From: Selaginella moellendorffii
Taxonomy: Eukaryota; Plantae; Lycopodiophyta
NCBI RefSeq assembly: GCF_000143415.4
Contig: NW_003314271.1
Span: forward strand, 1,470,092 to 1,534,091
DNA length: 64,000 nt
Direction: 5' to 3'
Shown here: in pieces, positions 1-64,000 of the stretch
Layout: every line of letters starts with the position of its first letter
Position numbering within the stretch: the stretch's first letter is position 1
Position numbers and translations under genes: made by a program
The notes under the pieces: generated by a model
What the model was told of the DNA's origin: nothing
Databases searched by the model: none
Seen by the model: the letters and a program-made list of their open reading frames with translations, nothing else

Positions 1-1751
1 GTGGCGCGTTTGGGAGGGTGTTTTTGGCCAGAAAAAAGACTACTGGTGATCTGTTTGCTGTCAAGGTCTGGAGCTATCATTTATATTCGTAGATTTCAAA
101 AAAAAAAAATCTGTTATGCTTTAATCAGGTTCTTCGAAAATCTGACATGATACGAAAAAATGCCGTACGGAGTGTTCAGGCTGAGCGCAACATCCTTATC
201 TCTGCTCGAAATCCATTTGTGGTAAGTTCACAAGTTTGACGTCTCAAACCCTGCTTAACATTTGGTTTGTAGGTCCGTTTTTTCTATTCTTTCACATGCA
301 GCGAGAACCTTTACTTAGTCATGGAGTACCTGAACGGAGGCGATCTATACTCATTGCTCATGAGTATGGGATGCCTTGAGGAGGACATGGCACGCGTTTA
401 CATCGCTGAGCTCGTACGTAGTTAGGAAGACCCTGAGTATGTTGTGACGTTATATACAGGTCCTGGCGCTAGAGTATCTGCACTCTTTAGGAGTTGTACA
501 CCGAGACTTGAAGCCTGGGAACATACTGATTGCGCACGATGGACATATCAAAGTAAGTGAATGGTGGTTTTTAAGTGACTAAAATTGTGCTTTCAGCTGA
601 CCGACTTCGGTTTATCAAGAATGGGTCTTATCAATAGCACTGACGACCTTGCTATTGCTATGAATGACGATAGGGAACATAATCAGCTAAAATCAGCAGT
701 GGGGACGCCTGACTACCTGGCCCCTGAGATTTTGCTGGGAACTGAACATGGTAACGTTTTTCTTACTGACACGAATTGTTGTTTTCATTGTACTGTTTTG
801 ATAGCACTTTTCTTACGGATTGTTGTTTTCATTGTAGACCATGCCGCCGACTGGTGGTCTGTTGGGATTATCTTGTACGAGTTTCTCACTGGTGTTCCTC
901 CATTCAATGCCGAGCATCCTCAGGTGCCTACCGAGGAATCATTTTGTCAATTATAACGCTCTTTCTGCAGATCATCTTCGACAACATCCTTAACAAGAAG
1001 ATTTCCTGGCCGCGAGTCCCGGAAGATGTATCATATGACGCCTGTGATCTAATAAACAGGTATGAGCTTCAATACACCAGAGCTCCATCTCAGAAACGAA
1101 ACTTACACAGGCTCCTCACCGATGATCCAAAACGACGCTTGGGTTACCGGGGTGCCGGAGAGGTGAAGGCGCATCCATTTTTCAAGGATGTGAAGTGGGA
1201 CATGCTTGCGCAACAGAAGGTACAAGAGAAAGCAATCTCTTCAATCTAATGGCGTTTCGTTTCGCTGTGATAACAGGCAGCATTCGTTCCATGCCCGAGT
1301 GACCAGCATGATACCAGTTACTTCAACTCGAGGTCCAGGTCCATGGACAGCATCGAGGAAGAGGATTCATTCGGGAGTACCTGCAGCATGGACTTGTTTG
1401 AAAACAAGCTTGGCGACGAGGTAAGCGAAGCAAATCTTTACACTCTTTCTTATAGCTTTCCATTGCTATAGGCCGATGACGATTGCCATGAGCTCACCGA
1501 GTTTGGATCATTCTCCCACGTCACATTTAGCAACTTCTCTTTCAAGGTATGCGAGACTCTCCCTCTCTCTCTCCCATTTTTCTTCCATCCCCCACTCCAT
1601 CTTCTCACCCAACTCTCATCTCCATCTCACTGCCGCGGTGGAAAAACCAAATTTTCAGAACCTCTCGCAGCTCGCGTCCATCAATTACGACTTATTGGTG
1701 CAAAACGGCACCGGCATGGAGTCAATGGGAGGCCGACTTTCCAGTCCATGA
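1..1751 (+). CDS. AGC-family Ser/Thr kinase, IRE/IREH1-like (MAST/Greatwall-related); 3' part, 5' end outside window, ~11 exons
   Basis: GT-AG spliced exons (~1-65, 129-221, 273-413, 460-552, 597-750, 838-923, 971-1059, 1111-1219, 1277-1420, 1472-1546, 1659-1751) give [102 protein letters not shown] and the IRE-type tail [20 protein letters not shown]. Confidence 0.93.
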
Positions 1752-2109
1752 CGAGAAACCGAAAACAATGAGAGGAAAACGAACGAAAAACGAAGAGAGC
1801 CTCTTTTGTAGCCGATTGTAAATACATTTTTCCCTTCGTACAAGTTTTTTGCACGGATGGCAATATCGTACGTGTTAGTTGGTACGGAGTTCTAGCAATG
1901 TCACGGGACTGGGACATTCTTACAGTTAAGACGCGGCGGTTCGCATCATCAATCAAGTCTCGTCGTTCGCGTCGGGCTTGCGCGTCTGTGAATGAATCCC
2001 GTGAAGAAGAAGAAGACGAGTAGGGGATCGGCAACGCTCCCAAATCTCTCTGGATGTTGTCAGCGAGGACCCATCGAATCGATCCAAGGAATCGCGCAGT
2101 TCTCATCAG

Positions 2110-3624
2110 ATGTTTAATTCCGGAGGAGGAGGAAGCAGTGCTCGGATGCGCTATAGCACTAGCACCAGCGCTTCCACATCGTCGCCCACCAATGCCGCCA
2201 AGATGCGCGCGGCGGCGTCGCTCCAGTCACCGCCCAAGACCAAGCCCGGTATGGTAGATTCCTACCATGGGGACTGGAGCCGCTCCAGCAACTCCACCTC
2301 CACCATTGCCACCAGCAGCTCCAAGAGGAAGAGCCTCAAGCAGCACGACCACTTCGCCAGCCCGCCCCGGAGAGTCTCCCTCGCGGTGGAGCAAAAGGAG
2401 AAGATCCTGAGCTTGACGGAGCTCAACAGCGCGCTGTCCAAGGAGGTGTCGGGGCTCCAGCAGGACAAGCGCAACCTCGCGGAGAGAGTCAACACCCTCG
2501 AGGACGATTTGCGCACCATCGGGGACAAGATCTTGAGCCTGGAGCAGGAGAAGCGCGAGCTGGAGGGGCGAGTGGACGAGTCCCGCGCGGATCTGGCCGG
2601 ACGGGAGAGCAAGATCCAGGCGCTGACGCACGAGAAGCGCAAGGTGGAGTCGGAGAAGCTGACGCTGCTCGACGCCAAGGGCTCGCTCGAGTCGCAGCTG
2701 GTGGAGAGCGACAAGAAGGTGAAGGAGAGCTCCAAGCGCGCCGAGGACGCCGAGGCGGTGGTCGCGGTGGCGGTGGAGGAGATCGACAGCCTGGGCCACC
2801 GCCTCCAGCACCAGTCCTTCATCTCGGAGATCGCCAAGAAGATCGAGCTCAACGGGCTGCAGTCGTGCAAGGGCGCGCTGCGCAAGGAGCTCAAGCGCTT
2901 CTCCGGCATGGTGATGAAGGCCAAGGAGGAGGTGGGCGAGGCGCGGGAGCTCATCCAGGCGCTCAAGGCGGAGGAGGGGCGGTCTCGGGAGGAGAGGTCT
3001 AAGCTGGAGCGCGCGCTCGAGGCGGCGATCGAGCGCTCGGGGCAGCTGGAGAAGCAGGAGAAATCGCTGCTGGGGCACGTCCAGCTGCTGGAGGAGAGGG
3101 TGGTGGAGCTCGAGACGGAGCTGAGGGCCGTTAAGGCGGAGAGGGAGAGGGCAGTGGCAGAGGCCTCGGCGGCGGAGGAGATGTGCTCGTCCGAGCACGG
3201 CCTGGACGCCATCCGGCACAGCATCGCGCTCCTGCGCGAGAACTCGCAGCGCGGGATGGAGAAGGTGGCGCTTCTGCAGCGGCAGATCGCCGAGGACCAG
3301 CTGCAGGGCGGGCACGCCATCGATCTGGACGCGGCAAGGGCGGGGCTGGAGCAGCAGATGAAGGAGATCATGGCGGGATCCATGGAGGCCATGGTCAAGG
3401 CGGAGGAGCAGCTCCTCCAGCTGCGGCACGAGGTGGACGGGTTGAGCGCGGCGCTGGCGGTGGCCAGGGACGCGAGCGCCGAGAGCGAGAGGGACGTGTG
3501 GGCGGCGGTGCGGCGACTGGGCCGGGAGGACTCGTGGATACCTCACATCCCTGCCAGCGCCACCTACATTCTAGCGCTGGGCCTCTTCGCCTACGCCATC
3601 TACAGCTCTTCGTCTAGCGAGTAG
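2110..3624 (+). CDS. Intronless long coiled-coil protein with C-terminal transmembrane anchor (tail-anchored; PMD1/PMD2-like architecture)
   Basis: 504-aa ORF with GC-rich codon usage, Ser-rich N-terminus, heptad-rich E/K/L/A body and terminal hydrophobic segment ATYILALGLFAYAIY. Confidence 0.8.
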   Translation: MFNSGGGGSSARMRYSTSTSASTSSPTNAAKMRAAASLQSPPKTKPGMVDSYHGDWSRSSNSTSTIATSSSKRKSLKQHDHFASPPRRVSLAVEQKEKILSLTELNSALSKEVSGLQQDKRNLAERVNTLEDDLRTIGDKILSLEQEKRELEGRVDESRADLAGRESKIQALTHEKRKVESEKLTLLDAKGSLESQLVESDKKVKESSKRAEDAEAVVAVAVEEIDSLGHRLQHQSFISEIAKKIELNGLQSCKGALRKELKRFSGMVMKAKEEVGEARELIQALKAEEGRSREERSKLERALEAAIERSGQLEKQEKSLLGHVQLLEERVVELETELRAVKAERERAVAEASAAEEMCSSEHGLDAIRHSIALLRENSQRGMEKVALLQRQIAEDQLQGGHAIDLDAARAGLEQQMKEIMAGSMEAMVKAEEQLLQLRHEVDGLSAALAVARDASAESERDVWAAVRRLGREDSWIPHIPASATYILALGLFAYAIYSSSSSE

Positions 3625-3890
3625 TGGATTTACCACAATGGACATTATTTTGACTTTCATTGACTTTTTTATTCGAATTTAAATTTAATATCTAAATAAA
3701 ATATAACATTTTCGATTAATTTATCGTTTATTCTTTTGGTGACTTGCAACATGAAATTAAAACGATATGGATAGGAAGATAGCTAGGAAGCTGTTAAAGA
3801 TGTATATATAACAGTGGTTTTAGATTTATTTATATCTATGGAAGTGTTTGGCTAACAGGAAGTTGAGATTGACATTTTTGTTCCTAACAG

Positions 3891-4536
3891 GAAGCTTGTG
3901 GACAAAGGTAGCGGCAGCAAACACTTACGCAACGCCATCAATTGAGACCTGGCTGCCGGCTTCCAAATCATAAACCTGAAGTAAAAACGGCTTCACAAGA
4001 ACAAATTTCTGTTCCTGACTTTGGAATTAATCCAGCTGAAGCGGACGATTCCAAAAAGCTCATTGGCATTCTCCAGTCGAAGGGCATCACTTCCATTGGG
4101 TAAGACTGCCTTGTGATCATCTCGAATCTGAATTTGCTGCTGCTGCCTCCACAGCGAAGGTTGCAACCACCATTGACAAGGAAAGCTCGGATTGAAACGC
4201 ATGTCACCCTGTTTTCACTGGTAAGTCATATTCTTCAGTCGTGATTTTTCTGATTTCACTTTGATTACCAGCTCGTAAACCACCCATCGCATTTCTAGCA
4301 GCAGAAGTCGATCAATCTTGCCCATTGAACTTGTTAAGGTATTCCTTGAGAAAGCAGAGAAAGTAAACTTTGATTACTGTAGTCTCTATTTACTCTTCGC
4401 TGATCAATGCACCTTTGGAAACAGACACGTAAAGAGCGCTGAAGAAGCTCACGACGACTTCATCGCTTGGTTCCGCAAGCATCTCTTAAGATGCAGCCAT
4501 TTTCTAAGTAAAAACCGGCCGTTCGTGTACCTGTAG
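3891..4536 (+). pseudogene. Degenerate dienelactone hydrolase family (endo-1,3;1,4-beta-glucanase-like alpha/beta hydrolase) gene
   Basis: Intron-separated fragments RKLVDK-VAAA, DDSKKLIGILQSKGITSIG, KPPIAFLAAEVDQSCP and HVKSAEEAHDDFIAWFRKHL match the family. The GxCWG nucleophile motif was not found and frames are disrupted. Confidence 0.6.
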
Positions 4537-4837
4537 CGCTTTCAGAAGACTTTCGGTGTGTGGACCGAGTAAGCCTTTGTTTACAAATTTTCTTTATACA
4601 AGACCGCAGCATTTTAGTTATAGTTAGTGTCAATGCAGAAAGCTATTAAATGCGTGCTGTGAGAGAATTTTTAACACTTTTTCTTACATTCTTCACCTTG
4701 TTGCAGACTTGGGAGCCTGAAGCCTGAGGCCTATACAGGAAATGCAAGTGATTGGGAGGCCTGTCATCGATCTGAATGATCAATTAAATGAATCAGAGCT
4801 AAAAAAAGTTAATGATATTCGGATATATGCAAGGTTT

Positions 4838-5837
4838 ATGGTGCAGCTGCTCATGAAAAGGAGGGGCGACTTCCTGGTGGACTCTGTAATGGATTGTTTG
4901 GGACAGAGGCTATGACACTAGCCATTGTGGACATGGCAAGATTACAGGATCCAGCATGTATTTGATCACGCGTGCGTGCAGGGTAGAGTGATGTGTGCAG
5001 GGTAGAGTGATGTGTGCAGGGCAGAGTGACGGGTATCAGCAGAATTGCAATGGAGGCCAACGTCCCCAAGAAGCCCACATATCATGACACTATGAAGGTA
5101 TTTGGGATGACGACCTCACTTACACCAATGTTCGCCTTTGCATCGATGGCTACAAGAGGGCGCCAACAATGATTGAAGCAGTCCAGGAAGAGCTCCAGCA
5201 GCCACAGAAGATGCCATTGTTTAGACGACGTCTGATCAAGTACATGAGATTAGGCATGATACCCCGTGAGATTCGAGGGCGTGGCCCGGGATCGAGAAAG
5301 TTTCTGCAGGAGATGGTTTCTTGGGTGGATGTTCAGCGGTGTTGGATCACTGGAGATGCAGGTGCGGCTGGTGTTTGATGTGCGGATGTTGGCACATGAG
5401 TGGGAGTTGGTGTTGACAAGTCCAAGTCGTTGGATAGATTGCTTGGGATGTACACATACTGCTCGCCTGATGTTGAATTCGATAACGGGATGAATCAAGA
5501 GGATTTTGATCACGAGACTTATGATGAACTTGTTGAGGACCTGGAAGTTGCAAAGATGGTGGTGCAGAATGGTGGCTTCGACAAGATTTGGACCTGGCTA
5601 GGGAATGCGTGTGTGAATCTCTTCAACTTTCAGGTCGGGGGTGTGGAGGAGATCATCAAGTGGTATGGTGAGCTCAAATTCAAACCCAAGAGAAATGATG
5701 AATATGACGAGAACATTGAGGATGACTTTAGCCTGGGTGAACACCCAAATAAGCAGCAAGTGAAATACAAGATGACCAAGAGAGGTTTGTGACCTCTCAA
5801 AAGAAGTTCAAGCTCTGATCCGAAAGAGGAAGAATAA
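4838..5837 (+). pseudogene. Unknown ~340-aa intronless ORF, copy 1 (frameshifts and stops)
   Basis: M(V/A)QLLMKRRGDFLVDSVMDCLG...MPLFRRRLIKYMRLGMIPREIRG...ETYDELVEDLE...KYKMTKRGL.PLKRSSSSDPKEEE*; homologous to 33617-34619 and 38447-40087. Confidence 0.7.
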
Positions 5838-7100
5838 GAAGTAATGAGATTCTTGTAAGGTTAAATCCAGCAGTCAATAGGGTCCACTCTATTTAACTCT
5901 AGGGTCTCTCACGAAGCTGGCAAAAGACAAGGACAACTTCCTGAGAGCAAGTGCCACCCTCCATTCTCCTACTTTCTTGGGCGGAAAACTACCATGCAAG
6001 TGTTGAGGATTTCCTCACTGGAGCTAGAGCACCTTTTCTATCTAATGTATATGCTGTTTTGATAGAAAGATAAACTAATGATGCAAGAAGGTTCACTGCT
6101 ACGTATACCTTTCCAAACAATAGTGATTGATGGATGCTAGAATTGATGCTTTACAATGGGTAGATAATGGTTATTTTTCTTTCAGAATCTAAAGATACTC
6201 AGACAGCATTTAATAGTGTGGAGGAGTCGTGGCATTAAATCTAAAACCCTCCACACAAGATCGGAAATACCAAGGCTAATGTATGCAGCGAATGTGCAGG
6301 AAATTTTTCTTTTTTCTTTCTTTCCAGTCTCTAGAGAGGTTCATGCACTCATGATATTTAGATGATGATTAAGTTCAACTCACTAGCGGGATTTAAGAGT
6401 CCCCAACATCATTCAGATATAGATTGAAGTTTGATCGAGTTCTTCTCAAGTCATGACAGGTCGGTCATCCACGCTGAATCACCCCCAAAAAAGTTTTGTA
6501 CACTACCAACTCACAGTTTTTCTCTCTTATATAACAGCAGCAGCAATCGAGAACAAAAGAGAGATCATAGCAAAAAAGCCATAAGGGCCAAACATCTCTC
6601 CTTCTCGTGTTCCATTATTTTCTTTCTAACGCTACAGATCAAGGAGGATGTGAGAGAAATGCAAGCAAGCTGGGAGAGGAACAATTTCAAGGATTTGCTT
6701 GGATGAGGAAAGCTTGGTGTCGTCACGCTGGAGTTAGCTACGCGAGCTCGACCCTGGATCAGTCGGGCAGCCTCTCCAGCGTTGCTTTTGCAACGATGCT
6801 CAAGGCAATGGAACTTTTCCAACGTCCAAAACGTGCTTGACAAGCGAGGCTGCACTCACAGCGAGAGTCGATTTCCCCTTCAAAGAACTGCCTATCATAA
6901 CAAAACTATCAACTTACAGCTTGCAACCGAATAGAATCCCCTCTTAGTTGCCTCGATGTAGTGATCGTGTTTGCTTTGCTTTTGCTAGAGCTGCTTTGCC
7001 TAGTTGAAATATCAAACAAAGAGAGATGACAAACCACACCTCCTTTGCTGTATATCTGCAATTCTGACTATCGTGATCCACTCGTAAATCCTCGACCACC

Positions 7101-7388
7101 TGTCTCAACAAAAAATCAGGGGACTCCGACCTTGAACCCAGGGCTGCATCGGAGCCATAGATTAAATCATGCACAGCATATAGTATATGCTAGCAGTTAG
7201 AACCGTTAGCTTTTCAAAGGGGGGAATCTGAATTGTGGATCCCTATCTCCATTCCATCATTTATCTTATCAATACACAACATTCTTTTACTTGTGCTTCT
7301 TCTCAGCCCTTGGAGATTGGGCCTTTTTCTCTTTTGTTTTCTTACTAATAATAGATTTCCAGCGAAGAGGAGTTTTTACACCTCTTCA
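7101..7388 (+). repeat. 5' LTR of outer gypsy element (288 bp)
   Basis: TGTCTCAAC...CCTCTTCA; about 14 substitutions and one 6-bp indel versus 24624-24917. Confidence 0.95.
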
Positions 7389-10300
7389 TTTGGCGACCAC
7401 GGCTTTTGAATTCCCCTTTAGGTTCACAAATTCTTCCATTCTTTCTCCATTCTCTGTGCACAGATAGCGAGAACGATCCAGAAATTTACCCACCTCCCCA
7501 AATTTGCCCAAATTACGCCCTAATTCGTAAATTCGCCCAAATGCCACTGCCAACATGGATCAACAGCGTCCAAGCAGTCACTGCCCAATGCAGTAGAGAC
7601 AGACACTTTCCAGAGGAGATCTTTGAAGAATCTAAAAGCTCTCTCTCAAGATCTCCAAGTCCAATCACCGATGGAGAACACCAATGACCCTCTTTGACAA
7701 GAAACTCCAATCTACCAGCACCTTCATCAGCAGATGCCCTCAGCAGCTTCATTGGCAAACTCCATCTCCGAGCACAAGACCACCCACTCCAAGCTCGAAA
7801 CCTCAACTAGCGCGCTCGACACAAACCGACACCACTGCCGAAACAAACCCAAATTCCGTGTAGTCGTCGACCTGGCAATCCTAGTGCTCCGACACGATTC
7901 CAGTTCCTGCGCCCAGTCCCAATATTGAAGCACATCCTCAGAACCTACACCAACAACGAACCCATCACTTTGTTACCCGGTATCGGACAACTTGTCGAGG
8001 GACAACTTCACAATGCACCATTGATTTTTTCGACAACCCCTCCGACAAAGTCAGCAGCTCAGCACCAAAACAACAGTCCAAACTCGATTTGAAATCAACA
8101 CGTTCGCTGCAACAACTCTCGCCAATCACGCCATCGCCCAATCCGGACTCGAACAACTCGATGACATTATCGAAGAAATCATTCCAGACAAACCCAAATA
8201 TCTGAAACTCTTCATCAAACTCCATCTTGGCACCAGCAAGTGGAAGACCAGTTTGCATACTGCACCAGCACACTCGACCCAACACAACTCGGCTGAACAC
8301 AACCCAACCCAACACGCACCACCATTGATATTTGCATTGAAAAGAAAGAACAAGCTCACAATGACTTTATCGACAATTGGCCCGCCAACAGTCTTCCCGA
8401 AGTTCTACCTGAACTGCATGATTGACTGCAGACACGAATCTGACACTGACAACCAGTAGAAGAATGCATGTATCCAAAACCACGAAGAACATCCAGCAAG
8501 TCGGAAGAAGATTGACAACGGCTTATCTGACGTTTAGATAGAGATTTGAAGAATTTAGAAACAAAGAGAAAGAAAGACCAAGAGAAGTTGAATCAAGTTG
8601 TTAGACCCTCGAAGAGAGAGAATTACATCTGACATGAATTATTACTACGAGCTAACTCCGACGAACTAGTATTGGACATCCGCAAAGAATACGATGACTA
8701 CACAACACCACCAGACACACCACCGGTAGCACCCTCGATGGCACCCACTGAAGTGCCCGAGCCTGAATCAACACCCTCGATGGCACCCACCAAAGTGCCC
8801 AAGCCCGACCGAACATTCAAGCAGCTGACACAGACTACGCCGAGCAACAAAACATTTTTCAAGCAGCATACAACCACTTCAAAGGTACATTCACCATCCC
8901 CATCTACAGTGACGACGAATGACCAAGTTTCCCGCCCAGCTTCACAAACTTCACCAGACCAACACCATTTTCGCCATACCGACCGATCTTCATAACACCA
9001 ATATATCCCACATTTTCTTCCAACATCTACCGAAGCTTGCTATCAGCAAGACCTTTCAAACATGCTTTCGACTTCAATGTGCCGACAAGACAACAACTCG
9101 ACTTCACCAATTACAGTCGCACTCCACTATACCCAGTCAACAGCAGTAAAGACAAACAACCCAAATCGCCCAATAGTCAACCACTCGACGTCAACAACTC
9201 ACACCAAGCTGCTGAACAGCTACAATCATCCAACAACAACAAGATCGACGAACCAATTGTCGATGACAACAATCTTCCACAGCAACCACAATCACCACAC
9301 AACTATATGTTTGAAGAACACTTTGACAATTTAGAAGAACAACCACAACCAACATAACATAACTCCGACAAGTACGTTGACAACAAGTTCGAGCACCATC
9401 TTCCGAAAATCAACACCGGCAAGCAACTCGACACCGACAATGACATCAACGACACACCCGAAAACAGTCCCAACACAGAAGAGAAAACAAAGAAGAGTCC
9501 ACTAAACAACAACAACAATTCACCACCTTCCTCTTACACCAACTTTGCCATTGACCCCGACAACCCCTTGCTACAAATCACCTTAGGACTCCATGGTGAC
9601 AACCTGACAAAACAACCTCGACAATACTGACATTACTACCAACAGCAAATGGCAGTCACTACTGTTGTCGCCAACATACCTGTCGGAAGACACATCTCCT
9701 ATCCACTATTTCATGGTCTGAAGTCAGAAGATGCCGAGAAACATGTTGAACAGTTTTGAGAAGCAATCTGAATCAACGGCCAGACGACCGAACTTCCATA
9801 CTACTTCTGATGTACCCTTCAAAAGAGAGCCAACAAATGGGCTCAAGCGCTTCCTCAAAATACAAGTTTTGACAACCTCACACTCAAGCTCGTAGACCGA
9901 TTCAAGTCTTCCCTCACTCAAAGCCAACAACTTCACAAGATCCAAAAACTCAAGCAGAAGTCCGGTCAATCCATCGACGACTACACTCAAACCTTCACTC
10001 GACATGCTAGCAAATGTGGCAACAGTGCCACCGAAACATTACTTTACCCATGGTACATGCAAGGACTCCAATGATCCCTCCAAGAAGCGGCAACACACAT
10101 CAATGTTGCCACTTACCTCGAACTCGCAAGAGCCCTTCAAGATGTTCAAGCTCGACGAATGATAGCACAAGTAGACAACACGGATAACTCAGATTCTGAC
10201 AGTAGTTCCGATGACGACTCTGATGATGAACTCGGAGAGAGCACCAAGTCAAAACTTTGGAAACTCAGAAAAACAATCGATAAGCTCAAGGGAAAAGCCA

Positions 10301-13300
10301 AGGCCGACATCAAAGAATTTCGATCTGGAATTTGGTGTACTAAGTGCAAGAACAAAGGACATCCGACAAGTGACTGTAAGCTCCAAATCTCCAAATGCTA
10401 GATCTGTGCCAAAGAAGGTCATGATGCCAAGACTTGCAGATTTCGAAATTCTCCAGAACTTCGACAAGTCTCGAACTATCCCCAACAGCAGTTTCAACAA
10501 CCATATCCAAATCAATACTTCGACAATTACCAAGCACCACCTCCAACAAACTGGAGACCGCTGAGAAACAACTTCCAACACCAGAGTTGACAATGGAATG
10601 ATCAACCTCGCTACAACAACTACAACAATTACAACAAGGACTACAACAACAACTACAATGATCAACAATACCTGCTGAACCGGAACTACCCGGCAAACCG
10701 AGACAACTACAACTAAGGATACCAACAATACCCAAGATACCAAAACCGAAGATACCAAGGCCAAGGTTATCAAGACCAGGCCTACCAAGGCAACTACAAC
10801 AACCGACCATGGCAACCTCGACTTCAAAACCAAGGCGGTCCGTCGAGACTTGGTCCGCCGCCTCCTCGACAACAAGATCAGAACCAGCAGCAACCACCAA
10901 CAACAAGGATGGTCGAGACTGACGAACTACCTTATGCCGACAATGATGACTCTGATTGTCAAGTCATGGCAGTACAAACCCGAGCACAAATTCGAGCAGA
11001 AAAACAACAACAACCAAACATCGTGAAGAGAATGGCCAGGAGAGCCCGACAAAACTCTGGGAATGGAAAAAGAAGCAGAAGTTAGCTGCCAAGATACAAA
11101 GGCAACTCACTCTACAACCACCTGAATTAGTGATTTTAGACTCCGACAATGAAGCTCAACCATCACCAGCTCGACAACAATGCCAAGACTCAATACCAGA
11201 AAACCAACAGACAAATCGTCCCACATCGACACCAACACCAGAACACAATTCGGAAAACTTCGACGAAGTCCAAGAAGTAGCAGAGACTATCCTCAACCAA
11301 AATATTCAGATCACCGTCGGCCAACTGCTGAAGATTGCACCCTACCTCACCAAACAGCTCACCGATCTGACATCTGCACCGACCAACACTTTGACAGACT
11401 CATCCACACTCAACTCGACACAGACAGCTGTTGACACATTTCGAACTGAGATTCAACCAGGCAATTGTGACAATGATGTTCCGACAATTGACCTATGACT
11501 TGACAAACACCTTGTTTGAGGAGCCATAATTGACAGCGGCTCCAGCATTAATATTATTGAAGAAAGTCTTGTTCAACAACTCAACATCGGCCCAGTCCAT
11601 CCAGCACCTTTCAATGTCCAAATGGCCGACCACCAATCTATTCAACCCAAAGGCATCATCCGAAAAGTCAACACCACCATTCAAGGCGTCAAAATACCAG
11701 TCAACTATGTTGTCCTCAAACTACTAGAGCAAACTGATGGATACTCGATTCTCCTCGGTTGACCTTGGCTCCGAACTGCCCAAGTTTATCAAGACTGGCC
11801 CAATGACAATCTTATCCTTTGAGGACCGAACGGACCAACAGCCGTGTCGACAAAAGTGACCAAATCGCTGTCCAGCCACAACCGACCTATTGACTTGGAA
11901 GAATATAATCTCGAAGATGGCCTCGACGACTATGAAGAACAACAAATTCTCAAAACCTACCCCAATCTCAAACCTTTGGCTGAGATTGACCTGTTTCAAA
12001 TTGTCGCCGACTTCCAACGAGAACGACCCCCGATTACATCAGCACTGAAAAATCCAGTCACTCGAGATACAAAACTCAAACCGCCACCGGCATTCACAAT
12101 CAACAACCACAACAAAGTTGCCTACATTCCGTCCATTCCAGCTGACCAAAAACTCAAAAAAGTCAGCCTCGCTGACGACGGCAACAAACACAACATTGTA
12201 CTCGCCACTGACATCTCGGCAAGTTTTCGAGTCAAAAGAAGAAACACTTGTTTGCTTGGAGTTACCGAGACCTTAAGGGAGTTTCACCAACACTCAGCCT
12301 TCACACCATCACCCTTCTTCCAGACTCAAAACCAAGAAGACAAGAAGCCTACCGGATGAATCCAAATCTGATGGAACAAGTAAAGAAAGAACTTGACAAG
12401 CTTCTCCAAGTCCAATACATCTACCAGATTCAGAATCCAATATGGCTTTCACCACTGGTGGTTGTGCTGAAGAAAAATGGCAAACTTCGAATCTACGTCA
12501 ACTATAAACAACTCAATGACGCCATCGAAAAAGATGTCTTCTTGATACCATTTACCGATGAAGTTCTTGATGCAGTCGCCGGACATGAGATGTACTCCTT
12601 CCTCGATGGTTTCTCCGGCTACAACCAAATTCACATCACCGAAGAAGATCAGCACAAGACAGCATTCATCAGTCCATGGGGAGCTTATGCTTACCAACGA
12701 ATGCCTTTTGGACTCTGCAACGCCCCATTCACCTTCCAAAGGCTCGTCACCAACACTTTTCAAGACTACCTCACTGACTTCATGAGAGTCTTCATGGACG
12801 ACTTCAGCGTTTTCAGCTCGGAAGATCGACATCTTGAATGCCTGGAGAAATGCCTTAACAAGTGCGAGGAGAACAACATAGCACTCAACCCCGACAAATG
12901 TGCTTTCTTTGTCAAATCTGGAGTACTTCTCGGCCACGTTGTCTGCAAAGACGGCATTCTCATCGACAAGGACAAAGTTGACGTCATCTCCAAACTCGAA
13001 CCGCCGAAGAATCAGAAAGAACTTCAGGGCTTCCTTGGCAAAGTCGGATATCACCGACAATTCATCCACAAGTATGCTCACTGTCAGGAATCCCCCAATT
13101 CTTGCCACATTCCTAACTCTCGCCGGATTCCTGACCTGCAGACCACATTCCTGACTCTCAAGACACTTCCCTATTCCTGACTCTCGAGACACCTTCCTAT
13201 TCCTGACTCTCGAGACACTTCCCGATTCTTGAGTCTCGAGCCACATTCCTGATGATGATGTGGCGCCTCCTCGACCTCAGCTATATTTAGGCCGTCCTCG

Positions 13301-13567
13301 ATCCAAGAGTGGTGGAGCTTCATCAGCCTATAGTATATATAGGTTAGCCTTGTTCTATATCTCCACAATCTGAATCAACGCCAGTCTAAGGCTTCTTCTT
13401 TGTTTCCACTAGCTTTTCTCTTTGTCTTTTTGCATTTTCCAATCTTGATCTTGTCAGGGGTCTTGACAGTTTGATTCAGATTGTGTTTTTTCGTTTTTTG
13501 ATTTAGCTCGTTTTGATTGTTTGATTACCTTTGCCTTTTTTTCCCCCTTTTTCCTTTCTTCTTGCCA

Positions 13568-14539
13568 ATGGAGTCTCCAAGCCATCCTGATTTCTTTGCT
13601 GAAGTCCTTGCAAAAATCCAGTCTGAGAATACCGAGCTGAAGGCGACCCTTCTTTGCATGCAGCAGGAGCTTGCTTCACTTTCGGCTCAAGGATCTAGCA
13701 AAGTTCCTGAACCGAAGGTGAGCTTCCCGGCGAAATTTTCAGGCAAGCGTTCGGAGCTTCGCGGATTCCTGAACCAGATGGAGTTGATCTTCGCACTTCA
13801 ACATCGGCGGTACCCTACTCCCGAGTCTCAAATCGGCGCAATTGGGACGTTGCTCGAGGGTGCAGCTTTGTCATGGTTTTCTCCTCTTCTGGAGAAGAGC
13901 ATGAAAGGGGTCGTGGTTCCAGAGCTGATGGATCTTCAATTGTTTAAAGAGAAGCTCGAAGCATGTTTTGGCGAGACGGATCGGGTTCGGGCTGCTACCA
14001 CAAAGATGAGACGTCTCTCTCAGGGGTCTCATCCTGCCTTGATCTATGCTGCAGAGTTCCAACTCCTTGCTTTAGACACTCAGTGGGATGAGCGGGCCCT
14101 GATTGACCAATTTCGTTTCGGCCTCAACAACGGTGTCAAGGATTTGTTGCTCACCATGGAGGATCCCAAGGACCTGTCGGATGCCATCAACAAAGCTGTT
14201 CGATGTGACAATCGTCTCTTTGAACGTCGTCAGGAAAGTCGCCGCGCCGCTATTTTTCTGTCCCAAACTCAGGAATCCCAGCTTGAGTCTTCGGGGCATA
14301 CTCCTGAACCTACTGCTCCGGTTCCAATGGATATTTCTGGTACTCCCCGACTCATTAGAGGGAAGTTGAGTCCTACTGAGAAGCAACGTCGAATATCTCA
14401 TAATCTTTGCCTCTATTGTGCTGATCCTAATCACAAAGCAGCTGTATGTCCCAAGAAGCCTCCTCGACTGCTCGAGTTCACTCTGCCTCAAAGTCCACCT
14501 CTATTGCAGTCGGGAAACGACCCTGTCCAAACAGAGTAG
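13568..14539 (+). CDS. gag: Chromovirus Gag (PEG10/sushi-like capsid, CX2CX4HX4C knuckle)
   Basis: Open ORF from MESPSHPDF; PAKFSGKRSELRGFLNQ, LLEGAALSWF, ALIDQFRFGL, PVPMDI, CLYCADPNHKAAVC. Confidence 0.93.
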   Translation: MESPSHPDFFAEVLAKIQSENTELKATLLCMQQELASLSAQGSSKVPEPKVSFPAKFSGKRSELRGFLNQMELIFALQHRRYPTPESQIGAIGTLLEGAALSWFSPLLEKSMKGVVVPELMDLQLFKEKLEACFGETDRVRAATTKMRRLSQGSHPALIYAAEFQLLALDTQWDERALIDQFRFGLNNGVKDLLLTMEDPKDLSDAINKAVRCDNRLFERRQESRRAAIFLSQTQESQLESSGHTPEPTAPVPMDISGTPRLIRGKLSPTEKQRRISHNLCLYCADPNHKAAVCPKKPPRLLEFTLPQSPPLLQSGNDPVQTE

Positions 14540-14596
14540 GAGCTGTCTGTTTGGACTCCCCGAATAAAAATCACTTTTCTTCTTTATCAAGCTCCT
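14512..14596 (+). promoter_or_regulatory. Programmed -1 ribosomal frameshift signal (G GGA AAC + stem-loop/pseudoknot)
   Basis: Heptamer 14512-14518 in gag frame; 6-nt spacer; 11-bp stem 14525-14535/14546-14556; loop AGGAGCT (14538-14544) complementary to AGCTCCT (14590-14596); pol lies in the -1 frame. Confidence 0.85.
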
Positions 14597-17500
14597 CACC
14601 ACCTTTCATCAAAGCCACCACCAATTCCCGCAACTTCCGCATCCCATGTCTCCTTTCTTTCACCGGACAATCAGGACTCAAGGCTCTGGCATTACTGGAC
14701 TTGGGTGCAACTTCCTGCTTCATGGACATGGACTTTGCTGCCCGACATCACGTTCCTCTTTCTCCTACCATACGGGATTTGAGGGTTGAAGGCATCGGCA
14801 GGCATTTTGTGTCTCCATTTTCTGGACTTAAGGAAACGTTGCCCGTTCGAGTACACATCGGGTCCACCGTCACCGATATCGCCTTCAACATCATCAACAG
14901 CAAGTCCTCGTCTGTGGTGCTTGGTCTTCCTTGGTTCCAACTACATCAGCCTCAGATCTGTTGGAAGGAATTACAGCTCATCTCTCCCACGGCTTCCCCT
15001 GCTGTTCATCGAGTCCGAATCAGGAAAAGTTCCCTAAACTCAAATTGGGGTTCTATTCCTGACTCTATAAAGTTTTCACCCTCTTCTTTTTCCTCTCTTC
15101 CATCTTACACTGGACCGTATTCTCATCTCATCATTCCATTTAGTCGTACGCCTCCTCCTATCTCCACAATCACTATGAAAGAACTCCTTCATGAAGAACC
15201 TCTTTTTCTTTTTGCTTTGCATGTTTCTCTTGTCAGTCTTTCTGAGAAGTATCATGATTTTGGGGATGTGTTTGACAAGAAAAAAGCTAGTGTACTGCCT
15301 GTTCATCGGCCTTATGATTGTCCCATTGATTTACAGGAAGCCTATCTATGGGTTATCCCCGTCCGAGCTTAAGGCCCTCAAAGAGTACGTGGATGAGAAC
15401 CTTGCCTCGGGCTACATTCAGCATTCGCAGTCCCCGGCTGGAGCACCTGTCTTCTTTGTCAAGAAGAAGGATGGGAGCTTGCGGCTAGTCATCGACTACT
15501 GAGGTTTGAACAAGGTGATTGTTTGGAACCGTTATCCGCTGCCCCTGATCTCGAACCTGTTGGAATGCCTCGGCGGTGCCCGCTTCTTCACCAAGATCGA
15601 CCTTCGTGGAGCATACAACTTGATCCGGATCCGGCCTGGTGATGAATGGAAGACTGCGTTCCGAACCCGCTATGGCCACTTCGAGTACAGTGTCATGCCA
15701 TTTGGCTTGACAAATGCTCCAGCAGTTTTCCAACACATGGCGAACGACGTCTTTTGGGAGTTTCTTGATCAGATGGTGATCGTCTATCTCGATGACATCC
15801 TCATCTACTCAAAAACTCAGGAGGAGCATGACAAACATGTTCGCAAGGTGCTAGCGAAGCTGCGAGAACACGGCCTATACGCGAAGCTTGAGAAATGTTC
15901 CTTTGATCAGCAGTCTATGGAGTTCCTTGGGTACATTGTCACTCCTGAGGGTATCACGATGGATCCTGCCAAAGTCAAGACTATTCTCGAATGGGAGCCT
16001 CCACAATCAATGTCGGACGTTCAGGTTTTCCTTGGTTTCGCCAACTTCTACCGCAAATTCATTGATCACTACTCTGACATTGTCCTTCCTCTCACACATC
16101 TCACTCGCAAGGATGTTCCCTTCTCTTGGTCTGCTGCTGCCCAGCAGGCCTTCGACACACTCAAGGCGGCCTTCAGTTCTGCTCCTGTCTTGATCCATGC
16201 TGATTCCTCACAACCTTTCTTCATCGAGGCTGACGCCTCTGACTTTGCCATTGGTGCTGTGCTGTCTCAACTTGGAGCGGATCACGAACTTCATCCGGTC
16301 GCTTTCCATTCTCGGAAATTCCAGCCTGCGGAGATCAATTACGAAATCCACGACAACGAGCTCCTTGCCATCGTGGATTCCTTTGGAGAGTGGTGCCGTT
16401 TCTTGGAGGGGGCGAGCCATCAAACAACAGTCTGGATGGATCACAAAAATCTCGAGTACTTTGCCACTTCCCGAGTTTTAAGCCGTCGTCAAGCAAGGTG
16501 GGCACAATTCCTGAGTCGGTTTGACTTTGTTATCAAGTACAGACCTGGAAAGTTTCAAGGCCTTCCTGATGCTCTTTCAAGGCGCTCCTATCTTAGTCTC
16601 AGGCCTGGTAATCCTGCCTTCGATCAACAGGATCAAGTTATCCTCGGTCCTGATCGGCTTCAAGTTATGGCAATTTCCCTGGCCCCTCAAAACTCCTTCT
16701 TGATGGATGCAATCAGAAACGATCTTCAATCCGATGATCTGCCTAGCGACATTTTCCCCCATCTTCAGGCTGGACACCCAGTGACTCCCGACTGCCGGCG
16801 ATTTGACGAGTTCGAGTTCTTAGATGGCTTATTGTACCGTGGGGAGCAGCTTTACGTTCCTGAAGGTGATGCTCGAAGGTTGGTCCTGATGGCGTGCCAC
16901 GATAGCCCGATTGCTGGTCACTTCGGCATTGCGAAAACCTATGAGCTAGTTGCACGAGACTTTTGGTGGCCTCACATGGACGACTACATCAAAGCTTTTG
17001 TTACCTCCTGTGACACTTGTGCCCGAAATAAGGTACCTCGCCACCTTCCTTCAGGTTTGCTTCGTTCCCTTCCGGTCCCTTCAGGTCCTTGGGAATCCAT
17101 CTCCATGGATTTCTTGAGCGATCTTCCGAGTTCTGGAGGCTTCAACAGCATTTTAGTCGTGGTGGATCGCTTCACAAAGATGGCGCACTTCTTGCCATGT
17201 ACCAAGGAGTTTTCGGGCGAGGACATGGCAAAACTGGTATTCAGGGAAATTTTCCAACTTCATGGGATTCCTACAGATGTGGTTTCGGATCGGGGGCCTC
17301 AGTTCATCTCTCATTTCTGGCAACAATTTTTGCAGCTGCTTGGAGTGAAGGCCAACCTCTCTTCGGCATATCATCCTCAAATTGATGGGCAGTCCGAGCG
17401 AACGATTCAGACGTTGGAACAATTCTTGAGGTGCTTCATCAACTATCATCGGGATAACTGGTTCGATATCCTTCCCCTTGCTGAGTTCTCCTATAACAAC

Positions 17501-18250
17501 TCTGTTCACTCCTCTCTTCGAGTTTCCCCCTTCTTTGCGAACTTTGGCCGAAATCCCCGATTCAATCTCTCACTTCCTTCTCCATCTGAATCCTCTCGTT
17601 CAAATCCCCACTCTGAGGCATTTATCTCCAACCTCCAGGAAATCCACAACTCCATCTCCTTCCACCTCCATCGTGCTCAGAAATTTCATAAAACATTTGC
17701 CAATGTCCATCGTCAGGATTGTCCCCCTTACAATATCGGGGATAAAGTCTGGCTCCTCAGGCGAAATATCTCCACTACCAAGCCCTGTCCAAAACTCGAT
17801 TTCAAATGCCTTGGTCCTTTCCCTATCACTGCCATCATTAATCCTGTCAATTATCGCCTTGCACTTCCCTCCTCATATCAAATTCACCCCGTTTTTCACT
17901 CCTCTCTCCTTGAGCCTTATATTCCCAATCCTATTCCAAATCGGGTCATTCCTCCGCCTCCACCAGTGCAGCTCGAGGATGGGTCTGAGTATGAGGTTCA
18001 GGACATCCTTGATTCCAAGATTTCACGGTCTAAACTCTACTATCTGGTGGACTGGAAGGGTTACGGACCTGAGGAACGCACTTGGGAACCTGCAGACAAC
18101 CTGCTTCATTCTCCTGACCTTGTTCAGGACTTCCACCGCCGCTATCCTTCTCGTCCCAGTCCTCATTCTTTTTCTCCATCTCCCATCCCTCGCCGCTCAT
18201 CTCATCCTCCTCTTCGTTCTCGTTCACATCCTCGTTCCACTCGTTCTTGA
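14512..18250 (+). pseudogene. pol: Chromovirus Pol (PR-RT-RNase H-integrase-chromodomain) with three visible lesions
   Basis: Protease LLDLGAT (DSG>DLG); frameshift at ~15335-15340; TGA at 15500-15502 (DY*GLNK). An open 914-aa stretch follows with YLDD, EADASDFAIGA, HHCC, SMDFL/SDRGPQF/GQSERT and chromodomain EYEVQDILDS..YYLVDWKGYGPEERTWEP. Confidence 0.93.
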
Positions 18251-21200
18251 GGAGGGGGTGCTGTCAGGAATCCCCCAATTCTTGCCACATTTCTGACTCT
18301 CGCCGGATTCCTGACCTGCAGACCACATTCCTGACTCTTGAGACACTTCCCTATTCCTGACTCTTGAGACACCTTCCTATTCCTGACTCTCGAGACACTT
18401 CCCGATTCCTGAGTCTCGAGCCACATTCCTGATGATGATGTGGCGCCTCCTCGACCTCAGCTATATTTAGGCCGTCCTCGATCCAAGAGTGGTGGAGCTT
18501 CATCAACCTATAGTATATATAGGTTAGCCTTGTTCCATTTCTCCACAATCTGAATCAACGCCAATCTAAGGCCTCTTCTTTGTTTCCACTAGCTTTTCTC
18601 TTTGTCTTTTTGCATTTTCCAATCTTGATCTTGTCAGGGGTCTTGACACTCACATTGCCAAACCACTCACCGATGGACTGAAACAAGATGCCCAAGGGAC
18701 ATGGACATCCGAACAACAACAAGCATTTGACAATCTCCGACTCAAACTAACAATAGCACCGATCCTTGCCAAACCCGACTAGACACAAGAGTTCCACATT
18801 CATGTTGACACTTCTGACGTTGCCACTTGTGCAATTCTTAGCCAAACTCAACACGACAACCAAGATCAACTGATCTACTACTAGCCAAGTACTCAACCCA
18901 GCTGAATGAAATTACACCACCACCGAGAAAGAAGCTCTTGATATGATCTACTCACTTCATAAGTTCCGACACTACATACTGTCAACCAAAGTTGTCCTTT
19001 TCGTTGGCCACAAGGCACTCCTTTACCTCATCAACAAGCCGATACTATCTGGTTGAATATCAAGATGGTTCCTTTTACTACAAGAATACAACTTCGAGAT
19101 TGTCCACAAACCCGGCAAAAATCATGAGCAAGCAGACTATCTCAGCCAGATCACCACTGGCGACAAACCCGAAAGACTTACCGACAACTTACCCAACTCA
19201 AACCTATTTCGAGTTTCAATACCAGCAACCTGGCTAGATGATGTCTTCAGTAACCTGAACTCAGCAAAAGTTCCAGATCAGTACACTACATCCGACCAAA
19301 AGAAGACTTTTGTTGCTAAAACCCAACGATACTCAATCATTGGAGGCACTCTCTACAAACTCGGAATTGACAACATTCTTCGCCGATGCATCAAGCAGCC
19401 AAACACAACTCAAATCATCAAGGAAGCTCATGATGGACCTTCCTGCGGACACTTCGCTGCTAACACCACCACTCAAAAGATTCTTCAAGCTGGCCTCTAG
19501 TGGTCAACACTCTGGCACGACATTGAAGAATTCTGCAAATGCTGCGACACATGTCAACGACACTGATTACCACCAAAAACTCAGACTCAACAACTCAACC
19601 CAACATTCCCAATGGCACCATTTCAGAAATGGGGACTTGACTTTGTCGGACCCCAAGTCAGCACCTGTCAACAAAACCAGTATATCATCATCGCCACCGA
19701 TTACACTACCAAGTGGGCTGAAGCAATACCTCTCCAACATGCCACAGTGAAAGCAATAGCAACCTTCATCTATGAAAATATCATCACTCGTTTTGGCACA
19801 CCACTCAAACTCGTCACTAACAGAGGCACCCACTTCATCAACGAAACAATCGAACATCTTGCCACCAAGTTCAAAATCTGACACAAAATGTCGACACCAT
19901 ACTATCCTCAAGGCAACGGTCAAGCAGAAGCAACGAACAAAACACTGAAGACCATCCTCAAAAAAGTTATCAACAATTCCGGCAAAGACTGGGATGACAA
20001 ACTTCTCAACATACTTTGGGCCTATCGAACTGCGTATAAAGTCACCACCGACATGACGCCATTGAAACTTGCCTTTGGAACAAAAGCCATCACGCCAATC
20101 GAATTCATCGTCCCAAGCATGCGAGTCACCATCAAGTATAATCTCGACACCCGACATGCAGTTTGAGAAAGGATTCAGCAACTCAAACATCTCGATGAAC
20201 TCTGACTCAATGCCCTCTGGACACTTCACGCCATCCAAAAACAGAGAAAATCTCGGCACGACTGACAAGCATCCCGGCATAACATTCCCAAATACAGTGT
20301 CGACGATCATGTTCTTTGGTACCGTATCGGCAAACTTGGCCAAAAACTCCACACCAATTGGGAAGGACCTTTCAAAATCATTGAACTATACCCCAACGGC
20401 ACTGCCAAAGTCAGCACAGTCGCTGAAGACTTCACTGAGATCGTCAACCTCAACAAGCTTCGACTATATCACGTCGACATGTTCAGCATCAGCACCTCAG
20501 CAAATTTCCGACCCAAACCGACAAACACCCCAAAACCAACAATCGACAATCACCCTGGCAGACAAACTTTAACTCAAATCAGTTCAACACAACTCAACTC
20601 GACGCAACATGAACTCATCCACCAACTTCAGCAACAAACAGCAGCAAAATCTCTAAGTCCCAAGCTACTATTGGATCAATCCCACATGAGCAAATATCAA
20701 CAGTTGAACTTGAGTTAACTTCATCACCAATATCCACCATTGATTTGCAATCAAGCCAAATCAAACCACATCAATTTCGTCAACAAATCTCTACCATTCA
20801 TCACCAGCAATCGAGCGCCACACGATCAGCCAACCAACAGTTACAGTCTCAAGAACCCTAACGAGGCGAGCACTTCAATCACAGAAAATGAAGAGGAAGA
20901 TGCCAACTCATCCACCCCGGTGCCTCAGATACATCATACACCATATTCCTAGGCTTCCTAGCAATGACACAACCACCTGGGTCAAGAACCATGGATTCGA
21001 GCTCCTCCACAAGGCCTTTTCAACACACCCAGACCAAAAACTGGCGAGGAAGCTAGCCACCTCCTTCAACCCCAAGAACAGCACCATAACCGACAGCACC
21101 AACGAGATCACCCTCAGCCCAGCAAGAATCACCTCCGTTTTCAAAATCTCCAACATGGGACTGCTCAAATTTTCAAGAGAAGTTCCACAGCAAATCATCA

Positions 21201-22612
21201 AGGCCAATCGAGAAATTACCGGTGAGCTCACATGGGAGGATATCAGGGAGCAGCATATGGATCACCTCAAAGCCCTCCTCCTCTACTACGAACTTTGCCC
21301 AACAGATCGCACCATCGGCAAGTGAACAGCAGAAGTCTACGGAGCTCTACTCGGCTCATCATCTCCACGAGCTCCTTATCAAGCTTCTCAACCGCGCCAT
21401 CCTTGCCACACTCAACCAGAAGACCATGGGGACAGTAATCTTCCCACTGCTGATCACTACACCAAGCTCTTCCCAACAAGCAACTGTGGACAACCCAAAT
21501 GAACTCCACAGAACAAAGCAACAGCTCCGAAGAACACTCAGAATCAAAAGGAGCAACTCCCAGCAAGAAACCAAAGCTAGCATCTCAACAATCAGGCTCA
21601 ACTCACTCCAACAACACCAGCTCTAGCAACAAACACTCCAATGATTCAACTCCACTTTGCCGCCGCCTCACACACAAAACACCAACGAATCCAGCTCCAA
21701 AACTGCTGATCCGAGAGCACCTCATCATCAGCAACAATGAAGACAACTCACACCAGTTTCCACACTCACCCCAGAGCCCAAATCCACTCGAATCAGCCCC
21801 AAAACCGACAACTTCTCACAAACACATCAACATCACCAAAGAAAAACATCAGCTGCTCACCCAGAACTTAGTTTCTCCACCAGCTGAGAACAACATTCTC
21901 ACCACCCCGACCTCCTCAACACGTTCCACAAAAGAAAACATCGACTACCTTCACCAATCACTTGCAGAACACGGAACCATGCCTGCTCCAGCAAATGCCA
22001 CGACCAGGATTAACAAAACTTCTGCCCCTTCAACAAAATTCCAAGAGAAAAATTTGCCAACGGATACATTAATTTCAGCGCCACATCTGGGCCGTTCATC
22101 CAGCATCAAACTGAAAAGCTCCTCTCCACCCACCTCAAAGAATCCGGCCCGACCACATCACCCACATCCAACAAAGCAGATTAAGCCTCCAGCAACTTCA
22201 ACTCCCGGCAAGAACACAGCAAACCCTAGTGAGATACACCAGGATCACAAAGTAGGAGCAGGAGCAGCAGCCATGCCTCTGCCACAGAGTCAGGGATGCC
22301 GTGATTATGATGAGATCAAGAAGGAATACGAGGATAAACTCCGTGACCCAAGCTACTGCACCCGCAAGTTGTTCGAAGCCCTCGATCAACACATGTACCA
22401 CGAGCAAGCGAACCACTTCCCAACACCAGCTGACATCGCACAGCATCTTCTCAAGCAAGATTCCTCCATATACACCCGGGGAGCAGTCAAGAAGGAGTTT
22501 TACGAGCCTTTAAACCACCGACTAGACACTCAGCTCGAGGAGATGAAGCAAATCCGCACTGACCTCTGGGACATCAGGAAGATTGTCTCCAAGCAGCCAT
22601 CAACCCCATCAG

Positions 22613-24351
22613 TGTGAGACACAAAATCCCTAGGCCCCAAAGTGGAGCCAGAAAGGGTGCCACGTGGCAGTGGCTGAAGCGAGAGCCAAACAAGCGTAAC
22701 ACGTTTGGACCAAAAGCTCCGACTTGAAAAGTCAAGAGCGGGAGTGGAACTCCCAAAGAAGGGCTCGAGGAACGAGCACGAAGCGAGCAAAAAGCGAGGC
22801 TCCAAAAAGGGACCTAAAAGGACTAACACATGACACGTGGGAGTGTCCGAGATGGACTCGAGTTGGAGTCCGAAGTGGAGTCCGAGATGGACCCGAGTTG
22901 GAGTCCGAAGTGGAGTCCGAGATGGACCCGAGTTGGAGTCCGAAGTGGAGTCCGAGATGGACTCGAGTTGGAGTCCGAAGTGGAGTCCGAGATGGACCCG
23001 AGTTGGAGTCCGAAGTGGAGTCCGAGATGGACCCGAGTTGAAGTCCGAAGTGGAGTCCGAGATGGACCCGAGATGGAGTCCGAGATGGAATCCGAAGTGG
23101 AGTCCGAGGTGGACCCGAGATGGACCCGAGATGGAGTCCGAAGTGGAGTCCGAGGTGGACCCGAGATGGACCTGAGTTGGAGTCCGAGGTGGAGTCCGAG
23201 ATGGACCCGAGATGGAGTCCGAGATGGAGTCCGAGGTGGACCCGAGATGGACCCGAAATGGAGTCCGAGATGGAGTCCGAGATGGAGTCCGAGATGGACC
23301 AGAGATGGAGTCCGAGATGGAGTCCGAGATGGAGTCCGAGATGGACCAGAGATGGAGTCCGAGATGGAGTCCGAGATGGACCCGAGATGGACCCGAGATG
23401 GAGTCTGAGATGGAGTCCGAGATGGAGTCCGAAGTCGAGACCGAGACCGGGACTGAGACCGAGACCGAGACCGAGACCGAGATCGGGACCGAGACCGAGA
23501 CCGAGGCCGAGGCCGAGACCGAGCCCGAGCCCGAGTCCGAATCCGAGTCCGAGTCCGAGTCCGAGTCCGAGTCTGAGTCCGAGTCCGAGTCCGAGTCCGG
23601 AGCCTGAGAGGGTGAAAGCCCAAAGCGTTCGTCTCCCAGACCTTGGGGGGTTTGGTGAGCCCCAAAAGTATAGTAAGGGGGAGGACTGCAGTGGAGCCAG
23701 TTTGGCCAGGAAAGGCCAATTTGGCCCAAGAAGGCCGGACCCAGTGTTGGGTGATAAGCTGCCCACTGGGAAGTCCAAGACTAGAGTGAACACGGACCGA
23801 CAAGTGGGGTTGCTTGGTGAAGTGTTCAAGAGCCGGCTCTTGTTCCCCCGGGAGATCGATTGGCCGATGCTCCCAGTCCAAGTGTGGGTGGCACTACCTA
23901 CTTGGATACCAGGTGTGGCTCAACAGAACCTCGCTCTAAGCCCATGGCTAGAGCACCTAAGGGCAGAAGGCGAGGAGAGTACCCAGGTGGCTCGCGTAAG
24001 GCCACGGTGTTCCGAAATGTTGCCCCAAAGGCCCAGACTATGGAAAGGAAGAGGAGCAGTCCTTTGGGGTAGTGACCAAGGACACAGTCGTGTGGTGAGG
24101 AAGTCCTTGAGGACTGTGGGACTTGGTGGTCGGGCCAGTGGGTCTCGATCCAGTGGTAGTGTTGGCAAACACGGCCAGGGGCAGAAAGGGACTTAGTGGG
24201 GATGACAGAGGGATATTGGGGAAGGCTATTCTCGGGGCTAGCAAGTCCCAAGTCCTGGATTGGACTTATGGAGGTTGTGAATGAGACTCCTCCAAGTGGT
24301 CGGAGGTGTGGTTAAGTGACTAAAGTAGAATGGAAAATTTAGTCGCTTACA
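22613..24351. mobile_element. Probable solo LTR (1739 bp) inserted in the 3' ORF of the outer gypsy element
   Basis: Termini TGTGAG...CTTACA; 5-bp TSD ATCAG at 22608-22612 and 24352-24356; host ORF is continuous when the insert is excised; no coding motifs recognised inside. Confidence 0.85.
22845..23600. repeat. Compound tandem repeat: 35-bp higher-order units, then 11/12-bp units, then 6-bp CCGAGN units
   Basis: GATGGAC recurs every 35 bp from 22851 to 23061; then CCGAGATGGAGT/CCGAGATGGAC; then CCGAGA/CCGAGG/CCGAGC/CCGAGT. Confidence 0.95.
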
Positions 24352-24623
24352 ATCAGTAGCTCACGAATTCACCTACAAACTCAAATACGAAGAGCTCAAC
24401 ACCCGCTACCGGAAGCTCGAGGATGATCATACCGCCCTCCTAGCTGAGGTAGCCAACCTCCAAGAAGATGGGACAGATCCACCAGACAGTGTCCCCAACC
24501 ACGAGCTTACACTCCCACAGCAAAAATGTCGCCTCTATCGACTGGAGCAGCAGTAGCAACAAGCGATGGAGACTGACTATGTTTGCACCGAGGACGGTGG
24601 CTAGTTCTGTCAGGGGAGCAAAG

Positions 24624-24917
24624 TGTCTCAACCAAAAACAAGGTTCATGGGACTTCGACCTTGAACCCAGGGCTGCATCAGAGCGATAGATTAAATCATG
24701 CACAGCATATAGTATATGCTAGCAGTTAGAACCGCTAGCTTTTCAAAGGGGGGAATTTGAATTGTGGATCCCTATCTCCATTCCATCATTTTTCTTATCA
24801 ATACATAGCATTCTTTTACTTGTGCTTCTTCTCAACCCTTGGAGATTGGGCCTTTTTCTCTTTTGTTTTCTTACTAACAATAGATTTCCAGCGAAGAGGA
24901 GTTTTCACACTTCTTCA
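24624..24917 (+). repeat. 3' LTR of outer gypsy element (294 bp)
   Basis: Direct repeat of 7101-7388 followed by TSD CCACC. Confidence 0.95.
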
Positions 24918-25569
24918 CCACCACAGCTAGTTGCTCTCCCGGAAGTAGAAAAGGAATTACGAGCAAGAAGTCACGCTCCACCAGCTTGTGTTCTAGTCTC
25001 AAGTTCCACCTGCAAGATGCGACAAATTATAATTTCAACAACCGGATAGAACTATCTGAAGCTACCTGAAGCTCGAATCAATCTCTAGGTATGGATCATC
25101 GAGAGAACATTGTGCTAGGGAGCTGGGGTGAGAAAGATCATCTCGGCATGCTCCAGCTCTCCAAGATGAAAGAAATATCCAAGCAGCTGGTTCCAGGACA
25201 AAATATCATGTGGCAGCATTCTCTCCAAGATCGTGCTCATATCTCGGCCATGACAAACAGATTCCACACCGCATACACAATCTAGGTACCTTCAAACAAA
25301 AGACTTCACTCTCTCGAGAACAAGAACATTGCAAGGGAATTCCCAGAACTTACAATCAACTTAACTTGGGGCTTCTTCTCAACCTGGTGGACGTGTGCAA
25401 CAGCTACAGCTTCTCCCTTATGGGAGCACAGAGAAGCCTCTTGTTGACCTGGTGGACGCAAGCAATGGCAGCAGCTTCTTCCAGCTGTACAAGAGCCCTA
25501 AAGATTCGAGCTTGGCCTTGATCTTTTGCTTGCTCGAACTTGATTGCTCTCTCTCTTTTTTCCACATCA

Positions 25570-26340
25570 GGGAGGAAAATGCAAGGCATTGGGAAGCAAT
25601 TTAGAGCAGGGAGATCATTGCTCTCACAGATCATAAATGCCTCAGAACATGCCCAGAAGGGACATCCGCAACAAGTGCTTTAAGTGATGGGAGGACTAGA
25701 GGAAAAGCCCATCTAGCTTTGGAATGCAATGATAAATGTTGACGATGTCTAGGAACTTTGACGAGGCCATGGAGATGTTTAAGATGATCCCGAAACACTG
25801 AGATGAAGTGTCATGGAACCCCCTAGTCACTGCATTTGCCTTCAAGGGGGATTTTGAGGCAATATCAAGTTTGTAGTCCAAAATGCCCAAGACACTTCAT
25901 TGTTTTCTGATGGCAATGGCATGTTCTTGCTACCACGGCCCTCTGCTTTTGGAGCGTTATCAGCTGGGGGGTAGCTAGAATGTATGCCATCATTAGAGAA
26001 GATTTGAAAGTGATGGGGGTGCTTGAAAGTGATGGGGGTGCCTGAGTGGCTGATTGTCCAGACCATGGTCCCAATAGGGAAAGGGCACAGCAAGAATATT
26101 GAGACCCTTAGAAGATTATTTTCAAGGTTGTAGGAGCAACACCAAGAAGGCTTAGCATCAACAACTTCAACACTTTTTAGTTAGCGGGATTCATCCGGAC
26201 AATCGTCATCACTCATTGATTTTCTTGGATGCACTATTTCTTGGTGCATATAGAAGCGTGTTTGGTGATGATGCCAGAAAGCTCAACCAAGAGGCAATGA
26301 AGTTGCGAAGGCTTTAGAATGTTTTGCATATTGCACAGAG
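25570..26340 (+). pseudogene. PPR-derived gene fragment in tandem unit copy 1
   Basis: LWNAMINVD/MSRNFDEAMEMFKMIPKH*DEVSWNPLVTAFAFKGDFEA resembles S-type PPR motifs; paralogous to ~36400-37150 and ~41950-42737. Confidence 0.65.
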
Positions 26341-26461
26341 GCACTCCAAGAGCAAAACCAGGCACTCCAGGCAGCACTCTAGGGGCAAAACCAAGCACTC
26401 CAGGTGACACTCCAGGGGCAAATCTAGGCACTCCAGGCAATACTCAACCAGGCACTCCAAG

Positions 26462-29400
26462 ACGTGGTTGGGAAAAGGTGGAAGACAAGTGTCAGACCGC
26501 ACCATGCCAAGGCCCGAAGGACCCAAGAGAGCAAGGTGACTTGGGAATTGAGCGGGAACAAGACGGCTGCTCCACACAAGGAAAGGTGGTAAAGGAAATC
26601 CCGCACACAGAAGCCTCTAAGACAGAGCCTCGCACCAGAGATTTAGGGAAACGAGTTGGAACAACGCTAGATGTCAAGGTGACAGCAAAGTCAGTCAAGC
26701 TGGGTGAGACACTCAGCTAGGTGGTGGCAGCTAGAAAAGAAGAACTACACAATAGGGCAGTGATTGCAGTATTCAAGGGGAAGTTATCCACTGGCCGCAT
26801 GAACATGGAATGGTTGAATGCTACGTTGGAGCAGAGGATTACAATCAAGAACCTGCTCCCACACGGACATGGATGCTACATAGTGGTGTTTGAGACAGAG
26901 GAGGCACGAGCTCGGGCAGAGGTGCTACATGGACTCATCGACGATAGCTAGGTGGTGTCTTTTCACCTATGGATTCCAAGGTTCACGGCAGACGACCAGG
27001 CATGCCTGAAGAGGGGAAGTGTCCCACTTAACGTGGTGTTGTGGGACATCCCAATGGAGATGAGGGTCAAAGAGGTGATAAGAGAGCTTGTCGAGGGAAG
27101 CATCGGGCAGATCACCTCGGGCCTAGACACCATGGATGCAGAGGGTATCCGGGGCCCTGTCAGGCTTAAGGTCTTTGTCTCGTCCCCAGAAAAACTTCCT
27201 ACAAATATAGCAGTCTTGGGATAGTATGTTCGTATATAGGTAGAAAACGCAGCACCACGCTGTGGTTTTTGCCTACAGTCCAGGCATAGCAAGAATGCGT
27301 GCATGACCAAACGTCCCAAGCTTGCTCCAGGAAGTCCCTTTGAACTCCCAGAGGTTGTGGAGAAGCAACTGAAGCAACATCCTCCAAAGCAGGCTCCACA
27401 CATCCGGTTCCCAAGTGCACCACCTTTCTCTGGACCTAATTCATAGCCCAGAATGTTTGAGAGCCCGATCGCTGAAAAGGATGGTGAAGGTTTTCAGCAA
27501 GTTCTTCCTCGGACGGTGAACATGGCAGTCAGATGGATCCCACCCAGGAGAGAACTGACAACCACAGAGGCAGGAGACTGGCTGATGTACCGAGGGCACA
27601 CAGCTTTCCCAGAGGTCATCACGCTTGGCAATTATCAGACCTGAATGGAACGCGCCATCACAAAGTGGACAGGATTTTTAGAATACACAGTGCGGGGCTT
27701 CTCCTGGACCAAGTACAAGGGGAGGCTCACTGCAGTATAGACCATCTCCTCGGAATGGAGGGCTAGGCCTAGTAGCACGGTTTTCTCCTGGAAATACGTT
27801 GCCCCATAACCACGCTCACAGTGCTCACGTGGAACTGTCGGGGACTCAGCTCTGACGACAGCAAACTCAACAAGAGAGTACAACTCAAGTCCCACATCCG
27901 GGAGATTGGCTTAGAGGGGAGGATCGACATACTGTGCATCCAAGAGCACAAGATGGTGAAGGCTCCAGACTTCAACCTGGGCATGCGTGGGAGAATCTGG
28001 TGAAATCCAGCCATGCAAGCGAGAATATGGTGTGGAGGAGGAACAGCAATCATCATCTCTACTAAGTGGTCAGCACATGTACGCGACCATAGGGTGCTGG
28101 TTCTGGGGAAAGCACAGCTGTTGGTCATACACCTCCACTTTGGGTGTGTTGGGATTGTCAACGTGTATGCACCCACTCGAAGAAGGGAGCGCGCACAGAT
28201 GTGGACAGATATCCAGCAGAGCACTCAAGGAGTGGCAGACGAGTGGCTTGTGGTAGGAGACTTCATCATGGTGGAGGTTTTGAGTGACTGATGAGGTTCA
28301 CTGGAAACCATTCAAGGGAGAGAGAGAAAGAATTGGACAGTGCTAGTCGAAGCCCTGGGAGTCTTGGACCTCCAGCATGCAGAGGGATTCACTACACACT
28401 CCCACCCATTCACGAGACGCCAATCGACGGGGTGCCAGGCTCGACTGGACAGGATTTATGCCTCTACCAAGCTACGATAAGATGGAGGGGGACTCAAAAC
28501 GTGGCCCGCGTTTGCCACCTTTTTAGACCACGACCCACTCCGAGGCATTCTCAAGCTACAAGCGGTGAAGGGAACGGGGGTGCAGAGGAAGATTACCAAA
28601 GCCACAATGGCCAACCCGGTAGCAATGAAGCTCGTCCGGGAAGCACTAGTCAGCAACAAAGGGGAACTCGTCTCAACACTAGGCACTTGCTCCACTAAGC
28701 TCCGAGAAAGGCAAGCAGCACTCAAAGGGGAAGTCTTGAAAGAGGTGAGACTGGCGAGACAAAAGGTGGCGGCAGCCCAGAGAATGGTCCTACATGCAAA
28801 CAAGGCCAGATGGACAGCAACATTGGATGAGAGGGAAGCCGAGCTGCAGGACAAGGAATATGCAGCATGGAGTGCTGGACTCCGTACCATGGAGGATAGT
28901 TGGGTGATGAATGAGCGGCTTCTCAACAAAGCCTTCTACAAAGGGATCTGTCCAATCACCGACTCCCCCCCGATCCTAGGACTGAGGAAGGACGACAGAG
29001 AAGTGGTAGAGGACCAATAGGGAATGCAGGGGCTAGCACAGGAATTTTACCAGAAGCTGTACATGGCCAAACCCTGGTCCTAGGATAGGAGAGACACCGC
29101 AACCAGAGTGCTGTCCACTCTTCCACATAGAGTTCCCGACAAATATCTGGAGATGCTGGTGGTCGACTTTTCTTTGGAAGACCTCCACCAAGCCTTGGAG
29201 CAGCTGAACAATGACAAGATGCCAGGTATTGGACGGCCTCCTTCTGACATTCTATGAGGAGTATTGGGACAACGTTGGCCTGATGCTCCTGGAGACATGG
29301 CAAGACGCACAACAAACAGGGGTGCTGCCGGGAGAGATACTGGAGGGACAAATCGCACTAATTCCGAAACGGGGTGACCTCCAGGAACTAGCGCCCCATA

Positions 29401-32400
29401 ACCATGCTCAACAAGTCATACAAGATATATGCAAAGGCAATGGCACTCAAGCTGCAGCCAGTCATGCCCCTCATCATCAGAGAACAACAAACTGGATTCA
29501 TGCCGGGATGACAGATCGCAGAAAACATATGGACATACCTCTTGGCACAGCAGTGGGCAAACGTCTCAAATCAACAGATTGTAGCGTGGCTACTAGACTT
29601 TGAGAAGGCCTACGATCAAGTCAATTGGGACTTCTTAGAGGATTGCATGTGGAGGATAGGGATCCCGGCAAAGACTGTCTCGCGTATCTCACTTCTGTAT
29701 AGGGGAGCTTCAAGCCGGGTCACACTGAATGGAGAGATAGGCCTGACCTTCCACTTGGGATGATCAGTGAGGCAGGGATGTCCACTCACCCCCTACCTAT
29801 TCCTGATAGTAGCAGAGACACTGGGCTCTTTCCTCGCACATGGAGGGGACGTAAAAGGCCTGGTGCTACCCTCTGAATGGCTACAACTCCCAGGAACTCA
29901 AGTTGTGATGCAAGAGCTGCAAGATGGGGTGTTTGCAGATCACACTGCACTCTTCCTACTTGCCACCCCGGGGAACCTGGATGCAGCAAGGTCCAAGCTG
30001 GAGATCTTCAACATGGCAGCAAGGGCAACCATAAACTGGAACAAGTCAGTAGGCGTGAACTGGGGAAAGCCGGGTATCGAGACCTGGGGACAAGAGATAG
30101 GCTTTCAGTGGCTTCACCTTAGCAAAGACACTCGGTACCTCAGCATCCAGGTTGGGGTCCAATACAGTGCGGCTACACAGGATGACATGCTTCTCAGGAG
30201 GATCCGGATTGCAGTTCAGAAATGGACACTGAGGAAACTCAGACTCCCAGCTCGGATTGTAGTGGTCAAGAGCGTGATCCTCCCCAGCATCTGGTACCAC
30301 CTCTCGATTTGGCCGGTGCTGGAAACTACACTGCAAAAGGTGAGACAGATGGTGCAAACCTACATGTGGCATGGAGCATTGGCTACAGGGCGAACCATGG
30401 CCAAGGTGGCATGGCAATCTACAGCGAGGCCGCGCATTCTAGGGGGGCTTGGGATCATCAACCCCAGTGACATGGCGAAGGCGATGAAGTACAAGATCTT
30501 TCTCATAGGCTTGCAACAGGGGAGACAGCCGTGGCGACTCATGTTCTGGCAAAGCCTCCTAGCAATACGCCCCAAACACAATGCAGCCAAACTGTGGGAG
30601 GAGGACCCATGGTGACTATTCATAGAAGGACCAACACAAGTAGTGAGAGGGGGCAACTTCATCCAGAGCCTTCATCGACTGTGGAGAGCCTTTCCGCTGG
30701 AGCAAACACCATTGACCAAGGCCGAGGAGTGGCTTAACCAGCCTTTGTTCTTCAACGCACTGTTCAAAGTGGGAGGTGTGACACTGGGACGAGAGACACA
30801 CCACACGATCTGGAGGAAAATGCATGCAAACGGATTCCGGACAATGAAGCAACTAGCAGGAGTGATTGATAGGGATTGGTGGCAAACAGCGAGAAGGACT
30901 CAAGTGTTTGGACCTTGGAAGCGATGCAACATCCTACTGGACATTCTGCGACTCCTCCGAGTGGTGAACGACATGAAAGCAGGGATGAAGTGGCTGAGAA
31001 GATGCCTGCAAGTAGGGGACTTTGTGGTGATCCAGTGGCAAACAGAGTGGGAGGAACACGATGCAATGTGACGTCCACTGGGGGCATGGACTCGAGCATT
31101 CACCGTGCCTACACCAGCATGGAAAGAAGGGGACATTGAGGTGTGGTTCGTCGCCACACCAGAGCACAACATAGGATGGCCCTTTCGCATCACGAGAGGA
31201 GATGTGCTTCTCCTAATGGGTGAGAGACAAGAGATGCCGGATGTCATGGACAATGAGGTACGTGAGAGGATTTGTGTGCTTAGGTAGTCACCCAAGAGGC
31301 TGGATGTGGTGGAATCGGAAGACCTATTGGAGGGTGATGGATCATTGATATGGTGGCAACAGCAGCTACTAGAAGATCTAGACTACGACCTTGCCGCATG
31401 GCGACAAGGGATAGGAAGCTTTTTCTCCTATGCAATCTAGGAAGTGCGGAATGGACTATTGACATCGCGGGAGGAAGCAAGAGAGGAGATTCCAAAACTG
31501 TGGCAGAAGTGGATAGCACAGGGGGTCGATGCGGAGCAAGTGGTGGAACACACAATTCACTTCTGGAAGTTGCCCGTACAGGAAAAAGTGAAAGTCACCT
31601 CATGGTTGGTAGCGAACAACGGGCTCCCGGTTGGACAGCAATTCCAGGACGACGTGAGTCGTAGGTGCAGGGAGTGTGGCGAAATCGAGACAATCAAGCA
31701 TGCGCTGTGGGAGTGTGACATTGCAAAGGAGGTGTGGCACCAAATCATTAAGGTAGAGAAGGAGTTGGGTGTGACACAGAATTTCGAGGCCTGTAGTGGG
31801 GACGTGCTCCACTAGTTTGAGGAAGCGAGGGGTCCTGCTCAGGGCCCAGCTTTGGGACACATCAGGTGAAGAGGACGACATGGCTAGGGGATTCAGGTCT
31901 GGTGGGATGTGACTGGGGCAGAGACAGGAGTCCCCATGTGGGAGGCACTTGGCCATGCTCGATGGGCGATATGGCGTGCGACCGGAGTCCAAGCCCTTTG
32001 GGAAGCATGTAACCGGGCGCACTTCGATGGGACACAGGTCAGAGTATCACAAGTACTGGTAGAGTGGTGGAGACTTACACTGGCGGTAGTACGGCTTCAC
32101 CATGCTATCCTCCAGGACAGGGGGAAGCTCGAGAGGCTCAAGGAGTGGGAGAAAGCATGGCTGCCATGTTTTGGTGAAGGAGACCACAATAAGGTTCATT
32201 GGAGATGGCGCCCCCCGGAGTCGATCTCACGGTCAGCACGAAGGGGGGACTTGGACCTAGACGCGATACAATGGAGACGACTGCAGCCACTTCTACTGCA
32301 GGCCTAGTCTTAATTTGGATGAGACTCCACTAGGTAGCATGAGCTTCAGGCAGCAAGCCCGGTTTTTGTATTAGTCCCCACGGGACATTGGGGAATGTAC

Positions 32401-32412
32401 ATACACGTTTCA
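26462..32412 (+). mobile_element. L1/Tx1-clade LINE, near full length, degenerate
   Basis: ORF1 remnants (DUF4283-like, knuckle CGFCLQSRHSKNAC). ORF2: APE LTWNCRGL/DILCIQEHK/VNVYAP/WLVVGDF; RT LLDFEKAYDQVNW/RQGCPLTPYLF/FADHT; zf-RVT CRECGEIETIKHALWEC. TSD TCAACCAGGCACTC(C/T)A(A/G)G at 26444-26461 and 32413-32430; empty site at ~37260. Confidence 0.93.
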
Positions 32413-33616
32413 TCAACCAGGCACTCTAGGGGCAAAAGCAAGGGCGAAAGAAGGGGCAAATTTCTGAGCAAGAAGCTGAGATAAGAAGTGCATTAGAAGA
32501 TATGGAGAGGTGGATCTCCAGTGGCATCATTCCAAGGTGATTGAGAAAACTACAAGCCTCTTACTAATGAATCAAAAAGTTAATGAGACAGGAAAAGCTT
32601 CTATGAATTCGAGCTTATACATAGAATATGTAATGTAAATATAGGATATTATATCTATAAATATATTGATTATATAGTAGGAAGTATACTTATTGCAAAT
32701 CAAGCAGTACAAGTAGCAAAAGATCACTTAAGTTTTTTAATGAACCCTATCTTTTGCTCTTGTCAAAATCTATATTCTCCTTGGTCTTTGAGAACACTAA
32801 ACACCTAAGATTCAGCACAGTCAAGCCAACTCTTTTATACATCAAAGACACGTGCAGTAGCACCAAAGGAAAGAAGATAAAATTTCCTCCTATTTCTAAT
32901 GTTTACAAAGCTTATTGATTGCACATGACACTTTGTTATGAAACCTCCTGTAGTGAGTGGTTTTGGCATGGCAGAAAATGGCTGTTTCAAAGCTTCATTG
33001 TGGTTTGCTAGAACCAAGAACATTCCATATATCACTAAGCTATTTAGTAACATTCTGATTGTTTGTCGTCTAAGTACACTATGGATGGGGACTTTATATG
33101 ACAACTTTTTGGCTTTTCAAGTTGTAAAACACACAAATAGTGGCAAGCTCGTAGTTGCAAGACCAGTGAAACTCCTCTAACAAGACCTAATTGAAAATAG
33201 TAAAGTGCTTATCTATTGCATGAGGAGTTGTTACTTGCTTTTGCTTTCAATTCCAGCCTCTTTGACCTCACAACATAGCATTTTTCTGTGGCCTCATTCA
33301 ATGCAATGCTAAGTCCTCCTTGATTGTTATTAGCTTTAATAACTTGAACTCTCACAAATTTATTATTATACAAGATTTATTGCTGCATGATTACCAGGCA
33401 CTCTGCACTAGATACCAAAGCAGATACCACCATTTTCATTCGCAGAAAAGAGAAACACTATGATTGCCTAGCAATAGTAGACTTAAGGAACTTCCCACTA
33501 TTTCTTGTTGTACATTTTGCAAGAAATATATTGCAAAATGAAAGAGAATCTCATTTGAATATTCTAAGTATGTTCTTAAACTAAGAAAATTTAGCATCAG
33601 TTTGTAGGGTTAGGGT

Positions 33617-34619
33617 ATGGCACAGCTGCTCTGAAAAGGAGGGGAGACTTCCTGGTGGAATCTGTAATGGATTGTTTAGGATAGAGGCGATGGCACTACA
33701 CGGCCTTCTGCACCATTGTGGACATGGCACTTCAAAGGCTAGACCACAGGATCCAACGTGTATTTGGTCACACGTGCGAGCAAGGTAGAGTGTTGGGTAT
33801 CAGCAGAATTGCAATGGAGGCCATTGTCTGCAAGAAACCCACGTCCTATGAAGAGCACTATGAAGGTATTTGGGATGGCGACCTCACTTACACCAATGTT
33901 CACCTTTGCGTCGACGACTACAAGAGGGCGCCAACAACGATCGAAGAAGTCTAGGAAGAGCTCTAGCAGTAGCAGAAACAGCAGCAGCTGCAGAAGATGC
34001 CATTGTTTAGTCGACGTCTGATCAAGTACATGAGGTTAGGCATGATACCCCATGAGATTCAAGGGTGTGGCCTGGTATCGAGAAAGTTTCGGCAGGAAAT
34101 GGTCTCTTAGGTGGAGCGGGACCTGTTCAGTGGTGCTGGATCACTGGAGATGCAGGCACGGCTAGTGTTTGATGCACGGATGCTGGCACATGAGTGGGAG
34201 TTTGTGTTGAGGAGTTTTGACAAGTCTAAGTCATTGGATAGATTGTTGTGGATGGACACGGACTGCTCACCTAATGTTGAATTCAATGACGGGATGAGTC
34301 AGGAGGATTTTGATCAAGAGACTTATGATGAACTTGTTGAGGACCTGGAAGCTGCAAAGATGGTGGTGCAGAATGGTGGCTTCAACAAGATTTGAACCTG
34401 GCCAGGGAATGCATGTGTGGATCTCTTCAACTTTCAGGTCGGGGGTGTGGTGAGCTCAAATTCAAACCTGAGAGAAACGATGAATACAATGACAACGTTG
34501 AGGATGACTTTAGCCTGGGTGAACACCCAAATAAGCAGCAAGTGAAATACAAGATGACCAAGAGAGGTTTGGGACCTCTCAAAAGAAGTTCAAACTTTGA
34601 TCCGAGCGAGGAAGAATAA
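33617..34619 (+). pseudogene. Unknown ~340-aa ORF, copy 2
   Basis: Mostly in one frame, with CAG>TAG, TGG>TAG and CGA>TGA stops and two indels. Confidence 0.7.
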
Positions 34620-37600
34620 GAAGTAATGAGATTCTTGTAAGGTTAAATCCAATGCTGTGACTCCCAACAGTCAATAGGGTCCACTTTATTCAACATAGGG
34701 TCTCTCACAAAGCTGGCAAAAGACAAGGACAACTTCCTGGGCTCCATTCTCCTACTTTTTTGGGCAGAAAACTACCATGTGAGTGTTGAGGATTTCCTCA
34801 CTGGAGCTGGAGCACCTTTTCTATCTAATGTATATATTGTTTGATAGAAAGATAGACTAATGATGCAAGATGGTTCACTGTTGTGTATACCTTTCCAAAC
34901 AATAGTGATTGATGGATGCTAGAATTGATGCTTTATGATGGGTAGTTAACGGTTATTTTTCTTTTAGAATCTATAGATACTCAGACTGCATTTAATGGTG
35001 TGGAGGAGAGGTAGCATTAAATCTAAAACCCTCCACACAAGATCGGAAATACCAAGGCTAGCGTATGCAGCGAACGTGTAGGAAATTTTTCTTTTTTCTT
35101 TCTTTTCAGTCTCTAGAGAGGCTCATGCACTCATGATGTTGAGACGATGATTAAGTTCAACTCACACTAGCGGGATTTAAGATTCCCCAACATCATCAGA
35201 TATAGATTGAAGTTTTATCGAGTTCTTCTCAAGTCGTGATAGGTCATCCATGCTGAATCACCCCCAAAAACATTTTGTACACTACCAACTAGCTGTTTTT
35301 CTCTCACATAACAGCAGCAGTGGCCGAGAACAAAAGAGAGATCATAGCAAAAAAGCCAAGCATTTCTCCTTCTCGTGTCGTCACGCTGGAGTTAGCCATG
35401 CGAGCTCGGCCCTGGATCAAGCAGCCTCTCCAGCGTTGCTTCTGCAATGATGCTCGTGGCAATGGAACTTTTCCAGCGTCCAAAACATGCTTGACAAGCG
35501 TGGCTGCACTCACAGCAAGAGTCAATTTCCCCTTCAAAGAACTGCTATCATAACAAAACTGTCAAATTACAGCTTGCAACCATCAAACCGAATCCCCTCT
35601 CAGTTGCCTCGATGCAGTGATCGTGTTTGCTTTGCTTTTGCTAGACTTGCTTTGCCTAGTTGAAATATCAAACAAAGAGAGATGACAAGCCGCACCTCCT
35701 TTGCTGTATATCTGCAATTTTGACTGTCGTGATCCACTCATAAATCCTCGACCACCACAGCTAGTTGCTCTCCTAGAAGTAGAAAAGGAATTACGAGAAA
35801 GAAGTTGCACTCCACCAGCTTGCATTCTAGTCTCAAGTTCCACCTACAAGACGCGACAGATTATAATTTCAATAATCGGATAGAACTATTTGAAGTTACC
35901 TGAAGCTCAATCTCTAGACATGGATCATTGAGAGAACATTGCACTGGGGAGCTGGGGTGAGAAAGATCATCTCAGCATGCTCCAACTCTCCAAGATTAGA
36001 GAAACATCCAAGCAGCTGGTTCTAGGACGAAATATCATGCGGTCGCATTCTCTCTAAGATCGTGCTCATATCTCAGCTGTAACAAACAGATTCCACATCG
36101 TGTACACAATCTAGGTACATTCAAACAGAAGACTTCACTCACTCGAGAACAAGAACATCACAAAGGAACTCCCAGAACTTACAATCAACATAACTTACGG
36201 CTTCTTCTCAACCTAGTGGACGTGCGCAATGTTTGCAGCTTCTTCCTTGTGGGAGCACAGAGAAGCCTCTTCCTGACCTGGTGGACACAAGCAACGGCCA
36301 CAGCTTCTTCCAGCTCTACAAGAGCTTTAAAGATTCAAGCTTGGTCTTGATCTTTTGCTTGCTCGTCCTTGCTTGCTCTCTCTCTCTTTTCCACATCAGG
36401 GAGGAAAATGCAAGGCACTGGGAAGCAATTCAAAGCAGGGAGATCGTTGCTCTCACGAATCATAAATGCCTTAGAACATGCCCAGATGGGACATCTGCAG
36501 CAAGTGCTTGAAGTGATGGGAGGACTGGAGGAAAAGCCCATCTAGCTTTGGAATGCAATGATCCAAATGTTGACAATGTCTGGGAACTTTGATGAGGCCG
36601 TGGAGATGTTTAGGATGATCCCGAAACACTGAGATGAAGTGTCATGGAACATTGCATTTGCCTTCAAGGGGGATTTTGAGGCAACATCAAGCTTGCAGTC
36701 CAAAATGCCCAAGACACTTCATTGTTTTCTGACTGCAAAGACATGGCAATGACATGTTCTTGCTACCTTGGCTCTCTGCTTTTGGAGCATTATCAACTAG
36801 GGGGAAGCTAGAATGTATACCATCATGAGAGAAGATTTGAATGTGATGGGGGTGCTTGAGTGGACAATTGTCCAGGCTGTGGCCCCAATGGGGAAAGGGC
36901 ACAGCAAGAATATTGAGACCCTTAGAAGATTATTTTCAATGTTGTAGGAGCAATGCTAAGAAGGCCAAGCATCAACAACTTTGGCACTTTTTAGTTAGTG
37001 GGATTCATCTGGACAATCATCATCACTCATTAATTTTCTTGGATGCACTATTTCTTGGTGCATCTAGAAGCGTGTTTGTTGATGATGTCAGAAATCTCAA
37101 CCAAGAGGCAATGAAGTTGTGATGGCTTCGGAATGTTTTTGCACATTGCACAGAGGCTCTCCAAGAGCGAAACCAAGCACTCCAAGCAACACTCCAGGGG
37201 CAAAACCAAGCACTCCAGGTGACACTCCAGGGGCAAAACTAAGCACTCCAGGCAGTACTCAACCAAGCACTCTACGGGCGAAAGAAGGGGCAAATTTCTG
37301 AGCAAGAAGCCGAGATAGGAAGAAGTGCATTAGAAGATATTAAGAGGTGGATCTCTAGTGGCATCATTGCAAGGCAATTGAGAAAACTACAAGCCTCTTA
37401 CCAACGAATCAAAAAGTTAAAGAGATACGAAAAGCTTCTGTGAATTCAAGCTTATACATAGAATATGTAATGTAAATATAGGATATTATATCTATAAATA
37501 TAACGATTATATAGTAGGAAGTATACTTATTGCAAATCAAGTAGTAAAAGTATCACTTAAGTTTTTTAATAAACCCTATCCCTTGCTCTCGTCAAAATCT

Positions 37601-38446
37601 CTATTCTCTTTAGTCTTTGAGAACACTAAACACTTGAGATTCAACATAGTTGAGCCAACTCGTCTATACATCAAAGATGTGTGTAGCAACACTATAGGAA
37701 AGAAGATAAAATTTCCTCCTATTTCTAATGTTTACAAAGCTTGTTGATTGCACATGACACTTCATTATGAAACCTCCTGCAGTGAGTGGTTTTGGCATGA
37801 CAGAAAATGGTTGTTTCAAGGCTTCATTGTGGTTTGCTAAAACCAAGAACATTCTATATGTCGCTAAGCTATTTAGTAACATTCTGATTGTTTGTTGTCT
37901 GAGTACACTATGGATGGGGACTTTATACGACAACTTTCTGGCTTTTCAAGTTGTAAAACACACAAATAGTGGCAAGCTTGTAGTTGCAAGACTAGTGAAA
38001 CTCCTCTAACAAGACCCAATTGAAAATAGTAAAGTGCTTATCTATTGCATGAGGAGTTGTTACTTGCTTTTGCTTTCAATTCCAGCTTCTTTGACCTCAC
38101 AACATAGCATTTTCTGTGGCCTCGTTCAATACAATGCTAAGTCTTCCTTGATTGTTATTAGCTTTAATAACTTGAACTCTCACAAATTTATTATTATACA
38201 AGATTTATTGTTGCATGTTTACTAGGCACTTTGCACTAGATACCAAAGCAGATGCCACCATTTTCATTCCCAGAAAAGAGAAACACTATGATTGCCTAGC
38301 AACAGTAGACTTAAGGAACTTCCCACTATTTCTTGTTGTACATTTTGCAAGAAATATATTGCAAAACGAAAGAGAATCTCATTTGAATATTCTAAGTATG
38401 TTCTTTACTCTAAAAACTATTTAGCATCAGTTTGTAGGGTTAGGGT
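33617..38446 (+). repeat. Tandem unit copy 2 (4830 bp, no TE insertions)
   Basis: Period defined by TTTGTAGGGTTAGGGTATGGCACA at 33601 and 38431; provides the empty alleles of the gypsy, LINE and foldback insertion sites. Confidence 0.93.
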
Positions 38447-41400
38447 ATGGCACAACTGCTCATGAAAAGGAAGGGTGACTTCCTAGTGGACTCTGTAATG
38501 GATTGTTTGGGATAGAGGCGATGACACTATATGGCACTTTGAAGGTGTCGCAAATGTGACTTTGGGTATTGAAAGATACTTGTCGACCAATCCTTATGGA
38601 CACTCTTTCCTTTCTATTGCGACAGCAGGAGGTTGGTATTACTAGTCCCTTTTATGGTCTTCACCCAAGCTAGTTGAGAAGCTGGTCAGCACATGTGCAC
38701 TTAGACCAGAAGGGCACTAAGAAAGGAAATCCTAAATTGTTATTAAGTCAAGCATACTTGATATGATGATAAGAAACTCATGTTGTTGACTTGCACTTGT
38801 TAGTGTTGGAAACCCCCTTGATATTGAGTTTAGTCCCTCAATATCGTTATATGATAGCTTACCATGTCTACCATCATATAAAGATATTGAGGGATTAGAC
38901 TCAATATCAAGGGGGTTCCTAACACTAACAAATGCAAGCCAACAACATGAGTTTCTCATCATTGTGTCAAGTATATTTGACTTAATGACAACTTAGGATT
39001 TCCTTCCTTCATGCCCTTCCAGTCTAAGTGCACATGTGCTGACTAGTTTCTCAACTAACTTGGGTGGAGACCATAAAAAGGACCAGTAATACCAACCTCC
39101 TACTGTCGCAACAGAAAGGAAAGAGTGTCCATAAGGACTGGCCGACAAGTATCTTTCGATACCCAAAGTCACATTCGCGACAGAAGGCTAGACTACAAGA
39201 TCCAGCGTGTATTTGGTCACACATGCGAGCAAGGCAAAGTGTTGGGTATCAGTAGAATTGCGATGGAGGCCATCATCCATGAGAAGCCCACATCCTATGA
39301 AGAGCACTACGAAGGTATTTGGGACGACAACCTCACTTACACCAACATTCGCCTTTGCATCGACGACTACAAGAGGGTGCCAACAACGATCGAAGCAATC
39401 TCGGAAGAGCTCCAGCAGCAGCAGAAACAATAGCAACCACAAGAGATGCCATTATTTAGCAGACATCTGATCAAGTACATAAGGTTAGGCATGATACCCC
39501 ATGAGATTCAAGGGCATGGCCCAGGATCGAGAAAGTTTCGGCAGGAAATGGTCTCTTGGGTGGAGCGAGACTTGTTTGGCGGTGTTGGATCGCTAGAGAT
39601 GCAGGCATGGCTAGTGTTTGATGCGCAGATGTTGGCACATGAGTGGGAGTTGGTGTTGAGGAGTTTCAACAAGTCTAATTCGTTGGATAGATTGCTGCGG
39701 ATGGACACGAATTGCTCACCTAATATTGAATTCGATGACAAGATGAGTCATGAGGATTTTGATCAAGAGACTTATGATGAACTTGTTGAGGACTTGGAAG
39801 CTACAAAGATGGTGGCGTAGAATGGTGGCTTCAACAAGATTTGAACCTGGCCAGGGAACGCGTGCAAGGATCTCTTCAACTTTCAGGTGGGGGGTGTGGA
39901 GGAGATCATCAAGCGATATGGTGAGCTCAAATTCAAACCCAAGAGAAACGATGAATATGACGACAACGTTGAGGATGACTTCAGCCTAGGCAAGCACCCA
40001 AATAAGCAACAAGTGAAATACAAGATGACCAAGAGAGGTCTGCGACCTCTCAGAAGAAGCTCAAGCGCGAGCAAGAATAAGAAGTAAGGTTAGATCCAAT
40101 GCTGTGACTCCCAGCAGTCAATAGGGTCCACTTTCTTCAACACATGTCTCTCACGAAGCTAGCAAAAGACAAGGACGACTTCCTAGGAGCAAGTGCCACC
40201 CTCCATTCTCCTACTTTCTTGGGCAGAAAACTACCATGCAAGTGTTGAGGATTTCCTCACTGGAGCTGGAGCACCTTTTCTATCTAATGTATATATTGTT
40301 TGATAGAAAGATAGACTAATGATGCAAGATGGTTCACTGCTGTGTTTACCTTTCCAAACAATAGTGATTGATGGATGCTAGAATTGATGCTTTACGATGG
40401 GTAATTAACAGTTATTTTTCTTTCAAAATCTACAGATACTCAGACCGCATTTAATGGTGTGGAGGAGTCGCAGCATTAAATCTAAAACCCTCCACACAAG
40501 ATCGGAAATACCAAGGCTAGTGTATGCAGTGAACGTGTAGGAAATTTTTCTTTTTTCTTTCTTTTCAATCTCTAGAGAGGCTCATGCACTCATGATGTTG
40601 AGATGATGATTAAGTTCAACTCACTAGCGGGATTTAAGAGTCCCCAACATCATCGGATATCGATTGAAGTTTGATCGAGTTCTTCTCAAGTCATGACAAG
40701 TCATCCACGTTGAATCACCCCCAAAAAATTTTTGTACACTACCAACTAGTTTTTTTCTCTCAAACAACAGCAGTAGTGGCCAAAATCAAAAGAGAGATCA
40801 TAGCAAAAAAGCCAAGCATCTCTCCTTCTCATGTTCCATTATTTTCTTTCTGACGCTATAGATCAAGGAGGATGTGAGAGAAATGCAAGCAAGCTAGGAG
40901 AGGAACAATTTCAAGGATTTGCTTGGATGAGGAAAGTTTGGTGTCGTCACGCTGGAGTTAGCCACACAAGCTCGGCCCTGGATCAGTCGGGCAGCCTCTC
41001 CAGCACTGCTTCTTCAACGATGCTTGCGGCGATGGAACTTTTCCAGCATCCAAAATGTGCTTGACAAGCGAGGCTGCACTCACAACAAGAGTTGATTTCC
41101 CCTTCAAAGAACTGCTATCATAACAAAACTCTCAACTTATAGCTTGCAACCAAACCGAATCCCCTCTCGGTTGCCTCGATGCAATAATCGTGTTTGCTTT
41201 GCTTTTGCTAGAGCTGCTTTGCCTAGTTGAAATATCAAACAAAGAGAGATGACAAGCCGCACCTCCTTTGTTGTGTATCTGCAATTTTGACTGTCGTGAT
41301 CCACTCATAAATTCTCGACCACCACAGCCAGTTGCTCTCCTAGAAGTAGAAAAGGAATTATGAGCAAGAAGTTGCACTCCACCAGCTTGCATTCTAGTCT

Positions 41401-42830
41401 CAAGTTCCACTTGCAAGACACAACAAATTATAATTTCAACAATCGGATAGAACTATCTGAAGTTACCTAAAGCTCAAATCAATCTCTAGGCATGAATCAT
41501 CGAGAGAACATTGCACTGGGGAGCTGGGGTGAGAAAGATCATCTTAGCATGCTCCAACTCTCCAAGATTAGAGAAACATCCAAGCAGCTGCGACGGCATT
41601 CTCTCTAAGATCGTGCTCATATCTCGGCCGCGACAAACAGATTCCACATCGCATATGCAATCTAGGTACCTTCAAACAAAAGACTTCACTCACTCAAGAA
41701 CAAGAACATCGCAAGGGAACTCCTGGAACTTACAATCAGCATAACCTAGGGCTACTTCTCAACCTAGTGGATGCGCGCAACGATTGTAGCTTCTTCCTTG
41801 TGGGAGCAGGGAGAAGCCTCTTCCTAACCTGGTGGACGCAAGCAATGGCTGCAGCTTCTTCCAGCTCTACAAGAGCCCTAAAGATTTGAGCTTGGCCTTG
41901 ATCTTTTGCTTGCTCGACCTTGCTTGTTCTCTCTCTCTTTTGCGCATCAGGGTGGAAAATGCAAAGTGCTGGGAAGCAATTCAGAGTAGGGAGATCGTTG
42001 CTCTCACGGATCATAAATGCCTCAAAACATGCCCAGAAGGGACATCCGTAGCAAGTACTTGAAGTGATGGGAGGACCGGAGGAAAAGCCATCTGGCTCTG
42101 GAATGCAATGATCCAAATGTTGACAATGTCTAGGAACTTTGACGAGGCCATGGAGATGTTTAGGATGATCCCGAAACACCGAGATGAAGTGTCATGGAAC
42201 TCCTTGGTCACTGCATTTGCCTTCAAGGGGGATTTTGAGGCAGCATCAAGCTTGTAGTCCAAAATGCCCAAGACACTTCATTGTTTTCTAACTGTAGAGA
42301 CATGGCAATCACATGTTCTTGCTACCACAGCCCTCTGCTTTTGGAGCATTATCAGCTAGGGGGAAGCTAGAATGTATGCCATCATGAGAGAATATTTGAA
42401 AGTGATGGGGGTGCCTAAGTGGACGATTGTCCAGGTTGTAGCCCCGATGGGGCAAAGGAAGCATAGCAAAAATATTGAGATTTTTTAAGATTATTTTCAA
42501 TGTTGCAAGAGCAATGCCAACATGGCCCAACACCAACAACTTTGGGATGTTTTAGCTAGCGAGACTCATCTGGATAATCATCATCACTTGTTGATTTTTT
42601 TGGATGCACTATTTCTTGTTGCATCTACAAGTGTGTTTAGTGATAATGTCAGGAAGCTCAACCAAAAGGTAATGAAATTGCGAAGGCTTCAAAATGCTTT
42701 TGCACATTGCACGGAGGTGATCCAAGCACGAAACTAGACACTCTAGGCGGCACTCTAGAAGCAAAACCAAGCACTCTAGGCGACACTCCAAGGGCAAAAC
42801 CAGGCACTTCATGCAGCACTCTAAAGGCAA
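38447..42830 (+). repeat. Tandem unit copy 3 (3'-truncated; carries the foldback insertion)
   Basis: Collinear with 33617-~37220. Confidence 0.9.
38546..39182. mobile_element. 637-bp palindromic (foldback) non-autonomous element with TG...CA ends and 5-bp TSD
   Basis: Arms 38546-38857 and 38871-39182 pair in register without indels (~33 mismatches, nearly all transitions). TSD GAAGG at 38541-38545 and 39183-39187. The insert is absent from copy 2 (~33735). Confidence 0.92.
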
Positions 42831-42856
42831 AATTAAGCGATTGGATTAGAAAGTGA

Positions 42857-43941
42857 CCCCTTCTTTCATCCCTGGAATGTCTGGTTTCACCCCTAGAGTA
42901 CCTCAGTGCAGTGAGCAAAGATCTTTTGCAGCCTTCTTAACTCCTCTAGCTTGAAGTCGAGCTGTCTCACGTCATCACCAAACACTTTCATAGATACACA
43001 AAGAAAGAGAGTGTCCAGGAAAACAAATGAGTGATGACAATTGTCTGGACAAATCCCACTGGCTAAAAGCTGCCAAAAGTGTTAGTGTTAGGCTTTGAAG
43101 GCACTGCTCTTGCAGCATTGGAAGTAATCCTTAAGAGTCTCAATTGACTTCTTCCTTTTCACCTTTCTTGGGACAATGGCCTGAACAATCCTCCACTCAA
43201 GCACTCACATCACTTTCAAATCCTCTCTCATGACAATGTATATCTTGGCTTTCCCCCAACTGAGAATGCTCCAAAAGCAAAATGCCGAGGTAGCAAGCAC
43301 ATGGCATTGCTAGGTCTCTGCCATCAAGAGTCTTGGGCATCTTGGATTGCAAGCTTGAAACTGTCTCAAAATCCCTTTCAAGGCAAATGCTGTGATTAAA
43401 GAGTTCCAAGAAACTTCATTTTGGTGTTTTGGGATCATGCTAACATATCCAAAGCCTCGTCGAAGCTCCTGGACTTTATCAACATTTGGATCATCGCATT
43501 CCAGAGCCAGATGGGGCTGTTTCTTGGATCCTCCCATCACTTCAAGCACTTGTTATGGATATCCCTCTTGGGCATGTTCCAAGACATTTATGATCTATGA
43601 GAGCAATGATTTCCCTGCTCTAAATTGCTTCCTAGTGCCCTACATTTTTCTCCTTGATGCGGAAAAGAGAGAAAGAGAGCAAGCAAGGTCGAGCAAGCAA
43701 AAGATCAAGGGCAAGCTCAAATCTTTAGGGCTCTTGCATAGCTGGAAGAAGCTGCGGCCGTTGTGTAAGTCCACCAGGTGGGGAAGAGGCTTCTCCGTGC
43801 TCCCACAGGGAAGAAGCTGCGGCCATTGCACATGTCCACCAGGTTGAGAAGAAGCCCCAGGTTATGCTGATTGTTAAGTTCCAGGAGTTCCCCTCACAAT
43901 GTTCTTGTTCTCGAGTGAGTGAAGTCTTCTATTTGAAGGTA
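42857..43941 (-). repeat. Inverted, more diverged copy of the PPR-fragment half of the tandem unit
   Basis: Reverse complement matches ~41666-42830 (EVSWNSLITAFALKG; GGAGTTCCCCTCACAATGTTCTTGTTCTCGAGTGAGTGAAGTC). Confidence 0.85.
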
Positions 43942-43959
43942 TGCAGGTTGCATACACAT

Positions 43960-44187
43960 GTGTGAATCGCTTCAACTTTCAGGTAGGGGGTGTGGAGGAG
44001 ATCATAAAGCAATATGGTGAGCTCAAATTCAAACCCAAGAGAAACAATCAATATGACAACAATGTTGAGGATGAATACAGCCTGGGTGAGCACCCAAATA
44101 AGCAGCAAGTGAAATACAAGATGACCAAGAGATGTGACCTCTCAAAAGAAGCTCGAGCTCTCCCAGCGAAGAAGAATAAGAAGTAAT
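43960..44187 (+). repeat. Fourth partial copy of the unknown ORF 3' end
   Basis: FNFQVGGVEEIIKQYGELKFKPKRN...KYKMTKR. Confidence 0.85.
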
Positions 44188-45102
44188 GATCCTGTATTTG
44201 TTCTTGAAGCCAACCATCTTGCATTTTTGGGCATCTTGGGCATCAAAAAAGCATATGTCGAACACTGGTGTAAAGGTGCACTCGGCCACAATCAACACGG
44301 GTGCCATCGCTGGCTTCACTGTGAGACTGACCTGCGTTGAATGAAGTGGACCCGACTGACTGACGGGTTGACTGGGAGTCACAGCATTGTCCTTCACTGC
44401 TGCGTATGTCTAGCATCCATCAATCACTATTGTTTGGAAGAGAATTAATCTTCACGATACAGATTTGATCCGTGTAACTGTTATTTATTTGGAGTATTCT
44501 TGGCTAGAAGGATACATGACTCTTTTGATGGACGCTCTAGTTCTCTCCTTTGTTTTGAAGGATTCAGTTCAGCTTCAATGATCGTCTCACGAGTCGCCAA
44601 CATTTGGATTGAAGTTTGCATGAATCATTCATTCACTTCCATGACCTCCTTATTTTCTTGTAGATGCAAAAATCCAGTTGTTGCATTCTTCTCAAGTCGT
44701 GACGGGTCATATGGCAACGGCTACAAAACGCTTTCAACTCTTAGAAGACGAAAAGTTTTGTGACGAACCAGTGAAGTATAAACGCATTACCGCTTCTCCT
44801 CGTCTTTACTTGACCAAAAAACTACAAGCTTCTCGTGTTCCATTAAGTTCTTTCTGAGCTACAGATCCAGAAGGATGTGAGAAATCTTCACAGTACAGCG
44901 GCAAACGCGAGCGATTCCAGACAAAAACCTCGGCTCCTTGCTCGGTCTCACCGGTACTTGGCGTGAAACCTTTCACAACGATGCTTGCGGCGGTGCCCCT
45001 CTCTTCGCATTTTCCAGCAGAGAGATTTCCAACAATGCCCAGCAAAAAATGCCACTCAGTTCTTCACCACTTTATTTTTTACTCTATGCATGGGTTTAGG
45101 TT

Positions 45103-46584
45103 ATGGCTGGAGTAGCAGCACCGGCATGGAGCGCGACGCTTTGGCCTCCGCAGCCTCGATGCAGCTCCCAGAAATCTCTGGCCCGGTCTTGCTTCTGTGC
45201 CGCCAGCGACGAAACGACATCGATCCTCAAGAATGTGAGTCATTCTTTCGATTGTCCGGCAGGCACTGTGAAATGCGATCGATCTTTCTTTCTTTTAGGA
45301 CTTTCGGCTGAGGACCTCAAGACAGGAGGATGACTCCGATGTTCTAATCGAATGCCGCGACGTCTACAAATCCTTTGGCGAGAAGCACATCCTCAAAGGA
45401 GCCAGTTTCAAGGTGTGGATTGAGCAGCATAGCGATTGTCACTCTCTAAATCCTTTTCTTTTTGTGCAGGTCCGCCATGGTGAGGCTGTGGGAATTATTG
45501 GACCTTCTGGAACAGGAAAGTCCACGATTTTGAAGATTATGGCTGGACTTCTTGTTCCTGACAAGGTTTCATCCGTTTTTTTTGGTATTTCTGATTAGCT
45601 CTTCCTCAATGTTCTTCAGGGAGAAGTTTTCATCCGAGGAGTAAGACGGGATGGATTAATCAGTGACCAAGATGTTTCCGGATTGCGAATAGGACTGGTA
45701 ACGTACTGAACTATGCCTTTACCGTCCGTGTATTATCGGCTTACGAGCTTTGCAGGTTTTTCAAAGCGCAGCGCTGTTTGATTCGCTCACAGTTCGAGAA
45801 AATGTCGGATTTATGCTGTAAGAAGCTGTGGTCGTTCTCTGTTTTCTGTCCGAGTACTTGACTTGATTGTTTTGGGCAGCTATGAGCGGCAAAGTCTTCC
45901 CAAGGAGAGAATCAACGAGCTAGTAAGGGACAGTTTGGCGTCAGTCGGGCTCAAGGTGCTCAATCCTTTTTTTTACGTTAATTCAGTGTTTGATGTGTGT
46001 TTTCTTGTTCAGGGAGTTGAAGAAAGGTTACCAGCCGAGCTCTCTGGCGGAATGAAAAAACGGGTGGCGTTAGCTCGCGCTATAATTTCAGACGAACGCG
46101 AGGAAACGAATGAACCCGAGGTTATTTTTTTCCTAGCATGATATTCGTAGATCAGAATTCTCCTTCACAGGTTGTCATGTATGACGAACCAACTGCTGGA
46201 CTTGATCCCATTGCTTCGACTGTTGTCGAGGATCTTATTCGGTCAGTACACATCAAAGGGCGTGATGCAAGAGGAAAACCTGGACAGATTACATCTTACG
46301 TTGTTGTGACTCATCAGCATAGCACGATACGACGCGCTGTGGACAGGTGATTTTTTTCTCGTTTCCACTTAGCTTGGACGATGACTAATGCTCGGTGTTT
46401 TAGACTACTTTTCTTGCACGATGGTAAAATCGTATGGGAAGGGGAGACTTCCAAGTTCGGTAACACTTCCAATCCTATAGTTCGTCAGGTTCGTGTCGAT
46501 TATTTTGGTCTTTGATTGAGTGAGTTGGCCTTGTTTATGTTACAGTTCGCGGAGGGCAGCTTAAATGGCCCAATTCAGTATTGA
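45103..46584 (+). CDS. TGD3: Chloroplast ABC ATPase TRIGALACTOSYLDIACYLGLYCEROL 3 (ABCI13/NAP11), multi-exon
   Basis: Transit-peptide-like exon 1, then DVLIECRDVYKSFGEKHILKG, Walker A GPSGTGKST, VFQSAALFDSLTVRENVGF, LSGGMKKRVALARAI, YDEPTAGLDPIASTVVEDLIRSVH, VVTHQHSTIRRAVDR, NPIVRQFAEGSLNGPIQY*. Confidence 0.95.
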
Positions 46585-47240
46585 TTGGTTTCAATCCTTC
46601 CAGAAATAAAGTTCTGCGTCACACATCCACGGGCAGGCTCATTCCTGGAGGCTTCCTCACGCCACAGAGCAGCTACTTGTTCTCGGTTACCGCAGCACTG
46701 GAAGATGGTTTCGAAGGAAAGGGAAGAAAGGAGTGGCTTTGAAAGCCTCGACTGCTGAATGCCAGCAGACTGCCGAGACCATTACGTTGGACAGTAGACA
46801 ACTTCGTACAGACAGCGCAGAGAAAGGCATGGTTTTAATCATCTCCTCGGCCTTGGACAACCGGCCAGCTTGTCCCAAGCACAGGACGCTCGGGCATCTC
46901 CAGGAAGAGGGACAGTGCTCGGTCGACGTCCATGCCGACAGCATACGCTTGCAGGAGAGCGGTCCAGGGTCCAGGAGACGATGTTCTTTCCGGCATGCTG
47001 TCAAACACTGCTCGAGCCTCGGACAAAAGTTTGTGCTGCGATCATGGCTGTCAAGGAGACAACGCTGTGCTGCGGCATTCTCGACGGCCGGAGCCGCCAA
47101 GATGCCCGAGCACGGCCTGGTTCCCTCCACTGCCATTGACACTGAGTCTGCCGCGGAGGAATGTAGTTTCCTCGAACACGATGATCGACGCAGCAGCGGC
47201 GGCGGCGGCAACACCCAGTGACGCTCGAGAGTTTTCGAAG
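46585..47240 (-). pseudogene. Deleted and scrambled duplicate of the PPR gene at 48368-50161
   Basis: 46585-46690 matches 48333-48460 with deletions; further patches match 48560-49110; 47090-47230 lies in inverted orientation. Confidence 0.85.
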
Positions 47241-48367
47241 GTAAACATGGGTTCCTCCAAGAGCTTTCGTGGAGTGGGGTCTTCTGCCATCGGCAAAGAT
47301 TCAAACAAGGTACCGTGAATGGGCATATGCCACCAATCCTTCCAAACCCTTCATGTTATTTGTTTCACGACCATTGCATGCATTTGCGTTAAAAAGTTTA
47401 GATGCCGCACCGCGCCATCTAAAGCCGGCCCCGCTGGGAGCACAAAAGGTGTGATCCCGAACAAGATGTTTTACCTGGCACCTCTCTTTCTGGTTGCTGC
47501 CATTGGTGCTATTGGGGGGCAGCCAAAGCAGGAGAAGCCAACCAACCCAAACTGCCAAGGCAAATTGCTGTGATGTTTACTGCTGCCGTTCTGAAATAGA
47601 ACTCCTGAGATTCCTCTTCTCCTCTTGGCTACTGGTAATCGCTCCCGCTTGTGCTTGATCATGTTGGAATGAAACGAGATCCCTCTGCTCCTCTTGGCCA
47701 CAGATAATCGCTCCGGGCAGGAATCGGTTGGTGGGCTCTTTTGAATGAAAGCGATTCTTGAAACGTGCATTGGAGCAATTCGAGTCTCAAGAATCAGATT
47801 CTGGGCGTTCCCATTTTTTTCATGATTTTATCTCTTGTCGATTCCATTAGCTAAAGAAACAGCAGCGCGAATAAAGCACGGGGAGCACACAAACTATTCA
47901 CAGACGTCCTACAAGCAACAAGTAAGCGACAGCCTCCAGATGCGCAGCTCGGTAATCTCTTCCTCAGGATCCAAAAGGTTTAAACTAGATTCATGAATGC
48001 GCTTCCATATTGAATAGATTTTTTTCGATAAAGAGTTATCCCTGGCAGCGACTAAGCACTGTGCACTCATGTTGAATAAAATGGACTAGTTGACTAGGAG
48101 ATTACACACAAGCTTCAAGATTTGTCTCACGCCACCAACACTGGATTGAAGTTTGATCAAATTTTTTTCTTTCTTTTTTGTAGATGCAAAAGGGATGCCG
48201 TGCATGGCATCCAGGTCAACTTTTATAAGAAGAATCTCGAGAGGAGCAGCAGCGGGAATGCGTTCACTTGTGACAAGAGAAAATTCCCTGCGAGTCGGTG
48301 CAGTGTACAAAACTTCTTTTGTGGTGTTCCAATTTGGTTTCAATCCTTCCAGAAATAAAGTTCTGCG

Positions 48368-50161
48368 TCACACGTCCACGGGCAGGCTCATTCCTGGAGG
48401 CTTTCTCACGCCCTTGTCCTTCATCGCCTCCCACAAAGCGGCTACTTGTTCTCGGTTACCAGTAGAGGCATGGATATTAGCGAGCAAAACATAAGGTGAA
48501 CTGTTACCTGGGTCCAACGCAATGAGCCCCTCAGCTGCTCGGCCTCCGAATTGAGCATTACGTTGGACAGTAGACGCACCGAGAAGAACTTCGTACTGCG
48601 CAGACTCAGGCACGAAAGGCATGGTTTTGATCAGCTCCTCCGCCTTGGACAGCCGGCCAGCTCGTCCGAGAACGTCAACCATGGCATAGTAATGCTCCTT
48701 TTCGTGCTGGACGCCGTGATCAACGACCATCGACGAGAAGTAGTCCCGGCCCTTGTCCAGGCAGCCGCCATGGCTGCAAGCACCGAGGACAATCGTGAAG
48801 CTGATCTCGTTTGGCCTGCTTCCGTCCAAGAGCATGCGGTGGAACGTTTCAATGGCCAGCTGAAACTCTCCCGACTGAGCACAGGCTCCAAGCATCGAGT
48901 TCCAGGAAACCAAGTTACGCTCCGGCATCTCCTCGAACAGGGACAGTGCTCGGTCGACGTCCATGCCCAGAGCATACGCTTGCAAGAGAGCGGTCCAGGA
49001 GACGATGTTCTTCTCCGGCATGCTGTCAAACACTGCTCGAGCCTCGGACAAGAGTTTGTGCTGCGACAAGGCGACGATCATGGCTGTCCAGGAGACAACG
49101 CTGTGCTGCGGCATCCTCGACATCACTTCTCGAGCGTCACTGGGTGTTGCCGCCGCCGCCGCCGCTGCTGCGACGATCATCGTGTTCCAGGAAACTATGT
49201 TCCTCCGCGGCATTAGATCGAAGACTTCCTTAGCATCGGCGGAGCGGCCGTTCTGGGCGAAGGCAGTGACAATGGCAGTGGAGGGAACGAGGCCGTGCTC
49301 GGGCATCTTGCGGAAGAACTCGGCGGCTCCGTGAGGATCTCCGGCCTGCCCGAGAGCCACCATGGTCGCCGTCCACAGCACGACGTTCTTCTCGCGAGAG
49401 TTTTCAAAGATAAACTTGGCCTCCTCCCAAGAGCTTGTCAAGCCGTACGCCGTGATCATCGCGCTGGCTGAGACAACGTCGTGGCTGGGCATCTTTCCGT
49501 ACAGCTCCTTGGCTTCTTCAAAGTGCCCACATTGGGCATATGCGTGGATCATAGGACTCCAAGACGTGATATCTCTCTCGGGCATTAGATCGAAGAGTAC
49601 TTTTGCGTTTGTGGATTGGGCTATTTGGCAGTAGCCAGTGATAATCCCATTCCAAGACACAACGTTACACTGTGGCATCCTTTGAAAGACAGCCTTAGCG
49701 ATTTGCAAATCCCCGATTTGGGCATTTGCTTGGATTAGGGTATTCCAAGATACTATGTTTCTGTGGGGCATAGAATCGAAGGTCTCTTTTGCGTCGATCG
49801 CGCGGCCGCATTGCGCGTAGGCCGCAAGAATCGCATTGGTAGCGACTGGATCGCGCGCTGGCGCCAGGTCGTGGATCGATCTTGCTTCTTCCAGGTGCCC
49901 ATTTTGGGCAAATGCGGCAACGAGGATGTTCCAGGAGAAGAGATTGCGGCAGGGGATGGAATCGAAGGCCTGGCGCGCCGATTCGACGCTGCTGCATTGG
50001 GCGTAGCTCGCGACGACGAGATTTCGCAGGAATGTGTTGCCGCGGTGGCTGGTGTGGAGGATCTGGGCGTGGAGCTGCCGGATGCGCAGAGTGTTCTTGG
50101 CGTTCTTGAGGAGGTGGGCGAAATAGTCTTGCTCCTTGAGAGCCTGGGCCCTGTAGCTCAT
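48368..50161 (-). CDS. PLS-class pentatricopeptide repeat protein with tandem S motifs and C-terminal E domain (candidate organellar RNA-editing factor)
   Basis: 597-aa intronless ORF; repeated MP.RN.VSWN motifs; HYYAMVDVLGRAGRLSKAEELIKTMPF; SSPYVLLANIH...GVRKPPGMS. Confidence 0.93.
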   Translation of the reverse strand: MSYRAQALKEQDYFAHLLKNAKNTLRIRQLHAQILHTSHRGNTFLRNLVVASYAQCSSVESARQAFDSIPCRNLFSWNILVAAFAQNGHLEEARSIHDLAPARDPVATNAILAAYAQCGRAIDAKETFDSMPHRNIVSWNTLIQANAQIGDLQIAKAVFQRMPQCNVVSWNGIITGYCQIAQSTNAKVLFDLMPERDITSWSPMIHAYAQCGHFEEAKELYGKMPSHDVVSASAMITAYGLTSSWEEAKFIFENSREKNVVLWTATMVALGQAGDPHGAAEFFRKMPEHGLVPSTAIVTAFAQNGRSADAKEVFDLMPRRNIVSWNTMIVAAAAAAAATPSDAREVMSRMPQHSVVSWTAMIVALSQHKLLSEARAVFDSMPEKNIVSWTALLQAYALGMDVDRALSLFEEMPERNLVSWNSMLGACAQSGEFQLAIETFHRMLLDGSRPNEISFTIVLGACSHGGCLDKGRDYFSSMVVDHGVQHEKEHYYAMVDVLGRAGRLSKAEELIKTMPFVPESAQYEVLLGASTVQRNAQFGGRAAEGLIALDPGNSSPYVLLANIHASTGNREQVAALWEAMKDKGVRKPPGMSLPVDV

Positions 50162-50229
50162 CGGCTGACGCGTGGCGGTCGTTTGTTGGCTGGCATTCTC
50201 ACTTAAACCCTATCGCATTTTTGTTTACA

Positions 50230-50372
50230 AGGCGTTGGAAGCGCGGGAGGTGCACATTGGCGCGATGCTCCGCGCCATGGCGCTGTCGTGCAATCTCTAG
50301 CGGGAGATCGAGGACGGATGGCGCGTCGCCGCCCTCTCCAAGGGATTGCAAGGATTGATCCAATGCGGGAGC
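50230..50372 (+). pseudogene. Relic of AAE14 exon 1
   Basis: GGAAGCGCGGGAGGTG..CACATTGGCGCGATGCT..GCCCTCTCCAAGGGATTGC matches 54524-54690. Confidence 0.8.
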
Positions 50373-50379
50373 ATCAAGC

Positions 50380-50930
50380 CTTGAAACGAGACGAGCAAAT
50401 CTTCCGCGTCTATTCTGTAGCGAGAGGTCTCCTCCATGGTTTTGTCAGATGTTATTGCCGAGGAACAAACAGAATTGGCAAGCGCTTTAATCTCTCGACA
50501 AGCACCACCCGTAACTTGGTATGATTCTTGTCCAATATCATTGCATATCGCGAGCTTCACCGCTGCAGCCTGGTCGTTGAACTTCACTCCATAGCTCCAC
50601 AGGTAGGATCCCAGGCGAATCTAAAAGGTCTAGGCCATCGACCACCTGCATGGAACGATGTTTGTGCGTATCATTATAAATGAGAATAGACATCAAAGCT
50701 TTACCTTGGTGCAGCTTCACATATTTTGTGTTTCAAGAGCCGATTGATGCTTGCCTACATTCGGAAAACCAACGACTGCTACCTGGCCTGTTCCAATTTG
50801 GCAGGGGAAAACAAGAGAAAAGAAACTATGAACGAGCGAGAAAGAAAACCTTCATCTCTTTGCTTCGAGTTTATGGTAGACATGCTCACATCCATGCTGC
50901 GAGACTCAATAACGTGTGAGATCTAGAAAG
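50380..50930 (-). pseudogene. Fragments of a YlqF/RbgA-family GTPase (DAR GTPase 3-like)
   Basis: GLDLLDSPGILP, DQAAAVKLAICNDIGQESY and RYRIDAED, with frameshifts. Confidence 0.65.
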
Positions 50931-51113
50931 ATTGAAGTACACATAACATTCTCCAAGACAAATTTGAGCAGTAGCAAGGAATCGTTGGAGACAGTTCCAT
51001 GGTCTCTCCTTGCTGCACATTATATTAGCATATTCTAGGCATAGTTATGTTAGCTGCTACTTTTTCCCTAAACGGGTTTACAGCAGTATGATCAAAAACA
51101 AAAAAAAGACCAC

Positions 51114-52536
51114 TCATACGCACACCTCCGTGGTGTCGTCAAAATAAGTGCACCGATGGTGGATCGCAGTGTAAGGCGCCTCCGAATCGAACTTGGCCTT
51201 CATGCAGCGCCAGACGACATCACAGCGCCGCGGCACAAACCGGATGGGATGGACCTTGACACGCCCTGGGAACTCCCCGCCGAGCTTGACGATCGCGCGA
51301 GGTATCTGGGTCCGAAACTTGGGCGGCTTTTTGGTAGCGTACACAACCCCGCTCACGTCCAGGCGTGTCACGCAGCTGCTGCTCTCCACGAGCTCCCGCA
51401 CAAAGCTGATCTCGTCGCGCGCCCACCCCGCTATTCCGCAGGCCACCTCAATGCGGACACACAATGGAACCTCCCTGCTGCTCCACTTGTCGAGGCTCAA
51501 GCACTAGAGGATCATATACCACGTCTTCAATGCAGAGAAGCTGTCAAGAGAATGTAAAAGTTACCTTGATGGACGAGTGAGAAAGTGTGAACACCTCCAG
51601 GGCGGGGAATGGCTCCAGAAGCTGCGCAAGGTTGAGGGACCCCGGGTCGAAGATGGACGATTTCACAAACAAGTCAAGCCGCGTGATGCCACTCACGGCC
51701 GACGGTTGGCAAACAAAACGCTTGAGAATTTGCGTGACATCGGCAGCGCTTTGGCAGGTGTTTGTGAACGTTAACTTGTTGAGCTTGGACGTGCGCAGGC
51801 CCTGGATGATCCGCACGCCCGTGTGCGGCTTGATCCACTCGACGTTGCACGTAGACGGCAAGAGCTCCAGGCGCAGCTCCAGGCGCGGCACCGCGCTGAC
51901 GGACATCCACCTGAGCTTGGGCATGTCCAGGGCGAGAGAGAAGTTGGCGACGCTCTTGCCACGCAATGCAAGACAGTCGAGGCTGTGGCTCTTGAGCAAA
52001 TACGTCCCGGGCGACTCCACCAGCAGCAGCATCAGCTGGATGTAGACGAGCGAGGGGCACAAGTCGAGGAGCTGCTGCATTGTGCCCACGTCCAAGCCTG
52101 TGAGCATGACGCAGTAGACGAGACTGGGAAGCATTGGAGCCGCTGGCGTCGTCGTGGTGATCGCGCCGCCAAGCTTGACATCGTTGATGATGTGGAGGCA
52201 CCGCAGCTGCTGGCAGGCGACAATGCTGGACCAGAAGCCATCCACATCGACGCTGAGCGTAAGGGAGTGAAGAGTTTTTCCGATCGCCGGTAGCCAGCCA
52301 AGGGAAGAGCGTGGAGCGCTGTGAACGGACAAGGAGCGGAGATTGCTGGCGCTGCTGTCAAACCAGGAAAGGAAGCCGTGCTGCTCATCCTCCAGGCTGA
52401 AATGTGTGACGAGCTTTGCCAGGCGCGCCCACCTCTTGCTCACCAGACTGCACCAATACAAGTGGCGCGAGGAGACGATTAGAGACAGGATCCGGGCGAG
52501 CACATCGTCGGGAAGATCATCCTCTCCACACTCCAT
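51114..52536 (-). CDS. F-box/LRR-like protein (2 exons: 52536-51565, 51503-51114)
   Basis: N-terminal F-box DDLPDDVLARILSLI..CSLVSKRWARL; Leu-rich LRSLSV/LRCLHI repeats; GT-AG intron keeps the frame. Confidence 0.85.
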
Positions 52537-52550
52537 TGACCTAACCCTAG

Positions 52551-52680
52551 GGCTGCAAGCACCGAGGACAATCGTGAATTTGGCCTGCTGCCGTCCAAGA
52601 GCATGCACTGGAAGGTTTCGGTGGCCAGCTCAAACACTCCCGACAAGTGCCCGCATTGGGCATATGCGTGGATCATAGGA
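52551..52680 (-). pseudogene. Patchwork PPR fragments
   Basis: Match 48772-48875 and ~49520-49557. Confidence 0.75.
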
Positions 52681-52740
52681 ACAGGATCCCTTTCTAAGCT
52701 ATAAAAGGTTTCGTCGTCCTTTTTTATTCTTCTTAGGATT

Positions 52741-53901
52741 ATGGAGAACCGTGCTTGTCTATTGTTTCTGTGTCTGTTCGCGTTCCGACTTGGGAGCAGG
52801 ACGAGAGTTATTGCCACGAAGAGATAAAGAAGACACACTTAGACAACCTAAAGTTTATCCAGGCGGAAAATCAGAAGCAGAATGACTATGTTCTCGAGGC
52901 CAACAAATTCGCATATCTGACTAATGCAGAGTTTCGAGAGAGGTTCTTGACGACCATCACGCCTCGAGAACCGTTTGGCAGCTTCAGTCACTCGGCCGCA
53001 GAGTCCCTCCCGGAGGTTGTCGACTGGCGGACAAGAGGAGCAGTCTGTCCGGTTCGATCAGGCTCACATGGTAACTTACTTCCTTTTCTTTTCTTTTCTA
53101 TGTTTTCACCACCTGGAACTTATGACAGGAAGCTCGGTGGTCTTCTCTGCCGCCGCAGCAGCCGAAGGTGCCAATGCCATTGCGACGCAAGTGTCTGTTC
53201 GAGGAGGCGTTCTTCAAGTGCAGCAAAAACGATCTCGGTCACTACGATAAGGCCTTCGAGTTCATCATCGAGAATGGTGGCATAGACAGTGAAGGGTTTG
53301 GCCTCAACTTCCGGAACAAAACTTGCTTCTTCCTTAGGGGCACTCCCTTTATAAGTTCTAAGCTGATCACACTCTCTCTGTTCTGCTGTCTGTTGTAGAG
53401 GGACTTTACAATCGATGGCTACGAGCATGTTCTTCCAAACAACGAGGAGGCCCTGAAGAAGGCCGTCGCTCATCAGCCCGTGAGCGTGATGATCGACGCA
53501 GGTTGTCCCGCTTTCAAGTTCTACAAATCAGTAAGTTTTTCCTTCTCAGTAACAAAGGTGCAATGATTTTGTCATGACAGGGAATCTTGACAAGCTCTTG
53601 TGGAACCGACCTCAATCACGCGGTGACGATCGTAGGATATGGCATTACCAGCGACGGAAAGAAGTACTGGATCGTCAAGAACTCATGGGGGACCGAGTGG
53701 GGAGACGATGGTTACGTTTATATGCAACGAGACACTGGAGTTTCTACTGGTCTTTGCGGGATCAACATGAACCCATCGTATCCAACCAAGCAGGGACTCC
53801 CAAAGATCCAAGACGAAGGTCTTTCGACTTCCAACGCTGCTAATATCAACGCTGATCTCTGGCCAGTCTCGGGCCTCTACTTCAGCAGGCTAGAGGAGTG
53901 A
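52741..53901 (+). pseudogene. Papain-like (C1A) cysteine protease, probably inactive
   Basis: I29 prodomain NKFAYLTNAEF; LPEVVDWRTRGAV; intact 3' half ([37 protein letters not shown]). The QGxCGSCWAF catalytic segment has decayed to GSSVVFS and the 5' half is frameshifted. Confidence 0.8.
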
Positions 53902-53929
53902 AGAGACGTAGATTAGTGCCATATGTTTA

Positions 53930-54170
53930 AATCAATCGACTTCTCTCGCAACTTCTCTCCCGCTGCTTGCTTCCCCCTCTTGCTTTTGCAGCTCCTGGGT
54001 CACTTTGATCTGTGCTCCGCGAACGATACCTTCGTTTATGAGAGCTCCGACTATCATTGGGTGGATGTCGCTGGCCTCAGCGTCGGAGGCTCCAAGTCTG
54101 CACGAAGAGTGACCGATCACTGAAAAAGCTTAACGTGACGTCGTAACCTTTTAGCACGTACGTTGGATTG
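53930..54170 (-). pseudogene. Relic of the 3' end of the R3HCC1L-like gene
   Basis: Matches 58660-58980 with deletions (MIVGALINEGIVRGAQ..QELQKQE). Confidence 0.85.
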
Positions 54171-54523
54171 TTCTCGCTTTCATTCGTTTTTCTCGTATTG
54201 TGTTGCTTCTTTCGGTTAGAGCTAAGTTCGTGAATGTTTTTCGAAATCTTCCTTCCCATTCTACATGTTCATTGGTATCAGAGGGGTTCGAGTCTTTGTG
54301 ATATAATATTTGTGATTGTGATATATTATGTGTTTCATTATGACTGCTCAAGAAAGACAAGATGAGCAACCAATTGGAGATTAGAAGCCATTGCAGTCGA
54401 ACACCGAGAGGAAAAAATATTTTAACCAAACCTAACAGAACTCATCGGCTGACGCGTGGCGCGTGTTTATTGGGTGGCATTCTATCGCTTAAACCCTATC
54501 GTTCTCTTTTTCTTTCAAGGAGG

Positions 54524-56566
54524 ATGGAAGCGCGGGAGGTGGAGGAGGACGCGCACATTGGCGCGATGCTGCGCGCGATGGCGTCGTCGCGCAAGATCTT
54601 TAGCTTGTCTAGCGGGAGATCCAGGGCGGATTTCTTCCGGCGCGTCGCTGCCCTCTCCAAGGGATTGCGGGAATTGATCCAATACGGGGAGCGCGTCGCG
54701 ATTGCAGCCCTTACGAGGTTTGTGATTTCTTCTTAGAGAATCTTGGGACAGTCGATTTGTTTTTCTCTTGCAGCGAATACTATCTTGAATGGATGCTGGC
54801 AGTGCCCTGCGCTGGTGGAATCGTTACACCTCTTAACTATAGATGGGTATGAGCTTTCTTTTTTTCTTTTCTCTCTTGGATACTTGTGACGCTGTTCTTT
54901 AGAGTTTTGATGAAGCAAATGCCGCAATCCAGCTTGTCCGGCCTGCGATTCTCGTTTTGGATGAGCAATGCCGGCACTGGGGTGAGCCTCTAAGTGAACT
55001 ATATCCGTGGATGATGCAAGTTTTTTTAGAAGAAGATTGCGAGAGTAAGTTTTTCTTTTTCCTCTCGTTTTTGAGGATCTCTCCTTCATGGCAGCTCTTC
55101 GTGGAGAGTCTATAATGCGTTGCAATGGAGAGACCGAAACAAATCTGGATCTGTGTTTCGCTCCTAACAACATTGCTTTGATTTGTTTCACTTCGGGTTT
55201 GCTGTTCCCAGCTTTGACATACTTTGTGTAGGACATAACTTTGCATGTTTTGGTTTTAGGAACCACTGGAACACCTAAAGGAGTGTCCCTCACTCACAGG
55301 GCTTTGGTTGCGCAGTCCCTGGCAAAGCTTGCCATTGTTGGTTATTCGAGCATGGATGTATGTTCGAGGTACACTCTCCTCTACAAACGTTATATGTTTC
55401 TGGTCTTGATTAAGTGTTTCTATCAGGTCTATCTTCATACTGCACCACTTTGCCACATAGGTGGGATTTCTTCTGTGCTGGCCATGGTCATGGCTGGAAG
55501 CCAGCAGCTTTTTCTCCCGAAGTTTGAGACTAGTGCCGTCCTCCAAGCCTTGAAAGACTACGAGATTTCTACAATGATTGTAGTGCCGACAATGCTGCGA
55601 GACATTTTGGAGCCTGGGTGAGTCCATGTCTATCTTCTTAGATCTTCTTTTCTAACAAAGCATTTTCAGAAAGAGTGGAAGTGATCAAGTTTTCCCCAGC
55701 ATGCTAACAATTCTGAACGGTGGCGGGTCAGTTCCATCGCGTCTTCTTCCTGCTGTCAAGAAAACTTTCCCAAATGCACGGCTCTTCTCTGCATATGGTA
55801 AAACACGTTTGCTTTCTTCAGTAGCTGCTGAAGCCTTTTTGTTCCACGTCCAGGAATGACCGAAGCGTGTTCTTCCATGACATTTTTACGGCTTGATGGA
55901 CATGTCCCACTTGGTGTGGGTTCGTGTGTTGGGAAGCCGCCTCCTCACGTACAAGTCGGGATAAAAGATGGTCGGATATTCACCCGGGGGCCTCATGTTA
56001 TGCATGGCTACTGGGGACAAACCATAGAAACAGCAGGTGTTCTGCAGCAGGATGGCTGGCTTGACACTGGAGACATTGGAAAGATAGACAAAGCTGGAAA
56101 TCTGTGGCTGCTGGGCAGAGCGAAAGATGTAGTGAAAACTGGTGGCGAAAACGTATACGCCTCAGAGGTGAGTGCGTATTTCCATCGATGAAAAACACTC
56201 ATGCCTGCCGCAGGTGGAGATGGTTCTTTCTCAGCATCCATCGGTTTCTTCTGTGGCTGTTGTTGGCGTCCCTGAGTCGCGGTTGAGCGAGATCGTTGCT
56301 GCCGTGGTGAGGCTTCACGACGGATGGACATGGTCAATAAGCGAGCATCCCATGACGGTTTCTGAAAGTGATTTACGGCTGCATTGCAGCAAGCAGGGGC
56401 TTTCGAGGTGACTCTGCGATTCAAGGCTTGATGCATGATTGACCGAAGTGATTATCACAGATATAAGATCCCAAAACTCATCGTTCAACGGCAGGATCCA
56501 TTTCCTGTGACGTCAACGGGGAAAGTTAGGAAGGACATGATTAAGGCTGGCCTTTCTAAGCTATAA
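54524..56566 (+). CDS. AAE14: o-succinylbenzoate-CoA ligase (MenE, phylloquinone pathway), multi-exon, with PTS1
   Basis: GGIVTPLNYRWS, CFTSGTTGTPKGV, QSLAKLAIVGY..DVYLHTAPLCHIGGISS, YGMTEACSSMTF, GWLDTGDIG, KTGGENVY, TSTGKVRK; ends SKL*. Confidence 0.93.
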
Positions 56567-57980
56567 AAGATTTTTTTATTTTTCTTCTCCTGCTTGTTTA
56601 TTGTTTTTGTGTGTGTTTGGGTTGAGTGTAAGGGCGGGGACAGAAGGCAAGATCTGGAAGAGCTCAGCGAACAAACGAACGGCTCACTGAAATCATCAAA
56701 ACAGCTTACTATAATCCGTCAATCTCATGCTTCTTGGTGGGCGCCAATGAATGACTGAATGAATATAACATCAATCTGTGGAGTAGTACGAGAGTTATTT
56801 AAGCTTATAATGAGCGGCAACAATGAAGCGTCAGTTTGAGGAAGAAAAGCGTTGCAGCAGGCAGAAGAGCTCGAGAACCGTGAATGAATCGCAAGCTAAA
56901 CTCCACACCTTTACAAGTGAGCCATCGCCTTTGGCTGTGTTGGAGTTGAACAAGGCGGACTTTCTAAACGACGTCAGTCTCACAAGGAGGCGCTTCTCAA
57001 GAAAATGGAGGATCTGCTGGCCGAAGAATCCAACAGGGACAAGGAAAGCTAATTCTGGAGACCCGATTGCTGTAAAGAATTTTTTTGTCTTTGCGCAGCA
57101 TGTTACAAGTTCAACTAGAGGTGAAAGCCAACTCGGGGGAAGAAAGTCAGCTGGTCAAGAGCTGTTGTATTCCCAAAACCAGTGCAAAAGACGGACACTG
57201 GCGTATTCCGCCTTTTGATCTTCTTCTCAAGGTGGTGGTTCTTCCCAGTTCTAAGCGTTTTCTTTTTCTCTTCTTATTTTTTTAGCTGGGCCTATGCTCA
57301 GCCTCCTGCGCCTGGTAATCACGTGCTCAAGATTCATTGCTCATTTACCGTTTGCTTCTTGTATAGTTTATCATGCGCTAGCCCCTCCGCCAGCTTCAGT
57401 TCCAGTTCAAGGTTCTCAAAAATGGGTCACTTTTCATATGAAAAAAACTCTCTCTAGGAATTAGTTATTGTAGGTTCATAAATGAGGCTAGAAAGATTGC
57501 AATCATGATGTGAGCCACCAGATTCCAGAATTATATTTGAAGCTGGAAACAACGATGAAATAAGCAAGGTTAAGCTGCCCAATTTACAATCTTTGAAATT
57601 CCCCAACAAAATCAAATGTCAATAATTTTATCTCTTAGCATAAATGATACCTATATTATTTGATCACACATAATATTAAATGGTTCCTCTCTCCACTACA
57701 CTCCTTTTTAGTGATCTTTAAATTGGGGTGATTCTTTCCATGCTTGCAAGAAACCCTGGTCTAATGCTAATGACGCCAAAAAAACATACATGTCCTTTTT
57801 CCACCAAAAAATTGATTTTCAATCAAGTTTCTTCTTCTAGTGATGCTTTGAGCAGTTTTTGCTTGTGAAACTAAAGTAATGCTACTTATTCGTTTACTAG
57901 ATGTTAATCTTTAATCTTCCTTGATCTTCAATTTAGCTCTGTCACATTAAAGTAAGGAAAACTCCACCTATCTTGCAAAA

Positions 57981-57982
<2 letters not shown>

Positions 57983-58016
<34 letters not shown>
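57983..58016. repeat. (CT)17 microsatellite
   Basis: Direct reading. Confidence 0.95.
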
Positions 58017-58021
<5 letters not shown>

Positions 58022-58479
58022 ACTTTACTCTCTTTTGAAGCTCCCCCAAAGCTTTCATTTCTGGGAGATCCATATAGGTCTCCACATTGCTATGTAGGGT
58101 TCCATGTGGTTAATTTTGCTCACCAGCTTCCATTTTTACATTAGTATCCTAACAAAATAAAACCAAAAAATCAAACAAGCCAGGGGATCATACGAAGAAT
58201 TGAAAAAAGAAAAGCATAGAACACAAACCTTGTGGATGTAGTTGGTTACAGAAGGAGATCTAGTTTGCTGACAGCTCGTAGATAAAGAGTTTTGCAGCGT
58301 ATGCGCTTCGATTCTTAGTCTTGAATGCTTCTGCGAAAGGCTGGATAGCAACACCATGTAAGCCATCAAAACAGAAAAAAGCAATCCAGCAGAGCTCCTT
58401 GATTGTAGAGAAGACTCCTGAAAGTAGACACTATCGTTACGTCACAGGACCTTCCATTGCCAGATTCTCGTCCAAAAAA

Positions 58480-58600
58480 GGACTCGTCTTTGTGGGATTA
58501 ACATGACGTATCCAACCAAGCCGTCCCAGAGATCCAAGGCTTACCAGAGATCAGCGTTGTTATTAGCAGCCTTGGAAGTCGAGAAGACTTGGGGTCTATT
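58480..58600 (+). pseudogene. Relic of the cysteine protease 3' end, with an internal micro-inversion
   Basis: GTCTTTGTGGGATTAACATG..TATCCAACCAAGC matches 53750-53792; 58535-58578 is the reverse complement of ~53819-53862. Confidence 0.75.
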
Positions 58601-58660
58601 CCTTCGACTCTCAGCAGGCTTGAGGAGTGAAGAGATGTAGATTAGTGCTGTATGTGTGAA

Positions 58661-60012
58661 TCAATCGCCTCCCCAGGCTTCTTCTCGCAGCTTCTCTCTG
58701 GCCAGCAAGCGCTGCTTGCGCTCCTCCTCTTGCTTTTGCAGCTCCTGGGCCGTGAATCTCACCCTGGTCTGTGCTCCGCGAACGATGCCTTGGTTTGTGA
58801 GAGCTCCGACGATCATGCGCTGAGCAGCTCGGGCGGATGTCGCTGGCCTCGGCGTCGGAGGCTCCAAGTCTGTACAAAGTGTAGAAAGCTTGAAACCAGA
58901 GAGAAAACTGGATACCTCTCTCCGTGACAAGGCCGTGAACTTCGCTTGAATCGTCGTAAGTTTTGAGCACGTACGTTGGGTGGCGGATTGTTGCGAGTGC
59001 CTCTCGTGCTGCGCAAGGAAAGAAGAAAATCAGTGAGAGATCTAGACATTGAGTCACACAAACCGATTGTTGGATTGCGGAAAACAGCCAAGGCAGTGGT
59101 GTCATTTACCCAGCGAATCACCACGCCGCGGCTCGCGTAAGGCATGACGACCTGCTCCAAATCTCGAGTGGTTGTCTTGGGAGGAAAGCCACCGAGAACC
59201 AAAACATGGCTAGCTCCATAAACGACTACAAAACAACAAAAGAATGTTAAGCATTTCCACCTTTGATCATCCAAAGAGAGACGAACTTACGGGACTTTCC
59301 ATCGATGTCGTCAGAAGATGTAGTGAGCTCCTCGTGAGTTTCATCGTCCATGGCGGTCGTATGGTCGCTGTGGAATCCATCTCTTTCTCTTCCGTAAGTA
59401 AATGCCCCGCGTCCACGCTGCTTGGGAGCTACGTCCTCGGCCTCCTCCTCGGCTTCTCTCGCGTTTTCTCTGGAGTTGGACCGACGCTTGGGAGTTGGAT
59501 CGCTCAAAGAAAGTTGGGAGATTCGAGGAGGCGATGGAGCTCTCCGCGATGGTGGTGGATTTGATGAGCTGCCAGGGATGTCGTGAGCGGCTTTCTCCCA
59601 CTCTGTGACGCAAAGCAAGCTTTCAGATCTCCGCTATTCTCTCCAATTGTGATTTTGAAGTCTACCTAGTACCTTCTTCTTCTTCGTCTTCCTTGTCTAT
59701 GCTTGGAGCATCGCTTCTTCTGCAGAGAAATTCTTAGAATCATCCGAGAAAACAGAGAATTCATGCTACTTACGCGTTTAATCTGTGCCGGATGACAATG
59801 GCGGAGCTGCGCAGCGAATCCGCCTTGATCGACAAGCCCTGCCGCTCGTACAGCGCCCCCAGATCCTGCATAGCCGCAGCCAGCGAGAGATTCGCGTCCG
59901 CGCCTTGCGAGCTCTGCATCTCGTCCACGACGCCCTGCAAGAACTGCGCAGCGCCATCGCTGTTGCCCTCGTCCAGCAGCTCCTCCACGCGCTCCGACCA
60001 GTTCTTCACCAT
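58661..60012 (-). CDS. R3HCC1L-like RRM-fold/coiled-coil protein, multi-exon
   Basis: MVKNWSERVEELLDEG..., KQRGRGAFTY, YGASHVLVLGGFPPKTTTRDLE..VVIRWVNDTTALAVF, RPATSARAAQRMI, REEAWGGD*. Confidence 0.85.
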
Positions 60013-60059
60013 AGCTAAGATTTTAGGGTTCTTGAGAGAAGCGCCAAAACAATATTTCA

Positions 60060-61802
60060 ATGGCGCCAGGCAATTCCTTGGCAGCTCGATTCGATGCCGC
60101 TGGCGCAGCGCCGCCCTTCCAGCCAAGGACGGAGACGTCGAATCTCCTCGCGGCGCTCAAGCTGTGCGCCATGGCGAGGGATCTGGAGCGGGGAAGATCC
60201 ATCCACAGCCATGCTGTCGATAGCGGCGCCGCTGCGAATCCGTTCGTGGCGAGCAGCCTGGTGAGCATGTACGCCAAATGTGGCAGCGTGAGGGAGGCGC
60301 GCCGGATCTTCGACGCCATGCCGTGCCACAGCGTGGTTTCTTGGACAGCGCTCATCCAAGGGTATGTAGAGAACAAGGAGGAGCTCCTAGCTTTAGATTT
60401 GTTTGCCGCCATGGCTAGAGCTGGAGGAGATTGCCAGCCGAATGGCCGGACTTTCGTCGCTGTTCTAAAAGCTTGCTCTCGTCTTGCAGCGAAAGAAGCG
60501 ATGCAACCTCTCGGTGACGAGCTCGTGAAGATCAAAGCGCTGGAGAGCGTCGTGGCTCTCCACGCTGTGATCGATCAAACTGGCTGTGGAGTGGACATCT
60601 TCGTCGCAAACGCGCTTCTGGACGCTTACGCGCGGTGTGGAAGCTTGGTTGACGCAAGCAAGGTATTCTCCGGCATGGCTTACAAGGATGTGGTCTCTTG
60701 GACGTCGCTGATACTGGGATTTGCAGAGAATTCGCAGGGAGAGATGGCCTTGCAGCTCTTCGAGCTCATGCAGCGCCAGGGATGCTCTCCAAATCCCCGG
60801 ACTTTTCTTGCCGCAGTGAAAGCCATCGCTGCTCTTGCCGCGGAAGAAAGGGAAAATCCTCTCGAGCTGGACGATGGAATGAGCAAGGTGGTGGCTTTGG
60901 AGAAAGTTATGGCTTTGCATTCTCTTTGCGTGAAGAGTGGCTGCCAAGACAGGTACGTGACGAGCTCCTTGGTCGATTTGTATGCGAAGTGTGGGAGCCT
61001 GGACGATTCTCGCGTGGTTTTCGAGAGAGCCCGTTTCTTCGACGACGTGGTGCTGTGGACGGCGCTTATCCTCGCCCACGCGGACTCCAGCGGCAACGAA
61101 GAACAGGCTCTGGAGATCTATGTCCGGATGCGTCGCCATGGCTGTGCTCCGGACGCTCGAACCTACGTCGCTCTTCTCAAAGTTTGTGGTAAGGCTGTGG
61201 CTTCGCGGCTGGCGAAAGTGATTCACGGCGAGATTTGTAGGCATGGCTTGGAGCATGGAGAGCTCGTAGCAAACGCGCTGGTGGACGTGTATGGAAAATG
61301 CGGCAGCGCTCACAACGCCGAGAAGGTATTCCTGTCGCTCCTTTCACCGGACGCTGTCGCTCACACGTCGCTCATGGCAGGGCTGTGCCGCCAGGGAAAG
61401 GATGGCTCCACAAAGGTCTTCCAGATCTTCCACGAGATGCTGGACAATGGCTTGAGCATAGACGGTGTCACCCTCTTGTGCTTGCTCACGGCCTCCAGCC
61501 ATGCCGGGCTGGTCACCCAAGGGAAGCAAATCTTCCAGGCGATGCAAAGGAGGTATGGAGTGTCTCCCGAGATCGAGCATTACCACGCCGTGATCGATCT
61601 TCTTGGCAGGACGAACCATCTGGACGAGGCCATGAACTTCGCGAGAACGATGCCTTTCAAACCGACAGCAGTGACTTGGACGACGATACTGACTTGGTGC
61701 TCCAAGTGGAAGAACCCAAGCCTTGGAAGGCTGGCTTTCGAGAAGTGCCTGGAGATCGACAGTAAGATCGCTACTTCTTACCAGTTGATGGCTAATCTCT
61801 AG
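60060..61802 (+). CDS. PLS-class PPR protein ending within the E domain
   Basis: 580-aa ORF; SSLVSMYAKCGSVREARRIFDAM, HYHAVIDLLGRTNHLDEA, SYQLMANL*. Confidence 0.9.
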   Translation: MAPGNSLAARFDAAGAAPPFQPRTETSNLLAALKLCAMARDLERGRSIHSHAVDSGAAANPFVASSLVSMYAKCGSVREARRIFDAMPCHSVVSWTALIQGYVENKEELLALDLFAAMARAGGDCQPNGRTFVAVLKACSRLAAKEAMQPLGDELVKIKALESVVALHAVIDQTGCGVDIFVANALLDAYARCGSLVDASKVFSGMAYKDVVSWTSLILGFAENSQGEMALQLFELMQRQGCSPNPRTFLAAVKAIAALAAEERENPLELDDGMSKVVALEKVMALHSLCVKSGCQDRYVTSSLVDLYAKCGSLDDSRVVFERARFFDDVVLWTALILAHADSSGNEEQALEIYVRMRRHGCAPDARTYVALLKVCGKAVASRLAKVIHGEICRHGLEHGELVANALVDVYGKCGSAHNAEKVFLSLLSPDAVAHTSLMAGLCRQGKDGSTKVFQIFHEMLDNGLSIDGVTLLCLLTASSHAGLVTQGKQIFQAMQRRYGVSPEIEHYHAVIDLLGRTNHLDEAMNFARTMPFKPTAVTWTTILTWCSKWKNPSLGRLAFEKCLEIDSKIATSYQLMANL

Positions 61803-62199
61803 CGCTGTGGCAGCACAGCCAGATCCCTGCGACGATGAGAAGCAATCCCAGCGCGGTCTGCTTGAGCCGGAGGCGCTCGCCTAGCGCGCTCCCGGCCACA
61901 GCGGTTGCGGCGAATGTGGTGGCATTGGTGATGGGCACTGCCAGGGAGAGAGGACTCTCGGAGAGCTTGGCGAAGAACACGAGAGAGGCCGAGAGATTGA
62001 TCGCCAGGGGCAAGCTATACTCCCAAGTGCACAGGAGGAGGATCCAATCTCTTACAACCGCGCCTAGCCACGAATCTCCACCCGATTGACGCGCGCCGAG
62101 CTGCCGATTCCGGCGATCCAGCGCCGAGGTCCCTCGCTTCATCAGCGCATTCGTGGTGCCCCAGATCGAGCCAGTGACGAGCATCCATTCTACTGCCAT
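61792..62199 (-). CDS. TMEM234: TMEM234-like small membrane protein (DMT/EamA fold)
   Basis: 135 aa; LVTGSIWGTTNALMKRG, YSLPLAINLSAS, LSLAVPITNATTF, GLLLIVAGIWLC. Confidence 0.88.
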   Translation of the reverse strand: MAVEWMLVTGSIWGTTNALMKRGTSALDRRNRQLGARQSGGDSWLGAVVRDWILLLCTWEYSLPLAINLSASLVFFAKLSESPLSLAVPITNATTFAATAVAGSALGERLRLKQTALGLLLIVAGIWLCCHSARD

Positions 62200-62394
62200 T
62201 TTCCCCAAGAACCCTAAAATTTGGGATCGTCGGATATTCCTTTCTTGCGGTTGTGACACGTGGCGGCGGCATGATTTCAACGGATCAGATTTTCTTGCCC
62301 CGTTTTCGAATGACCTGTGGAGGGGGAAAATTCGTTTTCTTTGTCTCTCGCTTCTTGGCCGGTCGCGTCCGCCAAGGTCGATCGATCACGCGCG

Positions 62395-63324
62395 ATGCCG
62401 CCAGTGGTTCTCGACAATATTTCCAGCTGCCGCTCGTCGCCGATCCACTGGAATCCCACTCCAGTCCCAGCGCCGGCCTTCGATGGATTCGTCCCCGACC
62501 TCGCGGTGCCGGAGGATCTATCGTGGGAGCACTGCATCCGGATCCTCAACAACAGCGGCCGATCGCTCCCCAGGAGCTCTGGCTACCCGGTTTTTGGCAG
62601 CCAGCGCTACAAGAGGTCTGGAATCGCTCGGAATCTCGCAAGCTCGATCAGCAGGGCCACCAGCCCCATGGCGTCCGAGTTCTCCACAATCTCCCCTCTT
62701 TTCGACGGCCAGCCCCAGCTCAAGCGCTCGGCAACCGCGCGGCAGCTCAATGCGTGCTCGGTGAGCCGCGCGACGAGCCCTCTCCCCTCGGAATTCTCGG
62801 ATTTCCCCACCACCACCAAGGATTTCGAGCAGCACAGCAAGGATTTCGACCAGCGCAGCCTCGACATCGATCTTGCCGGCTCGCCGGGCAAGAACAGCGG
62901 CCCTGGGATCATGAAGAAGATCTTCGGTCAGCTGGCCGGAGCTGGGAAGAACCGCCTGTCCAGATCGTCGTCCCTCTCCAGCAGCGCTCGCAGATCGGCG
63001 AAGAAATCCGGGGCAAAATCTCCCCCACCGCGGCTCTCTTGCGTCGCCCTCACCGGCGATGGCGATCCAAGGATCTCTTCGGTAAATCTTGGCGCTGACG
63101 ACGAGATCTCGATCGATTGCGAGCAGGAGCTGGGATCCAGGAACATGAGGCGCTGGCTCCAGTACCAGCAGTGGATGGCGATGGTGGCCCGGGCCGAGAA
63201 TAATCTCAGCGAGCTCTCCAGCATGCTCCAGTACGCGGTGAAATCCATGGCGGACTCCCGGGAGATGGATTTCTTCGTGGAGGAGATGCAGCAGCGGCAA
63301 TCGAGCATCTACTACGCGAGCTGA
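62395..63324 (+). CDS. Intronless Ser-rich hypothetical protein
   Basis: 309-aa ORF with genic GC3 bias; no family recognised with confidence. Confidence 0.7.
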   Translation: MPPVVLDNISSCRSSPIHWNPTPVPAPAFDGFVPDLAVPEDLSWEHCIRILNNSGRSLPRSSGYPVFGSQRYKRSGIARNLASSISRATSPMASEFSTISPLFDGQPQLKRSATARQLNACSVSRATSPLPSEFSDFPTTTKDFEQHSKDFDQRSLDIDLAGSPGKNSGPGIMKKIFGQLAGAGKNRLSRSSSLSSSARRSAKKSGAKSPPPRLSCVALTGDGDPRISSVNLGADDEISIDCEQELGSRNMRRWLQYQQWMAMVARAENNLSELSSMLQYAVKSMADSREMDFFVEEMQQRQSSIYYAS

Positions 63325-63412
63325 GAAAGTGTTCTTCGATCTATCCTAAATTTAAAAATCCCCTTCTATTTGTTATTTTGTTTCAGGTTTTTAGGTTTAG
63401 GGTTCTTGGGCA

Positions 63413-64000
63413 ATGGAGCACCAAGAGGATTCCAAGAAGCGCAAGATCAAGGAGGAGTCGGATCTTCACGATGCGCCAATGGAGGGATACGAGGCGCCGG
63501 TGCCGCTGCGCTTGTCTCGGGACGATTTGAAGCGATTGCTGGAGCCCTTGAGCAAGGAGCAGCTTGTGGCACTTCTCACCGACGCGTAAGGCCTCTCTTC
63601 TCTCTCTCGCTCGTTTCTTTCTCTTTCTTTTCTCTCAGATCATACCGGTACTCCACCTTTGTGCTTCGATTTGGATCCGAATTCCGCAAAGAGAGGGCAG
63701 CGATGGTGTTATGGTTTTACTTGTGGACTGGTTTTTTCTTGTTTCGAAGGACATTGGTGGAGTATTTGTGTTTGATTTGCTCCTCATTCTTCTTTTTTTC
63801 ATCCTGGATTTTTCTGGATGGATTGACTGGGAATGCTTGTCCTTGTGGGTTTTTGTATCTGCAGAGGTTCTCAATACTCTGCGGTTGCAGATGATATTAG
63901 AGAAGTTGCGAGCAAAGATCCTGCTCATCGGAAGCTCTTTGTGCGTGGGCTGGCTTGGGAGACTACTTCACAGGATCTGCGTGAAGTGAGTGTTTTTTCA
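63413..64000 (+). CDS. UBA2C: UBP1-associated protein 2C-like RRM protein, 5' part
   Basis: [20 protein letters not shown] / intron / [40 protein letters not shown]. Confidence 0.88.

Follow-up and report, generated by a model that had tools for sequence, protein, structure and literature searches.

A 637-bp palindrome in Selaginella moellendorffii that is most likely a folded-back LTR fragment

A 637-bp palindromic insertion in the genome of Selaginella moellendorffii is most likely a folded-back LTR fragment rather than a new kind of mobile element. It lies in a 64,000-nucleotide stretch of scaffold GL377575.1, called the window here. Our preferred explanation, to which we give a probability of about 0.6, is that the element began as aborted plus-strand DNA of an LTR retrotransposon that snapped back, copied itself, and was integrated with the U3 end of its LTR at both termini.

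RESULTS

The element is a long palindrome with no credible open reading frame

A repeat search found two inverted arms of 310 nt (38546-38855 and 38873-39182) that are 90% complementary. Base-by-base alignment lengthened them to 312 nt each, with 33 mismatches and no gaps. Both analyses bear out an earlier sequence-only reading of the window, which had described a palindrome of this size with arms in register around a 13-nt loop. Coordinates are collected in Table 1. Folded as single-stranded DNA, the element has a predicted free energy of -281.6 kcal/mol (z = -52 against shuffled sequences).

The arms have diverged by ~10.6%. Almost all of the mismatches are transitions (31, against 2 transversions), the transitions are split 18:13 between the two arms, and there are no indels. 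This pattern fits arms that would have been identical at the time of insertion.

Table 1. Features of the element, its insertion site, and the surrounding window
Feature	Position	Strand	Description
Whole fold-back element	38546..39182	+	637 bp; ends TGTCGC...GCGACA
Left arm	38546..38857	+	312 nt; BLAST and alignments match it to the first ~312 nt (U3 start) of LTR-like units in L004 and L005
Loop	38858..38870	+	13 nt; turn-back point at unit position ~327
Right arm	38871..39182	-	312 nt; reverse complement of the left arm
Left TSD copy	38541..38545	.	GAAGG
Right TSD copy	39183..39187	.	GAAGG
Host segment with insertion, copy 2 of 3	37276..42821	+	~4.8-kb noncoding unit, locally triplicated
Host segment, tandem sister copy	32442-37272		Self-BLAST
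Host segment, third copy	4837-7100 + 24918-26457		Self-BLAST
Empty target site	33734..33738		Single AAAGG; in the sister copy, otherwise collinear
LTR-type insertion in window	7101-24917		TSD CCACC
LTR-type insertion in window	13082-18648		TSD CTCAC

The absence of a credible open reading frame had also been noted earlier, and it held up. The longest open reading frame has 76 aa, and no stretch without a stop codon exceeds 86 codons. No relatives of the element's open reading frames were found in the protein collection, and a word search of proteins with the 86-codon stretch gave no candidate. Tandem Repeats Finder detected no tandem subrepeats in 38500-39230, so the arms lack the feature that marks FB-type elements. 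An Rfam scan (E ≤ 1) gave no match to a hammerhead ribozyme, the mark of a retrozyme, within the element. The only Rfam matches, on both strands, were below threshold (35 to 87 bits, against gathering scores of 71 to 200). These are long-hairpin MIR models, which are generic for any long hairpin, and no curated microRNA or hairpin-RNA family in Rfam matched the element. The metagenome contigs scanned contained zero exact matches to the 24-nt terminus or to a 24-nt block common to both arms.

The element is an old insertion made in one piece

The 5-bp TSD is intact at all five positions on both sides of the element, and the ends (TGTCG...CGACA) match the TGTNR pattern as defined in PMC2836005. 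The TG...CA ends and the GAAGG duplication claimed by the sequence-only reading are therefore borne out by the flanks. That reading had also pointed to an empty site in the sister copy as the sign of a discrete insertion. This proved correct, because the sister copy carries the target only once, and the third host copy (about 4877-4996) is also without the element. The three host copies are 87 to 92% identical by self-BLAST. No Pfam domains were found in the open reading frames of the host unit, and no copies of the unit were found in the other S. moellendorffii loci sampled. We conclude that the element is a discrete, old insertion that arrived in one piece.

An insertion of the integrase type is recognized by TG...CA ends and a TSD of 4 to 6 bp with an empty site, and the element has all of these. 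Both of the LTR retrotransposons that we verified in the window also carry 5-bp TSDs. Three such insertions had been reported nearby, of which these two were verified.

The age of the insertion can be compared with that of its surroundings. Arm divergence (K2P) is 0.118, against 0.069 to 0.113 between host paralogues that predate the insertion, and this excess is not significant (binomial P = 0.057). A divergence slightly higher than that of older paralogues counts against our preferred explanation.

A PPR open reading frame lies within 10 kb of the element. An exact look-up of it returned no record, and its best relatives are no more than 38% identical.

The arms are homologous to one end of longer LTR-like units

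Our sample for relatives was ~205 kb of other S. moellendorffii DNA (~270 kb with the window). It contained four relatives of the arm (A, B, C, and D), in loci L004 and L005, with 66 to 77% identity and E values from 1e-21 to 1e-28; for the left arm, the BLAST range was 1e-14 to 1e-28. Unit A matches the arm at 72% over 243 nt (E = 2e-26), unit B at 69% over 312 nt (E = 1e-21), and unit C at 73 to 77% (E = 2e-28). Units A, B, and C have ~680 to 850 bp in common and run from TG to CA. Therefore, the arm covers no more than the outer ~327 nt of a longer unit, which measures ~690 to 850 bp. Because the relatives are only 66 to 77% identical to the arm, the parent of the element has not been seen among them.

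The surroundings of these units suggest what they are. In B and C, homology continues for ~340 bp outward beyond the terminus as a conserved segment, and the 12 to 13 nt that directly precede TGTCAC or TGTTAT consist of purines only. A polypurine tract is ordinarily where synthesis of plus-strand DNA begins, exactly at base 1 of U3. Upstream of B, and on its strand, there is an RVT_1 remnant (E = 2.4e-8). The apparent order in B, with reverse transcriptase followed by polypurine tract and then the unit, corresponds to a 3' LTR. D (L004, ~21877 onward) has the same terminus next to unrelated DNA, as would be expected for a 5' or solo LTR. The reverse transcriptase remnant is ~340 bp from the LTR in B, and RNase H and integrase are undetectable there. 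Therefore, either B has suffered a deletion or the reverse transcriptase comes from a neighboring element. No relative recovered from the sample was full length, with both LTRs, a primer-binding site, and an integrase gene, so the LTR identity rests on the polypurine tract, one reverse transcriptase remnant, and the unit boundaries. From these, the unit homologous to the arms is probably an LTR, and by alignment to A, B, and C the arm would match the LTR of a retrotransposon that has reverse transcriptase and a polypurine tract.

The turn-back point is collinear with the units on one strand only

If one arm was made by copying the other, the loop should belong with one arm only. The plus-strand reading (left arm plus loop) aligns to A, B, and C up to unit position 324 to 327. 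Against C, a local alignment of this reading reaches 343, and BLAST ends at element position 328. The minus-strand reading (right arm) aligns to the same units only to 310 to 314. Because left arm and loop are collinear with the units to ~327 and the right arm only to ~312, the element can be written as LTR[1..327] joined to LTR[1..312] in reverse complement. A loop that is collinear on one side only points to one templated copy and one copy-back. The left arm is thus probably the originally templated copy and the right arm the copy-back product. A snap-back cDNA carrying the same attachment end twice was among the proposals of the sequence-only reading, and it fits: the arms are the U3 end of an LTR-like unit, and the loop is collinear on one strand only.

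A proposed origin during reverse transcription

In the mechanism that we favor, the parent would be a Ty3/gypsy-like LTR retrotransposon, and the element would be a fossil of its aberrant reverse transcription. A nascent plus strand, started at the polypurine tract, would have halted after ~327 nt. Its 3' end would have folded back ~13 nt upstream, with microhomology of no more than 2 nt, and would then have been extended back to its own 5' end. The double-stranded product would be a 637-bp palindrome in which each terminus is the U3 attachment end (TG...). The retrotransposon's integrase would have joined these two identical ends concertedly, giving the 5-bp duplication GAAGG, and later decay would have been mainly by C-to-T type transitions.

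Under this mechanism, the folded-back strand was probably plus-strand strong-stop DNA, the copy-back was presumably made by reverse transcriptase and not by a host polymerase, and the insertion would be the work of an LTR-element integrase. A hairpin has only one open end, and the mechanism also needs its conversion to a two-ended duplex, a step that is purely inferred. Since the integrated product lacks a primer-binding site, polypurine tract, and R region and carries no gene, it could not be copied again.

The opposite polarity was also considered. In that case the terminus would be the U5 end, and the element would come from a snap-back of R-U5 minus-strand strong-stop DNA. Two observations had been grounds for it: a TATA-like block lies just beyond the turn-back point, and L004 has a minus-strand reverse transcriptase remnant with a spacing like that in the chromovirus of the window. 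We rejected this polarity. The purine run in B and C, the 340 bp of outward homology, and the reverse transcriptase remnant on the same strand speak against it. The first bases of a primer-binding site are TGG, opposite the CCA end of a tRNA, and in this polarity no TGG directly follows the LTR end.

Possible folding back by host enzymes

The explanation that comes closest to ours has the same parent and the same integrase step, and it assigns the folding back to host enzymes. Linear retrotransposon DNA would have broken ~327 bp from its U3 end, and the resected end would have folded and been filled in. The resulting hairpin-capped fragment would have become an inverted dimer, which integrase then inserted. 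The structural evidence for our preferred mechanism fits this route equally well, and the two are not separable by sequence alone. Fold-back priming at breaks, and the conversion of hairpin-capped extrachromosomal DNA to inverted dimers, are known in yeast (PMC10622511, PMC10766183), and the host route directly accounts for the two-ended duplex. However, three events would be required in succession: a break, repair by the host, and recapture by integrase. It also gives no special reason for the palindrome to start at the site of plus-strand initiation, since any intact U3 end would do. We consider it unlikely, while ranking it first among the alternatives.

Possible movement by a DNA transposase

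The sequence-only reading had also suggested an undescribed family of nonautonomous foldback elements and had named Ginger/TDD transposases as a possible source of the footprint. Such an element, similar to a MITE, would have been moved by a Ginger/TDD or GingerRoot-like DDE transposase, and A to D would be the TIRs of its partner. In class II families, MITEs that are palindromic throughout are common, which counts for this reading. [quoted passage not shown]

However, the terminus in B and C is not an element boundary, because the purine run and 340 bp of shared sequence precede it. None of the four relatives is palindromic, and no inverted pair of units at the scale of the element was seen among the sampled loci. 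A second palindromic copy was found neither in the window nor in the ~205 kb of other S. moellendorffii DNA. Together with an element that could not be recopied, these results give no support to a foldback family. By Pfam analysis of open reading frames, the window has no DDE or integrase gene outside its LTR elements. The earlier suggestion of an autonomous partner with a DDE transposase sharing the end likewise found no candidate; the relatives are in LTR, not TIR, context. For S. moellendorffii, P-MITE contains a single MITE family, with 73 copies.

The individual Ginger groups match poorly. Ginger1 and metazoan Ginger2 make 4-bp TSDs (CCGG or CCGT for Ginger1) and have a transposase partner (PMC2836005); the duplication here is GAAGG. 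GingerRoot has TSDs of 6 to 8 bp (mostly 6), mostly TA..TA ends, and TIRs of 100 to 150 bp (PMC6839031), whereas the element has a 5-bp TSD, TG..CA ends, and 312-nt arms. TDD-4 and TDD-5 fit in both TSD length and TGTNR ends, and no transposase partner of theirs was seen in the window. The host lineage (TDD is known only from Dictyostelium) and the LTR context of the relatives speak against a TDD element. A Ginger/TDD or GingerRoot origin is not supported by TSD lengths, hosts, or transposase genes, and we regard movement by a DNA transposase as improbable, and as less likely than folding back by host enzymes.

Other possibilities: rearrangement in place, palindromic LTRs, and artefact

Inverted duplications arise in chromosomal DNA, and a solo LTR or longer element at this site might later have lost its distal part to an inverted duplicate of the proximal part. 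That duplicate would have had to end exactly at the old boundary, with the reverse complement of base 1 of U3 next to an intact 5/5 TSD. Perfect register is kept along both arms without any indel, and the rest of the LTR has left no remnant. We consider such a rearrangement very improbable.

We give almost no credence to a solo LTR from a family with palindromic LTRs or to an assembly artefact: the TG...CA ends, the 5-bp TSD, the lack of coding sequence, and the LTR-like length would suit the former, but units A, B, C, and D are nonpalindromic and extend 350 to 500 bp beyond the turn-back point, and the transition-dominated divergence of the arms is unlike a mis-join and, at ~10.6%, rules out a chimeric read, as the earlier estimate of about 10% had led the sequence-only reading to expect.

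DISCUSSION

The element shares much with solo and other ordinary Ty3/gypsy LTR insertions. It has TG...CA (TGTNR) ends, a 5-bp TSD, and homology to a unit preceded by a polypurine tract, and it is noncoding and nested among other LTR elements. It differs in that a solo LTR has a complete U3-R-U5 between its TSD copies. Here there are the first ~327 nt of a ~690- to 850-bp LTR and then their reverse complement, so both ends are U3, and there is no U5, R, primer-binding site, or polypurine tract. It also differs from LTR retrotransposons, TRIMs, and LARDs, because its repeats are inverted, 13 nt apart, and enclose no internal region.

The MITEs and other class II foldbacks are likewise small, noncoding, fully palindromic, and flanked by TSDs. 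However, a 5-bp TSD is outside the five main plant superfamilies of P-MITE, whose TSDs had been given by the sequence-only reading as TA, TAA, and 2 to 3, 8, or 9 bp, and the arms of our element derive from one LTR end. Ginger1, Ginger2/TDD, and GingerRoot (PMC2836005, PMC6839031) resemble it in their integrase-related chemistry, TGTNR-type ends, and long TIRs; TDD is known only from Dictyostelium (PMC2836005).

Fold-back at breaks and hairpin-capped DNA (PMC10622511, PMC10766183) also produce inverted duplications, in which the spacer is short and unique and the turn-back point shows minimal microhomology. In those cases host replication or repair has rearranged a chromosome, whereas our palindrome is at a foreign site with precise termini and a TSD.

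The proposed snap-back has precedents of two kinds. In copy-back defective genomes of RNA viruses, the polymerase leaves its template and copies the nascent strand, which puts the same terminus at both ends. Those genomes replicate as RNA, whereas the element is a single integrated DNA copy that does not replicate. The second precedent is the extension by reverse transcriptase of strong-stop DNA that primes itself, which is an established side reaction (PMC6088434). There, too, a nascent strand folds back, and its extension gives a hairpin. However, that case was a minus-strand, dead-end product in vitro, whereas the polarity of the element points to the plus strand, and the element was integrated and fixed in the plant germ line. 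The literature searched describes neither an integrated snap-back LTR nor a plant foldback with a 5-bp TSD.

The direct biological weight of the element is modest, since it is a single decayed copy with no autonomous function. If our preferred origin is right, it is nonetheless a natural record, fixed in the germ line, that strong-stop DNA can snap back and copy itself and that the integrase of an LTR element accepts a molecule with the U3 end twice. Until now, both have been known mostly from the test tube. There is also a lesson for annotation. Such palindromes resemble novel MITEs or foldbacks and should be compared with LTR ends before a family is named.

A broader possibility is doubtful at present and is drawn by analogy. 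Copy-back LTR insertions could be a recurrent by-product of bursts of LTR retrotransposons, planting hairpins of U3, and hence of promoter sequence, in the genome. Read-through of these hairpins could seed silencing small RNAs against the parent family, as Mu killer does against MuDR in maize, and the high share of transitions might then be a trace of heavy methylation. Mu killer (PMC3440606) is also an inverted duplication of a terminal, promoter-bearing part of a transposon, with a hairpin RNA that might in both cases act on the element's own family. It differs in coming from a DNA transposon, in its size of ~4 kb, and in its read-through transcription, and it has been shown to silence MuDR. 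If the analogy holds, snapping back would be a simple route by which a genome might gain a promoter-directed hairpin against an active retrotransposon family.

Structure and insertion site of the palindrome

An inverted-repeat search of the 637-bp element returned one inverted pair (38546-38855 and 38873-39182; 310 nt, 90% complementary). Base-by-base alignment gave gapless arms of 312 nt with 33 mismatches, 31 of them transitions, on either side of a 13-nt spacer. Folded as single-stranded DNA, the element forms a single hairpin (-281.6 kcal/mol; z = -52 versus shuffles). Its termini are TGTCGC...GCGACA, flanked by the target-site duplication (TSD) GAAGG. The search and alignment bear out the palindrome, ends and GAAGG repeats described in a sequence-only reading of this region. 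The element contains no ORF longer than 76 aa and no tandem sub-repeats, and its arm does not occur again within the window.

The element lies in copy 2 of a ~4.8-kb non-coding host unit. Copy 1 is collinear through the insertion site and has only one AAAGG (33734-33738), and the element is absent from the third copy as well. This confirms the earlier claim of a discrete insertion with an empty sister site. In the third copy, the exact target region (~4920-5010) is rearranged: it has lost a short stretch present in the sister copy, and a short tandem expansion follows. The host unit has no Pfam domain and no copies in ~205 kb of other sampled S. moellendorffii DNA; its distribution suggests a local segmental duplication, not a dispersed repeat.

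Like the element, both LTR retrotransposons of the window carry 5-bp TSDs. The chromovirus is the younger of the two, having inserted in the RT/RNase H region of its gypsy host, where it splits the outer pol gene once. One of two intact PPR ORFs (48368-50161) has no exact entry in the protein collection and no relative there above 38% identity, despite annotation of the scaffold, and probably represents a gene missed by that annotation.

Features of the window and of the other sampled loci
Feature	Location	Strand	Details
Element TSDs	38541-38545; 39183-39187		GAAGG
Element	38546-39182		
Spacer	38858-38870		13 nt
Host unit, copy 1	32442-37272		Tandem with copy 2; 87-92% identity
Host unit, copy 2	37276-42821		Contains element
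Host unit, third copy	4837-7100 + 24918-26457		Split by nested LTR element
Host unit, partial copy	42900-43968		Inverted
Gypsy element	7101-24917		TSD CCACC
Chromovirus	13082-18648		TSD CTCAC; nested in gypsy element
Tandem array	22845-23599		In outer gypsy element; 12-bp and 35-bp periods, then 6-bp; source of long spurious ORFs, both strands
ORF	2110-3624		100% identical to part of an S. moellendorffii protein
PPR ORF	48368-50161	-	597 aa, intact
F-box ORF	51544-52608		
I29 ORF	52755-53285		Cathepsin propeptide inhibitor domain; probably an exon of a papain-type protease gene
PPR ORF	60060-61802	+	580 aa, intact
Relative A	L004 (GL377663.1), ~6213 down to 5352	Reverse	72% over 243 nt, E 2e-26
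Assembly gap	L004, 6544-8903		Between A and B
PPR gene	L004, 10001-12976		Annotated; flanked by A and B
Relative B	L004, 14467-15152		69% over 312 nt, E 1e-21
Relative D	L004, from ~21877		Short copy
Relative C	L005 (GL377742.1), ~21264 down to 19542	Reverse	73-77%, E 2e-28
Insertion in C	L005, 20277-21044		~770 bp, foreign
Copies of that repeat	L009, 6100-7600		Several, partial

The arm is part of a longer LTR-like unit

The element was compared by BLAST with 220.7 kb of S. moellendorffii DNA from ten loci that surround annotated proteins, ~205 kb of it outside the window. Relatives of the arm were present in two of these loci (A to D), with one additional small fragment in a third (L003). 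None is palindromic. Metagenome scans and protein routes yielded no relatives. The parent-type LTR is fairly common, with four copies and a fragment in ~270 kb, a sample that cannot establish the palindrome's uniqueness. A and B are in inverted orientation, their U3 starts facing each other, and the insertion inside C is another repeat.

A, B, and C share similarity over ~680-850 bp, up to a common right end that reads ..CA or differs from this by a transition. The arm therefore represents no more than the outermost ~327 nt of a longer unit with TG...CA ends. B starts with TGTCACAAATGT, the same terminus as the element. Homology between B and C continues outward past this terminus for ~340 bp (74-80% identity), and in both TG is directly preceded by 12-13 nt consisting entirely of purines. 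A reverse-transcriptase remnant (RVT_1, E 2.4e-8) with 33-36% identity to the window's gypsy RTs lies on the same strand upstream of B. RT, purine tract and then TG is how the 3' end of an LTR retrotransposon is laid out; the unit thus appears to behave as an LTR, with the element's terminus as its putative U3 start. In D, the same terminus adjoins unrelated DNA, as expected of a 5' or solo LTR. The opposite polarity was rejected on the arrangement in B and C, and also because no TGG then follows the LTR end to begin a primer-binding site. Near B, only RT fragments were recognizable, with no detectable RNase H or integrase domain, and the sampled loci yielded no full-length relative with two LTRs.

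From the element's left terminus, the alignment with A, B, and C covers arm and spacer and ends at position 324-327. (A local alignment with C reaches 343, but similarity is poor past ~328, where BLAST against C stops.) From the right terminus, alignment reaches only 310-314. Thus, the element corresponds to unit positions 1 to ~327 followed by the reverse complement of positions 1 to 312, and the left arm would be the original and the right arm the copy-back. Past the turn-back point, the relatives carry further sequence that the element lacks. Junction microhomology is at most 2 nt.

Age and decay of the insertion

The arms differ by a K2P of 0.118, compared with 0.069-0.113 for the host paralogues and 0.029 and 0.047 for the LTR pairs of the chromovirus and gypsy element. 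By these values, the insertion predates both LTR elements; it is about as old as the duplication of the host segment and must have followed it. Arm K2P slightly exceeds that of the immediate flanks, though not significantly (p 0.057), and the difference between the arms' 31 transitions to 2 transversions and the 347:72 of the host paralogues is not significant either (p 0.14). Of the derived T/A states, 18 are in one arm and 13 in the other, an expected pattern for arms that were identical at insertion. Roughly half of all CHG sites are mismatched between the arms; this and the transition share hint at heavy hairpin methylation, without reaching significance.

Origin of the palindrome

Judged from these alignments, synthesis of the strand that turned back would have started at the first base of U3 and proceeded 5' to 3' into the LTR, as does that of plus-strand strong-stop DNA, whose primer is the polypurine tract. 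In vitro, reverse transcriptase has been documented to extend self-primed strong-stop DNA of the minus strand (PMC6088434). On these two grounds, we propose that an aborted plus strand snapped back and copied itself. The resulting hairpin, with one open end, would then have undergone a putative conversion to a duplex with two U3 ends, possibly by strand displacement after the polypurine primer was used again, or alternatively by host enzymes copying a hairpin-capped fragment (compare PMC10766183). Finally, integrase would have inserted this duplex, making the 5-bp duplication. We give this origin a probability of about 0.6. The evidence favors the earlier suggestion of a snap-back cDNA carrying the same att end twice, as the arms match the U3 start of an LTR-like unit and the spacer is collinear in the left reading only.

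Fold-back by host repair of broken linear DNA, with the same parent and integrase step, is inseparable from this model by sequence, but we consider it a good deal less probable. Mobilization by a Ginger-type transposase, as a class II foldback or MITE, is unlikely. The LTR context of the relatives contradicts it, no partner element was seen in the sampled DNA, and TSDs are 4 bp for Ginger1 and metazoan Ginger2 and 6-8 bp for GingerRoot, which was described in a Selaginella congener, versus 5 bp here. P-MITE has a single MITE family for S. moellendorffii (73 copies). The non-autonomous foldback family put forward in the sequence-only reading likewise does not fit relatives that have LTR context and lack palindromy. 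Rearrangement in place is improbable, because the inverted copy would have to stop exactly at the old boundary beside an intact TSD. Least credible are a palindromic-LTR family, contradicted by A to D, and an assembly artefact, contradicted by the transition-rich 10.6% arm divergence. We regard the palindrome as an unusual derivative of an already known type of element rather than as the first of a new class.
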